DNA from: Candidatus Saccharimonadales bacterium
GTDB taxonomy: Bacteria > Patescibacteriota > Saccharimonadia > Saccharimonadales > JAYRRP01
Direction of reading: 5' to 3'
NCBI GenBank assembly: GCA_041906765.1
Contig: JAYRIP010000004.1
Coordinates: 270-64,269, forward strand
DNA: 64,000 bases
Shown: positions 1-64,000 of the stretch, piece after piece
Numbering within the stretch: the first letter of the stretch is position 1
Layout: every line of letters begins with the position of its first letter
Notes under the pieces: generated by a model
Seen by the model: the letters and a program-made list of their open reading frames with translations, nothing else
What the model was told of the DNA's origin: nothing
The model's database searches: none
Program-made: the position numbers and the translations under genes

Positions 1-1002
1 AATCGTCTCACCCACTTTAGTTGTCGTCAGATTTTTACGCCCGATAAAATATTCGGCTGTCTCCGCATTCGCAACAGGCTGCAGTAGTCGTAGATCTGCT
101 ATTTCCAACAGCTCTGGCGGCATGGTTTCCTTCCCAATGCGTGACGCTTCGTAGATAACCTGCACCCCGGATTCCATTACATTAGAAGTACCGATTTTGT
201 TTAGATAGTCCATAAAAAGTCCGGTATTTTCTGTGGCGAGATCGCATTCATTAATATGTACGGTAATCAGCTTGCGCTGGCTATCCTTCTTTTTAAGCGT
301 TCTGTCCACCGCCAGAAAGGCTGCCCTTCTTAAAAGCTCCAACGCGCTGTCATCCTTGATGTTTGTGGATCTCTCAATAACATACGGATTATTTTCTTCA
401 GATGCGTAGTCCACAGCGATTACATCCAAGGCAATAACGCCCCATTCATCGCTGCTGTATTTGTGAGCCATATAGTTCAGGTAGGATTTCATCAGAACGG
501 TTTTGCCCGAACCGGTTTGTCCTGCGAGCAGGATCAGTCCTGCATGTTCCATGTATTCAAAAATATTCTTTGGCTCAGGCTTATCATGCTCGGCTAGGCC
601 TCTAAGCGTAATCAGTTCCCAGACCATCTGATCCTGTTTTTTGTACAAATCAACTTTGACCCATGAATCCGGCACTCCTGCGTCCTCTAGTGCCTTACGC
701 TCGCCATATAAACAGTCATCGTCATACCACAGAAACGGTTTTGTCATATCGATTGCGTCGGTCTTTGCAAGACTCCAGGTTGTGGGCTTGAACTTTTTCA
801 ACCATGGCGATAGATCCTCATCAGAAGCTCTGTGAACGTATTCGACGGCCCACTCCGGATCGCCGTGCATGCAATGAGTTGTCAACCAGTAAACTTCGAA
901 GTTATCCGCCGCGTATCTGATAAAGTCAGCTGCACCCTCCGCCAGGTTGGATTCATTAGCCAGTAACACGCCATCAATATCCAGGTAAAGTGTTGGTTTC
1001 AT
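1..1002 (-). CDS. HAD-like N-terminal domain fused to FtsK/SpoIIIE-type P-loop ATPase (3' end beyond window)
   Basis: Hand translation of the minus strand from ATG 1002..1000 gives MKPTLYLDIDGVLLANE... (DxDGV HAD motif I). Walker A is LLAGQTGSGKT and a Walker-B-like KLITVHINECDLA follows. The frame is open for all 334 codons to position 1. It is absent from the ORF track because no stop lies in the window. Confidence 0.7.
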   Translation of the reverse strand, partial: MKPTLYLDIDGVLLANESNLAEGAADFIRYAADNFEVYWLTTHCMHGDPEWAVEYVHRASDEDLSPWLKKFKPTTWSLAKTDAIDMTKPFLWYDDDCLYGERKALEDAGVPDSWVKVDLYKKQDQMVWELITLRGLAEHDKPEPKNIFEYMEHAGLILLAGQTGSGKTVLMKSYLNYMAHKYSSDEWGVIALDVIAVDYASEENNPYVIERSTNIKDDSALELLRRAAFLAVDRTLKKKDSQRKLITVHINECDLATENTGLFMDYLNKIGTSNVMESGVQVIYEASRIGKETMPPELLEIADLRLLQPVANAETAEYFIGRKNLTTTKVGETI

Positions 1003-1011
1003 TACTGAAGA

Positions 1012-2304
1012 TTATAATGCAGTATCGATTCTTCGGTATATTGTTCTGTCTTTAACGAATAGCGGGATATTCAGTCCTCTTATAAACCCATCCTGTTCGC
1101 TTAAAGTTCCTTGCTTGAGTGTGTAACTTGCAAAGTTGCGGAAGTGATCCCGCTCAGTCAGCTTCAGCCCATGATCTTTGATGAGCTGGCTGGTCATGCG
1201 CTTGTGTTGTTCGATCCGTTTGAACAGCAGCTCACTCGGCTCAACATCATCCAGCTCTCCAGCCTCGATCAAACCCAGTATCTGCTCAATTATCATGTTG
1301 GCAGTAATAGATCTTTCAGGGCAATCCGGATCTTTTGTTGACTTTGTGCAGTGGTAATAAACATGCCTGTTTCTCCCGCCGTCTTTACGTTTCTTATAAT
1401 GTTCTTCAACTGTCAGCCGGGATCCGCATGACCCACAGTAGAACAGATGCTTGAACGGGAATTTCTTTGAGCCCCAGGCTGGCTTGTTATCCGGGACTAA
1501 GGCGGCCATTCTGCCGCGAACTATATTGAATAACTCTTTGGTGACGATTGGCTCATGTTTACCCTGATATAACGGTCCACCGTCCGGATATGCAAAGAAG
1601 CCATAGTAAAACGGATTCGTTAGTATCCGGTAAATCTGACTGAGCGAGAGCTGTGCTCCGGATTTGGTTGTGAATCCTATACTGTCCAGCCAATCTTTTA
1701 TTGTCCGCCCACTTTGGTTTTGCAATCCTGACCGCTCAAACATCTCCCTAACGATTGGCGCACGGTCTGTATCCAGTACTATGTCTTTCACACCCCCGAA
1801 CGACCGGTTAATATAACCGATTGGAGCTGCGCCTGGTCGCCACCCCATCTCGCATTTGGCTCTTATGCCACGTTTTACATTAATACCTCTGTTGTCATTC
1901 TCAAGTTTTGCCTGTGAGCATAGGATCATCAGCAGGAACTTTTCATTCGGGGTGTTACTGAAGTTTTGTGAGAACGTCCGGATTCGCTGCAGTCGGTTCA
2001 TATCCATAAGATCAACCAGCGAACCCAGATCTCCCGCATTACGACTCAGTCGGTCTGGTGCCCATGTCAGAATGCCGTCGTATTCTCCGTTTCGGATATC
2101 ATGCAAGAGCTGATTGAATACCGGCCTGCAGCCTGATTGTTTGGCAGAGAAGCTCTCGCGCTGTATGGTTACCACATTCAGGCCTTCTCGCTCCGCCATA
2201 GCCTGCATCTCTTTAATTTGGGAGTCGATGCTCATAGCCTGTCGCTCATCGCTTTCGGTCGACTTGCGGGCATACAGGCAGTATCTGATTGATTGCTGTT
2301 CCAT
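1012..2304 (-). CDS. Large serine recombinase (resolvase N-domain, recombinase domain, Zn-ribbon)
   Basis: YARKSTESDERQAMSIDSQ is the catalytic-Ser region. It has a long recombinase domain and a CGSCGS...YYHC zinc ribbon. Start chosen at the ATG (MEQQSIRY), whereas the ORF track extends to a GTG at 2364. Lies 9 nt upstream of the FtsK-like gene on the same strand. Confidence 0.88.
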   Translation of the reverse strand: MEQQSIRYCLYARKSTESDERQAMSIDSQIKEMQAMAEREGLNVVTIQRESFSAKQSGCRPVFNQLLHDIRNGEYDGILTWAPDRLSRNAGDLGSLVDLMDMNRLQRIRTFSQNFSNTPNEKFLLMILCSQAKLENDNRGINVKRGIRAKCEMGWRPGAAPIGYINRSFGGVKDIVLDTDRAPIVREMFERSGLQNQSGRTIKDWLDSIGFTTKSGAQLSLSQIYRILTNPFYYGFFAYPDGGPLYQGKHEPIVTKELFNIVRGRMAALVPDNKPAWGSKKFPFKHLFYCGSCGSRLTVEEHYKKRKDGGRNRHVYYHCTKSTKDPDCPERSITANMIIEQILGLIEAGELDDVEPSELLFKRIEQHKRMTSQLIKDHGLKLTERDHFRNFASYTLKQGTLSEQDGFIRGLNIPLFVKDRTIYRRIDTAL

Positions 2305-2452
2305 TGCAAGGAACAAGGTACCGCAAGGGGGTACAAAGTCCAGCAGATAATTAAGAAGTTGCACCCCTATGGAAAATATTGGCTTCTACAGGTAAAATTA
2401 GGAGTGAAAGGTAGCCGAAAGGCTTTGTTTTTATTGACTACACCATTAAGTT

Positions 2453-3367
2453 ATGCCTGATGCAACCCTGAATACACAAACCAACACAGTAGAAGCTTAT
2501 GATATTGCTGCCCCGCGACCAGATTCGCTTATCCAGTCTTTACGCGCGTTTGGCTACGATCTTTCAACTGCAATTGCGGACATAGTTGATAACAGTATCT
2601 CAGCCGGTGCAAAAAACATAGCAATTGATTTCTACTGGGACGGCAAAGATTCATATATAGCTATCTGGGATGATGGCTGCGGCATGACGGAAGACGAACT
2701 GATTAATGCCATGCGGCCAGGCAGCCGCAATCCGCTTGAGGAACGAAGCTCTAAGGATCTTGGACGTTTTGGTCTTGGACTGAAGACGGCATCATTCTCT
2801 CAGTGCAAAAAACTCACGGTCGCCTCCAAGTCTGCTGGTGGCAATTTTTCGGTGCGATGCTGGGATCTGGATTATGTTACACAGCACGGTGAGTGGCGGT
2901 TGTTGAAAAAAGGCTCGCATGTACTCGGTCGACTCTTGGATAAACTGCCGGATACCGACTCCGGAACTCTGGTATTGTTGGAAAATCTTGACCGTCTGAC
3001 AAAAGGCACCAAAGTTGATGACAAGAATGATCATGACAAATTTCTGGAGGATGCCGAAAGAGTTAAAGACCATCTTGCTATGGTCTACCACCGTTATCTC
3101 GAGCGAATCAACGGTCCAAGAATATTTGTTAACTCCAGACAGGTTAAGCCTTGGGATCCTTTCCTTACTTCTGAAACTGCCACCCAGAATCTGACTGAAG
3201 AAGCACACGACATTCTCGGCGGCAGACTCGTAGTCAAACCATACGTTCTACCGCATGTGTCCAAAATCAGCCAAGAGGTTCACGACAGGGCCGCCGGTCC
3301 GAAAGGCTGGAACGCCCAACAGGGCTTTTATGTATATCGCAACTCGAGGTTGCTTGTCGCCGGTTAA
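2453..3367 (+). CDS. MORC-like GHKL (HATPase_c_3) ATPase, apparently 3'-truncated
   Basis: Bergerat-fold motifs are DIVDNSISAGA (N box), DDGCGM (G1) and GRFGLGLKTAS (G2). The ORF stops at ...YVYRNSRLLVAG*, where the sequence runs into the antisense of a methylase fragment. Family members I recall are considerably longer. Confidence 0.7.
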   Translation: MPDATLNTQTNTVEAYDIAAPRPDSLIQSLRAFGYDLSTAIADIVDNSISAGAKNIAIDFYWDGKDSYIAIWDDGCGMTEDELINAMRPGSRNPLEERSSKDLGRFGLGLKTASFSQCKKLTVASKSAGGNFSVRCWDLDYVTQHGEWRLLKKGSHVLGRLLDKLPDTDSGTLVLLENLDRLTKGTKVDDKNDHDKFLEDAERVKDHLAMVYHRYLERINGPRIFVNSRQVKPWDPFLTSETATQNLTEEAHDILGGRLVVKPYVLPHVSKISQEVHDRAAGPKGWNAQQGFYVYRNSRLLVAG

Positions 3368-3448
3368 ACGCTTTACCAGGGCTTCGTCGGTGGCGCTGCC
3401 ACAAGCCAGGCGGTGACTGCCTAAATGCATGATTTGTCCGGCTTTCAT
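3347..3448 (-). pseudogene. N-terminal fragment (about 30 codons) of a second DNA methyltransferase
   Basis: MKAGQIMHLGSHRLACGSATDEALVKRLTGDKQP parallels KPGDMFTLGKHRLICGDAMDPAVIKRLAGDLEP of the intact upstream methylase. Its ATG overlaps that gene's TGA (ATGA at 3445-3448). No DPPY or catalytic domain follows. Confidence 0.6.
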
Positions 3449-4731
3449 AGCTGTACCGCCTTTTCGCCAGTTATGGCTTCCCAGCGATCAATAATGACTT
3501 GGCAGAACACTGGCTCGATTTCGCACAACAGCGCCACCCGCTTCATCTGCTCACAAGCCAGAAGGGTTGATCCGGAGCCTCCGAAACAGTCCAGCACCAC
3601 ATCGCCAATCCTAGTGCAACGCTTCAGCGGCTTTTCGTGCAAGGTCAGTGGTTTCTGCGTCGGGTGCTGATATTCCAATCCAGGTTCACGTTTGGCAAGC
3701 CAGATATCAAAAATATCAATGATATCGTCAATCGCCCGGTTACCCGGTGAGACATCTTTATTGAGAATCTCGGTCAGGTTGTGGATGTCTGACAAATATG
3801 GTGTTCCGCGTGTGGCGTAGACACAGGGCTCAAATGATTTGTTGAAAGCCACATCCGGCACAGGGTTAAAGCCGTTTTTGATCCACAGGCACACCCGGCG
3901 GTTCGTCAGTCCGTATTGCCCCATCAGTGCCTGCACCAGCCCGATATATGTCTGGTCGCAGTACATGAAGACATGGGCGTCCTCAGTCATAACTCCCAGA
4001 ACATTTGTCAGGGCTGCGCCCAGAAATGCGGCATAATCCTCATCCGTTTTGGCATCTTTGGTTTTACCGCCATAACTGGCCTTGTTGCCTACGCCCTTGC
4101 TGTAATCAAGTGAGATGTTATAGGGCGGATCACAGTAAAGCATAACCGGTTCTAGGTCGCCCGCCAGGCGTTTAATGACCGCCGGATCCATAGCGTCGCC
4201 GCAGATAAGCCGGTGCTTACCGAGCGTAAACATATCACCGGGCTTAATGGCGGTATCCCGGGCCTTTTTGATGGCCTTATCCTCGTCGAAGTCATCATCT
4301 TCGATGTCCAGACTGGCATTCCAGATGTCGCCAAGGTCAATGTCATCAAAACCGACCGACAGCAGTTCATCGATATCGAAGTGTTTCAGCAGATCAAGGT
4401 CGAATTCACCGGTGTTGCGGTTTAACCTCAGGTTGAGAGCGCGCTCCCGCTTTTCGTCCAGGCTTATGAACACCACCGGTACGGATGTATAACCCAGCTT
4501 AACCGCAGCCTTCAGGCGCTGATGGCCGCCTATAATTACACCGTGACGTTCAGGGTGCGAATTGACCACCAGGGGCTCCACCATCGAATACTGACGGATG
4601 CTTTCCACCAGCTGCGCGAAGTCCTGATCTGAGATTTTGCGCGGATTATAGACCGCGGGCTTCAGTTCTGAAACCGCTACCTGTTTGACTGTCAAATTTT
4701 TATTTTTGGGTTCCGAAATAGTCCGAGACAT
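3445..4731 (-). CDS. ParB-like nuclease domain fused to N6/N4 DNA methyltransferase
   Basis: N-terminal ParB/Srx-like region (ELKPAVYNPRKI...GGHQRLKAA). Methylase motif IV is CDPPYN and motif I is DCFGGSGST. Start at ATG 4731, preceded by GAGAGGAG 8 nt upstream. The ORF-track start at 4749 lies inside that SD. Confidence 0.88.
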   Translation of the reverse strand: MSRTISEPKNKNLTVKQVAVSELKPAVYNPRKISDQDFAQLVESIRQYSMVEPLVVNSHPERHGVIIGGHQRLKAAVKLGYTSVPVVFISLDEKRERALNLRLNRNTGEFDLDLLKHFDIDELLSVGFDDIDLGDIWNASLDIEDDDFDEDKAIKKARDTAIKPGDMFTLGKHRLICGDAMDPAVIKRLAGDLEPVMLYCDPPYNISLDYSKGVGNKASYGGKTKDAKTDEDYAAFLGAALTNVLGVMTEDAHVFMYCDQTYIGLVQALMGQYGLTNRRVCLWIKNGFNPVPDVAFNKSFEPCVYATRGTPYLSDIHNLTEILNKDVSPGNRAIDDIIDIFDIWLAKREPGLEYQHPTQKPLTLHEKPLKRCTRIGDVVLDCFGGSGSTLLACEQMKRVALLCEIEPVFCQVIIDRWEAITGEKAVQL

Positions 4732-4989
4732 AATTAAAACTCCTCTCATCTCGTTTATGTGGTAGACAGGGGTTCAACTTTTCAATACAAAAAGCGACTC
4801 CGTTTTAACCAGCCTTTATTGGCTTTATTCGGCCTGTACGGCCTTAGGGTCTACTTTGACCCGGTCAATTCGTGAGTCGCCTCGTATGACGTACTTCGTT
4901 ATATCTCGTAGAATTGGTTAGCACTCAGCTAACTACTTTAAAAATACGCCCGCTACGTCAGCAAGTCAATGGAGTGCTACGATTAATAT

Positions 4990-6186
4990 ATGAGCTACGT
5001 GCATCTCAGGGATCGCAAATATTATGAGGATATCTACGACCGTCACACTGTAGAAGACGGTCGGCGTGGCATGGGCCACTACGCCGAATTTTATGACGAA
5101 CTGGAAAAGAAACTTCCAAAAGATGACACCATTGACCGCCCCGGCAATGCAGCTTTGTTAAACATGTTTTGCATGCAGGTTGTGGGCAATGATCTGTTAT
5201 ACCGATACGAAAACCGTGAGCAGTACATAAATGAGCGGATGGCTGAAGACGAAGCCAAAGACAATCAGATTGCTACTGCCAGGCTATCTGAAGAGCCCTA
5301 CTGCCATCATTGCGGTAAACAGGGTTTGCGGATTACCGACAAATCACTGATGCACCGTAAAGAAAACGCCAGGTATGACGATCCTGAAGACGTATTGTTC
5401 ATGCTTCATTGCCCGCACTGCGATAAAAACAGCGCATTTTGGGAAGACGGGACCGCCTGGAAACCGAAACTCACGCTTTGCCCTAGGTGCAAAGCTGAGA
5501 CAACCCGTAAAATTACCACGACCAAAACGGCCATTACCTTTACATACAGCTGCCCATCCTGCGGTTATAGCTATAAGGACAAAATGGATCTAAAAGATAA
5601 AAAGAAGAAGGTGCAGCCCGATCCGGATTACGACAAAGACCGTATCCATTTCTGTCTAATAGATAAAGAATTCCGTGACAAGCTGTACGCCATAAAAGGC
5701 GGTTTCGAGCGCATGGCTGAATTTGGCAAAAAGTACAAGGAAAAGGAAGATAACAAACATATTTACGATGCCGTAGCCGAGCTTAAACAGCCGAAGATCG
5801 CCGAACTCCCGGATCTATTAATACCAGCACTTGAGAAGGCTGGCTATACAGAATTCAGCCTGGATAAACCGGAAATGGGTCGTGACGTGTTCATAGGTTT
5901 TAACTGCCTGGACAGTAAGACTGATCGTGGTGATTACGACAGCAGGAATACGTTGAGAAAGCTGGTCATCAAAGCCCTGAAAGGTACCAACTGGCGTTTG
6001 ACGACTGATGGAATTTCCTACCGCCTTGGCTATCTGAACGGTCGACTGCATGCTTACGAACGCGAAGAGGATCTCAAGAAGCTTGTTATGCAAGAACAGA
6101 AGCTGAAGAACAAATCCAAGGTCAAGGATGATCCCGATAATGCCTGGCGCATGAAAACACCAGACGGAAAGGAGATAATTTATTAA
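4990..6186 (+). CDS. Hypothetical protein with four CxxC pairs (two predicted Zn-ribbons)
   Basis: 398-aa ORF with CHHCGK, CPHCDK, CPRCKA and CPSCGY, and a Lys/Asp/Glu-rich C-terminal half. No family recognised. Confidence 0.6.
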   Translation: MSYVHLRDRKYYEDIYDRHTVEDGRRGMGHYAEFYDELEKKLPKDDTIDRPGNAALLNMFCMQVVGNDLLYRYENREQYINERMAEDEAKDNQIATARLSEEPYCHHCGKQGLRITDKSLMHRKENARYDDPEDVLFMLHCPHCDKNSAFWEDGTAWKPKLTLCPRCKAETTRKITTTKTAITFTYSCPSCGYSYKDKMDLKDKKKKVQPDPDYDKDRIHFCLIDKEFRDKLYAIKGGFERMAEFGKKYKEKEDNKHIYDAVAELKQPKIAELPDLLIPALEKAGYTEFSLDKPEMGRDVFIGFNCLDSKTDRGDYDSRNTLRKLVIKALKGTNWRLTTDGISYRLGYLNGRLHAYEREEDLKKLVMQEQKLKNKSKVKDDPDNAWRMKTPDGKEIIY

Positions 6187-6320
6187 TGATGCCCCGTAAA
6201 AAGATAATACCCAAAGCGAAGTACATTCAGGTTAAAGATGCTGATCAAAAGGCAGTCGATGCCGTATTTGATTATCTTTTTGATAAAGTCTTAGAACAAC
6301 ACAGCAAGACAGCAAAATAG
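6186..6320 (+). CDS. Small hypothetical ORF (44 aa) translationally coupled to the Zn-ribbon gene
   Basis: TAATG overlap at 6184-6188. Sequence MMPRKKIIPKAKYIQVKDADQKAVDAVFDYLFDKVLEQHSKTAK*. Below the ORF-track size cutoff. No homology recognised. Confidence 0.35.
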   Translation: MMPRKKIIPKAKYIQVKDADQKAVDAVFDYLFDKVLEQHSKTAK

Positions 6321-6351
6321 CCCGTCTCTCGCAAGAATGTCACGGGCTATT
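6316..6351. terminator. Perfect 10-bp-stem hairpin between convergent genes (possible terminator or element boundary)
   Basis: AATAGCCCGT-N16-ACGGGCTATT. On the minus strand it is followed by a T-rich run (TTTGCTGTCTTGCTG), downstream of hsp20. Confidence 0.4.
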
Positions 6352-6395
6352 CCAGTGGTCATCATACCATAAACGGTAACCGACTTCTTTGTTTG

Positions 6396-6827
6396 CTATT
6401 TTTTGCTGGCTTTGCTGGAAATAGCTATTTTCTTTGGCGCGGGTAATGGCGTGAGGGGTACGGATACTTTCAGCACTCCTTCATCCAGGTTGGCCTTGAT
6501 ATTGTCGGCATCAGCCCGTTCAGGCAACTGGATGCGGCGGTAGAAGCTGTTGTTGCTTTCCCGCACTACGTACTTCTTGTCCTTGTCTTCCTCTTTTTCA
6601 TGGCGTTCAGCGCTGATGACCAGCGCGCCGTCCTCCACCTGGATATTGACATCATCCTGGACGAAGTTAGGCAGATGCGCTTCAACCACCATTTCGCTAT
6701 TCTTGGTATAAACGTCCGTGGTAGGAATGTTCACACCTTTAAACGGGGATATAAAGTCCTCACCAAAGAACTGTTGTTGTAACGCAGACAGTTCTGCAAA
6801 TGGATCCCAGCGTACTAGTTTGCTCAT
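6396..6827 (-). CDS. hsp20: Small heat-shock protein, Hsp20/alpha-crystallin family
   Basis: 143 aa with an alpha-crystallin domain (DVYTKNSEMVVEAHLPNF...GVLKVSVP). Paralog of 44775..45224. Confidence 0.93.
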   Translation of the reverse strand: MSKLVRWDPFAELSALQQQFFGEDFISPFKGVNIPTTDVYTKNSEMVVEAHLPNFVQDDVNIQVEDGALVISAERHEKEEDKDKKYVVRESNNSFYRRIQLPERADADNIKANLDEGVLKVSVPLTPLPAPKKIAISSKASKK

Positions 6828-6885
6828 ATAAATCTCCTTTCATTAGTATTTTAATGGTTGGAGAAGCATAAAAGCTTCTATACTC

Positions 6886-6923
6886 ATTTTAGGAAATTAG
6901 CACTCTCATGTCAAGAGTGCTAA
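6886..6923 (-). promoter_or_regulatory. CIRCE (HrcA operator) with embedded -35 and downstream -10, upstream of hsp20
   Basis: TTAGCACTC-N9-GAGTGCTAA at 6897-6923 is a perfect consensus. On the minus strand the spacer reads TTGACATGA (-35 TTGACA = 6914..6909), then N17, then TAAAAT (6891..6886). Confidence 0.85.
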
Positions 6924-6995
6924 TTTAGGCTTAATCTATCTCTGTTTGGTAGGATACTACAAACCAAACTAAATACTAAACGACAGAATGTGAAC

Positions 6996-7637
6996 TTAGT
7001 TGAACAAATGCTTCATACGATCTTTGAAGGTCGTCTTACCCTCGTGACTGCCACAGCTAGCAGGGTCCTTTGAGTTGTCGGCCTTTAGGGCATTGTTTTG
7101 AATTGAGGCATATTCCTGGTTTATTTGTTCTTGTGTTTGACTGCCATAATCAACCAGTAGTCTGTCCTGATCGCCGATGATTGTGTTGGTGATATTACCA
7201 ACTTTTTTGCCGTTCAAAATGTAAGTTACTGTGTTCTGGTCACCAGCCTCGTATACGGTGCCCCTGGTGGCAATGTAGTTACCACCGACATTCCAGCCCA
7301 ATACAGTAAAGAAGTTACCCCACGTTACGAGCTTATCTTCAACATGAACAACATCATCAACGTTGCCATGCATATGTGTTCTGGCCATGGGCTTATTTTC
7401 ACTTTGATCGCTTTCCTTTATGGAGCAACTGGTTGCAGCGGTTTCTTCGTAGTAATCCATCGCCTGGAATTTCTCTCTTTGGCCGTTTACATAGACTGCA
7501 AAATTGGCGTGGTAGTGGACCTGCGCTGGTGGTTTGTAGGCGGTGTACCTTATGCCTAGAATGATAAGTGCTCCGAGAATAAGTCCGCCACCAAAGATAA
7601 ACCATTTTGTTTTAAGCAACTGCAAATATTTACGCAT
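6996..7637 (-). CDS. Membrane-anchored hypothetical protein, His-rich (possible metal-binding), divergent from csoR-like gene
   Basis: One N-terminal TM (WFIFGGGLILGALIILGI). His-rich stretches are VHYHANF and RTHMHGNVDDVVHVED, with a C-terminal CGSHEG. Shares the 58-bp operator-containing intergenic region with 7696..7983. Confidence 0.65.
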   Translation of the reverse strand: MRKYLQLLKTKWFIFGGGLILGALIILGIRYTAYKPPAQVHYHANFAVYVNGQREKFQAMDYYEETAATSCSIKESDQSENKPMARTHMHGNVDDVVHVEDKLVTWGNFFTVLGWNVGGNYIATRGTVYEAGDQNTVTYILNGKKVGNITNTIIGDQDRLLVDYGSQTQEQINQEYASIQNNALKADNSKDPASCGSHEGKTTFKDRMKHLFN

Positions 7638-7659
7638 AGATTACCCCTTTTAGTAATTC

Positions 7660-7688
7660 TTTACATAATACCCCCTGGGGGTATATAC
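7660..7688 (+). promoter_or_regulatory. Promoter TTTACA-N17-TATACT overlapped by a CsoR/RcnR-type operator palindrome
   Basis: ATACCCCCTGGGGGTAT (7668-7684) is a 17-bp palindrome around a central T, with G/C tracts flanked by AT-rich inverted repeats. The -35 is at 7660-7665 and the -10 at 7683-7688. The predicted TSS falls on the ATG at 7696, so the transcript would be leaderless. Confidence 0.7.
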
Positions 7689-7695
7689 TGCAAGT

Positions 7696-7983
7696 ATGAT
7701 ATCAGATATTAAACGACGAGCATTGCACCGCAGTAAAATCCTTCAGGGTCAGCTTAAAGGCATTGAAAAGATGATCGACAGCGAAGAATACTGCATGGAT
7801 ATTATTACGCAAACTCTTGCAATCCAAAAATCACTCAGTTCGCTAAATAAGCTGATTCTTGAAAATCACCTGCGTACACATGTTACCGATAACTTGTCCT
7901 CTGCCGACGAGAAGAAGCAGGCAGAAGCCGTAAAAGAGCTGCTTGGTTTGTATGAACTAACACACATACGGGGCAAGCAATAA
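7696..7983 (+). CDS. CsoR/RcnR (DUF156) family metal-sensing transcriptional repressor
   Basis: 95 aa. GQLKGIEKMIDSEEYCMDIITQTLAIQKSL...ENHLRTHV is the typical DUF156 helix pattern. Ligand positions read x-C-H-H. Confidence 0.88.
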   Translation: MISDIKRRALHRSKILQGQLKGIEKMIDSEEYCMDIITQTLAIQKSLSSLNKLILENHLRTHVTDNLSSADEKKQAEAVKELLGLYELTHIRGKQ

Positions 7984-8001
7984 CCAAGTAAAGGAGGGGT
8001 T

Positions 8002-8457
8002 ATGAACAAAGAAAGCATTTTGTACGGTGTAATAGGCTTGTTAGCTGGCGTTATTATCGCTGGCTTCACGGCAAGCTACGCCGTCAACAACAATAACAAC
8101 GGCGTGATGCGTATGATGGGTATGCACAGTAGCTCATCAAGCCAAAACATGATGAGCGATAACGATAACAGCATGACAATGGCTGAAATGTCCAGCAACC
8201 TTAAAGATAAGACAGGTGATGATTTTGATAAAGCCTTCATTGCCGAGATGATTACGCACCACCAGGGAGCGATTGATATGGCTAATCTCGCCAAGCAAAA
8301 CGCCAAGCATGATGAAATAAAGAACCTGGCTGACGCCATTGTTACTGCTCAAACCAAAGAAATTAACGACATGAAATCGTGGCAATTACAGTGGGGCTAT
8401 GGTTCATCAAGCACCGACACTAGCAGCCATGACATGAACGATATGATGGGTCATTAG
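8002..8457 (+). CDS. DUF305 family protein (metal-resistance associated), N-terminal TM
   Basis: DFDKAFIAEMITHHQGAIDMA...HDEIKNLADAIVTAQTKEINDMKSW, with a Met/Ser-rich linker. Confidence 0.85.
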   Translation: MNKESILYGVIGLLAGVIIAGFTASYAVNNNNNGVMRMMGMHSSSSSQNMMSDNDNSMTMAEMSSNLKDKTGDDFDKAFIAEMITHHQGAIDMANLAKQNAKHDEIKNLADAIVTAQTKEINDMKSWQLQWGYGSSSTDTSSHDMNDMMGH

Positions 8458-8467
8458 GGGGCACGCT

Positions 8468-8641
8468 ATGAAAGCGCACACGATAGTAATGATTGTTCTG
8501 GCAGCTGTGGGCGTGATGATGATCGCCTTTGCCTCAACGCTAAAGGTTAGCGTTGGTTTCGGCTTGCTGTTTCTGATTTGTCCGCTGATGATGCTCGGCA
8601 TGATGGCAATGATGGGTGGTGATAAACACGACCACAGCTAA
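8468..8641 (+). CDS. Small Met-rich membrane protein (DUF2933-like)
   Basis: Hand-translated 57 aa: MKAHTIVMIVLAAVGVMMIAFASTLKVSVGFGLLFLICPLMMLGMMAMMGGDKHDHS*. SD AGGGGG lies upstream. The CPLMM motif and His tail are typical of small proteins in metal-resistance loci. Below the ORF-track cutoff. Confidence 0.6.
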   Translation: MKAHTIVMIVLAAVGVMMIAFASTLKVSVGFGLLFLICPLMMLGMMAMMGGDKHDHS

Positions 8642-8661
8642 TGACATGAGGCAGTTAAGTC

Positions 8662-9813
8662 ATGCTTGAAGCAATCTGGCACGCTCTCTCAACGTCTTTC
8701 GCTATGGGCTGGGAAATCCTGTGGCCGTTAATCTTGGGCTTTGCTCTGTCGGGGATTATTCAAGCTGTCGTATCGCACCGCCAGATGAGCAAACTACTCC
8801 CTGACGATAAACCGAAGACACTGGCTATTGCCACGGGTCTAGGGGCAGCTTCATCGTCCTGCTCTTACGCTGCCGTTGCCCTGGCTCGTTCCCTGGTGAA
8901 GAAAGGAGCTAATTTTACGTCTGCGATGGCATTTGAGATTGCCAGTACCAACCTGGTAATTGAAATAGGGATTATTATGATTGTTCTACTCGGCTGGCAG
9001 TTTACGTTGGCTGAGTTCCTTGGTGGGCCGCTTATGATAGTTCTGCTGGCAATCTTACTTCGCCGCTTCTTGACACCAAAACTGGTTGCAGCGGCGACCA
9101 GACAAGCCCAGAGAGGATTGTCAGGCAAAATGGAAGGCCATGCCACCATGGACGATATGTCCGTCAAGGGCAACACTTCATTTTGGCAAAAACTACGGTC
9201 GCCAGAAGGGATAACCGCTACCAGCCACTTTTACGTCATGGACTGGGTATCAGTCTGGAAAGACCTGGCAATTGGACTATTGCTGGCAGGTGCGATTGCC
9301 GCTTGGGTTCCAGCTGGTTTCTTTGAGAAGTTGTTCTTGACATCACACCCCCTGCTATCGGCTCTCTGGGGGCCCCTTATCGGGCCGTTTATTGCAGTTA
9401 TCTCCTTCGTTTGTAGCGTCGGTAACATACCATTGGCAGCAGTACTATGGAATGGCGGTATAAGCTTTGGTGGCGTTATCAGCTTTATCTTTGCTGACCT
9501 GATTGTGTTCCCGATACTGCGTATTTACAAGAAATACTACGGCATGAAAATGGCCACGGTGTTATTTGCTACCTTTTACGCATCAATGGCTGGTGCTGGC
9601 TATTTAGTGGAGCTGCTATTCTGGCTCACTGGTATCACGCCGACCGCTCGCAATTTACAAATCCTTGAACCAGGTATCACACTAAATTACACCAGTGTCC
9701 TGAATATCTTATTCCTGGTGATTTCTACTGCTCTGGTATGGCGGTTCTTGCGAACTGGTGGGCCTCACATGCTTAAGATGATGAGTGGCGAAGCTAGGCA
9801 ACACTCCCATTAG
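8662..9813 (+). CDS. Predicted permease (UPF0718/ArsP-type)
   Basis: 383 aa and polytopic. N-terminal pattern WEILWPLILGFALSGIIQA...GLGAASSSCSYAAVALARSL resembles the ArsP/YraQ permease family. Confidence 0.75.
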   Translation: MLEAIWHALSTSFAMGWEILWPLILGFALSGIIQAVVSHRQMSKLLPDDKPKTLAIATGLGAASSSCSYAAVALARSLVKKGANFTSAMAFEIASTNLVIEIGIIMIVLLGWQFTLAEFLGGPLMIVLLAILLRRFLTPKLVAAATRQAQRGLSGKMEGHATMDDMSVKGNTSFWQKLRSPEGITATSHFYVMDWVSVWKDLAIGLLLAGAIAAWVPAGFFEKLFLTSHPLLSALWGPLIGPFIAVISFVCSVGNIPLAAVLWNGGISFGGVISFIFADLIVFPILRIYKKYYGMKMATVLFATFYASMAGAGYLVELLFWLTGITPTARNLQILEPGITLNYTSVLNILFLVISTALVWRFLRTGGPHMLKMMSGEARQHSH

Positions 9814-9820
9814 TCACAAA

Positions 9821-10705
9821 TCAGTTACTGACATGCAGCTGTTTCAATATCCGGCATATTGCCAAAGATAGCCATAAGCCGCTGTCATAACCAGCATTTT
9901 TCAGAATTTTGAGATGCCACAGCCCGTCCGGTGACTGGTTATCTGCAAACCATTGTATGGCTTTACACATCCGTGGCTCGTTTTCAGAAAACCCTAACAG
10001 CGACAGACTATCCATGGCGGATATGAGATCAGTAAACCAGAACGGAAAGGTGAACCTGAGCCAGAAATCAGGCGCGCTTCTATCTGGATAGCTGTCTTTC
10101 TTAAACAGGCTGGAGAGCAGCAGCTTGCCAGCAGCTTGCGCTTCAGCAGTTTGCCTGAATGCCGGGTGCGCTGCATATGCCCGCAGGACTATTCCTGTCA
10201 CCATATGCGAAAACGGCCTGGTCCGGTCCGGCTCAATCGTGGCTGTGTTCATGGCAATAACATCGAGTTTACTGTTATGTGTTCTGAGCGGAATAGTCCA
10301 GCCGCCGTCATGTTGCCTGATATATGCCAGCCACCCGAAGGCTTTCCTGATACGCGGATCATCACCATATCCGGCTTTGATGAGCAGTTCCATCATGGCA
10401 GCGGTATAGTACGGCGTATACTGATTCCCAAGTATGCCGCGTATATCGCCACTGCTAGTTTGAAAGCTGAAGAGCCACTCAGCTGCTTTTTGTATGGCAG
10501 GACTTCGCTTATCGAAGGCATACATTTCAACCAGATAACCGAGGTTGCGAAAGGTCTCGAGCTGGTTATAGTTTTCAGTAGTGCGTATCTTTTTATTGCC
10601 ACCCGGGTAAAGCCATGAGCCATCCGGCTGCTGTTTGCGCATTGTCTTCACTCCGCCAGGTAAATTCCAAAGAACCTCTGTGTTCATGTCGGGTTTTTCA
10701 AGCAA
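9821..10705 (-). CDS. Prenyltransferase/squalene-oxidase-repeat (alpha/alpha toroid) protein, paralog A; true start unresolved
   Basis: QW-like repeats (QQPDGSWLYP, RQHDGGWTIP, NQSPDGLWH). Roughly 65-70% identical by eye to 18766..19746. Homology continues upstream through 10706-10792, where no ATG/GTG/TTG exists. The track start at 10705 is a TTG. Confidence 0.75.
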   Translation of the reverse strand: MLEKPDMNTEVLWNLPGGVKTMRKQQPDGSWLYPGGNKKIRTTENYNQLETFRNLGYLVEMYAFDKRSPAIQKAAEWLFSFQTSSGDIRGILGNQYTPYYTAAMMELLIKAGYGDDPRIRKAFGWLAYIRQHDGGWTIPLRTHNSKLDVIAMNTATIEPDRTRPFSHMVTGIVLRAYAAHPAFRQTAEAQAAGKLLLSSLFKKDSYPDRSAPDFWLRFTFPFWFTDLISAMDSLSLLGFSENEPRMCKAIQWFADNQSPDGLWHLKILKNAGYDSGLWLSLAICRILKQLHVSN

Positions 10706-10792
10706 ATCGCGTTTGACGAAAAATGCAACAGCCTCATCCCCAGAAGCCAGTAATGGCTTTATTGGATCAAAACGTAAAACTTCCCCTGCCAG

Positions 10793-11326
10793 TTAGTCAT
10801 GGCCGAGCTCTTTCAACAACCTTGCGGCTCGCTTGGCGACCGTTTTTGAGTGATGATCCTGCTGTAGTCGAAGCAGAGGAGTAACCTCGTTTGATTCTAC
10901 GTTACCTTCACGGACAAATTTAGCCAGCGTTTCCATTGAATTGCTGGTTACAATCCAGTCCGCGTCCTTATTCTTAAGGTAACTTTTCAACAATGCAGCC
11001 GCTCGTTTGATTTCCGTCGGTGTCAACGAAATTTCACCAAGCATTTGCGCCAGGTGCCACTGCACCGAAGCCTGCTGTACACTGGCCACCTCGCTTAACA
11101 GGCGGTCAACATATGGTTGGAGCCAGTCAGGATGCTCACGGCAGACTTTTTCAAGTGCATCACCAGCCCGCATACGCACCCATTCATCGGATTCGAACAG
11201 GCAGTTATATAGCTCGTCCAGTTGGGATTTATCTTTTAGAACCAGCTCAATAACTTCACTAACGCGCCCCAGTGAATTGGATTTACCGCCTACTGCCAGC
11301 ATTTCAGTGAATGTTTCAGCCATCAT
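10793..11326 (-). CDS. HEAT/ARM-like repeat protein (DNA alkylation repair enzyme-like family)
   Basis: Helical-repeat pattern with W.RMRAGDALEKV and DWIV.SN. Start set at the ATGATG (MMAETF). The longer track ORF would overlap the divergent promoter region. Confidence 0.6.
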   Translation of the reverse strand: MMAETFTEMLAVGGKSNSLGRVSEVIELVLKDKSQLDELYNCLFESDEWVRMRAGDALEKVCREHPDWLQPYVDRLLSEVASVQQASVQWHLAQMLGEISLTPTEIKRAAALLKSYLKNKDADWIVTSNSMETLAKFVREGNVESNEVTPLLRLQQDHHSKTVAKRAARLLKELGHD

Positions 11327-11396
11327 TATGCATATTATATGCCTGTCAACCATATGCCCTAAAATAGTAAGAGCGGATAAGTTGAAGGAGGAATAC

Positions 11397-12074
11397 ATGA
11401 AAATAGCAGTCTTAGGAACCGGCGTGGTTGGTAAAGCTCACGCCGCCAAGCTGGCTAAGCTTGGCCATGACGTAGTTATGGGTACCCAAAACACCGAACA
11501 AACCTTAGCCAAAACAGATAAGGATTACGCTGGCAATCCGCCGGTAGCCGAGTGGTTGGAAGCTCATGACAAAGTCGTGTTAAAGACGTTTGCCGAAGCT
11601 GCCAAGCACGGTGAAATAATCGTCAACGCTCTGTCCGGGCAGGTAGCAGTTGCGGCACTTAAAAAGCTGGAAGACGTAATAAGTAGTAAAGTACTCATAG
11701 ACATAACCAATCCGTTGGATTTCAGCCAGGGAATGCCGCCATCGTTGTTTGTCAGCAATACTGATTCGTTGGGCGAACAGATTCAACAAGCACTACCAAA
11801 AGCTAAGGTCGTCAAAGCTTTTAATACTATGAATGCGAATATCCAGGTTGATCCCAAGAGCCTCGCCGGTGGCGATCACCACATATTTATCTGCGGTAAT
11901 GAAAAAGAGGCTAAAGACCAGGTCATCGAGTTAATGAAGGGTTACGGCTGGGAAAACATCATTGATCTTGGCGATATAACCTCATCGCGCGGTACTGAAA
12001 TGTTCCTGCCGCTCTGGCTGCGGCTGATGGGTATACTTGGAACGCCGCAGTTTAATATTAAAATTGCAAAATAG
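11397..12074 (+). CDS. NADP oxidoreductase, coenzyme F420-dependent-type (Rossmann) family
   Basis: MKIAVLGTGVVGKAHAAKLAKLGHDV is a GxGxxG motif. SD AAGGAGG sits 6 nt upstream of ATG 11397. The upstream part of the track ORF (from 11007) is antisense to the neighbouring gene. Confidence 0.8.
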   Translation: MKIAVLGTGVVGKAHAAKLAKLGHDVVMGTQNTEQTLAKTDKDYAGNPPVAEWLEAHDKVVLKTFAEAAKHGEIIVNALSGQVAVAALKKLEDVISSKVLIDITNPLDFSQGMPPSLFVSNTDSLGEQIQQALPKAKVVKAFNTMNANIQVDPKSLAGGDHHIFICGNEKEAKDQVIELMKGYGWENIIDLGDITSSRGTEMFLPLWLRLMGILGTPQFNIKIAK

Positions 12075-12388
12075 CTTCTCTCGAAAGACTATAGGGTTTA
12101 TTCCTCGGTTTTAGAATAGTAAGCGCTACAAGTGTGGCATTTGTTCGGTTATGCGATACGCATAACATAAGCCGGACCAATCATCCACTTTTCGGACACT
12201 GCTTTTTTATAATGTCCTATTTTGTCCTATTACCTCTGTCCAGGGGTACCAGACCCACATGCTCAGCCAATGAAGATGCGGCTTTTGGTCGGTACTCTTT
12301 TTGGACGAGTCATTAAAATAGGCACCCAAATATAGTAAAACAATCCAAACATGTTGACATCATTGAGTGTTCATGGTTTATTCAGTTT

Positions 12389-13747
12389 ATGGAAGTGGAT
12401 CCTATGGTGCCCGAAGTCAGGCGAGTGTTCGGAGCAGAAATTGGTTTTGGTTTGCACGCCGAGATTAATGGCAAAGTACTCTCTGCTACGTCCTATGACG
12501 ACAATAACCCCCTTAAAGACTCATACACGCTGCACAAAGCATGGGGCGCACGGAAAGAAGATATATTAGAACAAATAAAAATACCGGGGCATAATGATAA
12601 GGGTTTCTTGAGCAACGGCGCACGTTTTTACATTGACCAGCTTGTTACTCCTGAATATTGTACGCCCGAGGTTTCTTCGGCTGAACACTTAGTGTTATAT
12701 GAACTATCGGCTGAGAAGTTTATGTTGAATGTCCTTAGAGCCTTAAAAGAAACAAAAGTTATCGATAAATATTACCTAAATAAAAGAACGACCGATCAGC
12801 TTGGGAATTCTTGGGGTTATCACGAAAATATACTATCGAATGTACCGGTGAGCAAACAAAACATCGATTTAATAGCTGCGTTTAATGTGACAAGAGCAAT
12901 CTACACCGGTGCCGGCGGTCTCGTAAAATCTAGCAAAGATGAATTTCAGTATGTCACTTCACCAAGATTATATGTTTCTCGTTGCCTATCTCAACCTTCG
13001 CGTACTGGCGTAAATAAGCCTATAGTTTGCGAAGACAACACTAATTTTGAAAATACTCATTACCGTATGCACCAAGTGAGTTCTGATGCCACCTTGTCAC
13101 CATGGTCAATACGGATGAAACATGCCACAAATTCATTGCTGGTAAAAGCCCTGGAGTCGGGTCAAGATTTCTCTGTATTCCATATTGAGGAGCCGATAGA
13201 AGCCGCAGCGACAATTGTCGGTGATCTGGCATTAAAAAGTGTTATTGAGCTAAAAAATGGCATAAAGATCAAGCCCCACGAATGGCAGACGGAGTTTGCT
13301 GATGAGTTGAGCATGTACTTTGAGACTGACGAATTTACTAAGGATGAACAGTGGGCCCTGGACCAAATTTATGAAGTCTGTGATGACCTGGCATGCGATC
13401 CATTACTGGCAGCAAACAGGGTAGAATGGGTCGCCCGTCGTGAATATTTGAGAGAAGTGCGTGACAGATTATCTGATTCGAATAATACCCTGCGAAACGC
13501 AGACTACACCTGGGATTCATTGAATAGACAAGGTGTTGCCGTGGCCAAACGGAAAAATGGCTGGGGATGGCACGGTTTCAAAAATAAACCCACCGACAAA
13601 GACATAAACCACGCCATGCTGAACCCGCCGCAAAACACCAGAGCAGCATACAGGGCTAAACTGATAAGAGAAGATGAGGCTTCGTCTGTATTTGATTGGC
13701 ATATCGTTGGGGAAGAGAATAACTATATTCCGCCATTCAGCAAATAA
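12389..13747 (+). CDS. Divergent Pup ligase/deamidase (PafA/Dop) family carboxylate-amine ligase homolog
   Basis: Family blocks run along the full length: RVFGAEIGFG, FLSNGARFYIDQLVTPEYCTPE, GNSWGYHENIL, VTRAIYTGAGG, EWVARREYL and PPQNTRAAYRAKLI. Alternative start at ATG 12404. Confidence 0.75.
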   Translation: MEVDPMVPEVRRVFGAEIGFGLHAEINGKVLSATSYDDNNPLKDSYTLHKAWGARKEDILEQIKIPGHNDKGFLSNGARFYIDQLVTPEYCTPEVSSAEHLVLYELSAEKFMLNVLRALKETKVIDKYYLNKRTTDQLGNSWGYHENILSNVPVSKQNIDLIAAFNVTRAIYTGAGGLVKSSKDEFQYVTSPRLYVSRCLSQPSRTGVNKPIVCEDNTNFENTHYRMHQVSSDATLSPWSIRMKHATNSLLVKALESGQDFSVFHIEEPIEAAATIVGDLALKSVIELKNGIKIKPHEWQTEFADELSMYFETDEFTKDEQWALDQIYEVCDDLACDPLLAANRVEWVARREYLREVRDRLSDSNNTLRNADYTWDSLNRQGVAVAKRKNGWGWHGFKNKPTDKDINHAMLNPPQNTRAAYRAKLIREDEASSVFDWHIVGEENNYIPPFSK

Positions 13748-13927
13748 GATAAATGTGTTATAGCCAATTGCCGTAACATTGAGGGGCCTTTTGGTAGCGT
13801 TTGTCAATATATGCGGAATTTGTTGCTGGTTTATCAACTACCTCATACTTGCCGAGTAGCTAAAACTATACGATACTGGACTCATTCAATGAGTGGTGGT
13901 GGCTCCTGAACTTAAAAAGGAGGAAGT

Positions 13928-15598
13928 ATGAGCGAAATAACAGGTAATGCCCTAATCTCTGCATACGATAAAACCGGCATTGTAGAATTTGCTGATGGTC
14001 TCGCAGAACAGGGCTGGCAAATATACGCTTCTGGAGGAACTGCCAGAAAAATTGGAGAGGCTGGAATCGGGGTTAACGACGTCTCTGAGCTTGTTGGTGG
14101 TGAGGCTATTCTAGGACATCGAGTGGTCACTCTATCGCGGGAAGTTTACGCTGGCCTCTTAGCAGATCAGAGTAAAGCCGAGGACATGGAAGAATTATCA
14201 AGACTTGGTATTCCATTGATTGGTTTAGCGTGTGTCGATATGTATCCTCTTGAAGCAGAAATTGCAAAGCCCGGCGCGACTACAAAAGATGTAATTGAGC
14301 AGACCGATATTGGAGGTCCAACTCTACTTAGAGCAGCAGCGAAGGGGAGACGCATAGTTTTATCTGCTGCCGAGCAACGTCAACCTGTACTGGATTGGCT
14401 CAGTCAAGGCAAACCCGATGAGGAAGCCTTCCTTGAAGAACTGGCAGCGCGGGCAGAATACGAGGTTACACGCTATACCTTAACCCTCGCAAAGTATTTA
14501 GGCGGTACCGGTGTAAGCGGTTCTATAGCGCGACTTAACTCTAGGACAAAATACGGAGAAAATCCTCAGCAGGAAAAAGCAGGATTTTATGCTGACAATC
14601 GAGTAAACACTGATCCCCTCGGTCTTGATCAATTTACTCATGTTCAGGGTATGGAACGAAGCTACGTCAATATGACGGACATTGATCGACTATTACAGAC
14701 TTCAACCCATATTGCCGCAGGTTTTGAGCGTAATTTCGGTGAAGTGCCTCCAATGGCCGTTGGTGTGAAGCACGGTAATGCTTGTGGTGCAGCGGTGGCC
14801 GAGACACTTGTAGAAGCCGTAGGGAAAATGATTGAAGGTGACACGCGAGCTATTTTTGGTGGTGTGGTCATGCTCAACGGTGTCATTGATAAAGACGTGG
14901 CTGAGACGCTTATGAAACACATAATGGAGGGCGAAAGCTCGCGTTTACTTGACGGCGTAGTAGGTTCTGGTGTTACCGACGAGGCACTTGAATTGTTAAG
15001 CCGTAAGAAATTGCGTGTCGTTATTAACCCAGCTTTAGCGAACCTAAATGAAGCTTCATTAGATGCGACACGTCGCGTGAGACCAGTTCGTGGAGGTAAT
15101 CTTGAACAGCCAAACTATTCATTCGTCCAAGATCTATCAGCTGAATATATGCAGCAACACGGCGAACTTATCGAGCAACAGAAACGAGACATGATTCTGG
15201 CTTGGGCAGTTGGCAGCACGAGCAATAGCAATACTATTACGTTAGTAAAAGAGGGTAAACTCCTCGGCAACGGTGTAGGCCAGCAGGATCGCGTTGGGGC
15301 GGGCCAACTAGCTATTACCAGAACGACTATTGAAATGCCTACCATAGCCGACCAAGGAGACCATCTGGTAGTGAGTACGCACCTAAACAAGCAAAAGCTT
15401 GAAGGCGCCGTTGCATATAGTGATAGCTTCTTTCCTTTTCCTGATGGACCAGCGTTATTAGCTGAGGCAGGCGTGAAGGCAATTTTAACCTCTAGTGGAT
15501 CTATCGCTGATGAAAAGGTGATTAAAACCCTCACTGATGCAGGAGTTAGCGTAGTGATGGTACCCGATAAAGTTGGACGCGGCTTTTATTCTCACTAA
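13928..15598 (+). CDS. purH: Bifunctional AICAR transformylase / IMP cyclohydrolase
   Basis: N-terminal MGS-like domain (ALISAYDKTGIVEFA...ASGGTA) followed by an AICARFT domain. SD AAGGAGG upstream. Confidence 0.92.
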   Translation: MSEITGNALISAYDKTGIVEFADGLAEQGWQIYASGGTARKIGEAGIGVNDVSELVGGEAILGHRVVTLSREVYAGLLADQSKAEDMEELSRLGIPLIGLACVDMYPLEAEIAKPGATTKDVIEQTDIGGPTLLRAAAKGRRIVLSAAEQRQPVLDWLSQGKPDEEAFLEELAARAEYEVTRYTLTLAKYLGGTGVSGSIARLNSRTKYGENPQQEKAGFYADNRVNTDPLGLDQFTHVQGMERSYVNMTDIDRLLQTSTHIAAGFERNFGEVPPMAVGVKHGNACGAAVAETLVEAVGKMIEGDTRAIFGGVVMLNGVIDKDVAETLMKHIMEGESSRLLDGVVGSGVTDEALELLSRKKLRVVINPALANLNEASLDATRRVRPVRGGNLEQPNYSFVQDLSAEYMQQHGELIEQQKRDMILAWAVGSTSNSNTITLVKEGKLLGNGVGQQDRVGAGQLAITRTTIEMPTIADQGDHLVVSTHLNKQKLEGAVAYSDSFFPFPDGPALLAEAGVKAILTSSGSIADEKVIKTLTDAGVSVVMVPDKVGRGFYSH

Positions 15599-15726
15599 AA
15601 TAAACAGGCCGAATAATTGACCTGGCACCTGAACCGTCTAAAGATTCGTCTATTCAATCTTGCTTATGCTTGGTAATTGCCGATTGGCAGGGGATAATTA
15701 CTTACATCTAATCGGAGAACCCGTGC

Positions 15727-17175
15727 ATGGCAAACCTTGAATACATGGGTGAAGCAGTCCCACCAGCTAATATTTTGGCAGCACGTTATGCAAGCCCTGA
15801 AATAGTGACCCTCTTTTCTAGCCAAGCGCAAGTTTTCATGGAACGCGGCCTCTGGATAGAAGTGATGCGAAAACAAGCTGAGCTCGGCTTGCCGATACCG
15901 GATGATGCAATTAATGATTACGAGACCATGCAAGATACTGTTGATCTGGCATCAATCCGCCGCCGCGAAGAAGTGACTCATCATGATGTGAAAGCTCGAA
16001 TTGAGGAATTTAACGCTCTGGCAGGTCATCAATATGTGCATACTGGTATGACATCCCGCGATGCAACCGAAAACGTCGAACAAATGCAGATCCTCAAGGG
16101 GCTTGAGATTATTTCTGACCGTACGATCTCGACACTAGGACGGTTTAGTTTGCGAGCTCTACAGTTTACTGAATTGCCCATGACAGGAAGATCGCATAAT
16201 GTTGCCGCACAGACCATTACGCTCGGCAAACGCTTTGCTAATTTTGGTGAAGAACTGCTGAATGGCCATGAAAGGTTACAAACTTTGCGGGATGGCTATC
16301 ACCTACGTGGTATTAAAGGTCCGGTCGGAACACAACAAGATATGCTTGATCTATTCGAAGGCGATGCCACAAAGGTAGCTGAGTTGGAGACCCATATTGC
16401 TGAGGAGTTAGGCTTTGATGGAACGCTTAATAGTGTTGGTCAAATTTATCCTCGGTCCATGGACTTTGATACGGTGACCGCACTCCGGCAACTCGTGTCT
16501 GGACCTTCTAACTTTGCTACCACGCTACGACTGATGGCAGGCCAAGAATTAGCTACAGAAGGATTTAAACCGGGTCAAGTTGGCTCTAGCGCTATGCCCC
16601 ATAAAATGAATGCTGCCAAGTCAGAACGCATCAACAGCTTGAAAGCTGTCTTGAGTGGCCATGTTGTTATGGCATCAGAGCTAGCTGGCAACCAGTGGAA
16701 TGAGGGTGATGTCAGCTGCTCGGCCGCGCGTAGAGTATTTGTGCCGGATTCATTCTTCGCCGCAGATGGCATATTGCAGACCACCATGGCAGTGCTTGAT
16801 GGCTTTGGTGCATATCCGGCAGTCATTGAAAAAGAATTAGAGCGTTATCTACCATTTCTCATCACTACGAAAGCATTGATGGCCGCTGTGAAGGCAGGAG
16901 CAGGTCGTGAGGATGCACATGAAGCCATCAAAGAACATGCAACAAACATTGCGCTAGAAATGCGCGAGGATGGTCTCACAGTGAATAATTTGATCGACCG
17001 TCTTGCCGAGGATCAACGCATGAATGTTTCTAAGGACACACTTGGAAACGCTATGACGCAACCACTAGAACTTACCGGTCTCGCAAAAACACAAATAGCG
17101 ACCTTTGCCGATAATGTTCAGAAACTTGTTAATCAAAAACCTGAACTTGCTGCATATAAACCAAGCGTCGTATAG
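15727..17175 (+). CDS. purB: Adenylosuccinate lyase
   Basis: Fumarate-lyase signature GSSAMPHKMN and the N-terminal RYASPE pattern. 482 aa. Confidence 0.93.
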   Translation: MANLEYMGEAVPPANILAARYASPEIVTLFSSQAQVFMERGLWIEVMRKQAELGLPIPDDAINDYETMQDTVDLASIRRREEVTHHDVKARIEEFNALAGHQYVHTGMTSRDATENVEQMQILKGLEIISDRTISTLGRFSLRALQFTELPMTGRSHNVAAQTITLGKRFANFGEELLNGHERLQTLRDGYHLRGIKGPVGTQQDMLDLFEGDATKVAELETHIAEELGFDGTLNSVGQIYPRSMDFDTVTALRQLVSGPSNFATTLRLMAGQELATEGFKPGQVGSSAMPHKMNAAKSERINSLKAVLSGHVVMASELAGNQWNEGDVSCSAARRVFVPDSFFAADGILQTTMAVLDGFGAYPAVIEKELERYLPFLITTKALMAAVKAGAGREDAHEAIKEHATNIALEMREDGLTVNNLIDRLAEDQRMNVSKDTLGNAMTQPLELTGLAKTQIATFADNVQKLVNQKPELAAYKPSVV

Positions 17176-17184
17176 AAATCTTAT

Positions 17185-17218
17185 AAAAGACTTCTTCGAG
17201 AGTCTTTTTTGTTTTTTT
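17185..17218 (+). terminator. Rho-independent terminator after purB
   Basis: AAAAGACT-tcttcgag-AGTCTTTT followed by TTGTTTTTTT. Confidence 0.7.
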
Positions 17219-17276
17219 ATTATTAGACTGCATAATAGTTTAGCTGGGTCTCAGTCTAAAAATTAATACCGGACGT

Positions 17277-18695
17277 TTGTCGTGGAGTAGGGTGAAAAAG
17301 TACAAGTCTAAGAAATATTCATTAAAACCACCGCAACGAAAAAAATCTCAAGTTGACTACTGGGCAGGGTATATAACTTTAATAGTTATCACTTTGTATA
17401 CTGTTGCTTTTGGTTACTATCGAAGTAATTGGTTTGTATTATCCGTCTTCAGTTTTGCTTTCCTGATAATTATCGTGCCCCTGTGGGTAATTGACGGCCT
17501 TAAAGTATTCCTTGAGTCATTTTCTAGAAGAAGTTATAAATTAGCCAAAGAAAATTTAGATAAAATAACAGTAATTATTGCATGTAAAGACGGGGAGGAT
17601 GTTATCGATGCTACCCTCAAGTCCTTACTAAAGAAATTCCGACCAAAACAAGTCATTCTTGCCTCAAACGGATCAACCGACAACACATGCTATATCGCCC
17701 AGGGATATGGGGTTATTATTTTAGATATTGAACGACCGATTGGGAAAGTGCGTGCCATTAATCGTGCTCTTCAATATGTGGATACCCCCTATGTGCTGCT
17801 GCTTGATGACGACACACTCGTTGGTAATGCGGCTATGCCTACCGGCTTACTGGAGGAAGGTTATGAAGGCGTTGCATTTAGAGTGCTTGTGAAGACGTCA
17901 AATTGGATATCTAAACTACAGATGTACGAATATAGAAAGAGCACCGATCTAGGTAAACGTTATCATAACAATAAGGCTTCCGTGCAAAATATATCGGGAG
18001 CAATCGGACTTTTTGAACTTAAGCAGCTAAAAACACAAATCAGAAGACATAGTGGGGAATTTTCTGGTGAGGATCTGCAAAGAACTCTGCTAATACACCT
18101 TGCGCAAGACGCCAAGGGTGTTGTGCTGACTGATTCAACTGTCTACACGCAGCCACCCACCACCATAAAAACACTATACCAGCAGAGATCATTTGGGTGG
18201 TTTCCCGGTTTATATGCAAACTTTAACAATTATCTAAAGATCTTGACGCGTGACCATATGCCGTTCGCGCTTCGCTTTGATGCCTTCTACAATATTTTTC
18301 TTGTGATGATACTGGATATTCTCCGGGTTTTAAGTCTCCCGATTCTTATTTTTTACCCGTGGTACTTTGTCATCATGTATCTCACTTATTTCTTACTTGA
18401 AGCAATCTCATTTATCAAAAGCAAGTCAAGGGAACCATTTTGGGTTGTATTTATCTATCCGCTGTATGGACTATTCAATTTTTTTACACGAGTAAGTGCA
18501 TTCGCAACATTCGTATATCGAAGACTTGCAGTTAAGCTAGGTCGTCGTAAATTTTTAGATGATTATCGCTCTGTCCCAACGTTACATAAACTTGTAGCAA
18601 TTGGTATTACAACTATGCTTATTAGCAGCTTCCTTGCGCTCAATATATTATTCAATTATGCCAAGCCAATATTGAATATAGGTGTTCCTCTCTAA
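17277..18695 (+). CDS. Membrane-embedded family 2 glycosyltransferase (processive synthase-like)
   Basis: TM helices flank a GT2 core (VIIACKDGEDVI, LLLDDDT, QQRSFGW as a Q-x-x-RW-like motif). TTG start with a GTG alternative at 17292. Confidence 0.8.
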   Translation: MSWSRVKKYKSKKYSLKPPQRKKSQVDYWAGYITLIVITLYTVAFGYYRSNWFVLSVFSFAFLIIIVPLWVIDGLKVFLESFSRRSYKLAKENLDKITVIIACKDGEDVIDATLKSLLKKFRPKQVILASNGSTDNTCYIAQGYGVIILDIERPIGKVRAINRALQYVDTPYVLLLDDDTLVGNAAMPTGLLEEGYEGVAFRVLVKTSNWISKLQMYEYRKSTDLGKRYHNNKASVQNISGAIGLFELKQLKTQIRRHSGEFSGEDLQRTLLIHLAQDAKGVVLTDSTVYTQPPTTIKTLYQQRSFGWFPGLYANFNNYLKILTRDHMPFALRFDAFYNIFLVMILDILRVLSLPILIFYPWYFVIMYLTYFLLEAISFIKSKSREPFWVVFIYPLYGLFNFFTRVSAFATFVYRRLAVKLGRRKFLDDYRSVPTLHKLVAIGITTMLISSFLALNILFNYAKPILNIGVPL

Positions 18696-18765
18696 ATCTA
18701 CAGACAGGAACGAAGAGCTTCGTTTAAAAAAACTGTAGGTCAAGGTACAAAAAGCCTGCTACGAT

Positions 18766-19746
18766 GTGAACATGCAACGTGAATGGGCATCGATTTTTTT
18801 CTATTCACCACTCGAGCCATTGGTATATAACGCTAATCCTTCAATATCTTATTTTGCCAAAAGGGATTTAACCACTACACCTGTCGGCAAAGTCGAAACA
18901 CTATGGCAATTACCAGCCGCCCAAAAGATTGTTCGAAAACAACAAGTAGACGGCAGTTGGTTATACCCGAGCGGAAATAAAAAGATACGGACTACTGAAA
19001 ATTATAATCAATTAGAAACCTTCCGTAACCTTGGCTACTTGGTTGAGATGTTTGGCTTCAACAAAAAAAGTGCTACAGTCCGAAAAGCGGCAGAGTTTTT
19101 ATTCAGTTTTCAAACACCAGAAGGGGACATACGCGGAATACTAGGCAATCAGTATGCGCCATATTACACCGCCGCCATAATGGAGCTCCTTATTAAAGCC
19201 GGGTATAGTGATGATCCCCGGATTACGAAGGGTTTTGATTGGCTAGTCACTATCCGTCAAAACGACGGTGGTTGGGCCATACCGCTGCGGACTAGAGACA
19301 AAAAACTTGATGTTATTACCATGAACACTGAGACAATTAAACCCGATAAAAACAAACCGTCTTCACACATGGTAACGGGTATTGTTCTACGAGCCTACGC
19401 AGCACACCCAAAGTACCGTGAATCAATTGAAGCACATGAAGCAAGCGAGTTATTACTATCAAGTCTATTCAAGCGTGACAACTATCCTGATAGAAGCAGC
19501 CCTGACTATTGGCTGAAGTTTACCTACCCATTTTGGTTTACCGATCTTATCTCGGCGCTTGATAGTTTATCTATACTCGGCACGCCAAAATCTCATCCCA
19601 AAATTAAGCAGGCTATGCAATGGTTTATCAAAGCACAACAAAAAGATGGCACCTGGCACCTTAAAGTTTTGAAAAACCTCAAATATGACAGTGAATCATG
19701 GTTTGCATTATCAATTTGTCGCATTGTAAAACGACTTTATAGCTAA
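18766..19746 (+). CDS. Prenyltransferase/squalene-oxidase-repeat (alpha/alpha toroid) protein, paralog B
   Basis: QQVDGSWLYP, RQNDGGWAIP and QQKDGTWH repeats. Full-length paralog of 9821..10705. Confidence 0.78.
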   Translation: MNMQREWASIFFYSPLEPLVYNANPSISYFAKRDLTTTPVGKVETLWQLPAAQKIVRKQQVDGSWLYPSGNKKIRTTENYNQLETFRNLGYLVEMFGFNKKSATVRKAAEFLFSFQTPEGDIRGILGNQYAPYYTAAIMELLIKAGYSDDPRITKGFDWLVTIRQNDGGWAIPLRTRDKKLDVITMNTETIKPDKNKPSSHMVTGIVLRAYAAHPKYRESIEAHEASELLLSSLFKRDNYPDRSSPDYWLKFTYPFWFTDLISALDSLSILGTPKSHPKIKQAMQWFIKAQQKDGTWHLKVLKNLKYDSESWFALSICRIVKRLYS

Positions 19747-19841
19747 AGCACTCCGCTACTATCCTCAAAAATATCCTAAGAAGTACTTATGCTTTTTACA
19801 GATAACTGATAGAATAACTAAGAAACAAACCTCATAGGGCT

Positions 19842-21509
19842 ATGAACCAACAAAAAAACTCAATAGATTTCTGTGAAAAACTGAGCAGCCTGATAAAAGG
19901 CGAGGTAGATTGTACGGCTGAGACATTGGCAACGTACAGCCATGACGCCAGCTTGTTTGAGGTTATCCCTCGCGGGGTCGTATATCCCAAAGACAGCGAG
20001 GATATCTGCAAGCTGGTTGAATTTGTAAACCAGAACCGTCCACACGATCCCAACTTGTCACTCACAGCCCGCAGCGGCGGTACTGATATGAGCGGTGGCG
20101 CCATCAACGATTCTCTTATCGTTTCCTTTGGGCAGCATTTTACCCATATTGGAACGGTTGAAGGGAACGAAATACGAGTCCAACCCGGTGTGTACTATCA
20201 CGACCTTGAACCAGTTACCCTTGCGAAACACCTGTTACTCCCTTCCTATCCTGCCTCACGAGAGATTTGTATGGTGGGCGGCATGGTAGCGAATAACGCC
20301 GGCGGTGAAAAATCATTGGTGTATGGTAAAACTGACCGCTACGTGCATGAGCTTAAAGTGGTGCTGCGGGATGGAGAAACCCATACTATCCGGCCACTAT
20401 CTGCAAAAGAGCTATCTGCAAAGCTCAAAGAAGACACGCTTGAAGGCTCCATTTACCGGCAAGTCTCCTCACTGATATCCCAAAACCAGGCATTGCTCGC
20501 CCGTTCTCGCCCTAAAACAACCAAAAATTCCACCGGTTATAACCTATGGGATGTGGCTGACAACGAGCAGTTCGATCTAACAAAGCTATTTGTTGGTTCG
20601 CAGGGCACATTGGGAATAGTGACAGAAGTGAAATTCAAATTAATACCCGCCAAACCGCTCTCCGGCATGGTTGTCCTCTTTTTACCACGCCTTGAGGGCT
20701 TGGGGGGCATCATAAACAAATTACTTCCCTTAAAACCCTCTAGTTTGGAATCATTTGACGAACATACGCTCAAGTTTGCTTTCCGCTTTTTCTTGAGTTT
20801 TCGCAAAACTCTGGGGATGAAGCGTTTCTTGCTGCTCGGGCTCAGCTTCATACCGGTACTCAGACATCTACTGCGTTATTTGCCGCGATTACCAAAGCTT
20901 ATCCTCCTTTGTGAGTTTGAAGGAGACAATCAAACCGAAATTGATAATAAAATCACCCATCTGCAGGAAGTCGGACGGCAACTCGGCCTAGAAAGCCAGC
21001 TAGCCGAAAATAAGCGCCAGGAGGAAAAATTCTGGATTATGCGTCGCGAGAGCTTTAACCTATTGCGCAAGAATGTGAAGCACAAACACACCGCACCTTT
21101 TATAGACGACATTATCGTGCCAGCTGAAACGTTAGAAGAATTTTTACCAAAGCTCAGTGAAATACTCGATGGCTACGGTTTGCTTTATACCGTTGCTGGA
21201 CATATGGGCGACGGTAATTTTCATATTATTCCTCTTATGGACCTTACTGATGCCTCTGAACGAGCTAAAATCGCACCCGTGCTCGAAGAAGTTACCAAAC
21301 TGGTCATCAAATACGGAGGCTCATTGTCTGGTGAACATAATGACGGCCTTATCCGGGGCCCATTTTTGTCGCGCATGTACGAACCAAAGATGATAGAGCT
21401 TTTTAAAGAAGTGAAAAGAATCTTCGATCCGGACAATATCTTTAACCCCCACAAAAAAGTTACCGCTACCTGGGAGTACTCGGAGGCGCATATGCGAAAG
21501 AAGTTTTAG
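19842..21509 (+). CDS. FAD-linked oxidase (FAD_binding_4; GlcD/D-lactate dehydrogenase-like)
   Basis: ARSGGTDMSGGAI FAD-binding motif and a C-terminal oxidase domain (GSLSGEHNDGLIR). 555 aa. Confidence 0.85.
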   Translation: MNQQKNSIDFCEKLSSLIKGEVDCTAETLATYSHDASLFEVIPRGVVYPKDSEDICKLVEFVNQNRPHDPNLSLTARSGGTDMSGGAINDSLIVSFGQHFTHIGTVEGNEIRVQPGVYYHDLEPVTLAKHLLLPSYPASREICMVGGMVANNAGGEKSLVYGKTDRYVHELKVVLRDGETHTIRPLSAKELSAKLKEDTLEGSIYRQVSSLISQNQALLARSRPKTTKNSTGYNLWDVADNEQFDLTKLFVGSQGTLGIVTEVKFKLIPAKPLSGMVVLFLPRLEGLGGIINKLLPLKPSSLESFDEHTLKFAFRFFLSFRKTLGMKRFLLLGLSFIPVLRHLLRYLPRLPKLILLCEFEGDNQTEIDNKITHLQEVGRQLGLESQLAENKRQEEKFWIMRRESFNLLRKNVKHKHTAPFIDDIIVPAETLEEFLPKLSEILDGYGLLYTVAGHMGDGNFHIIPLMDLTDASERAKIAPVLEEVTKLVIKYGGSLSGEHNDGLIRGPFLSRMYEPKMIELFKEVKRIFDPDNIFNPHKKVTATWEYSEAHMRKKF

Positions 21510-21549
21510 CTAGGCAAAGTCACAAATCAATAAAATAACGGAGAAAATC

Positions 21550-22089
21550 ATGGCAAAAACAGTCACAAATGCAAAATTACACCGCCTACTGGGTTTATTC
21601 GGTCTGATACTTGGTGTGCTACTGCTCGCCGGTGCTGCCGGCGCTTGGAAGGGGCAGCAATTTGCCAACACACAAGTCAAGAATCAACTAAAACAAGAAC
21701 GAATCTTCTTTCCAGCCAAGGGCACCCCTGCACTTGATCCAAAAACGTTTCCCGGCCTCCAGCAATACGCAGGCCAGCAAGTGGATAATGGCATAAAAGC
21801 CAAAGCCTATGCTGATGAATACATATGGGTTCATATGATGAAATCCTCTAGTGGCAAGACTTATGCAGAAGTAAGCACCGCCGCTATGGCAAATCCGTCC
21901 GACCAAAAACTGGCCGGGCTAAAAAATACTCTCTTTCAGGGAGATATGCTTCGCTCCAGCTTACTTACCGCTTATGCGTTCTCAGTTTTTGGCACTATCG
22001 CCGGTTATGCAGTCATCGGTCTTATCGCTGCAGCCGCAATGGTAATACTTCTATCATTAACTAGCCTGGCACGGTCACGCCAAAATTAA
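21550..22089 (+). CDS. Hypothetical membrane protein (N- and C-terminal TM)
   Basis: 179 aa with TM segments at both ends. Its stop overlaps the ndh-like ATG (TAATG). Confidence 0.6.
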   Translation: MAKTVTNAKLHRLLGLFGLILGVLLLAGAAGAWKGQQFANTQVKNQLKQERIFFPAKGTPALDPKTFPGLQQYAGQQVDNGIKAKAYADEYIWVHMMKSSSGKTYAEVSTAAMANPSDQKLAGLKNTLFQGDMLRSSLLTAYAFSVFGTIAGYAVIGLIAAAAMVILLSLTSLARSRQN

Positions 22090-23261
22090 TGAAAGTCGTG
22101 ATTGTCGGTGGCGGCTTCGGTGGTGTCCGAGCTGCACTTAAACTCGCGAACAAACGAGGTATTGAAGTACGACTTATTTCAAAACAGAGTTATTTTGAAT
22201 ACCATGCCGCACTTTACCGATCCGCCACCGGTCGTTCGCCGCTTGAAGTAGCCATACCCTTAAGAGAATTCTTTGCCAAAAAGCAAGGCGTTGAATTCAT
22301 CGAAGACGAAATCGTATCACTGCACGAAGATCAGAAGTACCTACTGGGTAAATCCGAAAGTAAATACCATTATGACTATGTGATTTTCTCGATGGGAGCC
22401 GTAAGTCAGTATTTTGGTATCGATGGTCTTAAGGAGTATTCCGAAGGTATAAAAACCATCCAGGAAGCATTAGAATTAAAGCGACACCTACACGAAGCAC
22501 TCATCTCTCATGAGAAGCCGGAGCTAAATTATGTAGTAGTGGGCGGCGGGCCATCTGGTATTGAATTGGCTGGTGAGCTGCCTTCATATTTACAAAAAAT
22601 TCGACGGAATCACCATGTGAGGCACAAAAAATTTAACGTTGACCTTGTCGAGGCCAGCCCCCAGCTGTTACCTCAATTACCCGCGAGGTTTGCCAATAAG
22701 ATTGAAAAAAGACTGGCTCGCTTGGGAGTAAGTATGTACCTAAATACCGCGGTAAAAAGCGAAACAGCACAATCCTTGTCGCTACCAAACGGCTCGATTA
22801 GAACACACACTGTTATTTGGACCGCCGGCACCACGAATAACCCCTTTTATGCTTCAAATAGAGTCTTTAAATTAACAAAAGGTAATAAAGTAGTCGTCGA
22901 CGATTATTTACGAGTAAACGATGAGATATTTGTTATCGGTGACAGCGCGGCCACTAAATACAGCGGCATGGCACAAACCGCGCTGCATGATGCCGATTTT
23001 GTAGCCAACAATTTACTGCGCAGGCTCCGCAATAAGCCACTCAACACCTATGTACCTAAGGCGCCAGTTCACGCTATTCCGGTCGGGCCACGATGGTCAG
23101 CAGTGAAGTGGGGCAGTCTTGAAATATATGGTCGCTTGGGGTGGTTGCTTAGACGAGCAGCGGATCTTCGGTTATATCTAGAGTTTATGCCCCTTAAAAG
23201 TGCTCTGGCCGTCTGGCATTACGGCTTAGTACCAGAAGAAGTCTGTAGACGTTGCAAGTAA
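22089..23261 (+). CDS. ndh: Type II NADH dehydrogenase-like FAD-dependent pyridine nucleotide-disulfide oxidoreductase
   Basis: Two dinucleotide folds (VVIVGGGFGG and VVVGGGPSGIELAGE). 390 aa. Confidence 0.85.
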   Translation: MKVVIVGGGFGGVRAALKLANKRGIEVRLISKQSYFEYHAALYRSATGRSPLEVAIPLREFFAKKQGVEFIEDEIVSLHEDQKYLLGKSESKYHYDYVIFSMGAVSQYFGIDGLKEYSEGIKTIQEALELKRHLHEALISHEKPELNYVVVGGGPSGIELAGELPSYLQKIRRNHHVRHKKFNVDLVEASPQLLPQLPARFANKIEKRLARLGVSMYLNTAVKSETAQSLSLPNGSIRTHTVIWTAGTTNNPFYASNRVFKLTKGNKVVVDDYLRVNDEIFVIGDSAATKYSGMAQTALHDADFVANNLLRRLRNKPLNTYVPKAPVHAIPVGPRWSAVKWGSLEIYGRLGWLLRRAADLRLYLEFMPLKSALAVWHYGLVPEEVCRRCK

Positions 23262-23331
23262 GCAGATGCTGTACTGAATTTATAATCATTAGTTGTAAAG
23301 AGTAGATAACCATAAAACTTTTTGTTAGAAT

Positions 23332-24075
23332 TTGCCTGTGCCCGTTAAAAATAAAAAAACCAAAAAATACTTTGAATTTACCGTGCGCAAGCGGCATTTC
23401 CATGTATTGCTAGACAAAGTTTTGCTGTTCCGTTATAGCCGACGTTTGCACGGACGTTTTTGGGGCATTACTGGTGTTATGGTATTGATTGGCGGTATGT
23501 TCGTCTGTTTCTTAATTAGACCGGACCTCCTTGGAGTTTCTACTGCTCTTAGTATGTTTGGAAATGATGTCCGTACTGCGCCTTACTTTGCTGGCTCTAT
23601 GTTCTTTGCCGCCTACGGATTGTGGCGATGGCGTAATTATTTGCGGCGTACCCTAAAACGGCCGCACCCACTGTTAGATCTGATCAACCTCACTATAATC
23701 GGTTTATACTTAGTGGCTCTTATGCCGGTTGGCTGGAAACCACTATCTTATCATATACACATTATCGGTATGACCTTGGCTGGCTGCAGCATGGCCGCCG
23801 CAGTGATTATCGACGGAGTACTGAGCAAGTCACGACAAACTATGCGAGGCCGCAAATGGCGATTGATCAGAGCATTATCATTTGTACTGATATTGAGCGG
23901 CGGGTGGTTCACGCTCGGTTCAACTGATTCGCTGCATTGGTATAATGTTGCCTTTTTGGGCGAAGCCATGATGTTGACTGGTTATACGCTGTGGGTTTGC
24001 GTAAAAACCTACCAGGGAGAAGGAAACCGCTCTGCCTTATCAAGAATGCTGAAAAATGTTGTCCTGATAGACTAG
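23332..24075 (+). CDS. Hypothetical polytopic membrane protein (start uncertain)
   Basis: 247-aa ORF with about 6 hydrophobic segments. Non-ATG start in the track. No family recognised. Confidence 0.55.
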   Translation: MPVPVKNKKTKKYFEFTVRKRHFHVLLDKVLLFRYSRRLHGRFWGITGVMVLIGGMFVCFLIRPDLLGVSTALSMFGNDVRTAPYFAGSMFFAAYGLWRWRNYLRRTLKRPHPLLDLINLTIIGLYLVALMPVGWKPLSYHIHIIGMTLAGCSMAAAVIIDGVLSKSRQTMRGRKWRLIRALSFVLILSGGWFTLGSTDSLHWYNVAFLGEAMMLTGYTLWVCVKTYQGEGNRSALSRMLKNVVLID

Positions 24076-24077
24076 TC

Positions 24078-24105
24078 AGTTAATGTGAGATATCTCACAT
24101 TAACT
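24078..24105. promoter_or_regulatory. Perfect 28-bp palindrome containing a consensus CRP-type site TGTGA-N6-TCACA
   Basis: AGTTAATGTGAGAT|ATCTCACATTAACT. The 22-bp core TAATGTGAGATATCTCACATTA matches the CRP consensus half-sites exactly. Centre at 24091.5. Confidence 0.75.
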
Positions 24106-24120
24106 TCTCTGCCAAGCGGG

Positions 24121-24126
24121 TATAAT
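24121..24126 (+). promoter_or_regulatory. -10 box TATAAT of the 24152 operon (no separate -35; class II geometry)
   Basis: TATAAT at 24121-24126. A TSS predicted near 24133 places the palindrome centre at about -41.5. Confidence 0.5.
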
Positions 24127-24151
24127 GGCCTCACAATAACGTGAGAGGGCT

Positions 24152-25081
24152 ATGATTGTGACAAAACTCAACCGGTTCTATTTGTTGTACGCTTTGATGG
24201 CACTACTTTATATATGTCTTACCTTGTTCACTCCTACTGATGCAGCAGTACTCACGAAATATCATCTCTCACCCACCCAGGCTAAAACATTAAGTCTAGC
24301 TGTTGCAATACCTATTATGGCCATTTGGTTCATCGCTTTTTATGGATTCGTGCATTTGCGGGCCTATGTCCAGGTCATTAGGAAAACCGAGGATGGAAAA
24401 CACTTAAAAACACTTTCCCGGGGGATTTTCTGGCTAGCAATTTCTCTGCCTGTTAATAGCATAGTCGCTTCATATATGAGCTATCTGGCCTACCGTCACC
24501 CTTCCGCCATACCAGCCACAATTATTCTCACTAATTACGTTCGTTTATTGTTGGCAATTGTGTCCTTGTACTGGATCTTTCAGGGAGCCAAGGGGCTAGC
24601 CTCAATGCTTCCAGGCAATAGCGAAGTAATGCATCGGGATGACGCTCGAACCGGTTTTATTGTCTTGGGTCTGGTGTTTGCCTATATTACCTTGAACAAC
24701 CCGGCTAGACGCAGCCCTGTTGGCACCCCTCCAAGAGCAGCCTATTATCTGCCGGACATACTGATTATCCTCACCATCATTATCCCTTACCTATGGGTAT
24801 GGTTTCGTGGTCTCATTGCAGCATTCTACTTGCACTTCTACAAACAAAAAGTGAAGGGAATGTTGTATAAAAGCGGCCTCGGCTATATTGCCAACGGTCT
24901 TATTTTTATTATCGCCAGCTCTATCGCGGTACAATTTGTAGTTTCGATTTCTTCACTTTGGCGGGACGCCACCTTGCAGTTCATACTTATTATTCTGTAC
25001 CTATTGATTGTCCTTATCGGACTGGGATTTTTCCTTGTAGCAGTTGGAGCAAAAAGACTGAAGAAAATAGAGGAAGTATAG
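24152..25081 (+). CDS. Hypothetical polytopic membrane protein
   Basis: 309 aa with about 8 TM segments. SD GAGAGGG upstream. First gene of an apparent operon with 25086 and 25362. Confidence 0.65.
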   Translation: MIVTKLNRFYLLYALMALLYICLTLFTPTDAAVLTKYHLSPTQAKTLSLAVAIPIMAIWFIAFYGFVHLRAYVQVIRKTEDGKHLKTLSRGIFWLAISLPVNSIVASYMSYLAYRHPSAIPATIILTNYVRLLLAIVSLYWIFQGAKGLASMLPGNSEVMHRDDARTGFIVLGLVFAYITLNNPARRSPVGTPPRAAYYLPDILIILTIIIPYLWVWFRGLIAAFYLHFYKQKVKGMLYKSGLGYIANGLIFIIASSIAVQFVVSISSLWRDATLQFILIILYLLIVLIGLGFFLVAVGAKRLKKIEEV

Positions 25082-25085
25082 GCAG

Positions 25086-25343
25086 ATGCCTACGCAGTCA
25101 TTATACGAACGAGTTGTATCTATAACCGAGGATTATATCGGTCCGGCAGCGCGGCGCTTTATTGATCGGCATATCCAAAACCATTTGCAAATCAAGCCAG
25201 ACCAACTCGACATCCCACACTTGAAAAAACTTTCGCGCTGGACTAATACTGCCCTCGGTTATCTCACGAATGACTCGGCAATCGTCGATGAATATGCCGC
25301 CCGACTTTCAGCACTTGATCAAACTGAACATAGTGATAAGTAG
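25086..25343 (+). CDS. Small hypothetical protein (85 aa)
   Basis: Tightly spaced between the membrane protein (4-nt gap) and the kinase (18-nt gap). No family recognised. Confidence 0.5.
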   Translation: MPTQSLYERVVSITEDYIGPAARRFIDRHIQNHLQIKPDQLDIPHLKKLSRWTNTALGYLTNDSAIVDEYAARLSALDQTEHSDK

Positions 25344-25361
25344 GCAAAATCAGGTACTACT

Positions 25362-26477
25362 ATGCCAAGCTCTACGACACAAACCTCCCTCAATCACCAT
25401 TTACGCGCCATTCGCCTAGAACGTGCCAAAGCCGCAGCGATATTTTCGAGCATAGGCCAAGCTGCTCTGGTCACTGATAGCAAGGGTTACATTTCGCACA
25501 TTAATCAAGTTGCTTTGGATATATTGGGGTATAAGAAAAGCGAGCTTCTCGGTAAGTGGTTTCCTGAAACAATAAAAGTAGTTGATAAGACCAATCAGCC
25601 GGTGGATTTGATTGACCGGCCCGTTAGCCAGGCATTGATGAGCGGCAAGCCAGTTACCGCCAACTGCTTTTATCGCATCCGAGACGGTTCAATGATTCCG
25701 ATCGCGGTCACTGTCTCTCCGGTTATGCTTGGCACTGAGCCAATCGGCGCAGTCGAAGTATTTAGAGATATATCAAAAGAGTATGAGATTGATAGAATGA
25801 AAAGCGAATTTATCTCGCTTGCCTCGCACCAGTTACGAACGCCTCTCTCGGCCATTAGTATGTACACCCACATGCTACTCGATGGTTATGAGGGGGAACT
25901 GCAGTCTGGTCAACGGGAAATGATGGAGGTAGTACAAGCGTCCGTCCTGCGCATGAATGAACTTATTGATACACTATTAAACATTTCACGGATTGAATCA
26001 GGAAAGATGCACGTGAATCTCAAGGAAGTAGACGTCATACAACTTGTGGAACGGCTTTTGGATGAAATGCGGCCCCTGGGCAAAGAACGACGAATTAGCA
26101 TACGCTTCCGCTGCCCCCAATCGTGCAAAGTCATGTCCGATCCTTTGCTGCTTTGGGAAATATTTGCCAACCTCATAACCAACGCATTGAAATATTCCCA
26201 TGGTGACAGTTATATCGTCGTGAGTTTATCTAACACAAAACGAGGCTTGTCTTACACGGTGAGCGACAAAGGTATTGGCATCCCCTCCAAGTTGCAGGAA
26301 CTCATATTTACAAAGTTTTTCAGAGCACCAAACGCAGTGTACCAAGAAACAGAAGGTACCGGACTCGGCCTTTATATGGTCAAGCAAATTGCCGACGCGT
26401 TGGGCGGAAAAGTTGGTTTTAAAAGCCAGCCGCAAAAGGGGAGTACCTTTTATTTTCGACTGCCATTAAAAACCTAA
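25362..26477 (+). CDS. Cytoplasmic PAS-domain sensor histidine kinase
   Basis: PAS region followed by the H-box SHQLRTPLSAI. HATPase motifs are NALKYS, DKGIGIP and GTGLGLYMV. Confidence 0.9.
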   Translation: MPSSTTQTSLNHHLRAIRLERAKAAAIFSSIGQAALVTDSKGYISHINQVALDILGYKKSELLGKWFPETIKVVDKTNQPVDLIDRPVSQALMSGKPVTANCFYRIRDGSMIPIAVTVSPVMLGTEPIGAVEVFRDISKEYEIDRMKSEFISLASHQLRTPLSAISMYTHMLLDGYEGELQSGQREMMEVVQASVLRMNELIDTLLNISRIESGKMHVNLKEVDVIQLVERLLDEMRPLGKERRISIRFRCPQSCKVMSDPLLLWEIFANLITNALKYSHGDSYIVVSLSNTKRGLSYTVSDKGIGIPSKLQELIFTKFFRAPNAVYQETEGTGLGLYMVKQIADALGGKVGFKSQPQKGSTFYFRLPLKT

Positions 26478-26508
26478 ACTTTATGAAAGTTAAAAATCTT
26501 ACTGATTA

Positions 26509-26532
26509 TTCACGCAAATTTCACGCTATAAT
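26509..26532 (+). promoter_or_regulatory. Direct repeats TTCACGC x2 at 11-bp spacing abutting a TATAAT box
   Basis: TTCACGC at 26509-26515 and 26520-26526, with TATAAT at 26527-26532. Lies upstream of the receiver gene. Confidence 0.45.
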
Positions 26533-26606
26533 AGCACTTAACGCCGATAGGGCTAGTTGCGGCGCATGAATCTAAAACAATATCTTTCCACCCAACAGGA
26601 GTGACT

Positions 26607-26972
26607 ATGGCAAAAATACTGGTAGTAGAAGATGACAGCATTCTAAGTAAAGCTTATAAGCTGATACTAAAGAACAAGGGCCACGATGTACTACTGGCAG
26701 GCAACGGTCGAGAGGCACTGAAGTTAGCTGACAAAGAAAAGCCTGAGATAATCCTGCTCGACTTACTGATGCCTATCCTCGACGGTATAGGCTTTCTTGA
26801 AAAATACCAGCCTGATCAGCCGGACAAAGCCAAAGTAATTGTGCTAAGTAATCTTGGGGACGAGAAAAAGGTCAACCGTGCAATGGAGCTGGGCGCTTAC
26901 AAGTACATCGTTAAGGCACACGCCACACCAATGCAGTTATCATTATTGGTGGGCCGTATCCTACAAGATTAG
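26607..26972 (+). CDS. Single-domain response regulator (CheY-like receiver only)
   Basis: KILVVEDD...ILLDLLMP...VLSNLGD...KYIVK receiver motifs. AGGAG sits 5 nt before ATG 26607 (track start is GTG 26601). No output domain. Confidence 0.9.
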   Translation: MAKILVVEDDSILSKAYKLILKNKGHDVLLAGNGREALKLADKEKPEIILLDLLMPILDGIGFLEKYQPDQPDKAKVIVLSNLGDEKKVNRAMELGAYKYIVKAHATPMQLSLLVGRILQD

Positions 26973-27013
26973 CAATGTTTTGATCAAAAAGCAGGGGTTA
27001 CTTGAATCTGTTC

Positions 27014-27673
27014 TCAGGAAGCTATATCCAAAAATTCACTTTCACCCATTTTTTTAGTTAGTCGCGACTTATCAATCACGTAGTTTTGTTTCGAAAACGA
27101 CACGATGCCTTCTTTGCGGAGTTTATTAAGTTCAATGCCCGTTGTCTCCCGGGTTAATCCGACCAGATCGGCAAATTCCTGCTGAGTAAATTTCATGGTG
27201 ATGAGTACTTTGTCACCGCGCATTTGTTTGCCAAAACGCATACTCAGGTAGTATAAGGTGTGTAATATCTTATCAGACGCGCGAGAGTATTGCAGGGCGT
27301 TAAGGCGTACCATTTGACCAACATAGGCGTCAATATAATGAAAAAGTAAAGTTTGTTGTAGAGATTTATTCGAGGCTAGTAACTTCTGAAAATCGCGCTT
27401 AGGAATACAATAAAGGACGGTGTCTGACGCGGCTTCAAAGAAAAACATGGAACTTTGCGCCCGATCAAATGTCCAGGCGGTAGGAAAAATCTCGTATTGC
27501 AGATTATATCCCAACACATTCATCTCACCATTGCCACTCAAGTTATACATACGAACCAAACCCTCTTTAATTACATACACTGCAGAAGGAACTTCTCCTT
27601 GGTATATAATTATTTCCCCTTTGGCAAATTTCCGGGTAGGGTAGGCAGTGAGTAACAACTGGAATTGCTCCAC
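27014..27673 (-). CDS. Crp/Fnr family transcriptional regulator (paralog 1)
   Basis: cNMP-binding-like beta-roll (GEIIIYQGEVPSAVYVIKEGLVRMY) and a C-terminal HTH (FADLVGLTRETTGIELNKL). GTG 27673 is chosen as the start by alignment with paralog 2. The track ORF extends to 27736. Confidence 0.85.
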   Translation of the reverse strand: MEQFQLLLTAYPTRKFAKGEIIIYQGEVPSAVYVIKEGLVRMYNLSGNGEMNVLGYNLQYEIFPTAWTFDRAQSSMFFFEAASDTVLYCIPKRDFQKLLASNKSLQQTLLFHYIDAYVGQMVRLNALQYSRASDKILHTLYYLSMRFGKQMRGDKVLITMKFTQQEFADLVGLTRETTGIELNKLRKEGIVSFSKQNYVIDKSRLTKKMGESEFLDIAS

Positions 27674-27822
27674 AATGGCTTTCCTCGTCTCCCCTCCATT
27701 AACTATCCGCCTAGTATTTAAGCATACTGACTGCAATCAAAAAACTTCTTCGTGCACTCAAACGTAAGTGTGTCAGTGTATAATAACCCCATAATGCGTA
27801 TATCTATTGCAGGAATTATGCG

Positions 27823-28758
27823 GTGGTAACAAATACAAAAACCCGACCCCAAAAGCGCCGCAAAGTCACTGATTGGCCATTCAACTTCGTCGCCATTATA
27901 TACAACCCAAACAGTACTGGTTCGAGTAGTGCAAAAGTGAGGCGTTTGCGTGATAAACTCGACAGAACTCTCCCCGCACCAGTAACTCTGTATGAAACTA
28001 AACATGCCGGGCATGCGGAGGAATTGGCCCATGATAGCGCTATGAAGTTCGCGCGCCCTCTCATCATATCCGTAAGTGGTGATGGCGGATATAATGAAGT
28101 AATCAATGGTGCGATGCAGGCAAAAAAAGAGGGTGCTACTCCCATATGTGCGGTGGTACCGGCTGGAAATGCCAATGATCATCATCGTACCCTTAGCAAA
28201 AAACCACTGCGGCGAGCTATCCTAAGCCAGGCGATCCATCGAATTGACCTCTTAAAAGTCACCATTTATTCATCTAAAAAAGGAAAGGCTGTGCGTTATG
28301 CCCACTCCTATGTAGGGTTGGGTTTGACGGCAAATGTATCATTAGAACTAAACCGGCAAGCCCTCAATCCAGTACGTGAAATAGTTATTATTTTGCGAGC
28401 TTTATATCGGTTTCGGCCTGTTTCCATCCAAACTGAGGGAAATCAGCTAGCTATCGACAGTCTTATTTTCAGCAATATTAATCAGATGGCGAAGGTGTTG
28501 ACTGTCTCAAAGGATGGCCATCCGCAGGATGGTATGTTCGAACTATCGATTTTCCCAAGTGATAACAAACTTCGTCTTATTGGCAGGTTATTAAAAGCTG
28601 CCACAATTGGGCTAAAACCAAGCCTGCAAACTAGCCAATACGAATTTACTACCATAGATAAAACGGTATTACACCTCGATGGTGAGGTCTTGGAGGCCGA
28701 AAAAGGCAGTCGGGTCACCATTACGATTGACGAGAAGGCGCTTCCGACTATTTACTAA
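27823..28758 (+). CDS. Diacylglycerol/lipid kinase family protein (YegS/BmrU-like)
   Basis: DAGK catalytic-domain pattern AIIYNPNSTGSS...ISVSGDGGYNEVINGAM...PAGNANDH. GTG start. Confidence 0.85.
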   Translation: MVTNTKTRPQKRRKVTDWPFNFVAIIYNPNSTGSSSAKVRRLRDKLDRTLPAPVTLYETKHAGHAEELAHDSAMKFARPLIISVSGDGGYNEVINGAMQAKKEGATPICAVVPAGNANDHHRTLSKKPLRRAILSQAIHRIDLLKVTIYSSKKGKAVRYAHSYVGLGLTANVSLELNRQALNPVREIVIILRALYRFRPVSIQTEGNQLAIDSLIFSNINQMAKVLTVSKDGHPQDGMFELSIFPSDNKLRLIGRLLKAATIGLKPSLQTSQYEFTTIDKTVLHLDGEVLEAEKGSRVTITIDEKALPTIY

Positions 28759-28762
28759 ATAC

Positions 28763-29332
28763 TTATTTAGGTTGGGGATGGCTAGACTTTGAGGGGTGGT
28801 GAGGCACTGCTGCGCTATGACTGTGCCCATTGTAGTGGCTTCGGATCTGAAAGAGTACATACAAACCAATCAAGCTGCCTACGAGAGTACCTACGAGATT
28901 GCCAAATCCGCCATAATCTGTAAACGTGATGACTACCCCATACACAATATTGAGAATTGCTAGGTAAAAAAGCAGATTCCAGCCTTGCTTTTTGCGCGCC
29001 TTTAGTCCGGGGAATGAAGCCAAATATAATACCCCTTCAACCGCTAAGACCGCTATACCGATCCATATACCAGCGGTCAGGCGACTGGTGGGCACCGCAG
29101 CCGTTCCACCATAGGCACGACTTATTTCATTGGCCCAATCGATAATCTTAGAAGCCTCGTGAGCCCATGTCCACAACCAATACACACTTAAGAAAACTAA
29201 AGCGGACAACACCAGGCTTATCCACGGCAAATACTGTACGATGGCCTTGCGACCATTCTCAGGTATCTGAAACGGTGCATTTTTGACAAATACGTCGTTT
29301 AGCTTATCTTCGGTTCCTTTTTGATGGCTCAT
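28763..29332 (-). CDS. Hypothetical membrane protein with His-rich C-terminal tail
   Basis: 189 aa with about 4 TM segments. Tail is HYNGHSHSAAVPHHPSKSSHPQPK. Confidence 0.6.
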   Translation of the reverse strand: MSHQKGTEDKLNDVFVKNAPFQIPENGRKAIVQYLPWISLVLSALVFLSVYWLWTWAHEASKIIDWANEISRAYGGTAAVPTSRLTAGIWIGIAVLAVEGVLYLASFPGLKARKKQGWNLLFYLAILNIVYGVVITFTDYGGFGNLVGTLVGSLIGLYVLFQIRSHYNGHSHSAAVPHHPSKSSHPQPK

Positions 29333-29497
29333 ACTTCCTCCGCCCTCATATTATGTCTACTGCTTCAAGCATAATAGTAAGGTGAGTAAGCTGCAACAAT
29401 TTATACACAGCCATATATAAAATATGTGAAAAATCTCGCTGTTTTTGACTCATCCCCCGGTTATGCTTAAGGGGCATTAAGTGGAGGGGATGCATTA

Positions 29498-29656
29498 ATG
29501 AAGTACACAAAAAAACAACAGCTATTGAATCAACCAACCCGTTTATCTGAACTGACTTTTGACGAGATGATGGAAGATATTAGCAGTGACCTTGACGCAA
29601 AAATAGAAAGATTGCAAAATCGACGGTGGCGCAAAATACGTAATCAGCAATTGTAG
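29498..29656 (+). CDS. Small hypothetical ORF (52 aa)
   Basis: Hand translation gives MKYTKKQQLLNQPTRLSELTFDEMMEDISSDLDAKIERLQNRRWRKIRNQQL*. SD GGAGGGG ends 8 nt before the ATG. Below the track cutoff. Confidence 0.4.
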   Translation: MKYTKKQQLLNQPTRLSELTFDEMMEDISSDLDAKIERLQNRRWRKIRNQQL

Positions 29657-29691
29657 CTATGCTCAGTAGGCAACAGATAATGGCAAGTCAG

Positions 29692-30372
29692 CTACACTTT
29701 TAGCTTTTTGCTTTGAAGCAAGCGACTGAGATCATAATTGTCATCAAGTAATTGATGCAGTTTGTTTACGTCTACCATATAATGACGACGCCGATGGCTA
29801 AGTATGCCTTTTTGTTCCAGCTTTTTTAGTTCGAGACCTGTAGTCTCGCGGGTCAGCCCTATAAAGTTCGCAAGATCTTGTTGAGTAAGAGGCAATGTAA
29901 TACGCACCATACTGCCTCTTATGTGCTTTCCGAAGCGGAGTATAAAGAAGTGCAAGGTATGTATGAGCTTTTGCGAGGCCTTGGACTGTTCAAGCGCATA
30001 AACGCGAACTTCGAAATTAAGATACTTTGTCACAATGTCGTGAAATTGTTGATATAAAACCTGATTGTCAGTACGCAGGTACTCTAGATAGTCTTCACGG
30101 CTAACAACAAAAAGTTCACAGGCAGAGAATGCTTCATAAAAAAATTGGGCACGTTTGACCATACCAAACACCCAGCCAGTGGGGAACATCTCATATTCAA
30201 GGTCAAACGAAATAGGCTTTTCAAGCCCGTCATTCGTGAGATTATATATTTTGACAATCCCTTTTTTAACAAAGTAAGCTGCTTGCGGCACTTCACCTTC
30301 GCACAAAATCAGCTCGCCTTTAGTAAAAGCTTTTACACGGTAACTTGAAAGGAACTGCCGTAACTCTTTCAT
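29692..30372 (-). CDS. Crp/Fnr family transcriptional regulator (paralog 2)
   Basis: GELILCEGEVPQAAYFVKKGIVKIY beta-roll and HTH LANFIGLTRETTGLELKKL. Start at ATG 30372 (MKELRQF). The track ORF extends to 30480. Confidence 0.85.
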   Translation of the reverse strand: MKELRQFLSSYRVKAFTKGELILCEGEVPQAAYFVKKGIVKIYNLTNDGLEKPISFDLEYEMFPTGWVFGMVKRAQFFYEAFSACELFVVSREDYLEYLRTDNQVLYQQFHDIVTKYLNFEVRVYALEQSKASQKLIHTLHFFILRFGKHIRGSMVRITLPLTQQDLANFIGLTRETTGLELKKLEQKGILSHRRRHYMVDVNKLHQLLDDNYDLSRLLQSKKLKV

Positions 30373-30506
30373 GACGAACCGCCTTGAGCCTTTTGTTACT
30401 CTAAACACAATTATACCCCATAAAGTGATGAAGTCACGATTTGTTAGCTGGACAACTCTAACATATCCCCTGGAAGTCAACCATACTAAGGCCGTACAAT
30501 ATAACT

Positions 30507-33500
30507 ATGGGTAACTTTGGGGTCGAGTATAACAAGTTGAATGCTGCGCAAAAAATAGCAGTAGATAAAATAGATGGCCCTTTGCTGGTCATTGCCGGGC
30601 CGGGGACAGGCAAGACACAGCTACTCAGTTTGCGGGTTGCCAATATATTGCAACTCACCGATACAGACCCTTCTAACATTTTATGCCTGACTTTTACCGA
30701 AGCCGCAGCCCGTAATATGCGAGACCGCTTAGTCCGATTTATAGGGCCACGTGCCTCGCAAGTTGCCTTACACACTTTTCATAGCTTTGGTGTAGATATA
30801 ATCAACCGTTATCCTGAGTATTTTTATGACCAACCACTGGTGCAGCCAGTTGGAGAACTCAGTAGCTACGAATTATTGCGGGAAATCATGATCAAGTTAC
30901 CGCATCGCAACCCACTTCACTTGCGTATCGGTGATGAACTCTTTCATTTATCGAGTGTGCACAGAGTAATTGGCTGGTTAAAACAAGCGGGAATTTCTCC
31001 GCAAGAAGGACAAACCATTATTAAACAAAATCGTACGTTTATACATTACGCCGAGCCGCATGTGCAGCCTGTTTTTCATGATTCACCTCATCGATCCCAC
31101 ATAAGTGAGTACGAAAAGTTAGCTAAAAGCCTGGTGAAGTACGCAAATCAACACAAGACAAACACGTTGGCAGTGCTTTGCGCAGAAGAGTTGCAGGACG
31201 CGTTAGCCGCCCTGGAGCCAACAAGCCGCTACGTTAAGCCGATAACTGCCTGGCGTAACCGATGGCTCACTCAAGACCACAACCAGCACTGGATAATGAC
31301 AGACCGCAAAAGGACAGATATTTTTGCCTGTATTACTGAGGTATATGAAAAATTTCAGGATGAACTCTCTAGTCAGGGACTCTATACCTTCGATGACATG
31401 ATCTTACGTAATATTGCGGCTATCCGACAGAGCGATGAACTCCGCTTGACCCTACAAGAGCAATATCATTACCTGATGGTAGATGAATACCAGGATACCA
31501 ACGGCGCACAAAATCAGTTCCTTGAGTTGTTAGCCGACAATCCCGTCAACGAAGGGCGCCCCAATTTAATGGTAGTGGGTGATGATGATCAGGCAATTTA
31601 TCGGTTCCAAGGCGCTCATATATCGATTATGCAGGATTTTTTGCAGCGATGGAGAGATACCGAAGAAGTAGTTTTAACCGAAAATTATCGGTTCGGGAAA
31701 GCTATCCTCGATACGGCCAGAAGCGTGATTGTCCAGGGAGAGGAAAGACTTGAAAACCGTCTGCCAAACATCAATAAACAACTCACGGTTGCAAAAAGCC
31801 CAGCTCCCTTGGCAAAAGTTTATCGACCACAAACATATTCAGAGTCCGACCAATACCGCTACATTGCTGAAGAAATTCGGCGTCTTATAAATAAAGGGCA
31901 AAAGGCCAGCGATATTGCCGTACTTGCACCTAAGCACAGTTATTTGCAAGCGCTCGTGCCGTTTTTGGCCAACGCCTCAGTGCCTATTGCATACGAACGA
32001 CGCGAACACGTACTCGACCAGCCCCATATTAGAGAGCTGATTATTTTTGCCCGCGCCGTTTTAGCAGCAAACCAGATGAACTGGACACTGCTCGATAGCT
32101 TATTACCCGAGCTGCTATCCGCTGAATATTGGGGAATATCAGCACGTGACATATGGCAGTTATCACTGGAGGTAAACCGAAAGAAGCTATCCTGGCTGGA
32201 AACTATGCAGCACCACAAAGAACTGCGTCACATTGCAAGTGGCTTGCTTGCTCTTGCAAAAAGGGCCGTCTATTTGCCCCTTGAAGCCCTGCTTGATGAG
32301 CTAGTCGGAACTACTCCGCTGCAACTTGAAAATAACAAAACCTGGACCAGCCCCTACCGCTCCTACTACTTTAGCGAAGAGAAACTTTCTCAACACCCCG
32401 AAACATATTTGCGTCTGCTTGGTCAGTTGACAACATTAAGAAACGCGGTTCGCGAGTACAGCGCAGAAAAGCAGCAGACCCAACTAAAAGATTTTGTACG
32501 TTTCATCGAGGCATACCAACAAAGCCCTTTACCGCTACTTGATACAAGTCCAAGTGGTAACACTTCCGAGGCGGTGCAACTTTTGACTGCTTATAAAGCG
32601 AAAGGATTGGAATGGCCTATAGTGTTCGTTCTGGGTTGCCATGAAAACATCTGGGGTAAAAAGGCTCGGAGCAAGAATCTCACCTTTGGCTTACCGACAA
32701 ATCTCACCTGGGTGCAGCCAGCACGAAATACTGTCGACGACCATTTGCGTCTATTTTTTGTAGCCTTAACTAGGGCAAGGGAAGCTTTATATCTTACGTG
32801 CTTTGAACAAACTGATGCCGGTCAGCCCACTGAGCCACTTCGCTGGCTTACTGCACTGGATAATGCTGACATTGCCCCCGTTCAGCTTCAGACACCTGCA
32901 ACGGTTATTGAACGTATCAAGGAAGCAGAGCTCCGTTTTATTAAGCAGAGTAGTGAGCTAAAAACCTCTGACGTGCGTCAAAGCATCCAGCCCGAGCTTG
33001 ATAGACTAAAGCTTAGCGCCTCGCATATAAATAATTTCCTGGATATTACCAAAGGCGGCCCGCGACAGTTCTTTTACCGACATATCTTACATTTCCCAGA
33101 AAGTCCTCAGCCAAGCATTGTCTTTGGTTTAGCAATGCATGCAGCTCTGCACTCGGCCCATATCGGACTTATGAGAAACGGCAAACTACCTTCCTTATCT
33201 AATCTCCGTGAAGAGCTTACTGCCTACATCCTATCCAGCGCCGTGGATACAGCAGACAAGCAGCGTCTGATTGCGCGCGGAAATGAAGCAATAGGACTCT
33301 ATATGAAACACAGGCGTCATTCATTCCAATCCAGCGATAAAAGTGAGTACAGTTTTGCAAATGAAGGGGTAACGGTAGAAGGGGTACCCTTATCTGGCAA
33401 AATTGATGTGATAAAAAGAGTTGGCCCTAGTGATTATCACATTGTTGACTACAAAACTGGTGCGGCACTAACAGACTGGCAACCAAAAAAGAATGATTAC

Positions 33501-33809
33501 ACACAGCTACGGGCATATCTTTACCAAAAACAATTAATCTTTTACCGTTTACTGATGACTGAATCAACAACCTATAAACGTGCTGATATTACCGAAGCTC
33601 GCTTACAATTTATCGAACCGACTGAAGATAATAACTTTCCCACTTTTGTATATGACATTAAAGAAACGGATCTTAGCCGCATGCGACAACTTATTAAAAT
33701 TATCTGGCGCCACATAATGGCACTAGACTTTCCCGACACTACAAAATACCCGCTTACCTTAAAAGGCTTGAAACAATTTGAAGCTGATCTACTCGCCGGA
33801 GAGAAATAA
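30507..33809 (+). CDS. UvrD/PcrA/AddA-type SF1 helicase with C-terminal PD-(D/E)xK nuclease domain
   Basis: Walker A AGPGTGKTQ. Helicase motifs are VDEYQDTN, VVGDDDQAIYRFQGA and TAYKAKGLEW. The C-terminus has GKIDVIK...IVDYKTG...QLIFYRLL, a RecB/AddB-type nuclease motif. Confidence 0.88.
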   Translation: MGNFGVEYNKLNAAQKIAVDKIDGPLLVIAGPGTGKTQLLSLRVANILQLTDTDPSNILCLTFTEAAARNMRDRLVRFIGPRASQVALHTFHSFGVDIINRYPEYFYDQPLVQPVGELSSYELLREIMIKLPHRNPLHLRIGDELFHLSSVHRVIGWLKQAGISPQEGQTIIKQNRTFIHYAEPHVQPVFHDSPHRSHISEYEKLAKSLVKYANQHKTNTLAVLCAEELQDALAALEPTSRYVKPITAWRNRWLTQDHNQHWIMTDRKRTDIFACITEVYEKFQDELSSQGLYTFDDMILRNIAAIRQSDELRLTLQEQYHYLMVDEYQDTNGAQNQFLELLADNPVNEGRPNLMVVGDDDQAIYRFQGAHISIMQDFLQRWRDTEEVVLTENYRFGKAILDTARSVIVQGEERLENRLPNINKQLTVAKSPAPLAKVYRPQTYSESDQYRYIAEEIRRLINKGQKASDIAVLAPKHSYLQALVPFLANASVPIAYERREHVLDQPHIRELIIFARAVLAANQMNWTLLDSLLPELLSAEYWGISARDIWQLSLEVNRKKLSWLETMQHHKELRHIASGLLALAKRAVYLPLEALLDELVGTTPLQLENNKTWTSPYRSYYFSEEKLSQHPETYLRLLGQLTTLRNAVREYSAEKQQTQLKDFVRFIEAYQQSPLPLLDTSPSGNTSEAVQLLTAYKAKGLEWPIVFVLGCHENIWGKKARSKNLTFGLPTNLTWVQPARNTVDDHLRLFFVALTRAREALYLTCFEQTDAGQPTEPLRWLTALDNADIAPVQLQTPATVIERIKEAELRFIKQSSELKTSDVRQSIQPELDRLKLSASHINNFLDITKGGPRQFFYRHILHFPESPQPSIVFGLAMHAALHSAHIGLMRNGKLPSLSNLREELTAYILSSAVDTADKQRLIARGNEAIGLYMKHRRHSFQSSDKSEYSFANEGVTVEGVPLSGKIDVIKRVGPSDYHIVDYKTGAALTDWQPKKNDYTQLRAYLYQKQLIFYRLLMTESTTYKRADITEARLQFIEPTEDNNFPTFVYDIKETDLSRMRQLIKIIWRHIMALDFPDTTKYPLTLKGLKQFEADLLAGEK

Positions 33810-33820
33810 AAGCCGCGCTA

Positions 33821-34585
33821 CTAGCGACGTTTACTTCGTGTACGTGCAGTTTGCGTAGTAGAAGAGCGGCGCTTTGCAGGAGATATTTGCTTTTTCCTGT
33901 CGGAGGCAGCCGGCCCTGGCTTTAGCGAAGTACCCAATGAACGGATATTAGTTGACTTCACAAATATCGCTTCGGGATTAAAGACAACTCCGTATAGGTT
34001 CATACCAATAATTGCTCCTAGCAACGGACCGGTGGCGTAAGCCCAGTTCCAAGATTGTATGCCGACGGCAACCGCTGGATTTACGACGGCATTGGAAGCG
34101 AGAGATGCTACCATAACACCAAGCAACAGTGATCCGCCGATAGTAAACGCCAGTTTCCCTGCACGTAGTTTTTCCAGCACAGCAGCCGCTACTCCAAAGG
34201 TAAAGACAGCCGTACCCACTGCTTCGGCCACGAACACCTTCCACTCAAACTTATTGCCAGCAAGACTTTCTAAACTGTGTCCCATAAAATATTTAATCAA
34301 CGCCCACGCGGCCAAGCCCCCTAGCATTTGGCAGGCAATGTATACAATAGCCTTGGAAGTTCGTACCTTATTGAGCGACCAAAGCCCCAGGGTTACGGCC
34401 GGGTTGAGGTGTGCGCCAGAGACCAAGCCAACCGTTAGTATAAATACCGCTACCGTGCTGCCAGCCGCTAAGCCTGAAAACAAGGGAAACGAGGTACGCG
34501 CTGCCATTGAATATACTGTTATTGCCAAAATCATGGTACCCAGCAGCTCGGCAACCATCATAGCTATTTTTTGCCGTCCAAACAT
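33821..34585 (-). CDS. MIP-family channel (aquaporin/glycerol facilitator) with basic C-terminal tail
   Basis: Two NPA boxes (SGAHLNPAVTLG and NAVVNPAVAVG) and six TM segments. Confidence 0.92.
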   Translation of the reverse strand: MFGRQKIAMMVAELLGTMILAITVYSMAARTSFPLFSGLAAGSTVAVFILTVGLVSGAHLNPAVTLGLWSLNKVRTSKAIVYIACQMLGGLAAWALIKYFMGHSLESLAGNKFEWKVFVAEAVGTAVFTFGVAAAVLEKLRAGKLAFTIGGSLLLGVMVASLASNAVVNPAVAVGIQSWNWAYATGPLLGAIIGMNLYGVVFNPEAIFVKSTNIRSLGTSLKPGPAASDRKKQISPAKRRSSTTQTARTRSKRR

Positions 34586-34663
34586 TTTAGAATCTCCTCA
34601 GTTTATCTCTTTATGCATTTAGCATAATATACGATGGAGCATTTATAAATAGCTTATGCTTAC

Positions 34664-35710
34664 TTATGCGGCAGATTGGATAACTGCCACGGGCATACCG
34701 GGTGCAAGTAACTCATCACTCACATCAACGGTTACTACATCACCAGCAAGCAACAAACGAGCTGCTTCTTCCGGGTTTGAAGACATCTTATTAGCAATCT
34801 CTTGCCGCATCCATCGATCGTCTACAAACGGAGCAAAGCCGTCACGTTTGTTTAACGCGTCTCGGTCTATCGTAGTACCTATTCTCATGTTTACTACAAA
34901 TAATGGCTCGCGATGTCCATGTGTGAGATGTGACGGATCTGATTTTAGAAATTCAAGTCCATCGGCATTATCTTTCGCCATTCTATTACGGCTGGCAATT
35001 GGGTCGTAGCTGCCGAAAAAATCACTCTCAGCCAGTTTTTGTTGCTGGCGGCGTACGATTTGATAATGTTTATTACTAACGAGATTCCTCGGATTAAAAT
35101 CATTGAGACCGGCGACTGCCTCATCAAGCGGGCTCACGGAATGTTGACGCAATGATTCTTTGCTGACTTCAGCACCCTTCGCCATAGACTGCCTCTTCTT
35201 CATCCAGGCGCCACATTCAGTTGTTTTGGTACTTTGAAATGCATGGTCAGAGGTATGTGCCGCATCTTTATAGTCATGATCTGCAAGAAACTGACCGACG
35301 ATTTCATGTGCCTGGTCATAGTTTTGTACGTCAGACGGTAAACCAGACCAACCAGCGAGTAGTGCCATCATCGTCGCCATATCATAAAGACCACCTGCCA
35401 TTTTAGGTCGAATAGGTGGAGTGCTCTGTTCCGAAAGCGATAAGGAATTACCGCCCACACCTATGACCGGCATTGCATCAGATGCCAAACAGAGAGCTTC
35501 CCGACCGTCCATACAAACAGCACTTTTCGCATCCTCCGCTTCGACAATGTATGGTCTGATTGATTCCACATACAACCCCACTTCCTCCTGATTCTGAAAC
35601 GGAGATCGAATCCTGTCATACCCCTTGGCACCGATAGTAAGCTGGCCTGCTTGTATAATTTCCGCTCTAGACTCTGCTTCTTTGTTTTGCTGCATATGAA
35701 TATTTTCCAT
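34664..35710 (-). CDS. Hypothetical protein (348 aa)
   Basis: Long ORF, no family recognised. Contains CMDGR ... HTSDH-x9-CGAW, faintly reminiscent of beta-carbonic-anhydrase Zn ligands. This is not asserted. Confidence 0.6.
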   Translation of the reverse strand: MENIHMQQNKEAESRAEIIQAGQLTIGAKGYDRIRSPFQNQEEVGLYVESIRPYIVEAEDAKSAVCMDGREALCLASDAMPVIGVGGNSLSLSEQSTPPIRPKMAGGLYDMATMMALLAGWSGLPSDVQNYDQAHEIVGQFLADHDYKDAAHTSDHAFQSTKTTECGAWMKKRQSMAKGAEVSKESLRQHSVSPLDEAVAGLNDFNPRNLVSNKHYQIVRRQQQKLAESDFFGSYDPIASRNRMAKDNADGLEFLKSDPSHLTHGHREPLFVVNMRIGTTIDRDALNKRDGFAPFVDDRWMRQEIANKMSSNPEEAARLLLAGDVVTVDVSDELLAPGMPVAVIQSAA

Positions 35711-35851
35711 AAACCCCTTGAAATTTAAAAATACATAGTAATGGTTTCCCTAAAAAAATGCAAAGTACCATATATATGGTGTAGGATAGGCACATTATTG
35801 CACTAATTATCGAATTACCCTATACTTGGTGCTATCTTAGCAGGAGGGATC

Positions 35852-36229
35852 ATGGAAAAAACTCCGTCACCAAACGAAGATGAGTTACATAATATCCCTT
35901 CTGAGTCGTACCAGGCCACAATTGCCGACCTCAACGACGCCGAGCAGGCTGATGCCTTTTGGCAGAATGCCCGCGACATGAACGACACCTTTGTTCGAGA
36001 AACCATCAAACAAGCCAACCAGGAAGAGCTAGTAGGGAAGTCACCAAAAGACGCTTTTTTAGACGGCGTAAGATGGTTCTCGCATACCCTTGAACATAGC
36101 CGCTTTATACAAGTGTGGGAGAAAGTTGCTCAGTTGTCGGAAACAGAACTGGACACTGAGGATGCAGATGAAAACCATCGAACGCACAGAGAAGGCGATG
36201 CAGGATCCGGGCTTTTGCCAGACTACTAA
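35852..36229 (+). CDS. Acidic hypothetical protein (125 aa)
   Basis: SD AGGAGGG upstream of the ATG. Asp/Glu-rich. No family recognised. Confidence 0.55.
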   Translation: MEKTPSPNEDELHNIPSESYQATIADLNDAEQADAFWQNARDMNDTFVRETIKQANQEELVGKSPKDAFLDGVRWFSHTLEHSRFIQVWEKVAQLSETELDTEDADENHRTHREGDAGSGLLPDY

Positions 36230-36660
36230 TGTCGAATTTTTCGGTGGCGCCGAATTTCGGCAACTTTTAGCCTTGTTGCATGGAGATCTGCGAGCTGCAC
36301 AGCGCGGCTTAGCTCTTCTTTACCTTTAGCTGTTTGCTGCAACTGCCGCGCCCGCTCCAGTGCCTGTCGGGCTTCACGTTCGTCTACTTCATCAATATGG
36401 TCAGCCTCGTCAACTAGTAAGCGGACTAGATTATCGAGTATTTCGATAACTCCACCATTGCTCGCGTAGTAGATTAACTTATCATCACTGTCAGTAGATT
36501 TTCGTCTAATTGCAATTACACCGGTGCTGGCAATACTTACTAAAGGTATGTGATGGGGAAAGACAGCGATCTGGCCAAGCGGCGTCGGCAGCAAGACTTC
36601 ATAAACTTCCTCACCAAACTTGACGCCATTCATAGTCACAAGTTCAAACCTTAACATCAT
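36226..36660 (-). CDS. atpC: F1 ATP synthase epsilon subunit
   Basis: MMLRFELVTMNGVKFGEEVYEVLLPTPLGQIAVFPHHIPL is a typical epsilon beta-sandwich start, with a helical C-terminus. Start at ATGATG 36660. The upstream part of the track ORF overlaps another frame. Confidence 0.88.
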   Translation of the reverse strand: MMLRFELVTMNGVKFGEEVYEVLLPTPLGQIAVFPHHIPLVSIASTGVIAIRRKSTDSDDKLIYYASNGGVIEILDNLVRLLVDEADHIDEVDEREARQALERARQLQQTAKGKEELSRAVQLADLHATRLKVAEIRRHRKIRH

Positions 36661-36664
36661 CACA

Positions 36665-36900
36665 TCAATCAACCTGATCCGATGCCTCAGTTTGGTTACC
36701 TGAGTGCACCTCATAAAGCACGCAGGCCGATTGCAGTATAGCCCGGGCCATTTCAACAGGCTGGGCAGATAATTCTCTCAACCAATCTATATTTACTTCA
36801 GTACATTCAATAGCGCTATTAATAATATTCCGCGCAAATTCCACTGGCGCATTCGCGAGCGCACCAAGAGGAAATTTGTCGGCAGATTGCTGCTGCTCCA

Positions 36901-36901
<1 letters not shown>
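36665..36901 (-). CDS. Hypothetical 78-aa ORF inserted between atpD and atpC
   Basis: Its ATG overlaps the atpD stop (TAATG at 36899-36903). Its TGA (36665-36667) lies 4 nt before the atpC ATG. Helical-looking sequence MEQQQSADKFPLGALANAPVEFARNIINSAIE... No family recognised. Confidence 0.5.
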
Positions 36902-38331
<1,430 letters not shown>

Positions 38332-39198
38332 TCATTTTATCGCCTCGGCACCACTGGTAATCTCTGCAAGTTCCTGGGTGATGGAAGCTTGACGAGCCGT
38401 ATTGAATGCCAGCGTCAAATCATCTATAAGTTCTGTGGCATTTTCGGTTGCGTTCTTCATTGCCATCATGCGCATAGAATGTTCACTGGCACCAGCTTCC
38501 AGAAACGCCTGATTGAGCTGTGCTTCTACTAATCGCGCGGTAACATTATCAAGGACCTGTTCAGCTGAAGGCTCAAAAGTCGCTCTTTCTAGATCCGGTG
38601 GAATATCAATCGCTTCAAAGGCGGCCGGCAAAAGGCGTTCGCAACGCACAACTTGCCGTATACTTGATAAATAATCGGTAAAAATAATATCGACGGCATC
38701 AACACGCTTCTTTGTGTAATTTTGCAGCACAAGCTGTAGGATGGGCCGAATATCATTAGCAGTGGGGTGGTCGGGAAAATTCTGATACACCGCCTCGATT
38801 TCGACCCCCTTCACACGCGCTGCCAATTTTGCGCCTTGCTTGCCTACCACAACCAGACGGGTTTTTACGTCTGACGTTTTGTCATGCAATATTTCCTGCA
38901 TTGCATATTTCACAATATTGCCGTTATACGCACCGGCGAGCCCTCGGTCACTGGTAATAATGACTAGTAGACGGGTTTTTAGGGGTCGGTGCACAAACAA
39001 TGCATGAGTTGATACATCAGTGAGCTCCCTCAGTCGTGTCAGAATGGCTCTGGCTAAATTCCGATATTCGCGTGAGCGGAGACTAAGCGCCTGAGCGCGA
39101 CGCATTTTGCTGGCAGCTACGAGCTCCATGGCCTTCGTGATCTGTCTCGTGTTCTTGACGCTACCGATCCGCCGTTTTAATTGCTGCGTACTTGCCAC
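38332..39198 (-). CDS. atpG: F1 ATP synthase gamma subunit
   Basis: N-terminal LKRRIGSVKNTRQITKAMELVAASKMR and C-terminal ITQELAEITSGAEA. Confidence 0.95.
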   Translation of the reverse strand: MASTQQLKRRIGSVKNTRQITKAMELVAASKMRRAQALSLRSREYRNLARAILTRLRELTDVSTHALFVHRPLKTRLLVIITSDRGLAGAYNGNIVKYAMQEILHDKTSDVKTRLVVVGKQGAKLAARVKGVEIEAVYQNFPDHPTANDIRPILQLVLQNYTKKRVDAVDIIFTDYLSSIRQVVRCERLLPAAFEAIDIPPDLERATFEPSAEQVLDNVTARLVEAQLNQAFLEAGASEHSMRMMAMKNATENATELIDDLTLAFNTARQASITQELAEITSGAEAIK

Positions 39199-39200
39199 TC

Positions 39201-40748
39201 TTATGCCTCCGCCTTTTTCTGAGCATAGCTCCCGGCGATATTATTAGCTGTCTTGAGTATGGTTTTCTGTATTTCCTGCGTCGGCTTTTCACCTTTTTCT
39301 AGTGTACTCATCGCTGGTCCATGTTCAGTTTTGAGCTGGTGCAAGAGATTCTCCTGGGCATGCTTGATGTCTCCTAATGCTACCTTATCAAAACAGCCCT
39401 CCGTAGCGGCTAACAACAAAGCGGTTTGTTGCCATATGCTAAGCGGTTGATACTGTGGCTGTTTCAGCAATTCAGTCAAGCGTTGGCCACGTTCAATTCG
39501 CTGCTTGGTCTCCTCATCCAAATCAGTAGAAAATTGTGCGAAAGCTGCCAGCTCGCGAAATTGGGCAAGGTCCAGCCGCAAGCTGCCTGCCACACTTTTG
39601 ATTGCTTTGGTTTGTGCTGAGCCACCAACCCGGGACACCGATAATCCAACTGAAATAGCTGGGCGAATACCTTGGTAGAACAGACTGGTCTCCATAAAAA
39701 TCTGACCGTCTGTAATAGAGATAACATTGGTTGGGATATAAGCGCTGATGTCACCGGCCTGTGTTTCAATAATTGGTAAAGCGGTCAGACTGCCGCCACC
39801 AAGTTTGTCATTTAGTTTAGCGGCACGTTCGAGTAAACGCGAATGCAGGTAAAAGACATCACCCGGATAAGCTTCTCGGCCAGGTGGTCGGCGAAGCAAT
39901 AACGACATTTGCCGATAAGCTGCCGCGTGTTTGGTCAGATCATCATAAATAATTAAACAATGCTCTCCGCGGTCCCGGAAATATTCACCCATGGCCGTAC
40001 CTGCATAAGGGGCCAAATATTGCAGGCTGGCGGGAGCAGCAGCAGAGGTTACGACCACTATCGTCTGATCCATTACTCCTTCGCGCTTTAGTCTGTCTAT
40101 AAGCCTGGCTATCTTGCTTAACTTTTGCCCAACTGCCACATAAATATTAATTACACCCGACTTCTGCTTGCGCTGGTTAATCATCGTATCAACCGCAACA
40201 GCCGTTTTACCTGTTTGACGATCACCGATTATTAGTTCCCGCTGGCCCCGTCCAATCGGCACCATGGCATCAATTGCTACAATGCCGGTCATGAGTGGCT
40301 CATGAACGCTGCGACGATCCAACACCCCTGGTGCTGGTTTTTCAACTTCACTGGTTTGGGTGGTCCGTAACACTCCCCGGTCATCTAAGGGGCGCCCTAA
40401 GGGGTCTACTACGCGTCCGACTAACTCGGGGCCAACCGGAACTGATAACACTTTTCCAGTCAAATGTACTTTTGCGCCCGCCTTTATCTCTGTCTCTTCA
40501 CCCAGTAATACCGCTCCAATTTCATCAGGGGTCAGATTAAGCGCAAAAGCTGCTACAGAAGTACCATTTTCACTATCAATCTCCAGCATCTCGTTATAGC
40601 CGCAATTTCTTAATCCATATATCCAAATAGTGCCGTCACCAACGCGCGTTACAATACCCGTTTGCTCAATCTGGGATGATTTTTTTAGTGTCTCGATAGC
40701 CGAGCGGATCTCAGCGGACAAAGTTTGGAGAGGTATCTCGTTTTGCAC
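39201..40748 (-). CDS. atpA: F1 ATP synthase alpha subunit
   Basis: Walker A GDRQTGKT, with YDDLTKHA and [21 protein letters not shown] motifs. 515 aa. Confidence 0.97.
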
Positions 40749-40762
40749 TTGCTTCCTTTGCT

Positions 40763-41167
40763 TTAAGTATTAACATTGACAGATCGTGACAACTGCTGCA
40801 ACCGGGCAGCAATTGTATGTTCCCAGAGTAGCTCATTACTCTCGATCCGAGCACCACCGATTGCTCGCGGGTCACGTTGCATGCTGAAAATTATTTGTTT
40901 CGCATTCTTCACTGTGCGCGCCACCACACCCCGTAACAACTCAACAGTGGATACCGGTAAAGAAAAGGCCGTGGTAACACGAAAATCATAAGTTCCTCGT
41001 TCTTGCCTAAGTTGCTCTACGTTTCTAAGCACCGCATCCACTTCGGCAGAACGACGCTCCTCAATAAGATAAGCTGCTAGTCCATGAGCAACCCGTCCGG
41101 TATCAACACCTTCGCTTAGCAGGTTATCAACAACTACTGCAATATCACGAATAGAAACAGATCTCAT
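40763..41167 (-). CDS. atpH: F1 ATP synthase delta (OSCP) subunit, short form
   Basis: Position between atpF and atpA. The C-terminal OSCP-like pattern is [28 protein letters not shown]. At 134 aa it is shorter than typical delta subunits. Confidence 0.75.
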
Positions 41168-41718
41168 TAACGGGAAACCTCCTTAACGGCCGATTCTATC
41201 AACTGACGGTCGCGTTCACCGTCTAATTTTTCAGCCAGCACGGCGGCAGTCGCTTCTGCTACAAGCTGCAAGGTTTCCTTTTCAAGTTGCCGCCTTGCAC
41301 CAGCCAAATCCTCTTCAATTCGACGTGACGCGTCCGCAAACATTTGTTCACTTTTGTGTCGAGCAGCTTCCTCGGCTTCTTTCAACAAGACACCTGCTTC
41401 GTGATGTCCGGCAGTAATAATCTTGTCAGCTTCAAGCCGGGCTTTATGAAGGACCTTTTCTACTTTTGCATCAAGCGAAGCTTTTTGGGCTGCCATTTCC
41501 TGGCCTAGTTGTACTCCGTCATCTATCGTCTGCCGTCTTTTCTCCAGCGTCGCTACAATCTTATCGAGTGCAAATTTCTTTAACAAAAAGAAAACCACTA
41601 AAAAGGTGACTATTTGCAGCAATAAGCCCTTAAGGTCAACACCAAGTGCGCCAATGCCACCTGGTTCCGCCTGTTCTGCGCTGAAAATGTGACTGCTGAA
41701 CAAAAATTGGAATAGCAC
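41167..41718 (-). CDS. atpF: Fo ATP synthase subunit b
   Basis: Single N-terminal TM followed by a long charged helix. Operon position fits. GTG start. Confidence 0.85.
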   Translation of the reverse strand: MLFQFLFSSHIFSAEQAEPGGIGALGVDLKGLLLQIVTFLVVFFLLKKFALDKIVATLEKRRQTIDDGVQLGQEMAAQKASLDAKVEKVLHKARLEADKIITAGHHEAGVLLKEAEEAARHKSEQMFADASRRIEEDLAGARRQLEKETLQLVAEATAAVLAEKLDGERDRQLIESAVKEVSR

Positions 41719-41738
41719 TATAAATTATCACTCATAAA

Positions 41739-41987
41739 TTAGCCGATAGTAAAGGTGACGACCAGTACGTAAATGGCAATCGCCTCAACCAATGCTGCCG
41801 AAATCAACAGAATCGGTAATATTCGTCCGGCTACTTCCGGATTGCGGCCAATCGCGCGCATCACGTTGCTACCGATCAGTCCCAAGCTGAGGGCAGGCAT
41901 AATAGTGCCAAGCGCAATGGTCATGCCTTTAATAAAATTTGGGTCAGCAAGGGGTGATGAACTTGCCTCTGCCAGAATGTGAAACAT
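41739..41987 (-). CDS. atpE: Fo ATP synthase subunit c
   Basis: 82-aa hairpin proteolipid with the loop GRNPE and a carboxylate in helix 2 (LVEAIAIY). Confidence 0.92.
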   Translation of the reverse strand: MFHILAEASSSPLADPNFIKGMTIALGTIMPALSLGLIGSNVMRAIGRNPEVAGRILPILLISAALVEAIAIYVLVVTFTIG

Positions 41988-42023
41988 AATATGTTTCTCC
42001 TTTATTTAATTAATTATTATCAA

Positions 42024-42863
42024 TCATCCGTTACCTGACGTTGCAGCCGCAGGCGCAGCCTGGACAGCAATGCTACTGGAATGATCTGATACTGCTTCTG
42101 ATTCCTCATCATGATGGCCAACTGCTAAAGTCAGATAGACAATAACCAACATAGTGAAGACAAATGCCTGGATAAAGCCAACGAAAAGCTCCATCACAAT
42201 AAAGGGCAGTGTTGCTGCCGGCGAGCCAAAACTCGTTATGGCGGATAATACCACTAGAAGCACCTCTCCGGCAAAAATATTGCCAAACAGCCTTAAGGCC
42301 AAGCTCGCCATACGGGTAAACTCACCCAACATTTCAAGTAACCCTACAAAGAAGTTAATCGGATTCCACGGCTTATCGCTAAAGTAATGACGCAGGTGAC
42401 CTCGAGGCCCAAGCTCTCTAAGTGCATAAACTTGAATGATGACAATAGCGCTAATAGAAAGCGCCAGTGTACCCGTGAGATCTGCCGTCCACGCCCTAAA
42501 CACCGGCACCCCGTTATATTTAATGGTTCCCACACCAGGTAATAAACCAAACCAGTTATTAAATAAAATAAAAGCGAATAAGGTAATCAAAAATGGGCCA
42601 TACTTAGCAGCCTTTTTTTTGTCATGCAGGGTATTGCCAGCTAATCCAAGCACTAGCTCGCAGATAAGTTCCATAAGGGTAACACGCACATTGCCGGCTT
42701 GAATCCGAATACGTCGGGAAGCCCAGACAAACATCAGTATAAGCACTGTACTCACCAGCCAACCAAGTAGCATGGAATTTGTGATTTTAATGCCGCCCAC
42801 AGTAAATACTGGCTCAGCATGTAGCACAATATGAAACTGACTATTGGCAAATAGTGATATCAT
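42024..42863 (-). CDS. atpB: Fo ATP synthase subunit a
   Basis: Polytopic, with the conserved SLALRLFGNIFAGE motif. Confidence 0.93.
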   Translation of the reverse strand: MISLFANSQFHIVLHAEPVFTVGGIKITNSMLLGWLVSTVLILMFVWASRRIRIQAGNVRVTLMELICELVLGLAGNTLHDKKKAAKYGPFLITLFAFILFNNWFGLLPGVGTIKYNGVPVFRAWTADLTGTLALSISAIVIIQVYALRELGPRGHLRHYFSDKPWNPINFFVGLLEMLGEFTRMASLALRLFGNIFAGEVLLVVLSAITSFGSPAATLPFIVMELFVGFIQAFVFTMLVIVYLTLAVGHHDEESEAVSDHSSSIAVQAAPAAATSGNG

Positions 42864-43165
42864 ACGTCGTTCCGTTTATTTGATTTTTTTGGCTTACGGA
42901 AGAAGTCAGGATACGCGCTTTTTATCTGCACAAATATCAGACTAGTCGATACCAACAGCGCCAAAAAAAAGCCAATCAGCGCTAAAAGAGGCCGAGTTCC
43001 TAATCGTCTATCCAAGTATATGCCCAAATATGACAATAAAATGATAGGGAGGGCCACCCGCCATGTAGTGTCGAGAAATTGCAGGCCGATAGTCCAGCCA
43101 TCAATGGCAGGTTCCCGGTTGTTTTTACTCCCAGTCGTCGTCTTACTGGCAACGGCTTTCTTCAT
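42860..43165 (-). CDS. AtpZ/AtpI-like small membrane protein at head of the atp operon
   Basis: 101 aa with two TM segments. 4-nt overlap with the atpB start. Confidence 0.7.
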   Translation of the reverse strand: MKKAVASKTTTGSKNNREPAIDGWTIGLQFLDTTWRVALPIILLSYLGIYLDRRLGTRPLLALIGFFLALLVSTSLIFVQIKSAYPDFFRKPKKSNKRNDV

Positions 43166-43266
43166 CCGGCAATGATTGTAGCAGGTTACAGAGGTCGGCT
43201 CAAGTATTTCATCAGTTCTAGTGTCACTGCTTGCGACTATTGGGCAGTTTTGCCATACTAATTTCC

Positions 43267-43497
43267 GTGATTAAGGTGTACACTTCTCCGGCTTGCGGTT
43301 ACTGCCACATGGTCAAGCACTATCTGGACAATAAAAAGGTGGCCTACCAAGAAATCGATATTACCAAAGATGCGGCTGCTTCTTACTGGGTTATATCCCA
43401 CATTGGCCAAGCAGTGACACCAGTAATTGAAGTTGATGGCACGATAATAGTAGGATTTGACCGTGAAAAACTCGACCTTGCTCTTCGTGGACAGTAA
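43267..43497 (+). CDS. Glutaredoxin/NrdH-like thioredoxin-fold protein
   Basis: IKVYTSPACGYCHMVKHYL...TPVIEVDG.IIVGFD has a CxxC active site. GTG 43267 is chosen as the start. The track ORF begins at 43231. Confidence 0.85.
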   Translation: MIKVYTSPACGYCHMVKHYLDNKKVAYQEIDITKDAAASYWVISHIGQAVTPVIEVDGTIIVGFDREKLDLALRGQ

Positions 43498-43565
43498 GGC
43501 ACACGCATAGCAGATATTTGCCTCAATACCTCTAAATCTTTTATAATGTAGTTACTGGAGGTGTT

Positions 43566-44045
43566 ATGGAACAAATGCCCACTGCGCCGCAACAAGAAAA
43601 CGGACCTTATTTGACCTATGATTTCGCTGCACCTGCTGAGATTCAAACTATCCATGACATAGAAACCCGCATCAACGACGACCCGGCAATATGGAAACTT
43701 GCCATTAAAGCTTACGAGTTTTATGGAGCTGATGCGGTGACACAACAACCCCATCTAGCGAAAGTTATGGGCTTGTCGGGTGTCATTGAGACAATCGACG
43801 ACGTGTTTAAATCGGATCTCGATCACGAATTCGGCTTTGACGACGCCACTATGCAGACAATTGACTCCGACCAACGCCTGACTCAAAATAAAAGGCTCTT
43901 AAACGAACAAGTCCGTATCGGTAATGATAAAGGGATCCGACAAATTCGTTTACAAAACCGGATTATCTCTATGGGAATCTATATCCGCAGAGTCAAACAA
44001 ACCCAACACCTGGCCCAGACAGCAGTAAGCACAGTCGCCGAATAG
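43566..44045 (+). CDS. Hypothetical protein (159 aa)
   Basis: TATAAT and GGAGG lie upstream. No family recognised. Confidence 0.55.
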   Translation: MEQMPTAPQQENGPYLTYDFAAPAEIQTIHDIETRINDDPAIWKLAIKAYEFYGADAVTQQPHLAKVMGLSGVIETIDDVFKSDLDHEFGFDDATMQTIDSDQRLTQNKRLLNEQVRIGNDKGIRQIRLQNRIISMGIYIRRVKQTQHLAQTAVSTVAE

Positions 44046-44084
44046 TACCGCTATCTCTGCTAGGTGCTACACTAATCTACAGGT

Positions 44085-44654
44085 ATGGCGTTCGAGGATT
44101 ACAAGACAAAACCATCAGTCGTCGTGGTGTTTACTGGTGACGGCAAAGGCAAAACGAGTGCCGGCCTAGGCTTATTGGCTCGCGCCTTAGGTAATCGCCA
44201 CCGTGTCGCGTTTATTCAGTTCATAAAAAACTGGGGAGTTGGCGAACACGTATTTCTGCGTGATATTGCTGCTATCTATAAAGACAACCTGTATTTTTAC
44301 AGGGGAGGGAAGGGCTTCTGGCAAGCCGGCGAACTTAGCGAGCCTCACATCAGCGAAAAGCAACATCGTACAGCCGCCGACCAAACTTATCAAGAAGCGT
44401 TTTCCCTATGCCATAGCGGTAATTATGACTTGGTGATTTGTGACGAGATCAATAACGCGGTCCATGACGGATTGCTAACTGTTGGCGACTTGGGAAAATT
44501 AATAGACAAACGCGCCCCTTCAACCAGCCTTTGCCTCACGGGCAGAAATTTCCCGCCCATATTACGAAAAAAGGCTGATATCGTCACCACTATGACAAAA
44601 ACCAAGCATCATTTCGATGATAAATACTTAGCCAATCGCGGCATTGATTTTTAA
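44085..44654 (+). CDS. cobO: Cob(I)yrinic acid a,c-diamide adenosyltransferase (CobA/CobO/BtuR type)
   Basis: VVVFTGDGKGKTSAGLGLLARALG..RVAFIQFIK P-loop pattern and DEIN...L motif. 189 aa. Confidence 0.85.
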   Translation: MAFEDYKTKPSVVVVFTGDGKGKTSAGLGLLARALGNRHRVAFIQFIKNWGVGEHVFLRDIAAIYKDNLYFYRGGKGFWQAGELSEPHISEKQHRTAADQTYQEAFSLCHSGNYDLVICDEINNAVHDGLLTVGDLGKLIDKRAPSTSLCLTGRNFPPILRKKADIVTTMTKTKHHFDDKYLANRGIDF

Positions 44655-44670
44655 CAAACATCCCTGTAAA

Positions 44671-44708
44671 TTAGCACTCTTGACATGTGAGCGCTAATTT
44701 TTTAGAGT
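44671..44708 (+). promoter_or_regulatory. CIRCE-like HrcA operator with embedded -35 and downstream -10, upstream of second hsp20
   Basis: TTAGCACTC-N9-GAGCGCTAA at 44671-44697 has one mismatch. The spacer carries TTGACA (44680-44685), then N17, then TAGAGT (44703-44708). Confidence 0.8.
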
Positions 44709-44774
44709 AGAAGTACGAGGCGATTCGCCTTCGTCTATGTAACAAGTAATTTAATCTAAAAACAGGAGGGCATT

Positions 44775-45224
44775 ATGGCACTTATAAGATTTGATCCATT
44801 CGAGGAAATACAAGCATTGCAAAGAGAGTTTTTTGGCAATGACTTACTTTCAGCTACAAGAACCCCGGTCCAATTGCCGGCTACTGACGTTTATACAAAA
44901 GACAACCAACTTGTCGTGGAGGCCCATCTGCCGCATTACGACCAAAAAGATGTGGAGGTAAACGTCGATCGTGGTGTACTGGAAATTCGCGCTGAAAAAC
45001 ATGAGAAAGACGAAGACAAAGATAAGAAATATGTGTTACGCGAAAGTTCGTCTAGTTTTTATCGAAGAATGCGTCTGCCGGAACATGCTGACACTAACAA
45101 GATAGAGGCTCACATGGATAGCGGCATACTAAAGGTTACTATTCCTTTCAAGCAATTAGCTACTCCGAAGAAGATTGCGATTGGCAGCGGCAAATCATCA
45201 CGCACTACAAAAAAGAAGTCTTAA
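44775..45224 (+). CDS. hsp20: Small heat-shock protein, Hsp20/alpha-crystallin family
   Basis: 149 aa. DVYTKDNQLVVEAHLPHY...GILKVTIP. SD AGGAGGG upstream. Confidence 0.93.
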   Translation: MALIRFDPFEEIQALQREFFGNDLLSATRTPVQLPATDVYTKDNQLVVEAHLPHYDQKDVEVNVDRGVLEIRAEKHEKDEDKDKKYVLRESSSSFYRRMRLPEHADTNKIEAHMDSGILKVTIPFKQLATPKKIAIGSGKSSRTTKKKS

Positions 45225-45298
45225 AAGGATTACGGTTCCTGTAGCAATAGATGCTTTAAAAGCTATGCTATACCATAATTTTGTGATAAAATAAATAC

Positions 45299-45910
45299 AT
45301 GGACGAAAAAGAATCCCATATTTATCTTGTGCCAGATGTAGCCTCTCAACCAGTAGAAGGCGAAGAAAGACATGTGAGGCAAGCGTATGTGTCGCGGCAT
45401 CCTGCCGCCCAAACCGGTGCAGTGAAAGCAGCCGCCGAGAGACTTATTGGCATGCATTCTGGTTCTTATATACAAGAACCAGAAGACGCTGTTCAGGCTG
45501 GGGTAGAACAACACTATAGTGATCGTCAGACGTTTGGTGATACTGCGGAAAACTTTAGAGATGCATCAATACTTTTTGGTGCGTTTCAGGAAGCGGTAAA
45601 TGAGCGTCTTTACAACTTGGAACGTACGGAGCAACCACAAGTAAACCAAACTGATATCGAGGAAGAAATAATAATGAGAGTTGCGTATGGTAAGTTGGAT
45701 GATGTTGAACGTGAAGTTCTGACCGCAATCTTCAATGGATTGTCCGTCAAGAAAACGGCGGAAAGTTTGCAAGTAAGTGAAGATGGAGTACCTCACCTCT
45801 ATAATAGCGCTATGCAAAAGATAGCAGCTGAACTACAGAATAATGATAGTAGTGATTACTCTAACGTAGCTTACTTACTGACCGCACCCGACCATGACCA
45901 ACAAGATTAA
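45299..45910 (+). CDS. Hypothetical protein with C-terminal sigma-70 region 4 / LuxR-type HTH
   Basis: EREVLTAIFNGLSVKKTAESLQVSEDGVPHLYNSAMQKIA resembles a region-4 HTH. The N-terminal 130 aa are unassigned. Confidence 0.6.
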   Translation: MDEKESHIYLVPDVASQPVEGEERHVRQAYVSRHPAAQTGAVKAAAERLIGMHSGSYIQEPEDAVQAGVEQHYSDRQTFGDTAENFRDASILFGAFQEAVNERLYNLERTEQPQVNQTDIEEEIIMRVAYGKLDDVEREVLTAIFNGLSVKKTAESLQVSEDGVPHLYNSAMQKIAAELQNNDSSDYSNVAYLLTAPDHDQQD

Positions 45911-45925
45911 GGATAGCTTTGCGGG

Positions 45926-46555
45926 ATGAGACGACGCATTATCGGCACCCTGACCTTTATCATTCTTGTGGGGCTTCTTGCGGCTGCTCTTACTGTCATT
46001 CCCAAACAATCAAGCCGATTATGGCAAACGATACATCCATCCTCGTCGCCGAGTTCTCCAACCAACGAAAGTAACGACCCTAGTGATGCTACTGATAAAC
46101 CCGTTCCTCCGGGTTACTATCGTGTCACCACTTTTTACGACGGCGACACCATTGCGGTGGACATGGACGGAAAAGAGGAGAAAGTGCGATTTATTGGCGT
46201 TGACACTCCTGAGACGCATGACCCTCGTAAAAATGTCCAGTGCTATGGGCAGATTGCCGCCGATTTTACCAAGAAACTTATCGGCAATAACCCGGTCAGA
46301 CTGGAAGCCGATCCACAAAACACAAATCGAGATCGCTACAATCGCCTCTTGCGTTATGCGTATCTGCCAAATGGTGCTCTCGTTAACGCTGAGATAATTA
46401 AACAGGGGTACGGGTTTGCCTACATATATTTCCCGTTTGAACAAAAGGACACTTTTAAGCTGTACGAACAGGAAGCACGACAAGAAAAGCTGGGACTATG
46501 GGGTAGTTGTCAAATCACTACCAATGCATCTGGCCAGAGCTCAGCAGCAAATTGA
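45926..46555 (+). CDS. Membrane-anchored thermonuclease (SNase/micrococcal nuclease-like)
   Basis: N-terminal TM, then DGDTIAV...VRFIGVDTPET...RYNRLLRYAYL...NAEIIKQGYGFAY. Confidence 0.88.
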   Translation: MRRRIIGTLTFIILVGLLAAALTVIPKQSSRLWQTIHPSSSPSSPTNESNDPSDATDKPVPPGYYRVTTFYDGDTIAVDMDGKEEKVRFIGVDTPETHDPRKNVQCYGQIAADFTKKLIGNNPVRLEADPQNTNRDRYNRLLRYAYLPNGALVNAEIIKQGYGFAYIYFPFEQKDTFKLYEQEARQEKLGLWGSCQITTNASGQSSAAN

Positions 46556-46557
46556 AC

Positions 46558-47400
46558 CTAGTGCATAGGGTTTTTCCGCGGCGCATTCCGTCCTCGCAGC
46601 AAATGACGGACTGATCGGGTGCCAGTGCGGTCATCATATGATTGCCGCAAAGGCCAAAGCACCACATAGCCAATTGAGTAGATAGCACTCGCCATCGCGC
46701 TTCCCAAAGGACGCATATCATGAAGGCGGTAGGACATCTTATATGACTTCATATAGTTGATAAAGTTGCGCGGCGAATCATCATATCGTCGCGAGGACAT
46801 ACCAGCTCGCATATCCCGGTTATACAATATGCGAAGATGGTGGCGGTGCAGATGAATTGCGATATCTAAATCTTCAAAAATGCGCTTGTCACTACAGAGC
46901 TCACCGCGTATTTGCTGCCAAGCCGAACGGCGAATAGCCATATTGGTACCGAAAAGCCAGGGAAAATCCTCCGGCAGTTTGGATATCGTCGTCCGTAAAA
47001 AATGGTCCAAACGGTAATTCTGTGGCGAGAAGGGCATGTCATACCAATAGGTCGGTCCTGTAGCAGCCGCTACCTTGGGATCGGCAAAAGTATTTTTGAC
47101 CACGCCACACCATTCGGGCGGTAGGATGCTATCTGCGTCTATTCGACCAATTATCGCGCCCTTTGCGGCATTAAAACCCCGGTTGCGGGCATAGGCCACA
47201 CCCTGAGTCGGCTCTCGCAATATGCGCACAAACGGGTACTGCTTAGCGATGGCCATGCTGTTGTCGCAGGAATTATTATCTACGAGCAACACTTCATCCG
47301 GCATAATTGTTTGGGCACCTATTGCTTCCAAACAAGCCCTTAGGTGGTGTTCCTCGTTATAAACTGGTATAACTAAACTTAAGCTTAATTGATCAGACAT
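46558..47400 (-). CDS. Family 2 glycosyltransferase
   Basis: LSLVIPVYNEEHHL...LLVDNNSCDNS...RIDADS. 280 aa. Confidence 0.88.
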   Translation of the reverse strand: MSDQLSLSLVIPVYNEEHHLRACLEAIGAQTIMPDEVLLVDNNSCDNSMAIAKQYPFVRILREPTQGVAYARNRGFNAAKGAIIGRIDADSILPPEWCGVVKNTFADPKVAAATGPTYWYDMPFSPQNYRLDHFLRTTISKLPEDFPWLFGTNMAIRRSAWQQIRGELCSDKRIFEDLDIAIHLHRHHLRILYNRDMRAGMSSRRYDDSPRNFINYMKSYKMSYRLHDMRPLGSAMASAIYSIGYVVLWPLRQSYDDRTGTRSVRHLLRGRNAPRKNPMH

Positions 47401-47427
47401 AGTAGTACGAATCTATTCCTATTATAA

Positions 47428-48600
47428 ATGAGTAAGGTAAAAACGCATTCACATCGCAAACAACCGACACCTGAATATGGGTTGCAGGAAAAACGCCTGC
47501 GTACGCGGTTGCTTCATAAACTACGATTTGAAAAGCCACTTTTTTGGTGGAAAGAGCGCCGTCTGGGCCAAAAAATCCTTCTTGTTATACTGGCCGGGCT
47601 TATTACATGGACCGGTGGCATGTACGCTATTGCCAGATGGTATATGGTCCGTCATGAGAATGAACCACTAAACTGGGGAGTTACATTCATTGCCGATTAC
47701 GCCCGTTCATTTGGCCTAAACCCTCAAGCTACCATGCAAGCCTTGGTGGATGATATGGGCATCCGGCGCTTTCGTTTGGTGAGTTACTGGGATCATATTG
47801 AATCAGAACCGGGTACTTATAACTTCAGCGAGCTGGATTGGCAGTTTGAGAAAGCAGCGGCCAGCAATTCCAAAGTCAGCCTTGCAGTTGGGTTGCGGCA
47901 ACCTCGTTGGCCCGAATGTCACATGCCGGCTTGGGCTTTAGGCCAAACAAAAGCACAGTGGTACCCCCAATTAACCAAGTTTATGACTGCTGTAGTAGAA
48001 CGGTATAAGAATAATCCGGCGCTGCAAAGTTACCAACTTGAAAATGAATATTTCCTGCGCGTCTTCGGTGAGTGTACAGACTTTAGTCGTCAGCGGCTTA
48101 TTGAGGAATTTAACTTGGTGAAGCAACTTGACCCCCAGCATCCGGTTATGATCAGCCGCAGTAATAATGCCGTTGGTTTACCAATCGGCCAACCGCGGCC
48201 TGACTTCTATGGCGTATCTGTCTACAAACGGGTATGGGACAAAACTATTACCAAACGATATGTTGAATACCCATTTCCAGCGTGGTTTTATGGTTTCCTG
48301 GCTGGTGCCGGGGAACTGCTGACTGGCCGCGACATGATTGTACATGAAATGCAGACAGAACCATGGCCACCGACTAGCATTAAGCAGGCAAGTCTTGCCG
48401 AGCAGGATAAGTCCCTCAACGCAAAACGACTAAAAGACCGCCTGGAATACGCCCGAGCGACAGGCATGAAGACAATCGACCTCTGGGGAGCTGAGTGGTG
48501 GTATTGGCGCAAGATCCGGTTTAATGACCCTTCTATATGGGACACAGTCAAAAGCGAAGTCCAGGCTCAACAATATCCGAATCGTTATGGAGCCAACTAA
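47428..48600 (+). CDS. Membrane-anchored TIM-barrel glycoside hydrolase (clan GH-A-like)
   Basis: N-terminal TM. YQLENEYF looks like a catalytic acid/base NE motif, and VHEMQTEPW looks like a nucleophile Glu motif. The exact GH family is not determinable by eye. Confidence 0.65.
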   Translation: MSKVKTHSHRKQPTPEYGLQEKRLRTRLLHKLRFEKPLFWWKERRLGQKILLVILAGLITWTGGMYAIARWYMVRHENEPLNWGVTFIADYARSFGLNPQATMQALVDDMGIRRFRLVSYWDHIESEPGTYNFSELDWQFEKAAASNSKVSLAVGLRQPRWPECHMPAWALGQTKAQWYPQLTKFMTAVVERYKNNPALQSYQLENEYFLRVFGECTDFSRQRLIEEFNLVKQLDPQHPVMISRSNNAVGLPIGQPRPDFYGVSVYKRVWDKTITKRYVEYPFPAWFYGFLAGAGELLTGRDMIVHEMQTEPWPPTSIKQASLAEQDKSLNAKRLKDRLEYARATGMKTIDLWGAEWWYWRKIRFNDPSIWDTVKSEVQAQQYPNRYGAN

Positions 48601-48646
48601 GGTGATAATATTGCCGACCAGGTGCCAATAAGTTTAAATACTAGCC

Positions 48647-49102
48647 ATGAAGCAAACGAAAACCGGAATAATATCAAACCGACAAGCTCGACGTGATTAC
48701 AGCTTACAGGACACGTGGATTGCCGGCCTGCAATTGAGTGGTGCGGAGACTAAGTCGTTGCGGCAGGGACACGGCAGTTTACGTGGTGCCCATGTTACCG
48801 TCAAGGACGGTGAACTCTGGTTGGTGAATGCAACAATCAGCGGGTCAGCTGGAATACCTATTAGTGAATCCACCCAAACACGAAGCCGCAAATTGTTGGC
48901 TAAAAAAAGTGAGATTCAAAAAATGGTCGCCGGCAAACAGCAAGGTCTTACTATTATTCCTTTGGAGTTGTTGGTTAAATCGCGCTATATCAAGCTGAAA
49001 GTAGCCCTTGCAAAAGGGAAGAAACAAGTCGATAGAAGACACACGCTAAAACAACGGGACGCTGAGCGACGTATGGCCGCAGCGGTGAAGCAAAACAGGT
49101 AA
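48647..49102 (+). CDS. smpB: SsrA-binding protein
   Basis: ISNRQARRDYSLQDTWIAGLQLSGAETKSLR...RSRKLLAKKSEI. 151 aa. Confidence 0.93.
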   Translation: MKQTKTGIISNRQARRDYSLQDTWIAGLQLSGAETKSLRQGHGSLRGAHVTVKDGELWLVNATISGSAGIPISESTQTRSRKLLAKKSEIQKMVAGKQQGLTIIPLELLVKSRYIKLKVALAKGKKQVDRRHTLKQRDAERRMAAAVKQNR

Positions 49103-49108
49103 TTATTT

Positions 49109-49609
49109 ATGAAAAATGAACTCACGGTTTTAGTGGATGAGCATGATGATATCCTGGGGTACAAGCCACGTCACCAACTAGAAACCAGCGATCGTTTTCG
49201 CTCCACAGCTATTTGGCTCGAAAATAGCCAAGGTGAAGTGCTACTTGCAAAAAGACATATAACCAAACAGCCACATCCCGGTCTCTGGGGGCCGGCCGCA
49301 ACAGGAACCGTTTCCCATCACGAAACTTTCCTACAAAATGCTTACCGAGAACTAAGCGAGGAATTGGGAATGGAGAAAGTGCTACTCGCAGAAGTACACC
49401 GCAGTCCTGTCGACCACCCAAACGGTGCAAAACGCTACACCGTTTGGTTTAAAGGTTTCACCGACCAACCTATACATGACTTCCAACTACAGCCTAGTGA
49501 AGTATCAGAAGTCAGCTGGGTATCCAAAGTATGGCTAAGAAATGACTTAGCTCAAAATCCTCAACACTACATACCATCAGCTCAGCTGTGGCATGACCTC
49601 TTTTTGTAA
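49109..49609 (+). CDS. NUDIX hydrolase
   Basis: Nudix box GTVSHHETFLQNAYRELSEELGM. Confidence 0.85.
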   Translation: MKNELTVLVDEHDDILGYKPRHQLETSDRFRSTAIWLENSQGEVLLAKRHITKQPHPGLWGPAATGTVSHHETFLQNAYRELSEELGMEKVLLAEVHRSPVDHPNGAKRYTVWFKGFTDQPIHDFQLQPSEVSEVSWVSKVWLRNDLAQNPQHYIPSAQLWHDLFL

Positions 49610-49697
49610 GGTATTTGTTTACTAATAAGTACTGTTCCGTTTACAAAATGCTTCTTCCCCCGTTATACTAACCCGTAGTAAACGTAGCAAAAGAAAC

Positions 49698-51134
49698 ATG
49701 AGCCATACGGCCCTAAATGGTGGTAAAGATAATAAGGGTGTAAAGGTTAGTCGTAGCCGATGGCATAATGCCTTTGGGCAACACCGGCGCCTACTGTTCT
49801 TTGGAGCAGTGATCGCTTTTTTAATAATCGGCAGTGTTGCATGGTTATACCTAGCTGATATTTCACTCATTCGGGTGAGTGCAGCCGGTATCCCGATAAA
49901 CGGCACCCCCAAGGATCATCAGCTTCTCTCAGAGGCTGCCAACCACTACCAATGGACAGTACGCTGGCCCGATAACACCCTGAAAAACTTTCGCTTAGCT
50001 GATGCTGGACTCGAAGTTGATGCGAGTCAAACCATTACAAAGGCCACAGCTTTGCGTCTTCCTATTAACCCGTTTATCCGCTTTAATTGGCGAAAGCATT
50101 ACTTTTTACCAATTAGTTTACGCATTAATGAGACAAAGTTTAATCAGTTCATTCATCAGAGCCTAACAGTTACCACGAAACCACCACACAATGCCGAGAT
50201 CAAAGTGGCTAATGGGAATGTAGAAATATCTCCTGACCAAACAGGGGAGGGATATACATTAAGTGCCGACTTACTCAAATCCTCTGCTGCCCATCTTCAA
50301 TCCTCTGTCCTAAACATGAATATGCAGCCGCTCACCGCACCACTTAGCAAAGATATACTAAAGCCAGTACAAGCGAAACTTGAGACTGTACTAAGCCAAA
50401 AAATTGCCTTTACACTTGGTGATAATGTTTTGTCGCCAAAACGCACTGACATCGGCTCGTGGCTGGAACTCACGCCCGTACCTCAGGAGCAGACCGTAGA
50501 TGTCACCGTGAACAGCGGCAAAATAGCTGAGTTTATGTCAGGAGCCAGCCGTACTTACATGCAAGTTCCGCAAAGCCAAGTTATCACTCCGCCATCCATG
50601 GGCAGCCAGGTCCTTATCCCTGGCAAAAATGGCGTGGAACTCATTAACCGTGAAGAAGCAGCGGCCTCAGTTGCTACCAAATTACTCGATGCCAAAGGAC
50701 TCGACATAGCCCTACCGGTAAAATTCCGTAATTTTTCCACTGTCGTTGCTCAGCCGCAAGGCAAATGGATCATTATTGACACTACTACCAAACGTTTATA
50801 TGCCTACGAACAAACTAATCCCGTAAAGACAATGCCGGTGACCGCCGGAGCACCGCAGACGCCGACTGTGTTGGGTACATTCAAAATCTACCGAAAAGTT
50901 CGCAAGCAGGACATGCGTGGTTTTAACGCGGATGGCAGTCGGTACTTTCAGCCAAATGTAGAATGGGTAAACTATTTCTACGCCGACTACGCAATTCACG
51001 GTAACTACTGGCGGCCCGCCAGTTATTTCGGCAATATCAATAGCTCGCACGGCTGTGTGGGCATTACCAATTCAGAGGCTGCCTGGTTATATGGCTGGGC
51101 CACCGAAGGCACTACGGTGATTGTACATAACTGA
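49698..51134 (+). CDS. Membrane-anchored L,D-transpeptidase (YkuD domain)
   Basis: N-terminal TM and a C-terminal YkuD catalytic motif (HGNYW...SSHGCVGITNSEAAWLY). Confidence 0.88.
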   Translation: MSHTALNGGKDNKGVKVSRSRWHNAFGQHRRLLFFGAVIAFLIIGSVAWLYLADISLIRVSAAGIPINGTPKDHQLLSEAANHYQWTVRWPDNTLKNFRLADAGLEVDASQTITKATALRLPINPFIRFNWRKHYFLPISLRINETKFNQFIHQSLTVTTKPPHNAEIKVANGNVEISPDQTGEGYTLSADLLKSSAAHLQSSVLNMNMQPLTAPLSKDILKPVQAKLETVLSQKIAFTLGDNVLSPKRTDIGSWLELTPVPQEQTVDVTVNSGKIAEFMSGASRTYMQVPQSQVITPPSMGSQVLIPGKNGVELINREEAAASVATKLLDAKGLDIALPVKFRNFSTVVAQPQGKWIIIDTTTKRLYAYEQTNPVKTMPVTAGAPQTPTVLGTFKIYRKVRKQDMRGFNADGSRYFQPNVEWVNYFYADYAIHGNYWRPASYFGNINSSHGCVGITNSEAAWLYGWATEGTTVIVHN

Positions 51135-51161
51135 AAAGCCAGCTTGCAAAGAGCCGGCTTT
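51135..51161. terminator. Hairpin between convergent genes (possible bidirectional terminator)
   Basis: AAAGCCAGC-N9-GCCGGCTTT with one mismatch. U-tracts are short on both strands. Confidence 0.4.
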
Positions 51162-51182
51162 CAATCTTAGCTGGATTTTTGT

Positions 51183-51746
51183 TTAGCGTCTGCTACCGCC
51201 CTCGAGTTCCTTTTTAAGATCAAGAGACAAGGCGATAACCAGTGGACCAGAGATCAAAGAGTAGAGTCCTAAGACCCATACAAAAGCTACGCCACCTGAA
51301 ATAGGCTGCCGCAAAATGACAATTCCTGCCAGTACCGCTGCAAGTCCCACGATTACACTCATTGTCTTTGACGTGCTAGTGGAATCCTCCACAAAGATAC
51401 TGACAATGTCAACAACACCACGTACTATTAATGTGAAGCCAATTAATAGTACGAGCGTACCGAAGCTCACGCCTGGATGGCGTACGAGATATACCCCTAC
51501 ACCCAGTCCGAATAAGCCGAACAACATGGTAAGCCACCACGTACCACGATGCGGGATACTAGTAATACCTCTCAGAATTTCTGCTAAACCCCACACCAGC
51601 ACGAACGCGCTAAACAAATAGACGAGCGTTACCAGTGTCAAGCCAGGCCAGAAAAGGGCTGCAATACCAAAAAGTACCGCCAACACACCCTCAGCAAGCC
51701 AAATCCACCAATTTTCCTGTCCTACCTGTACTGCTGTTTGTGCCAT
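51183..51746 (-). CDS. HdeD/DUF308 family membrane protein
   Basis: 187 aa with repeated TM pairs in a W..L.G...I..G pattern. Confidence 0.75.
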   Translation of the reverse strand: MAQTAVQVGQENWWIWLAEGVLAVLFGIAALFWPGLTLVTLVYLFSAFVLVWGLAEILRGITSIPHRGTWWLTMLFGLFGLGVGVYLVRHPGVSFGTLVLLIGFTLIVRGVVDIVSIFVEDSTSTSKTMSVIVGLAAVLAGIVILRQPISGGVAFVWVLGLYSLISGPLVIALSLDLKKELEGGSRR

Positions 51747-51836
51747 GATGCACCTCCGTAGTTATTTCTGTAAATTTTAGATTTTTCAACTTTCCATAGA
51801 ATGAGTCAATATATATGGCTTACTGCGTGTCCTCCT

Positions 51837-52040
51837 TTATTGTTCGATTAAATGTACTTTTGTCTGAAATGCCACCAATAGGCAGGATAATATACAAGAA
51901 ATAAAAACACCGTACAAGTTTTGTACGGCAATATGAGACGAATGAACAACAAGTTGTTTTGGCCATTTGAAGCCAGACAAGCATGCACCACCCTGATCGC
52001 GAACCAATAACTGTGCGGGCACTGCAAGGCCTTGTGTCAT
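51837..52040 (-). CDS. Possible small membrane protein (67 aa); uncertain
   Basis: ATG preceded by AGAGGGAG at 6-nt spacing, and a hydrophobic C-terminus (YGVFISCILSCLLVAF). However, a terminator-like hairpin lies within it. Confidence 0.3.
   Translation of the reverse strand: MTQGLAVPAQLLVRDQGGACLSGFKWPKQLVVHSSHIAVQNLYGVFISCILSCLLVAFQTKVHLIEQ
51893..51928 (-). terminator. Candidate Rho-independent terminator (conflicts with ORF 51837..52040)
   Basis: The minus strand reads CCGTACAA-aac-TTGTACGG followed by TGTTTTTATTTCTT. It lies inside the 67-codon ORF listed next. Confidence 0.4.
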
Positions 52041-52196
52041 ATACGGCTCCCTCTACAACCTAATTGTACCACAAACTTGCAGGTATGTCGCTTCTATAGA
52101 CCCAGCTTTGTTTCACTTGAGTCATCACTTGACAGGCGAGGCTTCTATGGCCACCCGTGCCTTATAACGAACAACTGTATGCGTCAGTAGCTATTT

Positions 52197-53951
52197 CTAA
52201 ACTGGTAATAATTCAATAACGAACACCGAACCTTTGTTAGGAGTCGATTCGCGCAAATACAATTTTGCGCCCATCTTTTCGGCTAACAGACGCGCAAGAT
52301 ACAGGCTCAATCCAATCTGCCCTGTCTCTCGTGTAAGGATATCCTGACTTGCTTGGTTAAATTTATGGAACAGCTGCTTCTGTAACTCCTCGGGAATACC
52401 TTTACCAGTATCACGCACCAATATTTCTATGTGGTCATCATAGCGGCGTGTAGCAATCTCTACGCTTCCTTGGTCAGTATTCCGTATTGCATTATCAACA
52501 AGACTGCCTAGTATTTGCTGGAGGTGTTCATCATCCGTCAAAGCCATAAGTGATGATTGGGTATCCGGATGGAGTAGGAGCTGAACCCCCTTAGATTTAG
52601 CACTGTCCGCATATTGGTCTAGCACTATTTGGCATACCGCCGCTATATCGGTCGGCTGTTGGTGTAATTCTATTTGTCCCAGCTCCAATGAAGATACTTG
52701 TAATAGCTGATTGACAATATCGATAAGGCGATTAGTAGAATCGTAGGCGTTATTTATCATATGGCTCAGCTCAACATTTTTCAGCTCGTCTAAGAAATGG
52801 TCCTTTACCATAGAAATATTGCCCTCCACAATGGTCAGTGGTGTACGCAACTCATGACTGGCTACCAAGAAGAATTCATCGCGAGAACGGGCAATCTGGC
52901 GCCTTTCAGTAACATCCTGCAACAACACGATCGCACCAATCACTTCTTTGTCTTTATTAAAGATAATAGGTGCAACCGTTATCTGTAAAAATAATCCTCG
53001 ATACCTCGCTTCATCAATATCAACCCGTCGTTTATTGTCGATAGCGGTTTTGATCGGTTTTTCTAAGTGTAAGTCGCCGCGCAACACTTCGGCGAAGTTA
53101 ACATTTTCGCCTAAAATTCGTTTTGCTTCGGCGTTAATATTGGCAATAAAAAGTCCCCCGTCAGTAAGAATAAAACCGACAGGCAAGCTGCCGACCGATG
53201 CGTCTAACCGCGCGTGTTCTTTTATAAATGATTGCGTGCGTTCAACTACCTGTTTTTCAACATCAGATTTAGCTACTGCCAACTCTTGGTTAACTTGGTT
53301 AAGTTTTTCGTTTTTTTCTGCCAATTCACGTTTGGCTCTTTCATTGATGACTTCAGCTTGGCGGTTAATCTCCTGATAGAAGAACACCACGATCGAAATG
53401 GCCACAATTGCATAGACTGCGTGTTGGTACATAACAGCGTTGTATCGTTTATCAGCGTGTCCGCTAAAATACAAACTGCTAATGGTTAGGATTAACAAAC
53501 TAACCCACCCGATACTGACTTTCCAATCTTCTAGGAAGAATAGTAGAGGAGAAAATATAGGTAACCATAATATACCGGCGCCGTCGCCGCCAGCGGTTAT
53601 AAATAACATTACCGACAACATAAAAATAGCCAAAATAATAATGTTAATAGCTAATCGGGGCCGACGCAAAAGATGTAAACTTAGCCCAGCTATCAGGAAC
53701 AATAAACCAGCAAAAAGCTCAATGCTACCCACAAGAAGGTAGTGGCCTATATCGTTCAGTCCAAAAGGTAAACAAACGATAATACCAATTAACACTACGG
53801 TATTGATGAACTGAAGCTTTCGGAGTTGGCCGATTGTGGGTTGGACAGGCAAACCACCGCGCACATAGGCACGCCAAACCGCTAGAAGCTTATGCATAAT
53901 GGTATGGTAACAGATAGGGCATTTTGAGTGAAAACTGTCAGGGAGCAACAA
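52197..53951 (-). CDS. Membrane sensor histidine kinase (multi-TM, PAS, HisKA-HATPase)
   Basis: About 6 N-terminal TM segments, a coiled coil and a PAS-like region. H-box SHELRTPL, with DTGKGIP and GQIGLSLYLA. TTG start 1 nt after the upstream stop, with an alternative ATG at 53897. Confidence 0.88.
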   Translation of the reverse strand: MLLPDSFHSKCPICYHTIMHKLLAVWRAYVRGGLPVQPTIGQLRKLQFINTVVLIGIIVCLPFGLNDIGHYLLVGSIELFAGLLFLIAGLSLHLLRRPRLAINIIILAIFMLSVMLFITAGGDGAGILWLPIFSPLLFFLEDWKVSIGWVSLLILTISSLYFSGHADKRYNAVMYQHAVYAIVAISIVVFFYQEINRQAEVINERAKRELAEKNEKLNQVNQELAVAKSDVEKQVVERTQSFIKEHARLDASVGSLPVGFILTDGGLFIANINAEAKRILGENVNFAEVLRGDLHLEKPIKTAIDNKRRVDIDEARYRGLFLQITVAPIIFNKDKEVIGAIVLLQDVTERRQIARSRDEFFLVASHELRTPLTIVEGNISMVKDHFLDELKNVELSHMINNAYDSTNRLIDIVNQLLQVSSLELGQIELHQQPTDIAAVCQIVLDQYADSAKSKGVQLLLHPDTQSSLMALTDDEHLQQILGSLVDNAIRNTDQGSVEIATRRYDDHIEILVRDTGKGIPEELQKQLFHKFNQASQDILTRETGQIGLSLYLARLLAEKMGAKLYLRESTPNKGSVFVIELLPV

Positions 53952-53952
53952 C

Positions 53953-56028
53953 CTACTTGAGCAAGCAGACTAAGAAGCAGTATAGAGTGGCTGATTTCTC
54001 GGTTGGTGGAGTTGAAGCACTCACGCCATCCAAGCCGACAGAACTAACCTGTACTTGGTAATTCGCGCCACTGGTCAGATTATAAATTTTATACGAATTT
54101 GCACTGGCACCCAGAGTGGCAGACTCTTTTGGTGCCCCACGAGCTAAAACCTGCACTTTGTAGCCGCCCACGTTGCTACTGTCTGAAGGAGCTGCCCATG
54201 TAGTATTCATATAAACCTGAAACCGTCCCCAGTCCCAGCTTAGCGACAAGGCTAAATCAGTTGGCGAAGGAACACTGACAGTCTGGGCGTTCACCGTCAC
54301 GGTTACTGGTGCAATTACTGTTACGGCGCCTTTATCATCATAAGCCCTGGCACTGAAGTTATACGTTCCTGCAGCGACAGCTTGCCAGGTAAAGTTGTAT
54401 GGAGCACTCGTAGCTTCTCCGATTTTGATCGCGTCACTATAAAACTCAACTTTTGTAACTTGTCCGTCACTGTCACTGGCTGAGGCATTAAAGGTAATCG
54501 ATGCTGGCGCGGTATAAGTCGCGCCACCTGTCGGGCTGCTAAACGATAGCGATGGCGGTTTGTTTGGGCTGGGTTTTGTTACATTGACGGAAGTCGACGT
54601 GCTGACTTTACCTGAAGCGTCATAGGCTTTTGCATAGAGATTATGGCTGCCTGCGCTAATTCCAGAGGTAGGCCATGAATGACTATATGGCGCGGTCGTA
54701 TCAGATGCCAGCAGACTGCCATCCGCATACATTTCAACCTTGGTGACACCTATATCATCGCTCGCAGATACATCTATTGTAGTAGGATCTGTAACATCCG
54801 TACCATCCTTTGGATTAGCAACGCTTACTTGTGGCGCGGAATTATCGGTTGGTGCCGCTACGCAGTTTCTATTATGAAAATCAGAAATCTCTTTTTGCAA
54901 GTTTTCCTGGTTGGTATTATCATATCCAAAACTCTCCGTATACACTTCCAAATACGTACCATATAGGGATCCATTATCCAAATTATCATAGAGCTGTGTC
55001 CACAGAGTACTGTATCTATTCGTCTGATCAAACATTTGCATACCCCGGTAAGCTTCCCGAGTCGTTGGCGAGGAAGCACCGTTGAGGCCACTATGAACCC
55101 CATACCCATTACCCTGGATAAACAGACGGCCGCTGTAATTGGCCCAGAGTGGGTGTACGATCGGATTAACGAGATAACCAATCACTTCATTTGTAACTGT
55201 CGGACCAATATTGTAAGGACTGGTGTTGTCTTTAACAAGATTGTTCCAGCCGGAAGCCGGAAATTCGACGGAGATATCAGGATAGTTTTTGACTTTGTTG
55301 TAGACGATATCAGCCAAACGCTTGTGGCCTTCGACCCACTTATCAGGTGTAAAATTCGGTTCATCCCATAGCTCAGGGTGATAATTAATCTCGGCCCAAT
55401 CCCGACCGTACCAGGGCATATGAACTAACTTGATGTTATTTGCCGCCGCATAGTTAATTATATTATCGACTAACTTCGTGTACTCACGCTCAAATCCAGT
55501 ATTTGGCGCAAACGTCGCACTGTTTGGATTGTACGGCAGAGGCACCGGTTTACCATCATCCTTATGATACAAATACATATCTGGCTGCGAGAATAATCGA
55601 TCCGGGGATTTACTGCCGGCGATCACCCGAATACTGTAAGATTGGCCAGGATAACCGGCTATGATACTTTTGCCGGCATCTAAGACAGCCGGGTTAAGCG
55701 CACCGTTGTTATCAATTGTCTTCCAATTAGTACGCAAGCTTAGGCCTCGCATATCTTGATAATCAAGACCATGCTTAATATTATTCGTAAGATTTGCTGA
55801 TGGCGCACTATCAACCTGTTGAAGCAGCCAAGTGCCGCAGAATCGGCTGACAAGCGCATTCTTGGGTAGCCCTGTGGCGGCAAAACTCTTAATGATTAGG
55901 TAACCCGCCACGCCAAAAATGACGCTAATCAGCGCTAATTTACTCCATTTAAAACGTGACGAATCCTTAAATTTACTAAATGTACTTTTCTTGGCAGAAA
56001 GTTTCCTGGTTTGTTTTTTAGCTGGCAT
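53953..56028 (-). CDS. Membrane-anchored surface protein: glycosidase-like N-terminal region, two Ig-like domains and an FN3-like domain
   Basis: N-terminal TM. Two about 90-aa repeats (SASDDIGVTKVEMYADG...APYSHSW and SASDSDGQVTKVEFYSD...APYNFTW) are typical of chitinase/glycosidase-associated Ig domains. The C-terminal FN3-like pattern is GYKVQV...YQVQVSSV. Confidence 0.7.
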   Translation of the reverse strand: MPAKKQTRKLSAKKSTFSKFKDSSRFKWSKLALISVIFGVAGYLIIKSFAATGLPKNALVSRFCGTWLLQQVDSAPSANLTNNIKHGLDYQDMRGLSLRTNWKTIDNNGALNPAVLDAGKSIIAGYPGQSYSIRVIAGSKSPDRLFSQPDMYLYHKDDGKPVPLPYNPNSATFAPNTGFEREYTKLVDNIINYAAANNIKLVHMPWYGRDWAEINYHPELWDEPNFTPDKWVEGHKRLADIVYNKVKNYPDISVEFPASGWNNLVKDNTSPYNIGPTVTNEVIGYLVNPIVHPLWANYSGRLFIQGNGYGVHSGLNGASSPTTREAYRGMQMFDQTNRYSTLWTQLYDNLDNGSLYGTYLEVYTESFGYDNTNQENLQKEISDFHNRNCVAAPTDNSAPQVSVANPKDGTDVTDPTTIDVSASDDIGVTKVEMYADGSLLASDTTAPYSHSWPTSGISAGSHNLYAKAYDASGKVSTSTSVNVTKPSPNKPPSLSFSSPTGGATYTAPASITFNASASDSDGQVTKVEFYSDAIKIGEATSAPYNFTWQAVAAGTYNFSARAYDDKGAVTVIAPVTVTVNAQTVSVPSPTDLALSLSWDWGRFQVYMNTTWAAPSDSSNVGGYKVQVLARGAPKESATLGASANSYKIYNLTSGANYQVQVSSVGLDGVSASTPPTEKSATLYCFLVCLLK

Positions 56029-56180
56029 AGTTTTTGTATTTAATTGTATATACCTCTAGGCTATCATAAGCACGTTACTTTACAACCTCTTTTCACCGAC
56101 AATTGTTTTCTTCTAGGGAGAAGGAAGTATAGCGGACGTTCTCCTCCACCTTACAACCAATTTGAAAACCCGCTTTAAAA

Positions 56181-56213
56181 GTGGGCACATAAATTTGGCG
56201 GAGAGGGAGGGAT
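56181..56213. repeat. Direct repeat copy 1: duplicate of tRNA-Ser 3' end (18 nt) plus 15 nt of 3' flank
   Basis: GTGGGCACATAAATTTGGCGGAGAGGGAGGGAT is identical to 56369-56401. Similarity resumes (TCGA) after a 2-nt indel. Confidence 0.85.
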
Positions 56214-56368
56214 ATTCGACTCACCAGTCCAAAAGCTCCTCGCTTTTGGCTGTCGAGCCCGGCTCGCGGTCTCGCTAAAATGACTCGACATCGCTCCGCC
56301 TGTTCGAATCCCACGCAAGCCAAGCAGTTGGCTTGCTTTCCTTAGCCAAATTTAATAGCCCACCAATG

Positions 56369-56401
56369 GTGGGCACATAAATTTGGCGGAGAGGGAGGGA
56401 T
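56369..56401. repeat. Direct repeat copy 2 (overlaps the genuine tRNA-Ser 3' end)
   Basis: Same 33-mer, 188 bp from copy 1. Confidence 0.85.
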
Positions 56402-56476
56402 TCGAACCCTCGCGGGAGATTGCTCCCCCCTAACGATTTAGCAAACCGTCCCCTTCAGCCTCTTGGGTACCTCTCC
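56384..56476 (-). tRNA. tRNA-Ser (anticodon GCU), class II with long variable arm, CCA encoded
   Basis: Hand-folded. Acceptor GGAGAGG/CCTCTCC. Anticodon stem ACGGT/ATCGT with loop TTGCTAA. 21-nt variable arm. T-arm GAGGG-TTCGAAT-CCCTC. Discriminator G plus CCA. 93 nt. Confidence 0.88.
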
Positions 56477-56601
56477 TTGAATAGGCTGTGGCCAGAAGCA
56501 TTGTGCCATCAATCATATAAAATTTCTAGTCTTCATCTTTTAAGGCAGTCCACATTGAGATACTTGCTTGATAAAAATATTAACCGCGTTAAGATAAATT
56601 T

Positions 56602-56913
56602 ATGCCTAAGACAACCGCACTCGACGGTACAGTACATAAAATGCCGACAGACTTAAGGAAAGCTCTTGCATCCAAGCCAGCAGCAGAAGCAGCCTGGGAG
56701 AGTCTTACACCACTGGCCCGCAATGAGTGGATTTGTTGGAATATTACCGTCAAACAATCGGAGACAAGAAAAAATCATATCAAGCGGACTGTTACCGAGC
56801 TGCAAGAAGGGAAACGACGGCCTTGCTGCTGGATCGGTTGCATTCACCGCACAGACAAGCCGATAAGCCCCTCAGTACAATGGGTACTTAACAAACAATC
56901 TAAATCAAAATAA
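56602..56913 (+). CDS. YdeI/OmpD-associated (DUF1905/YdeI-like) family protein
   Basis: MPTDLRKALASKPAAEAAWESLTPLARNEWICWNITVKQSETRKNHIKRTVTELQEGKRRPCCW is the typical YdeI C-terminal pattern. Confidence 0.75.
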   Translation: MPKTTALDGTVHKMPTDLRKALASKPAAEAAWESLTPLARNEWICWNITVKQSETRKNHIKRTVTELQEGKRRPCCWIGCIHRTDKPISPSVQWVLNKQSKSK

Positions 56914-57032
56914 GAAGAACGGAGAATTGCTCCTCAAATGCGGATACTTTAAATCTTCACACTTGAAGAGCAAGTTGACCGGGATTATTTTTAGGCAGAT
57001 AATTAGACTTAGATTAAAATAAGGAGTTCATA

Positions 57033-57266
57033 ATGTTCGCAACGACAATTTTAGGCGTAACGTTAGGGGCAATTTGGTGGTTTATGATCGCAGTTTTTTG
57101 GCTAATACTCGCTTTCTGGCCGGCTATGATTGCCAAAGGCAAGGGTTATAGTTTTCTCTTGTTCTTCATCCTGAGTTTACCATTTTGGTGGATAACGCTG
57201 TTTGTAGCTCTATTTATGCCAAACAAATCCGGCCCCACCGCTACACCCACTCCTTCGACATCCTAG
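57033..57266 (+). CDS. Small membrane protein (77 aa, 2 TM)
   Basis: SD AAGGAG upstream. Two hydrophobic helices. No family recognised. Confidence 0.6.
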   Translation: MFATTILGVTLGAIWWFMIAVFWLILAFWPAMIAKGKGYSFLLFFILSLPFWWITLFVALFMPNKSGPTATPTPSTS

Positions 57267-57333
57267 CAAGTGACTTGCACTGAGTAGAAGTAAGTCAATA
57301 ACCTCTGAATACAGGAAGTTCAAAGATATCCTT

Positions 57334-57663
57334 TTATATGTAGTTGTCTAGTACTTTGTCGTCATACCAACCGCGATAGCTCACGGTTACTTCCTCGCCT
57401 TTACTCATTTTCTTGACAGCTATTAATCTTAAATTGTTGCCGTTATCTTTGTATTCGCAATTTGGGTCATCAGAATGATTGACGAAACCGCCCAGCGGCG
57501 TTCTTATCAGACCATCTTCATGGTCAGCATTAAAAATGTGAGAAATGCCTAGATCAGTTCCAGGTTCAATGTCTTGTGTTGCGAAAAGCCCAACCCCGTG
57601 AATATTTGAACTACCGACAGTTAGATTACTAGGCAACGGTAAATAAGGACTAATCCGATGCAT
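57334..57663 (-). CDS. Minimal SET-domain protein (putative lysine methyltransferase)
   Basis: 109 aa. IHGVGLFATQDI is the GxG SAM-pocket motif, FVNHSDDPNCEY is the NHS..PN motif, and GEEVTVSY is the post-core Tyr. Confidence 0.8.
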   Translation of the reverse strand: MHRISPYLPLPSNLTVGSSNIHGVGLFATQDIEPGTDLGISHIFNADHEDGLIRTPLGGFVNHSDDPNCEYKDNGNNLRLIAVKKMSKGEEVTVSYRGWYDDKVLDNYI

Positions 57664-57763
57664 GGTGCAGTAAGTATAACCTAAAAAGAGAACAGAAGCT
57701 CTTGACCTCTGCTATTTTATTTCTAAGCGGCTCAATCTGCCATCTTAAAACTATGCATATTAA

Positions 57764-57994
57764 TTAAGATTTGCCGTTTAGGTACTTGCCAGCAACGCTT
57801 AGGGCAAACGAGGGCAATATAATAAAACCAGCTACGAATAAAAGTTTTATGAGCGTTTCACTAAGAGCCGAGTCCGGCTTATCTGGACCTGATCCTGTTA
57901 ATACAGCTAAAATTCCCAGAATACCAAAGGCAACTGATGAATAAATAAACACTCGCGTAGCTATTTTCTGCATGATCTTAGTATAGCAAGACAA
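57764..57994 (-). CDS. Small membrane protein (76 aa, 2 TM)
   Basis: Two hydrophobic helices. No family recognised. Confidence 0.5.
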   Translation of the reverse strand: MSCYTKIMQKIATRVFIYSSVAFGILGILAVLTGSGPDKPDSALSETLIKLLFVAGFIILPSFALSVAGKYLNGKS

Positions 57995-58135
57995 GAAGTA
58001 CTCCTTTCAAAGTTCTCATGCTTGACTCTCCACGCTAGACGAAGTTATAGCTATGATCAAGAGAAATTGTACGATGAGTTATTAATATATAAACGACCTC
58101 ACACCATCAGGTGGTATCTTGATATTATTGAAAGT

Positions 58136-58582
58136 ATGAAGACAGTTACCTTGCGTGGAAAATACTTGATCAAAGCCCCCAAAGATGAAGTATACGAAGT
58201 GATATCAGATTTTGAAGGGAGTATTAAGCTGTTCCCCGATGTAGCGAAATCAATAAAAGTATTAGAGAAAAACGGCAATCACTTGAAGATTAGAGCCAGG
58301 ACTAAGCCGTCCAGGTTCATTAAATCTTATAAAGTTAGTATGGAAACCGACCTTGATCCACCGAATGGTTTTCACTCAATCAATACATCTTCAGTGGGCA
58401 TAGAAGACGAAACGGTACGACTTGAAGAAACTGAAGAAGGCACGATTTTTGACTATAAAAACACGATGGCAATTACAAACAAATATTACCGTCCTGTCGC
58501 AAACTTTTTTATTGGCAAGCTGGCTCTGAAGTTCTGGGAAAAGAAATACATCAAGAAACTTAAAGAGATACTTGAATCGTAA
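58136..58582 (+). CDS. SRPBCC (START/polyketide-cyclase-like) family protein
   Basis: MKTVTLRGKYLIKAPKDEVYEVISDFEGSIKLFPDV is a typical SRPBCC N-terminus. Start at ATG 58136. The track ORF begins upstream at 58022 (TTG). Confidence 0.75.
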   Translation: MKTVTLRGKYLIKAPKDEVYEVISDFEGSIKLFPDVAKSIKVLEKNGNHLKIRARTKPSRFIKSYKVSMETDLDPPNGFHSINTSSVGIEDETVRLEETEEGTIFDYKNTMAITNKYYRPVANFFIGKLALKFWEKKYIKKLKEILES

Positions 58583-58978
58583 GTTACCAGTTCTATCTTT
58601 ATATTTTCTGATTACCCAAAATAAATAACAAAGGCATTCACCTACGTTATTTTTAGTTCTAACCTTGGCTCCGGGGAAAGGATGACATCGTCCGCAGAAG
58701 TTGTCCTCGAAGCTAGCTCCTGCGGGCAACATCTTGGCGTCCGCACCTTCGACTTTCGCCAGCCAAAGCTGTCGAGTCGAAGAACCGGATTCTTCTCAGA
58801 AAAATGAGTCTGCCCGGAACCGCAAGGGTTTCAAACAGACTCATGGCTCCCCCTACACAACTCAATCAGCAACCTGTCTTTTGAGTATCAAGTTGATGGC
58901 GGTTACCTCAAAGATTTGGCTAAACGACTAAGGTTACGGGGCAGTTTGTTGGCTGGTGCTACTGTTTAGTGGACTAAC

Positions 58979-59248
58979 TTATAGCCCCTTAAACAGTTGT
59001 TCCAGCGAAATATCTAGCGATTTAGCAATCTTAAAGAGCGTTGATAATGTTGGTTTGCGACGACCTTGCTCAATAAAGCCCATATGTGAGCGGTCAATTC
59101 CGCTGTTAGTTGCCAGCTTTTCTTGGCTCATACCCTTAGAGTTGCGAGCTTTTACAATACGCTTACCCAGTTCGGTGTAGATTTGGTCAACAGATGATGC
59201 TTTCACATCTTTAGCGTATTGATTACAATTGTAAGTAACCACTGACAA
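58979..59248 (-). CDS. XRE-family HTH transcriptional regulator
   Basis: LGKRIVKARNSKGMSQEKLATNSGIDRSHMGFIEQGRRKPTLSTLFKIAKSLDISLEQLF is an HTH_3 domain. Confidence 0.9.
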   Translation of the reverse strand: MSVVTYNCNQYAKDVKASSVDQIYTELGKRIVKARNSKGMSQEKLATNSGIDRSHMGFIEQGRRKPTLSTLFKIAKSLDISLEQLFKGL

Positions 59249-59289
59249 ATGTCAGCAAATGGTATACAATGTTATCAACTTAAAATGTA

Positions 59290-59811
59290 ATGAAAGGTTT
59301 TGAAATGGCAGATAAAAAGCAAGGTAATTGGTTTGGAAGGCATAAAATCTTGACTGTTATTGGCGTGATTGTTCTTTTGGCAATCATTGGCGGTGCTGCT
59401 GGCGGCGGTACTGATACGAATAAATCAACCAGTAGTACCCCAACAGATAGCCAGACTACCCAAACTGCTGAAAGTAAGACAGCTACAAAAGAAGAACCTA
59501 AAGTACCAGCTGAATATAAATCGGCATTAGCCCAAGCTGATACATATGCCAATCAACTACACCTGTCAAAGAAAGGTCTATATGACCAACTGGTATCAGA
59601 GTATGGCGGTAAATTTAAGCCCGAAGCAGCACAATACGCAGTAGATAATGTTAAAGCTGACTGGAATGCCAACGCTCTTGCCCAAGCAAAAACCTACCAA
59701 AACGATTTACATCTCTCGCCAGCTGGTATTCGTGACCAGCTAGTATCTGAACACGGTGGTCAATTTACGGCAGCGGAAGCAGATTACGCTGTTGCACACC
59801 TCAACGACTAG
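59290..59811 (+). CDS. Ltp-family (host cell surface-exposed lipoprotein-like) protein, two tandem Ltp repeats
   Basis: TM anchor, Thr/Ser-rich linker, then two about 50-aa repeats (YKSALAQADTYANQLHLSKKGLYDQLVSEYGGKFKPEAAQYAVDNV and NALAQAKTYQNDLHLSPAGIRDQLVSEHGGQFTAAEADYAVAHL). Confidence 0.85.
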   Translation: MKGFEMADKKQGNWFGRHKILTVIGVIVLLAIIGGAAGGGTDTNKSTSSTPTDSQTTQTAESKTATKEEPKVPAEYKSALAQADTYANQLHLSKKGLYDQLVSEYGGKFKPEAAQYAVDNVKADWNANALAQAKTYQNDLHLSPAGIRDQLVSEHGGQFTAAEADYAVAHLND

Positions 59812-59913
59812 GGGGGTAGTCGCCCTTCACATCTGTTGTAGGTACTCCACCGTCTAAATGCCGAATTTTTACGGCTGCAAAAATACCAAGCGTTTTTCGG
59901 CTGCGATATTAGC

Positions 59914-60768
59914 CTAACTTCCTTTTGGTTTTCCGTATTTCAACGCTAACTTTTCAAGCTCCCGTGTTTGTCTTTCCCGTATTTCCTCTAATTCTTGCTG
60001 ACCAAATCCCGAAGTGAGCATATTGCGTCGTCCAAGGTCGCTCTGCTTATCCTTGTATTCTTTATCAAAGGCATCCCTTACATCCATTTGTTCAAGTTCA
60101 TAAAATCTATCGCTGTTCTTTTTCTTTGCTACAAGGTCGGCAACTTCTCGGTCTGCTTCAATCTTAACAGCGTGTCCTGCTGCTTGTGCTGCCGATGAAC
60201 CGCTAAAACGAATTTGAAATGAGCGAGCTGCTTGTGCGTGTTTTGCCAATATCGCTTGCTTTTGCCTAGCAAATTCTTCATCCGTAATTATCTCAACATT
60301 GTGAGTATTTACTCTTGGAGTAGGTTGAGCCTTAATATCGTTGATTTGCTGCTGCATATTAGCCATATCTCGCTGAAAATCAGGAAGCAGCTCAGTAAGC
60401 ACAATCTTAGCGTGATGACTGCCCTTATATTCGGGCAATGCTTCTTCTTGTGAGCCACGGTAGTAACAGGTCAATCCAACATCTTCAACGAATACGAACA
60501 AATCTTCGGCAAAACTACCATCTTCTTTGGCATATCTGAAACCAATAGCCATTGACCGATGGTCTTTAATTGATGTTGGAAACGACAGGTTTGCCTGTGC
60601 CTTAACATCTTCAAGTCGCTGAACATTTACCTTGTATCGTGCAAGCAAATCAATTACAGACGGACTCCACGGTTCTAATGCACCAGCCTGTGCAGCATCT
60701 GTTATAGGCTTTAGCCTAGCATATGCGTCCTCGCTATCAGCTATTGGTTTTACATACTTCGCTTTCAC
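59914..60768 (-). CDS. Hypothetical protein (284 aa), last gene of five-gene operon
   Basis: GTG start overlaps the stop of the kinase gene (GTGA). Charged, coiled-coil-like C-terminal half. No family recognised. Confidence 0.6.
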   Translation of the reverse strand: MKAKYVKPIADSEDAYARLKPITDAAQAGALEPWSPSVIDLLARYKVNVQRLEDVKAQANLSFPTSIKDHRSMAIGFRYAKEDGSFAEDLFVFVEDVGLTCYYRGSQEEALPEYKGSHHAKIVLTELLPDFQRDMANMQQQINDIKAQPTPRVNTHNVEIITDEEFARQKQAILAKHAQAARSFQIRFSGSSAAQAAGHAVKIEADREVADLVAKKKNSDRFYELEQMDVRDAFDKEYKDKQSDLGRRNMLTSGFGQQELEEIRERQTRELEKLALKYGKPKGS

Positions 60769-61715
60769 AATTTCATTTCTTCTTTTGTGACTGGCTGAAT
60801 GCCTGTTTTATGGAACTGTAATGTACCAGCTAAGATGGCTAGTTCAGCCGCCACTTTAATGCTCTTGCCGTCTTGCAACAAGGCACACAAAGCAGCCATT
60901 GTTTGGTCACCACAACCTGTTTCGTCTTTATCATCGCCATCTTCAACCTCTGGTATCGGTATATGAGCTTGTGCGTCTTGGCTGAACAAATAAGCACCAT
61001 TCACGCCTGCCGTTATAAGAACATAAGCAACACCTTGCTCTTGCAGCTTTTCGGCAGCCTGTTTTGCCGTATCAAAATCAGTAACCTCAACACCAGTTAG
61101 CATTTTGGCTTCGTGTTCATTTGGTTTTATCAGGTAGATACCAGCAGATATTAGCTCATTCAAATCCGTATCAACCTCAATGCCACCTGGGTCAAACATT
61201 ACTTTTAAGCCGTGCTTATTGGCTTGCTGAACAGCGTAGGTAGCTGTTCCTAGCGGACACTCTAGAGTTAGAACCAATGTGCCGTTATTCCCTGCGACCT
61301 TTTTAAATAACTCAGCAGCAGCATCAATATCTTCTGTGCTAAAGTCGTCACTCACGCCAGGTAATACAAAAATTTGATTGTTACCTTGCTGGTCAACTGG
61401 GATTAAGGCAATACCTGGCAGCTTGTTTACTGCCTCGTATTCAAGCACATTTACATAATCAGTATTAACGCCAACTTTGGCTAATGCGTCCATTGGTTGT
61501 CGCCACAATCCGTAAGGGTCTTTAACGGTGCGACCAACCATAGCTACACTGTCTTTAGGTGCTAGATTAGCCAACATATCGGCAATGTTGCGTGACTTAC
61601 CGCCCGGTCCAATGAGCAATTCCTTGCCATAAACGTGTTCACCAGGCTTTGGGAATTGCTTAATACCCGTCGCAACCAGGTCAGTGTTTAGTGAGCCAAT
61701 GACTATTGTTTTCAT
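60765..61715 (-). CDS. PfkB/ribokinase-family carbohydrate or nucleoside kinase
   Basis: GSLNTDLV, GPGGKSRNIA and DETGCGDQ (anion-hole/catalytic Asp motif). 316 aa. Confidence 0.88.
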   Translation of the reverse strand: MKTIVIGSLNTDLVATGIKQFPKPGEHVYGKELLIGPGGKSRNIADMLANLAPKDSVAMVGRTVKDPYGLWRQPMDALAKVGVNTDYVNVLEYEAVNKLPGIALIPVDQQGNNQIFVLPGVSDDFSTEDIDAAAELFKKVAGNNGTLVLTLECPLGTATYAVQQANKHGLKVMFDPGGIEVDTDLNELISAGIYLIKPNEHEAKMLTGVEVTDFDTAKQAAEKLQEQGVAYVLITAGVNGAYLFSQDAQAHIPIPEVEDGDDKDETGCGDQTMAALCALLQDGKSIKVAAELAILAGTLQFHKTGIQPVTKEEMKL

Positions 61716-62212
61716 TTGTTTGCCTCACTATATGCAGCAGGTAATTCAAAGCCAAATTTATCAGCAAGTGCTTGCACATCCCGTAAATCTTTTTCTTTCG
61801 GCTCGTAAGCTGTTTTGAACTTAAACATCCACTGAGGGTCTATGCAGTTTACTTCTTGCCCATTTAGTGTGCCTTTACCAGTAAGTGAACCGTAAGGGTA
61901 CTCAATACCGTAGATATTCTTACCGTCATCGTCATATGCAAATGCGTGTACATCAATCTGTTTGCCTTCTTCATTTTTCATAACGTACATCCATTCGGAA
62001 CTATCATTCCGACTTTCTTCTTTGTAGCCATTGCTTTGAAGTAGTGTGCGTAGCTTCGCATTGTCGTTTCGGTGTACAGCAATGTCTAAGTCAGGATGCT
62101 CCCTAGTTTGCTTACCCAGCAGTGCATCAACACACCAGCCGCCGTCAACCCAAATGCTAATGCCGTTTTCAGATAACCAAGTATAGATATTTTGTACATC
62201 TTCGGCTGTCAC
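61712..62212 (-). CDS. ANT(2'')-like nucleotidyltransferase (aminoglycoside-2''-adenylyltransferase family fold)
   Basis: ISIWVDGGWCVDALLGKQTREHPDLDIAV parallels LPLWIGGGWAIDARLGRVTRKHDDIDL of ANT(2'')-Ia as I recall it. 166 aa. ATGA overlap with the kinase start. Confidence 0.75.
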   Translation of the reverse strand: MTAEDVQNIYTWLSENGISIWVDGGWCVDALLGKQTREHPDLDIAVHRNDNAKLRTLLQSNGYKEESRNDSSEWMYVMKNEEGKQIDVHAFAYDDDGKNIYGIEYPYGSLTGKGTLNGQEVNCIDPQWMFKFKTAYEPKEKDLRDVQALADKFGFELPAAYSEANK

Positions 62213-62214
62213 GG

Positions 62215-62886
62215 TTACAATTCCTTGCTTGTCTTTCTGTTAACAATCACTTCGCTTACTTCCATATTTTTCGGCAAGTCTAGTATCTGCTTTATAAACA
62301 AAGCCACATCTTCTGGTCGCATCCATTCGCCCTCGCTAGTTGTATTGTCGTCGCCAGTAGCCTTTTCAAATAGCTTGCTCTTGAAGCCACCAGGACAAAA
62401 GCTAATTACACGGTTTGGTAAATCCTTAAACTCGGCTTGTAGGTTGGCTGCGAAACCTCGCACTGCCCATTTTGACGCACCGTAAACTGCTTGCTCTACA
62501 TATCCTTTTGTGCCGACGGTAGATGAAACACAAACAATGTCGGTCCTATCTTTTTTAATTCGGTCTACTAACTTTGAGGTAAGAAGTATCTGCGATTTTA
62601 CATTGGTAGACATTAAACGTTTTATTTCGTCTTCTGTAATTTCGCCAAGTGGTTGAATTGAAAGTACACCAGCACAGTAAACAATCGCTTCAATCGGCTC
62701 ATCAATCTCAGCTACCTTGCTAGCAGCTTTTTCTATCTCAGTGCCTTCACGAAGTGACAGCGTAATGTTTATGTCGGCATACTTGCTTTCGTTTCGTGAT
62801 ATGTTGGCTACTTTTTTGCCAGCCTCTTGGTATAGCTTCGCAAGTTGTAAGCCCAAACCATCACTTGCTCCTGTTATTACAATCAT
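62215..62886 (-). CDS. Short-chain dehydrogenase/reductase (classical SDR)
   Basis: ITGASDGLG cofactor motif and the YGASKWA catalytic Y-x-x-x-K. 223 aa. Confidence 0.9.
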   Translation of the reverse strand: MIVITGASDGLGLQLAKLYQEAGKKVANISRNESKYADINITLSLREGTEIEKAASKVAEIDEPIEAIVYCAGVLSIQPLGEITEDEIKRLMSTNVKSQILLTSKLVDRIKKDRTDIVCVSSTVGTKGYVEQAVYGASKWAVRGFAANLQAEFKDLPNRVISFCPGGFKSKLFEKATGDDNTTSEGEWMRPEDVALFIKQILDLPKNMEVSEVIVNRKTSKEL

Positions 62887-62898
62887 ATTTACTCCTTT

Positions 62899-63081
62899 CT
62901 ATTTGTGTTCCATAAATTTCACTAAATCTTCACGTTTGTAACGGCGTAAGCCACGCTCGCCAATGCGTACTGCTCTCAAAATGCCCTTTTTGTCCCAAGC
63001 ACGAAGTGTGTTGGGATGAACTTTTAACAGTTCGCTGGCTTGCTTTAAGGTTAGTAATTCTTGCAATGGTTCTTGTGACAT
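62899..63081 (-). CDS. HTH_17 / MerR-superfamily excisionase-type DNA-binding protein
   Basis: LTLKQASELLKVHPNTLRAWDKKGILRAVRIGERGLRRYKREDLVKF. 60 aa. Confidence 0.85.
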   Translation of the reverse strand: MSQEPLQELLTLKQASELLKVHPNTLRAWDKKGILRAVRIGERGLRRYKREDLVKFMEHK

Positions 63082-63154
63082 ATTTACTCACTCTTGATAA
63101 CATTATTATACAGATATGTAACAGCTTGCGACAGTTGTTATTTGGGAAGATGTA

Positions 63155-64000
63155 ATGAAAGACGATAAGCAACAGACTAACGACCAACCCGATGAAAAGC
63201 CAAAGGTAGATTTGGACCTTGATGCTGTTGGCAAAACTGTTGACGCCACGAACAAGCCTGTTAAATACAACCTAGACGAAGAACCGATAGCTGTTATTGA
63301 CACTTCAAAGTACAGAGGTGGTTTATCAGTTGACGAATGGAGCAAGCTCAAAAAGCAAGACCTCGCCAGCCTTACGCCTGCTCAAAAGAAGTTGATGGAA
63401 GCTACTGACGCTAGAGCGAAGGAAGCAATCGAAAGATTAGCCCCACACATCAAAGAGATGACCAAAATTGGCGAAATGGTTAATAAGTCTGTCGGTAAGT
63501 TTGACTTTAGCTCGCTTATCCCCAAAATTACACCAACTCTACCAACTCTTCCTGTTGTTGAGCCATATCGCAACGAGCTTCTTGAAGATACTACCTGGAT
63601 GGAAAATATCACTCCGCCTGCATCATCTGTAGAACAAGCAAAACAAACTGTATTGCTTGAACGGATGGTAGAGGTATTTGAAGGACAAAACGCCGAGCGT
63701 GATGCAGACACCCTAAGGCTTATAGAGCCACGCTATGACCGAAAAAAGCGTGTACTTACGTTCGCTAACACGCCAATTAGGCTCACGGCTGACAGCGACG
63801 CTGAAATTATATGTAAAAAGTTGTTTTGGGGCGGTCGTCCCGTAAAACACCCTGTTGAAAAAGGCGAAATTATGGAGCTTCTCTATATTCGTGCCACATC
63901 AAACACAGAGCGAAAAAAGACCCTCTATAACAAGGTTGCCGCTGTAAATAGGATTGTTGAAAAGAAAACGGGTGTTAATAAACTATTTGATTTTGTAGAT
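63155..64000 (+). CDS. Hypothetical protein (5' 282 codons; continues beyond window)
   Basis: Hand-checked open frame from ATG 63155 to the window end with no stop (MKDDKQQTNDQPDEKPKVDL...). It is not in the ORF track because it lacks a stop. Divergent from the HTH_17 operon. Confidence 0.6.
   Translation, partial: MKDDKQQTNDQPDEKPKVDLDLDAVGKTVDATNKPVKYNLDEEPIAVIDTSKYRGGLSVDEWSKLKKQDLASLTPAQKKLMEATDARAKEAIERLAPHIKEMTKIGEMVNKSVGKFDFSSLIPKITPTLPTLPVVEPYRNELLEDTTWMENITPPASSVEQAKQTVLLERMVEVFEGQNAERDADTLRLIEPRYDRKKRVLTFANTPIRLTADSDAEIICKKLFWGGRPVKHPVEKGEIMELLYIRATSNTERKKTLYNKVAAVNRIVEKKTGVNKLFDFVD

Follow-up and report, generated by a model that had tools for sequence, protein, structure and literature searches.

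Pupylation is regarded as a system of the Actinobacteria and Nitrospirae, and as one bound to Pup, to Mpa/ARC and usually to a proteasome. The locus considered here, part of a 64-kb stretch of Saccharimonadales DNA (hereafter the window, meaning the whole stretch analysed), raises the question of what a gene resembling the enzymes of that system might be doing where none of its partners can be seen, and whether its product is still an enzyme. We believe the most attractive answer is a stand-alone, strongly diverged and proteasome-independent gamma-glutamyl amide ligase or amidase that has its own lineage, apart from those of Dop and PafA, and acts on a different substrate, a reading to which we would give a probability of roughly 0.55.

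Family membership, fold and placement

The gene (12389..13747, plus strand, as are all features below) encodes a protein of 452 aa in the ORF list, and its placement in the Pup ligase/deamidase family, proposed in a first-pass annotation from motifs alone, is clearly borne out by the profile search. Pfam PF03136 (Pup_ligase) matches the 452-aa protein at 216.5 bits against a cut-off of 25 (E = 9.3e-64), and the match spans positions 41-438 of the 441 in the profile, the gathering score being exceeded over most of the domain. The block-by-block likeness to the family likewise holds, with NGARFYIDQLVTPEYCTPE, GNSWGYHENIL, VTRAIYTGAGG, EWVARREYL and PPQNTRAAYRAKLI all aligning with conserved blocks. 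Database gene calls place the start at Met6 (12404), which gives 447 aa; we favour 12389 because the N-termini of the two nearest relatives, P0002 and P0003, are equally long and likewise begin with ME.

Structure prediction and superposition lead to the same family. By sequence, the closest solved structures are Dop (4b0r/5lrt, E = 1.6e-27) and PafA (4b0t, E = 1e-14), and the AF2 model of the protein (pLDDT 89.7, pTM 0.92), compared at full length with Foldseek, gives TM scores of 0.78-0.80 to Dop, 0.75 to the PafA-Pup complex and 0.45 to YbdK, with both the GS-like beta-sheet cradle and the small C-terminal domain matched. The gene is clearly a strongly diverged member of the Pup ligase/deamidase family, with the glutamine-synthetase-like carboxylate-amine ligase fold.

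Glutamine synthetase and the YbdK/GCS2 carboxylate-amine ligases share the beta-sheet cradle and likewise use Mg/ATP chemistry on a gamma-carboxylate. One might ask whether we are dealing with an enzyme akin to gamma-glutamylcysteine ligase or YbdK, a gamma-glutamyl amide ligase or amidase for small molecules that modifies no protein at all. No protein substrate was found, and the neighbours named in the first-pass annotation, an npdG-like F420_oxidored protein, purH and purB, are indeed present and metabolic, while one relative adjoins Mur-ligase and Ddl genes; this metabolic context carries little weight, however, because the gene neighbours are not conserved. The likeness to YbdK/GCS2 and glutamine synthetase is only partial (TM ~0.45 or lower and 10-12% identity in Foldseek, the YbdK hit being at 0.45 and 11%), those enzymes lack the C-terminal domain, and our protein has no Pfam match to any of their families. 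Its likeness to Dop and PafA, by contrast, runs the full length and includes that C-terminal domain, which has been described as unique to pupylation enzymes (PMC8599861). The domain begins at the PPQNTRAAYRAKLI block (13625..13666), where P413, P414, R418 and R422 preserve the PPxxTRAxxR family signature. A small-molecule enzyme is in our judgement unlikely, and we return to a protein- or peptide-directed ligase or amidase as the better account.

At the same time, the protein is neither a Dop nor a PafA of the ordinary kind. The divergence from the family norm that had been suspected is pronounced, with 158.5 bits against the Dop equivalog model TIGR03688 (cut-off 492.3) and 137.3 bits against the PafA equivalog model TIGR03686 (cut-off 551.3), far below both. 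In a neighbour-joining tree of 185 sequences, a crude one built on Kimura-corrected identities with a midpoint root and without support values, the protein falls outside the ordinary PafA and Dop clades: its own clade has 25 members, and canonical Dop and PafA lie in another, of 54. This rough tree suggests a lineage separate from both.

The individual features are similarly mixed. Dop, the depupylase/deamidase of Pup (TIGR03688; PDB 4B0R, 5LRT, 7OXY), is the best match by sequence and by structure, and PafA, the Pup ligase (TIGR03686; PDB 4B0T, 4BJR), shares the fold and the ~450-aa size class. In the catalytic block NGARFYIDQLVTPEYCTPE (12614..12670), alignment with Dop 4b0r and family-wide conservation identify Y81 (Dop Y92), D83 (the catalytic Asp, Dop D94), E89 (Dop E99) and E94. 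The spacer that separates the Glu of PEY from the catalytic Asp has five residues, as in PafA, against four in Dop, so that the protein reads D-Q-L-V-T-P-E-Y, one residue longer than the D-H-A-H-P-E-Y of Dop (Table 1, PMC7947786); yet the Val-Gly-Ser that follows the Asp in PafA is Q-L-V here, and the PafA 'ATAE' is 'CTPE', which retains the Pro of the Dop 'STPE' (PMC7947786). The segment comprising the alpha-loop, strand beta7 and the next loop (residues 197-225, 12977..13063) contains R205, a Dop-like alpha-loop Thr (T206, equivalent to Dop T217) and K210, equivalent to Dop R221 and to PafA R201, the latter a residue that touches the Pup C-terminus (PMC8599861); His188, Trp190 and Arg199 of the PafA alpha-helix are absent, the protein reading S-R-C-L-S-Q-P-S-R-T-G (PMC7947786). 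Nothing in the protein aligns with the Dop-loop, the ~37-residue insertion between beta1 and the NGAR strand, and its absence is another feature shared with PafA (PMC7947786; PMC8599861); the beta1-to-NGAR stretch is 54 residues long here, compared with 71 in the reference Corynebacterium Dop and 36 in a PafA.

The DNA is that of a Saccharibacterium (Patescibacteria/CPR): among named homologues, the closest to our protein is annotated as hypothetical and comes from Candidatus Saccharibacteria bacterium CPR2, and the ATP synthase beta subunit of the window shares 84-86% identity with NCBI proteins of 'Candidatus Saccharibacteria bacterium'. When close relatives with genomic context were sought by a scan of genome contigs, only the CPR2 MAG was returned, and the scan of metagenomes gave only relatives at 25-29% identity. 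The wider set of related proteins is large: at E <= 0.001 there are matches to 2172 clusters formed at 50% identity, and solo proteins of 440-490 aa make up most of the best 150. The 'GTEMEW' clade (P0006, P0184 and P0084, metagenomic solo Pup_ligase proteins of ~440-490 aa) is likewise short and solitary, outscores canonical Dop against our protein, and lies in CPR-like neighbourhoods with no nearby AAA or proteasome gene. It differs in retaining the ExE motif, a TRDEPH-type Arg and His241, in a synteny of its own with AspRS, a CBS protein and DsbA, and in forming a separate clade in the tree. A further parallel is offered by Hecht et al. 2020 (PMC7947786), who describe single-copy Dop/PafA homologues in some Planctomycetes and sporadic ones in other phyla. 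By that description, the Planctomycetes proteins resemble ours in being single-copy, outside the Actinobacteria and Nitrospirae and about equidistant from Dop and PafA (~29-31% identity), and differ from it in aligning partly with the Dop-loop (PMC7947786). Neither Saccharibacteria nor the CPR is among the carrier phyla of that phylogenetic survey (PMC7947786). A literature search on PafA and other Pup ligases, on UBact and on proteasome accessory factors in Saccharibacteria, CPR or Patescibacteria found nothing relevant, and the text and supplements of a Patescibacteria genetics paper make no mention of a Pup-ligase-like protein.

The search for partners and the genomic context

The absence of a Pup, Mpa or proteasome partner within the 64 kb, as originally reported, stands after three kinds of search, which together cover the 64-kb window of a ~199-kb contig. 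Pfam scans of ~55 ORFs turned up neither an AAA+ unfoldase nor a proteasome subunit, a C-terminal motif scan of the window found no credible ORF with a GGQ, GGE or R[TS]G[EQ] terminus, and the Pfam Pup model matched none of its 95 intergenic small ORFs. The last result is a weak negative, because the same model missed the Pup-like ORF of our control locus, and it is the C-terminal motif scan that carries the point. The accompanying statement that no ORF ends in GGQ or GGE is right for credible ORFs but not to the letter, since one stretch does end in GGQ, a 26-codon stop-to-stop piece with no start codon that lies inside a recombinase gene.

Other loci of the family give the same picture. No AAA unfoldase, 20S subunit or Pup/UBact-like ORF was found around relatives in eight other genomic contexts. 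UBact is reportedly a small ORF ending in R[T/S]G[E/Q] that adjoins Dop/PafA-like, Mpa-like and proteasome genes, and no small ORF with such an ending was found in the window or in nine related loci. At the positive control, the locus of a distant family member (L022), an Mpa-like AAA gene does lie upstream, and downstream there is an ORF of 63 aa whose product ends in QQGGE. The small ORFs that adjoin the homologues (69, 52, 96, 50 and 57 aa) show no relationship among themselves, nor is any of them Pup-like. The sole near-match to a UBact-type tail is the LRGQ end of a glutaredoxin; this protein, an ordinary member of the YruB/NrdH family, is encoded 30 kb away and has no homologue in the fetched loci of relatives, and we treat the resemblance as coincidence.

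One could still imagine an otherwise ordinary Pup- or UBact-like tagging system that is merely dispersed, with the genes for its modifier and its unfoldase or protease elsewhere in the genome. The window is 64 kb of a ~199-kb contig, Pup-like genes are short and easily missed, as the failure of the Pfam model at the control locus illustrates, and Corynebacteria are known to pupylate without a proteasome. These points must be set against the lack of a partner in any of the nine contexts, when the control locus does show its partners, and against the position of the protein outside the Dop/PafA clade and under both equivalog cut-offs. Each locus, moreover, holds one family member only, whereas canonical pupylation systems have two, Dop and PafA. 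The Dop/PafA phyla of the 2020 survey, which include neither Saccharibacteria nor the CPR (PMC7947786), weigh in the same direction. We regard a dispersed system as improbable, and a stand-alone, proteasome-independent enzyme accords better with the loci at hand.

The surroundings of the gene offer few further clues. Only AddA, 18 kb away, and the gene itself are common to the window and the locus of the nearest relative, and a conserved operon partner can be dismissed for a neighbourhood that is unshared even with this relative. Recent horizontal acquisition finds no support in base composition, the gene having a G+C content of 43.5% (z = -1.0) and both G+C and GC3 lying within 1 sd of the window's other genes, and a role in defence was set aside because the protein matches no PADLOC family. 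An island of recombinase, MzaB-like and methyltransferase genes lies ~6 kb or more upstream, separate from the Pup-ligase-like gene.

A promoter immediately upstream, with a leaderless transcript, had also been put forward. The element itself, TTGACA followed after 17 nt by TTTATT (12354..12382), is present in the sequence but doubtful as a promoter: TTTATT was not called by our promoter scan because position 2 of this -10 is not the key A, promoter-like sites here number 6 against 4.3 +/- 2.3 expected in shuffles and so show no excess, and the element is not conserved upstream of homologues. The case for a leaderless transcript is accordingly weak.

Active-site residues kept, lost and gained

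Whether the protein still catalyses a reaction depends on its active site, where retention, loss and novelty occur side by side. The nucleotide/Mg motif GhExE, an ATP-binding motif found throughout the superfamily (PMC7947786), is degenerate here, reading G15-A-E17-I-G19 (12431..12445, codons gga gca gaa att ggt), with Gly in place of the second Glu. Dop Glu8 and Glu10, the residues of this motif, are Mg ligands (PMC8599861), and it is Glu10 that is replaced. The Glu-to-Gly change had been read from RVFGAEIGFG, and our alignment of 185 family members confirms Gly19 in that position. Glu occupies this column in 169 of the 173 aligned sequences and Gly in three, namely this protein and its two nearest relatives, P0002 and P0003. 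Because those relatives share the Gly, and because independent assemblies, in NCBI and in Logan data, yield the same protein, we take the change to be real and specific to the clade and not an error. No published Dop E10A mutant turned up in our literature search.

A second active-site loss, which the first-pass annotation had missed, concerns Dop R227, an Arg conserved in the TRDEPH loop. In the 197-225 region, where the confidence of the AF2 model is lower (block pLDDT 69-79), alignments show this loop replaced by CEDNTNFEN; the equivalent loop, KPIVCEDNTNFEN, contains neither Arg nor Lys, and the Glu that neighbours the TRDEPH Arg is lost as well. Of 160 sequences outside the clade of 25, 159 have R or K in the R227 column, whereas this residue is missing or different in 24 of the 25 clade members, and the whole subclade of the gene is without the TRDEPH Arg. 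Dop Glu10, as an Mg ligand, and R227, which holds the phosphate, have been described as central or catalytically important (PMC8599861, PMC7947786). With this phosphate-binding Arg also gone, altered chemistry or loss of activity becomes a more serious possibility than the Glu-to-Gly change alone had suggested.

In this context, we considered a pseudoenzyme that keeps the Pup-ligase fold for binding or scaffolding and has given up nucleotide-dependent catalysis. In favour of this are the loss of the second GhExE Glu, which is Gly in only three of 173 aligned members, and that of R227 and its neighbouring Glu. Dead enzymes, though, usually lose catalytic residues and ligands, and here the catalytic Asp and four of the six Mg ligands are kept, Y81, E89, H145 and H228 (Dop Tyr92, Glu99, His155 and His241), and E17 (Dop Glu8) is retained as well. 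Of these, H145 lies beside E146 in the GNSWGYHENIL block (12803..12835), and H228 in R226-M-H228 (13064..13072), which preserves Dop R239 and H241. The catalytic Asp, Y81, E89, H145, H228, R79, R169, R193, K210 and R226 are all invariant across a subclade whose members share just 34-51% identity, and P0004, P0031 and P0032 of the same subclade retain ExE. There is, in our view, only a small chance that catalysis has been abandoned.

An active enzyme is the more probable state, to judge from the pattern of conservation. Across seven subclade members of only 34-51% identity there are 60 invariant columns, many of them active-site residues, and Y81, D83, E89, H145, R226 and H228 are among the residues kept. 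The protein is, moreover, 51% identical to its CPR2 relative, compared with 34% for AddA from the same two genomes. Each of these observations leads us to think that the protein is probably still active.

The subclade also has invariant residues of its own: R205, H245, W299, W322 and the GWGW insertion. R205 is invariant only in the six-member subclade; GWGW (residues 391-394, 13559..13570) is subclade-specific and invariant in the seven-sequence alignment A3, and its W392 is almost without counterpart in the remaining family. These residues may mark a new specificity.

Proposed function and wider meaning

The differences from both canonical enzymes can now be put together. Compared with Dop, the protein shares the catalytic Asp (D94, here D83), the Mg ligands Glu8, Tyr92, Glu99, His155 and His241, the Pro of 'STPE', Thr217 (T206) and the C-terminal domain, and differs in the change of Glu10 to Gly, in the absence of R227 and TRDEPH, and in having no adjoining pup, mpa/arc or prcBA in the 64-kb window. 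It differs from PafA too in the loss of the GhExE motif and the TRDEPH Arg, and no Pup was found in the window. Since genes for a tag, an unfoldase or a proteasome are absent from the vicinity, and since two residues normally conserved in the active site have been lost, the protein probably acts on a different substrate.

Regardless of what that substrate is, the general course of the reaction can be sketched. The enzyme would bind a glutamate by its gamma-carboxylate or a glutamine by its gamma-amide, most likely as the C-terminal residue of a peptide or protein lying in the groove that the retained C-terminal domain closes. It would use an Mg-nucleotide with an altered phosphate-binding arrangement, and would form or hydrolyse a gamma-glutamyl amide (isopeptide) bond, either the ligase or the amidase direction being allowed, independently of any proteasome. 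With Glu10 and R227 missing, catalysis may be impaired or different.

A bolder proposal, which we offer as a long shot, is that Saccharibacteria, and probably other Patescibacteria, possess an undescribed, proteasome-independent protein- or peptide-modification enzyme of PafA/Dop stock, with a groove of its own (R205, H245, GWGW) and a remodelled phosphate site. Saccharibacteria are tiny epibiotic bacteria with reduced genomes, and such an enzyme might attach an unrecognised modifier to the cell's own proteins or take it off again. A still more speculative idea is that it acts on host Pup or on pupylated host proteins, given that the hosts of cultivated Saccharibacteria are Actinobacteria, which are the main users of Pup.

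Were the partner genes simply located in another part of the genome, all that would remain is a divergent orthologue. The gene is one of a large and diverse group of solitary Pup-ligase-family proteins that has apparently not been studied, mostly metagenomic, at least part of which is encoded by ultrasmall epibiotic bacteria outside the Dop/PafA phyla of the 2020 survey (PMC7947786). The natural loss of Glu10 and R227 in an otherwise intact active site provides a ready-made test of which residues the chemistry needs. Should these solitary proteins be active, they would point to a new substrate or modifier for the Pup-ligase fold, and they may show what role the ancestor of PafA and Dop played before its recruitment to the proteasome.

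Family membership and gene boundaries

The protein encoded on the plus strand at 12389..13747 (452 aa) is a member of PF03136 that lies outside the Dop and PafA orthologous groups and fails two conserved active-site features of the family. The Pfam Pup_ligase profile (PF03136) matches it with E = 9.3e-64 (216.5 bits) across profile positions 41-438 of 441, and the NCBI equivalog models for Dop and PafA give 158.5 and 137.3 bits against cut-offs of 492.3 and 551.3, respectively. The solved structures closest in sequence are Dop (4b0r/5lrt, E = 1.6e-27) and then PafA (4b0t, E = 1e-14). An AlphaFold2 model made with 26 homologues as input (mean pLDDT 89.7, pTM 0.92) aligns over its full length in Foldseek with Dop at TM 0.78-0.80 and with the PafA-Pup complex at TM 0.75; YbdK, gamma-glutamylcysteine ligases and glutamine synthetases rank next, at TM <=0.45. 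Profile, structure-sequence and fold comparisons thus bear out the first-pass annotation, which had described a divergent PafA/Dop homologue.

The nearest named homologue, MCE7936716.1 from Candidatus Saccharibacteria bacterium CPR2 (phylum Candidatus Saccharimonadota), is annotated as a 'hypothetical protein'; it clusters with P0002, whose identity to the target is 51%. In a scan of one genome per species, covering 185,579 species, the close clade was seen only in the CPR2 MAG. The ATP synthase beta subunit encoded in the window shares 84-86% identity with proteins labelled 'Candidatus Saccharibacteria bacterium' at NCBI, and the window is accordingly assigned to a Saccharibacterium (Patescibacteria/CPR). 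Among 1.84 billion cluster representatives, 2172 gave a match at E <= 0.001, 71 of them at E <= 1e-30; most of the best 150 are 440-490 aa long and outscore canonical Dop. In a crude neighbour-joining tree of 185 sequences, midpoint-rooted and without support values, the target lies in a clade of 25, nearest to P0002 and P0003 and then to P0004, P0031 and P0032. This clade stands apart from one of 54 that contains canonical Dop, PafA and 'PafA2' proteins, and also from one in which about 86 solo proteins carry a GTEMEW-type motif at the N-terminus. The latter is a second, much larger solo Pup_ligase group, with ExE and the TRDEPH-type Arg intact. The Dop/PafA groups listed in a 2020 phylogenetic survey include Actinobacteria and Nitrospirae, together with single-copy homologues in some Planctomycetes, and Saccharibacteria and CPR are absent from it (PMC7947786). 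Nothing in the literature we searched describes these proteins.

Public gene calls begin the gene at ATG 12404, giving a 447-aa protein (P0001) that is present both in an NCBI contig of 198,718 bp and in an independent Logan assembly. Since P0002 and P0003 start with 'ME' and have as many residues before RVFG as the target does, 12389 is the more likely start. The leaderless promoter proposed on first reading is less secure. Its elements are present on the plus strand (TTGACA at 12354-12359, 17 nt, TTTATT at 12377-12382), but the -10 hexamer has no A at position 2, the pair was not called in a promoter scan of the region, where promoter-like sites are not in excess (6 against 4.3 +/- 2.3 expected), and it is not conserved upstream of homologues, one of which has a Shine-Dalgarno-like GAGGA in its place; 'leaderless' is unproven. 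Nothing in the gene's G+C content (43.5%, z = -1.0) points to recent transfer.

Active-site residues kept and lost

In Acidothermus Dop, whose numbering we use, Mg is bound by Glu8, Glu10, Tyr92, Glu99, His155 and His241, D94 activates water, and the 'highly conserved' R227 holds phosphate (PMC8599861). The target keeps Glu8 (E17), Tyr92 (Y81), Asp94 (D83), Glu99 (E89), His155 (H145) and His241 (H228). Glu10, part of the GhExE ATP-binding motif that is conserved superfamily-wide (PMC7947786), is replaced by G19. This substitution, already noticed in the first-pass annotation, holds up: of 173 aligned sequences, 169 have Glu at this position, and Gly is confined to the target, P0002 and P0003. 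A second loss, overlooked in that annotation, comes in addition: R227 and the entire TRDEPH loop are replaced by CEDNTNFEN. Arg or Lys stands at the R227 position in 159 of the 160 sequences that lie outside the clade, and 24 of the clade's 25 members lack the position or carry another residue there.

A pseudoenzyme might look like this, a reading we consider unlikely. Against it, the seven subclade members, at 34-51% identity, share 60 invariant columns, among them R79, Y81, D83, E89, E94, H145, E146, R169, R193, K210 and R226, and the target is 51% identical to its CPR2 relative, compared with 34% for AddA of the same genome pair. Judged from these alignments, the protein is probably still an enzyme.

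Its features are a mixture of Dop and PafA types. The spacer after the catalytic Asp is one residue longer than Dop's, as in PafA, although its residues differ (Q-L-V-T vs V-G-S-H). The Dop-type Pro is kept in 'CTPE' (PMC7947786 Table 1). The Dop-loop is missing: the segment has 54 residues, compared with 71 for a Dop and 36 for a PafA. T206 corresponds to Dop T217, a residue that forms a hydrogen bond with Pup's C-terminal Gln, and K210 aligns with both Dop R221 and PafA R201, the latter a contact of the Pup C-terminus (PMC8599861). The six-member subclade also has invariants of its own (R205 in the alpha-loop, H245, W299, W322 and a GWGW insertion) that are rare or absent in the rest of the family, which suggests a different substrate pocket. 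A small-molecule ligase or amidase seems to us about as improbable as a pseudoenzyme.

Other genes of the window

A mobile or defence-type island occupies 1012-6186, with a large serine recombinase (1012-2364, minus strand), a HATPase_c_3 protein matching the PADLOC model MzaB at 247 bits (2453-3367, plus), a ParB-N-domain N6/N4 DNA methyltransferase (3445-4749, minus) and a 398-aa protein with a weak zinc-ribbon match (4990-6186, plus). A likely copper/metal-resistance module lies at 7696-9813, comprising a CsoR/RicR-like repressor (7696-7983), a DUF305 protein (8002-8457), a 57-aa membrane peptide (8468-8641) and an ArsP_1 / SO_0444-family Cu/Zn efflux permease (8662-9813). Two clear paralogues with terpene-cyclase/prenyltransferase-type repeats and weak SQHop_cyclase matches, near-identical over long stretches, flank the region on opposite strands (9821-10705, minus; 18766-19746, plus).

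The genes at 13928-17175 are purH-like (346, below the NCBI equivalog cut-off of 402) and purB (362, above its cut-off of 326); they are part of a Saccharibacterial genome, and reduced CPR genomes are generally regarded as missing most of the de novo nucleotide pathways. Two HSP20-family small heat-shock proteins (6396-6827 and 44775-45224) and two Crp/Fnr-type regulators (27014-27736 and 29692-30480) make a stress and regulatory set that is fairly rich for a reduced genome. The best match among small ORFs is to a SET domain (protein lysine methyltransferase fold, E = 2.8e-12); its evident source is a 109-aa ORF at 57334-57663 (minus), since this contains the motif 'GFVNHSDDPNC'.

Partner genes and the preferred reading

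The gene had been called an orphan without Pup, Mpa or proteasome partners in 64 kb, and so it proved: about 55 ORFs of the window scanned against Pfam include no AAA+ unfoldase or proteasome subunit, and a search of all six frames turned up no credible ORF with a GG[QE] or R[TS]G[EQ] end. The only real window gene ending in Gly-Gln encodes a YruB/NrdH-type glutaredoxin (43231-43497, plus; C-terminus …ALRGQ), 30 kb away; this tail is probably a coincidence, and the relatives' loci examined here contain no homologue of the glutaredoxin.

Eight further contexts, covering P0002, P0003, the CPR2 MAG, P0004, P0006, P0184, P0084, P0083 and P0036, likewise have no AAA, proteasome or Pup-like gene within 10 kb. 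LexA, DciA, WhiB and AddA lie close by in the P0002, P0003 and CPR2 MAG loci, and a Mur-ligase-family gene, Ddl and LeuRS in that of P0004, while P0006 (L006), P0184 (L014) and P0084 (L016) share synteny with AspRS, a CBS-domain protein and a DsbA-like thioredoxin. The window has no neighbouring gene in common with its nearest relative's locus. In the P0002/P0003 loci of CPR2-type genomes (L002, L007-L009), WhiB-like and DciA-like genes adjoin LexA immediately downstream of the homologue. WhiB is commonly seen as an actinobacterial protein, and the hosts of cultivated Saccharibacteria are Actinobacteria.

As a positive control, the same query retrieved from metagenomes a distant family member whose locus (L022, 6074-9582 of a high-G+C contig) has a canonical-looking order: an Mpa-like ATPase (AAA + Prot_ATP_ID_OB_C) directly upstream of the 590-aa Pup_ligase protein, and directly downstream a 63-aa ORF with the C-terminus QQGGE. 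At E <= 0.001 this ORF escapes the Pfam Pup model. The profile search that found no Pup among the window's 95 intergenic small ORFs is therefore weak, and the C-terminal motif scan is the stronger negative evidence.

Partner genes might sit elsewhere in the genome, of which the window covers one stretch; we regard this as slightly less probable still than either alternative discussed for the active site. Overall, we favour, at a probability of roughly 55%, a stand-alone gamma-glutamyl amide ligase or amidase of Pup-ligase fold, with a remodelled nucleotide/phosphate site, that would act independently of the proteasome on what would probably be a peptide or protein. The control locus counsels caution towards searches for Pup that use HMMs only.

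What the first reader, a model, noticed from the sequence alone, without database searches (positions are those of the whole stretch)
24078..24133. Perfect 28-bp CRP-consensus palindrome in class II position upstream of a membrane-protein/PAS-kinase operon
Seen in the sequence:
- AGTTAATGTGAGATATCTCACATTAACT is a perfect palindrome. Its core is TGTGA-N6-TCACA with AT-rich flanks, an exact match to both CRP half-sites.
- It starts 3 bp after the stop of the upstream gene.
- TATAAT at 24121-24126 has no -35 partner. The palindrome centre (24091.5) lies about 41.5 bp upstream of a TSS predicted 7 nt after the -10. That is the geometry of class II CRP/FNR-activated promoters.
- Two Crp/Fnr paralogs are encoded 3-6 kb downstream. 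Both have recognition helices reading TRETTG, retaining the Arg-Glu pair that contacts the G:C pairs of TGTGA in CRP.

Inference: one or both paralogs directly activate the 24152-26477 operon (polytopic membrane protein, 85-aa protein, PAS histidine kinase). That would link a small-molecule-sensing Crp to a two-component pathway. A perfect natural consensus site is unusual.
Basis: partly seen in the sequence, partly recalled or inferred. Interest (0 to 1): 0.6.

Follow-up and report, generated by a model that had tools for sequence, protein, structure and literature searches.

The report
Crp-type activator site before kinase operon
A perfectly symmetrical 28-base sequence in an uncultured Saccharibacteria (CPR) genome is most likely the docking site from which a Crp/Fnr-type regulator switches on a membrane-protein/sensor-kinase operon. 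The same promoter design recurs in dozens of related genomes, which gives a first reconstructed regulatory circuit for this poorly known group.

Summary
AGTTAATGTGAGATATCTCACATTAACT (24078-24105) is a perfect 28-bp palindrome and the only exact TGTGA-N6-TCACA in the window. TATAAT lies 21 nt downstream and there is no -35.

The window is from a Candidatus Saccharimonadales bacterium.
- In about 30 related genomes a Crp2 ortholog sits beside a conserved ~50-aa gene ("small52").
- The small52 promoter carries a TGTGA-N6-TCRCA site, with a TANNNT -10 exactly 21-22 nt further on. This held in 23 of 23 promoters examined, and none had a -35.
- A matrix built only from foreign small52 sites picks out two loci in the 64 kb window: the window's own small52 promoter (score 24.5) and this palindrome (20.9). 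The next best score is 14.4.
- The closest relative keeps the site, degraded in a non-compensatory way, and keeps TATAAT at the same distance. A hairpin or terminator reading is therefore unlikely.
- The module memb309-p85-PAS kinase-receiver-Crp is conserved. Most of its promoters carry a Crp-type site.

Caveats: there is no TSS or binding data, the canonical cAMP contacts are absent, and it is unresolved which paralog binds.

Verdict: a real class II Crp/Fnr-type promoter. It is a new member of a known kind, in a phylum where such regulators were reported as absent.

The parts
24078..24105 (.). Perfect 28-bp palindrome. Proposed operator for a Crp/Fnr-family dimer (core TGTGA-GATATC-TCACA at 24084-24099).
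   Evidence: PWM score 20.9 with a matrix built from 19 foreign sites, about 0.005 expected per window. The syntenic site in L004/L010 is TGAGAGATTATTCACT.
24121..24126 (+). -10 hexamer TATAAT, 21 nt after the core. No -35 partner.
   Evidence: The 21/22-nt spacing is seen in 23 of 23 family promoters. Best -35 match is 2 of 6.
24133..24133 (+). Predicted transcription start (an A, 7 nt after the -10). Inferred only. It would put the site centre at -41.5.
   Evidence: Sequence. A purine occupies this offset in 19 of 23 family promoters. No TSS data.
24152..25081 (+). First gene of the operon ('memb309'): an eight-helix membrane protein with no Pfam/NCBIfam match and no solved-structure relative.
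   Evidence: AF2 model pLDDT 90.6. Best PDB Foldseek E-value 0.09. 20 homologs, all Saccharibacteria-type.
25086..25343 (+). 85-aa protein ('p85'), always found after memb309.
25362..26477 (+). Cytoplasmic PAS-HisKA-HATPase histidine kinase.
26601..26972 (+). Receiver-only response regulator and last gene of the module. The true start is probably the ATG at 26607, as the gene callers chose.
27014..27673 (-). Crp1, a Crp/Fnr paralog convergent with the response regulator. Its position is conserved with the module. Candidate regulator.
   Evidence: A convergent Crp follows the receiver gene in 10 metagenome loci.
29692..30372 (-). Crp2, the widely conserved ortholog (402 clusters). Candidate regulator. 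The longer ORF reaching 30480 is probably over-extended.
   Evidence: AF2 model pLDDT 90.9 with TM about 0.8 to NtcA/MtbCRP/CRP.
29425..29440 (+). Second site of the same family in the window (TGTGAAAAATCTCGCT). Operator of the small52 promoter.
   Evidence: PWM score 24.5.
29462..29467 (+). -10 hexamer TATGCT of the small52 promoter, 21 nt after the core.
29498..29656 (+). small52, a 52-aa conserved protein (MKK..PTR..DLSFDDLYDD..W.LKAERLQARRWRKLK). Core target of the regulon.

Best explanation
The palindrome is the DNA-binding site of a dimeric Crp/Fnr-family regulator encoded nearby (Crp1, Crp2 or both; their recognition helices are the same). It overlaps the position where a -35 element would lie, in a promoter that has only a -10 (TATAAT). 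The bound dimer is centred about 41.5 bp upstream of the start point and recruits or activates RNA polymerase, as class II CRP, FNR and NtcA promoters do. This turns on the operon memb309-p85-PAS histidine kinase, and probably the receiver gene as well.

Shown:
- the sequence itself;
- its membership of a motif family conserved next to the Crp genes;
- the fixed 21-22 nt distance to a -10;
- the absence of a -35;
- the linkage of the operon with Crp genes;
- the Crp fold and the invariant Arg-Glu of the recognition helix.

Inferred:
- binding;
- the direction of regulation (activation);
- the start point;
- which paralog acts.

Unknown: the signal.
For: Motif family.
- In 22 loci the ~50-aa gene beside Crp2 has a TGTGA-N6-TCACA-like site about 53-87 bp before its start. 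16 of these sites have 2 or fewer core mismatches.
- An unseeded search for palindromic dyads in 20 foreign upstream regions ranks TGTGA with gap 6 first: 9 regions, against at most 4 in shuffles.

Geometry.
- TANNNT lies 21 nt (18 cases) or 22 nt (5 cases) after the core in 23 of 23 promoters. At any other offset from 10 to 33 it occurs 2 times or fewer.
- None of the 23 promoters matches TTGACA at 4 or more of 6 positions. The -10 hexamers of small52 promoters are weak (mean over all 23 promoters 4.2 of 6), which implies dependence on an activator.

Out-of-sample test.
- A matrix built from 19 foreign sites scores the palindrome 20.9 and the window's small52 site 24.5. The next best in the window is 14.4.
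- The expected number of hits at 20.9 or above is 0.005 per window.
- In about 600 kb of related loci there were 15 non-training hits at 17 or above, against about 1 expected.

Synteny.
- L004 and L010 keep TGAGA-N6-TCACT followed by 21 nt and TATAAT at the same place.
- Their RNA hairpin is lost: -7.8 kcal/mol, z -1.3, against -15.6 kcal/mol, z -4.65 in the window.

Target conservation.
- 10 of 13 memb309 operons in Crp-anchored loci lie behind such a site: 3 directly and 7 through an upstream small52 gene.
- In an independent metagenome set, 17 of 23 memb309 promoters have TGTNA-N6-TNACA with a -10 hexamer 19-24 nt downstream. The control rate is 10%.

Regulator.
- PF00027 plus PF13545.
- The AF2 model matches NtcA, MtbCRP, GlxR and CRP with TM 0.76-0.82.
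- G-L-T-R-E-T is invariant in 58 homologs.
- In CAP, R180 contacts G2 and E181 contacts the partner of G4 in TGTGA (PMC10187061).
- A Crp gene is convergent with the receiver gene in every locus but one that extends far enough.
Against: - There is no experimental TSS, no binding data and no expression data.
- The palindrome lacks the promoter-proximal 'CAG' that small52 sites conserve. Its symmetry extends 6 bp beyond each half-site, which protein contacts alone do not explain.
- The nearest relative's site has only 8 of 10 core matches. Its sister genome L010 keeps the site although the operon is gone, so retention is not proof of function.
- In the unbiased metagenome set the small52-trained matrix finds almost nothing before memb309. 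The sites there are a different flavour (TGTAA/TGTTA), so the regulators may have diverged in specificity.
- CAP R185 is replaced by Ile/Leu.
- Relaxed TGTGA-N6-TCACA matches are not enriched in the window.
Confidence: 0.75

Rival explanations
1. The same protein-binding site acts as a repressor operator. The Crp-family dimer occludes the promoter instead of activating it.
For: The site overlaps the RNA polymerase footprint. TATAAT is a perfect -10 and could support some activator-independent initiation. Crp/Fnr proteins can repress (PMC10187061).
Against: - The distance to the -10 is fixed at 21-22 nt in 23 of 23 promoters. This is typical of face-of-helix contacts with polymerase and is not needed for occlusion.
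- All 23 promoters lack a -35, and most have poor -10 hexamers such as TACCAT, TATGCT and TACCCT. They would be nearly silent without help.
Confidence: 0.1
2. The palindrome works as an RNA hairpin: a terminator or 3'-end stabiliser of the upstream gene 23332-24075. Its resemblance to a CRP site is incidental.
For: It starts 2 nt after the stop codon. It folds into a 12-bp stem of -15.6 kcal/mol, z -4.65. The perfect symmetry extends beyond the protein-contact core.
Against: - The stem is A+T-rich and is followed by UUCUCUGCC, not a U-tract. The terminator scan does not call it.
- The ortholog in L004 has two non-compensatory core changes and no significant fold, yet keeps both half-sites and the -10 spacing.
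- Sister sites of the family, such as 29425-29440, cannot form hairpins.
- There is no Rfam match.
- A secondary hairpin role in this strain is not excluded.
Confidence: 0.05
3. It is a site for a site-specific recombinase (dif/Xer-like, with 11-bp arms and a 6-bp centre) or another DNA-level element.
For: The 11+6+11 architecture totals 28 bp. Recalled from memory, 7 of 11 positions match the E. coli XerD arm. Cumulative GC skew peaks some 5 kb away, at about 18-20 kb. A 3.6-kb block is present or absent right next to the site between L004 and L010.
Against: - The inner ATAA/TTAT positions that I recall as the best-conserved part of dif are absent.
- The syntenic sequence differs at about 10 of 28 positions in the sister species. 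dif sites are normally highly conserved.
- The skew profile is noisy and is not a clean switch.
- The indel junction shows no repeated site.
- This reading does not explain the match to the Crp-linked motif or the -10 spacing.
Confidence: 0.02
4. It is a chance or mutational palindrome with no function, for example a quasi-palindrome made perfect by template switching.
For: The right flank TAACTTCTCT is shared with L004, whereas the left flank is not. This fits copying of one arm onto the other. The extended symmetry is otherwise unexplained.
Against: The expected number of such palindromes is 3.4e-4 per window, and of matrix hits at this score 0.005. It sits at the exact class II distance from a perfect -10, before an operon that carries such sites in other genomes. 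Template switching could explain the perfection of the palindrome but not the existence of the site.
Confidence: 0.05

Closest known systems
Class II CRP(CAP)-dependent promoters of E. coli (site centred near -41.5, e.g. galP1-type)
   Same: - TGTGA-N6-TCACA palindrome overlapping the -35 position.
- No -35 hexamer.
- 21 nt from the core to the -10, which is 22 bp to the second -10 base. This is cited as the class II hallmark in PMC10187061.
- The regulator has a cNMP-type beta-barrel plus a winged HTH, with the Arg-Glu pair.
   Different: - The regulator is only about 20% identical to CRP and scores 46 bits against a cut-off of 266 for the CRP model.
- It lacks the cAMP contacts G71/E72/R82/S83, having a conserved FPxGW instead. 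It also lacks R185.
- The host is a CPR bacterium.
- Natural E. coli sites deviate from the perfect palindrome (PMC10187061), whereas this one does not.
NtcA-activated promoters of cyanobacteria (GTA-N8-TAC centred about -41.5, -10 of form TAN3T)
   Same: - The promoter grammar is the same: a Crp-family palindrome replaces the -35 and a TAN3T -10 follows about 22 nt downstream (PMC3898017 abstract).
- NtcA structures are the best structural matches to the Crp2 model, TM 0.80-0.82.
- Many memb309 promoters in metagenome loci read TGTAA-N6-TTACA, which contains GTA-N8-TAC.
   Different: - By my recollection the NtcA recognition helix lacks the Glu (Arg-Val-Thr); this was not checked here. These proteins keep Arg-Glu.
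- The window's own sites are of the TGTGA type.
- No 2-oxoglutarate or PipX link is known here.
- The score against the NtcA model is 38 bits, with a cut-off of 245.
Actinobacterial CRP/GlxR (M. tuberculosis Rv3676, C. glutamicum GlxR)
   Same: Structures are close to the Crp2 model, TM about 0.8. From memory, their helix is RETVNK without Arg185, and they still bind TGTGA-N6-TCACA. That would show that Arg-Glu is sufficient for this motif.
   Different: They bind cAMP. The proteins here lack the phosphate-binding cassette. The regulons are different.
S. meliloti Clr
   Same: It is a Crp-family protein whose sites keep GT...AC while the fourth position of the half-site is not conserved, because the CAP E181/R185 contacts are altered (PMC10187061). 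The same relaxed fourth position (G/A/T) is seen across the Saccharibacteria sites.
   Different: Clr uses a different helix (RPKVNR), has conserved C6/G11 in its sites, and binds cAMP/cGMP.

Membership tests
Crp/Fnr superfamily transcription factor (the proposed regulator) | N-terminal cNMP-binding-type beta-barrel plus C-terminal Crp-type winged helix-turn-helix | tested here: met
   PF00027 and PF13545 (plus PF00325) hit both paralogs. All of the best 120 of 402 homolog clusters carry both domains.
Crp/Fnr superfamily transcription factor (the proposed regulator) | Overall fold matching solved family members, including DNA-bound forms | tested here: met
   AF2 model pLDDT 90.9. Foldseek hits to NtcA, MtbCRP, GlxR and CRP have E-values of 1e-15 to 1e-13, TM 0.72-0.82 and rmsd 2-3 A.
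CRP-type (TGTGA-reading) recognition helix | Arg180 and Glu181 equivalents at the start of the recognition helix | tested here: met
   TRETTG is present in both paralogs. R175, E176 and T177 are invariant in 58 homologs. The contact assignment is from PMC10187061.
CRP-type (TGTGA-reading) recognition helix | Arg185 equivalent (contacts G4 of TGTGA) | tested here: not met
   Ile/Leu/Val/Thr occupies that position. This is consistent with the variable fourth base in the family's sites.
cAMP receptor protein proper (CRP/CAP equivalog) | cAMP phosphate-binding cassette residues (G71, E72, R82, S83) | tested here: not met
   These positions align to P/T/A/Q within a conserved FPxGW motif. The alignment is at about 21% identity, so the register may be off by up to one residue, but no conserved Arg is present. 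The NCBIfam CRP model scores 46 bits against a cut-off of 266.
FNR proper | N-terminal Cys cluster for the [4Fe-4S] centre | tested here: not met
   There is no N-terminal Cys cluster in either paralog. The FNR model scores 36-38 bits against a cut-off of 228.
Class II activator-dependent promoter | Activator site overlapping the -35 region at a fixed distance from the -10 (centre near -41.5) | tested here: met
   The core is 21 nt from TATAAT. The same 21/22 nt is seen in 23 of 23 family promoters. This holds relative to the -10 only.
Class II activator-dependent promoter | No functional -35 hexamer | tested here: met
   The best match to TTGACA is 2 of 6 here and 3 of 6 or fewer in all 23 promoters.
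Class II activator-dependent promoter | Mapped transcription start, and activator-dependent transcription | not testable with these tools
   No transcript data are available. This needs 5'-RACE or dRNA-seq and in vitro transcription.
Intrinsic (Rho-independent) terminator | G+C-rich stem followed by a U-tract | tested here: not met
   The stem is A+T-rich and the tail is UUCUCUGCC. The scan does not call it. The hairpin is not conserved in L004.
dif/Xer recombination site | Highly conserved sequence among related genomes, independent of neighbouring genes | tested here: not met
   The syntenic sequence in L004/L010 differs at about 10 of 28 positions. Uniqueness in the genome could not be tested because only the window is available.

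The most novel reading that the evidence does not exclude
The palindrome is the strongest operator of a Saccharibacteria-wide circuit with three parts:
- a Crp/Fnr subfamily with a non-cNMP pocket (conserved FPxGW);
- a ~50-aa acidic/basic protein (small52) that is the regulon's universal target and sits next to the crp gene;
- an eight-helix membrane protein/p85/PAS-kinase/receiver module.

On this reading small52 would be a feedback partner of the Crp, either a co-activator in the manner of PipX for NtcA or an anti-activator in the manner of SpfP for CAP AR3. The circuit would sense a host- or oxygen-related signal in these episymbionts. It would be the first reconstructed transcription-factor regulon in the CPR.
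Probability: 0.15. Interest if true: 0.7.

Novelty: new member of a known kind. Interest (0 to 1): 0.45.

Why it matters
Gene regulation in CPR/Patescibacteria is almost uncharted. A 2025 survey of about 6,000 genomes reported full-length CRP/FNR proteins as notably absent from the CPR clade (PMC12531629). An earlier Saccharibacteria genome paper only listed 'five FNR family regulators' as possible O2 sensors (PMC6031116).

Here a large family (402 clusters) is tied to a defined DNA motif, a defined promoter architecture and a small conserved target set. This gives concrete, cheap experiments: binding assays, ligand screens and reporters in a crp-deleted host. These could address what these tiny episymbiotic bacteria sense.

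It also shows that the class II CRP/FNR/NtcA promoter grammar extends to this deep bacterial lineage.

Tried and rejected
- Relaxed TGTGA-N6-TCACA matches in the window gave no enrichment (20 found, 26.9 expected). A regulon cannot be called from the window alone.
- The search for related loci with broad memb309 alignments failed because no conserved stretch was found. A close-pair alignment found nothing in metagenomes. The Crp alignment and a C-terminal memb309 pattern worked.
- Autoregulation of Crp2 is not conserved. Only 6 of 34 upstream regions score 11 or above, and one of those is a shared divergent site.
- The small52-trained matrix gave almost no hits on the metagenome memb309 promoters. 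A relaxed pattern was needed. I therefore do not claim one uniform motif for all memb309 promoters.
- Rfam found nothing in 22-31 kb at E-value 1 or below.
- Pfam and NCBIfam found nothing for memb309, p85, small52, memb189 or up247.
- The memb309 model has no significant solved-structure relative. The GPCR/rhodopsin hits at E-values of 0.09 or worse and TM 0.43 or below are generic helical-bundle matches.
- Literature searches for Crp in Saccharibacteria returned only C-reactive-protein noise or nothing.
- The cluster look-up gave no names or accessions for the window's proteins.
- A leader hairpin (CCUCAC/GUGAGAGG) was dropped. The predicted start lies inside its 5' arm and it is absent in L004.

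Full report
OBSERVATION

The sequence at 24078-24105 is AGTTAATGTGAGATATCTCACATTAACT. It is a perfect palindrome of two 14-nt arms with no spacer.
- Its first base is the third after the TAG stop of ORF 23332-24075.
- The 16-bp core TGTGA-GATATC-TCACA (24084-24099) is the only exact TGTGA-N6-TCACA in the 64 kb window.
- With the window's composition, about 0.07 exact cores and 3.4e-4 perfect 14-pair palindromes are expected.
- Relaxed matches are not enriched: 20 found against 26.9 expected.
- TATAAT lies at 24121-24126, 21 nt after the core. No hexamer at spacer 16-18 matches TTGACA at more than 2 of 6 positions.
- An A lies 7 nt after the -10, at 24133.
- Three contigs from other sequencing runs are 100% identical across the region, so the palindrome is not an assembly artefact.

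CONTEXT

Homolog names place the window in Candidatus Saccharimonadales (Saccharibacteria/TM7, CPR).

Downstream of the site, on the plus strand:
- a 309-aa membrane protein, 'memb309'. It has no family match. Its AF2 model has pLDDT 90.6 and eight long helices, with no significant solved-structure relative;
- an 85-aa protein, 'p85';
- a soluble PAS-HisKA-HATPase kinase;
- after a 123-bp gap, a receiver-only response regulator.

Further downstream:
- Crp1 (27014-27673, minus strand), convergent with the receiver gene;
- a DAGK-family kinase;
- a 189-aa membrane protein, 'memb189';
- a 52-aa ORF, 'small52' (29498-29656, plus strand);
- Crp2 (29692-30372, minus strand);
- a UvrD/PDDEXK helicase.

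WHAT THE REGULATORS ARE

Both paralogs carry PF00027 plus PF13545.
- They are a divergent branch. Curated CRP, FNR, FixK, NtcA and FnrL models score 32-48 bits against cut-offs of 228-300. The best solved relatives by sequence are DNR, CprK and NtcA, at E-values of 1e-11 to 1e-7.
- An AF2 model of Crp2 (pLDDT 90.9) superposes on NtcA, M. tuberculosis CRP, GlxR and E. coli CRP with TM 0.72-0.82.
- The recognition helix reads G-L-T-R-E-T-T-G-(I/L)-E-L. G-L-T-R-E-T and the following E-L are invariant in 58 homologs of 49-84% identity.
- In CAP, R180 and R185 contact G2 and G4 of TGTGA, and E181 contacts the partner of G4 (PMC10187061). Here Arg and Glu are kept and the R185 position is hydrophobic.
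- The cAMP contacts G71, E72, R82 and S83 are not conserved. A family-specific FPxGW motif takes their place. There is no FNR-type Cys cluster.
- A loop G-x-E-K-P that aligns with the CAP AR3 loop (residues 52-58, including E58) is invariant. This is suggestive only, given about 21% identity.
- The family is large: 402 clusters at E-value 1e-10 or below, and all of the best 120 have both domains.

COMPARATIVE TEST OF THE SITE

A scan of species-representative genomes with a Crp alignment returned 51 loci. About 30 are Saccharibacteria with a Crp2 ortholog. Mapping the window's proteins onto them shows a conserved neighbourhood: helicase, memb189, Crp2, small52 and often memb309-p85-kinase-receiver.

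The small52 promoter:
- The small52 gene has a TGTGA-N6-TCACA-like site 53-87 bp before its start in essentially every genome. 16 of 22 sites have 2 or fewer core mismatches, and three are perfect.
- An unseeded enumeration of palindromic dyads ranks TGTGA with gap 6 first: 9 of 20 regions, against a shuffle maximum of 4.
- Anchoring on the site reveals a TANNNT hexamer exactly 21 nt (18 cases) or 22 nt (5 cases) after the core in 23 of 23 promoters. At any other offset from 10 to 33 it occurs 2 times or fewer.
- None of the 23 promoters has a -35 (4 or more of 6 matches), and the small52 -10 hexamers are mediocre (mean over all 23 promoters 4.2 of 6).
- This is the grammar of class II CRP/FNR promoters and of NtcA promoters (GTA-N8-TAC centred at about -41.5; PMC3898017). 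A review cites 22 bp from site to the second -10 base as a class II hallmark (PMC10187061).

Matrix test:
- A matrix built from 19 foreign small52 sites, with no window sequence, gives two outliers in the window. They are 29422-29443 (score 24.5, the window's own small52 promoter) and the palindrome (20.9 on both strands).
- The next best score is 14.4. The training range is 17.5-25.3.
- The analytic expectation for a score of 20.9 or above is 0.005 per window.
- Across about 600 kb of loci the matrix finds 15 non-training hits at 17 or above, against about 1 expected. Most have a -10 at the right offset and a small52-like ORF downstream.

IS THE OPERON A CONSERVED TARGET?

In the Crp-anchored set, 10 of 13 non-redundant memb309 operons lie behind such a site.
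- Three do so directly: the window, L004, and L031 with a perfect TGTGAAATTTTTCACA.
- Seven do so through a small52 gene placed immediately upstream.

The nearest relative (L004, 68% identity in memb309) has TGAGA-GATTAT-TCACT followed by 21 nt and TATAAT at the syntenic place.
- The two core changes are on different arms and are not compensatory.
- The predicted hairpin collapses: -7.8 kcal/mol, z -1.3, against -15.6 kcal/mol, z -4.65 in the window.
- The half-site Gs and the spacing survive.
- This argues for a protein-DNA site and against an RNA structure. The element is also not called as a terminator and matches no Rfam family.

An independent, memb309-anchored metagenome set (38 loci) gives three results.
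- The module memb309-p85-kinase-receiver followed by a convergent Crp gene appears in the ten loci that extend far enough to show it.
- The small52-trained matrix finds almost nothing before memb309 there.
- A relaxed TGTNA-N6-TNACA pattern with a -10 hexamer 19-24 nt downstream is present in 17 of 23 promoters, against 10% in controls. With 1 or fewer mismatches it is present in 14 of 23, against 2.6%.

These metagenome sites are mostly TGTAA/TGTTA...TTACA/TAACA, which is the NtcA-like GTA-N8-TAC flavour. The Crps adjacent to these modules keep Arg-Glu but differ in the next residues (TRETTSTE, TRETAATE, TRETTAVE). A variable fourth base fits the missing R185 contact, and the Clr case in PMC10187061 is comparable.

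Crp control of this operon therefore looks ancestral, but specificity may have drifted. The window's site is of the Crp2/small52 (TGTGA) type.

MECHANISM

Best reading, confidence about 0.75: a Crp1 and/or Crp2 dimer binds 24081-24102. It activates a -35-less promoter (-10 at 24121-24126, start near 24133) by class II contacts. This drives memb309-p85-kinase, and probably the receiver gene.

Unresolved points:
- Which paralog acts. Crp1 is the one genetically tied to the module. Crp2 is the one tied to TGTGA-type small52 sites. Their recognition helices are identical at the base-contacting positions, so cross-talk is likely.
- The signal is unknown and is unlikely to be cAMP bound in the canonical way.

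Rivals:
- Repression from the same site (0.10). The fixed spacing and the activator-dependent look of the promoters disfavour it.
- A hairpin or terminator function only (0.05).
- A functionless mutational palindrome (0.05).
- A dif-like recombination site (0.02).

The extension of perfect symmetry 6 bp beyond each half-site is not explained by the Crp model. The right flank TAACTTCTCT is shared with L004 while the left flank is not. This would fit a template-switch event that copied one arm onto the other. That is a speculation.

COMPARISON WITH THE KNOWN, AND NOVELTY

Functionally this is a textbook class II Crp/Fnr/NtcA-type promoter.
- The regulator belongs to the superfamily by domains, fold and Arg-Glu.
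- It does not belong to CRP proper, FNR proper or NtcA, because defining features were tested and not met.

I found no paper describing Crp sites or regulons in Saccharibacteria.
- One genome paper lists 'five FNR family regulators' as possible O2 sensors (PMC6031116).
- A 2025 survey states that full-length CRP/FNR proteins are notably absent from the CPR clade (PMC12531629). The 402 clusters found here contradict that statement, presumably because of that study's genome sampling.

I rate the finding as a new member of a known kind, with interest 0.45. The element itself is ordinary. The conserved circuit around it (an orphan-ligand Crp, a ~50-aa universal target, and an eight-helix membrane protein with a PAS kinase) is a useful and testable entry point into CPR regulation.

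Noticed in passing
window 29425-29440 (site), 29462-29467 (-10), 29498-29656 (gene): A second site of the same family (TGTGAAAAATCTCGCT, then 21 nt, then TATGCT) drives a 52-aa ORF, 'small52'. This ORF belongs to a conserved, unannotated family of 46-74-aa proteins (MKK..PTR..DLSFDDLYDD..W.LKAERLQARRWRKLK). It lies beside Crp2 orthologs in about 30 genomes and is represented by 32 clusters at 50% identity. It appears to be the universal target of the regulon. Its function is unknown.
   Followed up: yes
L010 12640-12720 (minus strand) compared with L004 7920-8000 and 11540-11560: L010 is a sister genome of L004 that lacks the whole 3.6-kb block memb309-p85-kinase-receiver-Crp1. It keeps the Crp-type site and TATAAT right after the up247 gene, and that promoter now faces the DAGK gene. 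The junction is 'aaatctcga|gtcttttt' with no flanking repeats.
   Followed up: partly
window 6894-6926 and 44668-44700: Two inverted repeats, the first exact and the second with one mismatch in the extended arm, carry the core TTAGCACTC-N9-GAG(T/C)GCTAA and resemble CIRCE (HrcA operator), recognised from memory. Each lies just upstream of an Hsp20-family gene (6396-6827 minus strand, 44775-45224 plus strand).
   Followed up: partly
window 26488-26503 and 26527-26532: The 123-bp gap between the kinase and the receiver gene holds a weak Crp-like dyad (AGTTAAAAATCTTACT, matrix score about 10). A TATAAT follows 23 nt later, which is off the 21-22 rule. In distant relatives (L039 at 1756, L040 at 17000) the receiver gene has a strong TGTGATATAT(A/T)TCACA site. 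This could be an internal promoter.
   Followed up: partly
window 30394-30409 with 30410-30415 (minus strand): A 2-mismatch dyad (TGTGTTTAGAGTAACA on the minus strand) directly follows a TATAAT upstream of Crp2. L004/L010 have TGTGCGACAACTCACA in the same intergenic region. Such sites are not conserved across Crp2 orthologs: only 6 of 34 score 11 or above.
   Followed up: yes
L007 16808-16849: Two tandem sites, TGTGCAATATATCACA (1 mismatch) and TGTGAAATCAATCACA (perfect), lie upstream of a 432-aa gene with no Pfam match in a related genome. This could be another regulon member.
   Followed up: no
window 24152-25081: memb309 gives a confident eight-helix AF2 model (pLDDT 90.6) with no significant match to any solved structure. 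Only generic GPCR/rhodopsin-like bundle hits appear, at E-values of 0.09 or worse. It always precedes p85 and a soluble PAS kinase, so it may be the membrane sensor of that kinase.
   Followed up: partly
window 12000-22000: Cumulative GC skew reaches a local maximum at about 18-20 kb, with skew of +0.085 at 12-18 kb and negative values afterwards. The profile is noisy, so it is unclear whether this marks a replication terminus or reflects gene orientation.
   Followed up: no
window 23332-24075 and related loci L013, L026, L033, L035, L036: The 247-aa membrane protein upstream of the palindrome ('up247', no family match) is also part of the conserved neighbourhood. In several genomes it directly precedes the small52 promoter, just as it precedes the memb309 promoter here. 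This suggests that the two promoters are homologous.
   Followed up: no
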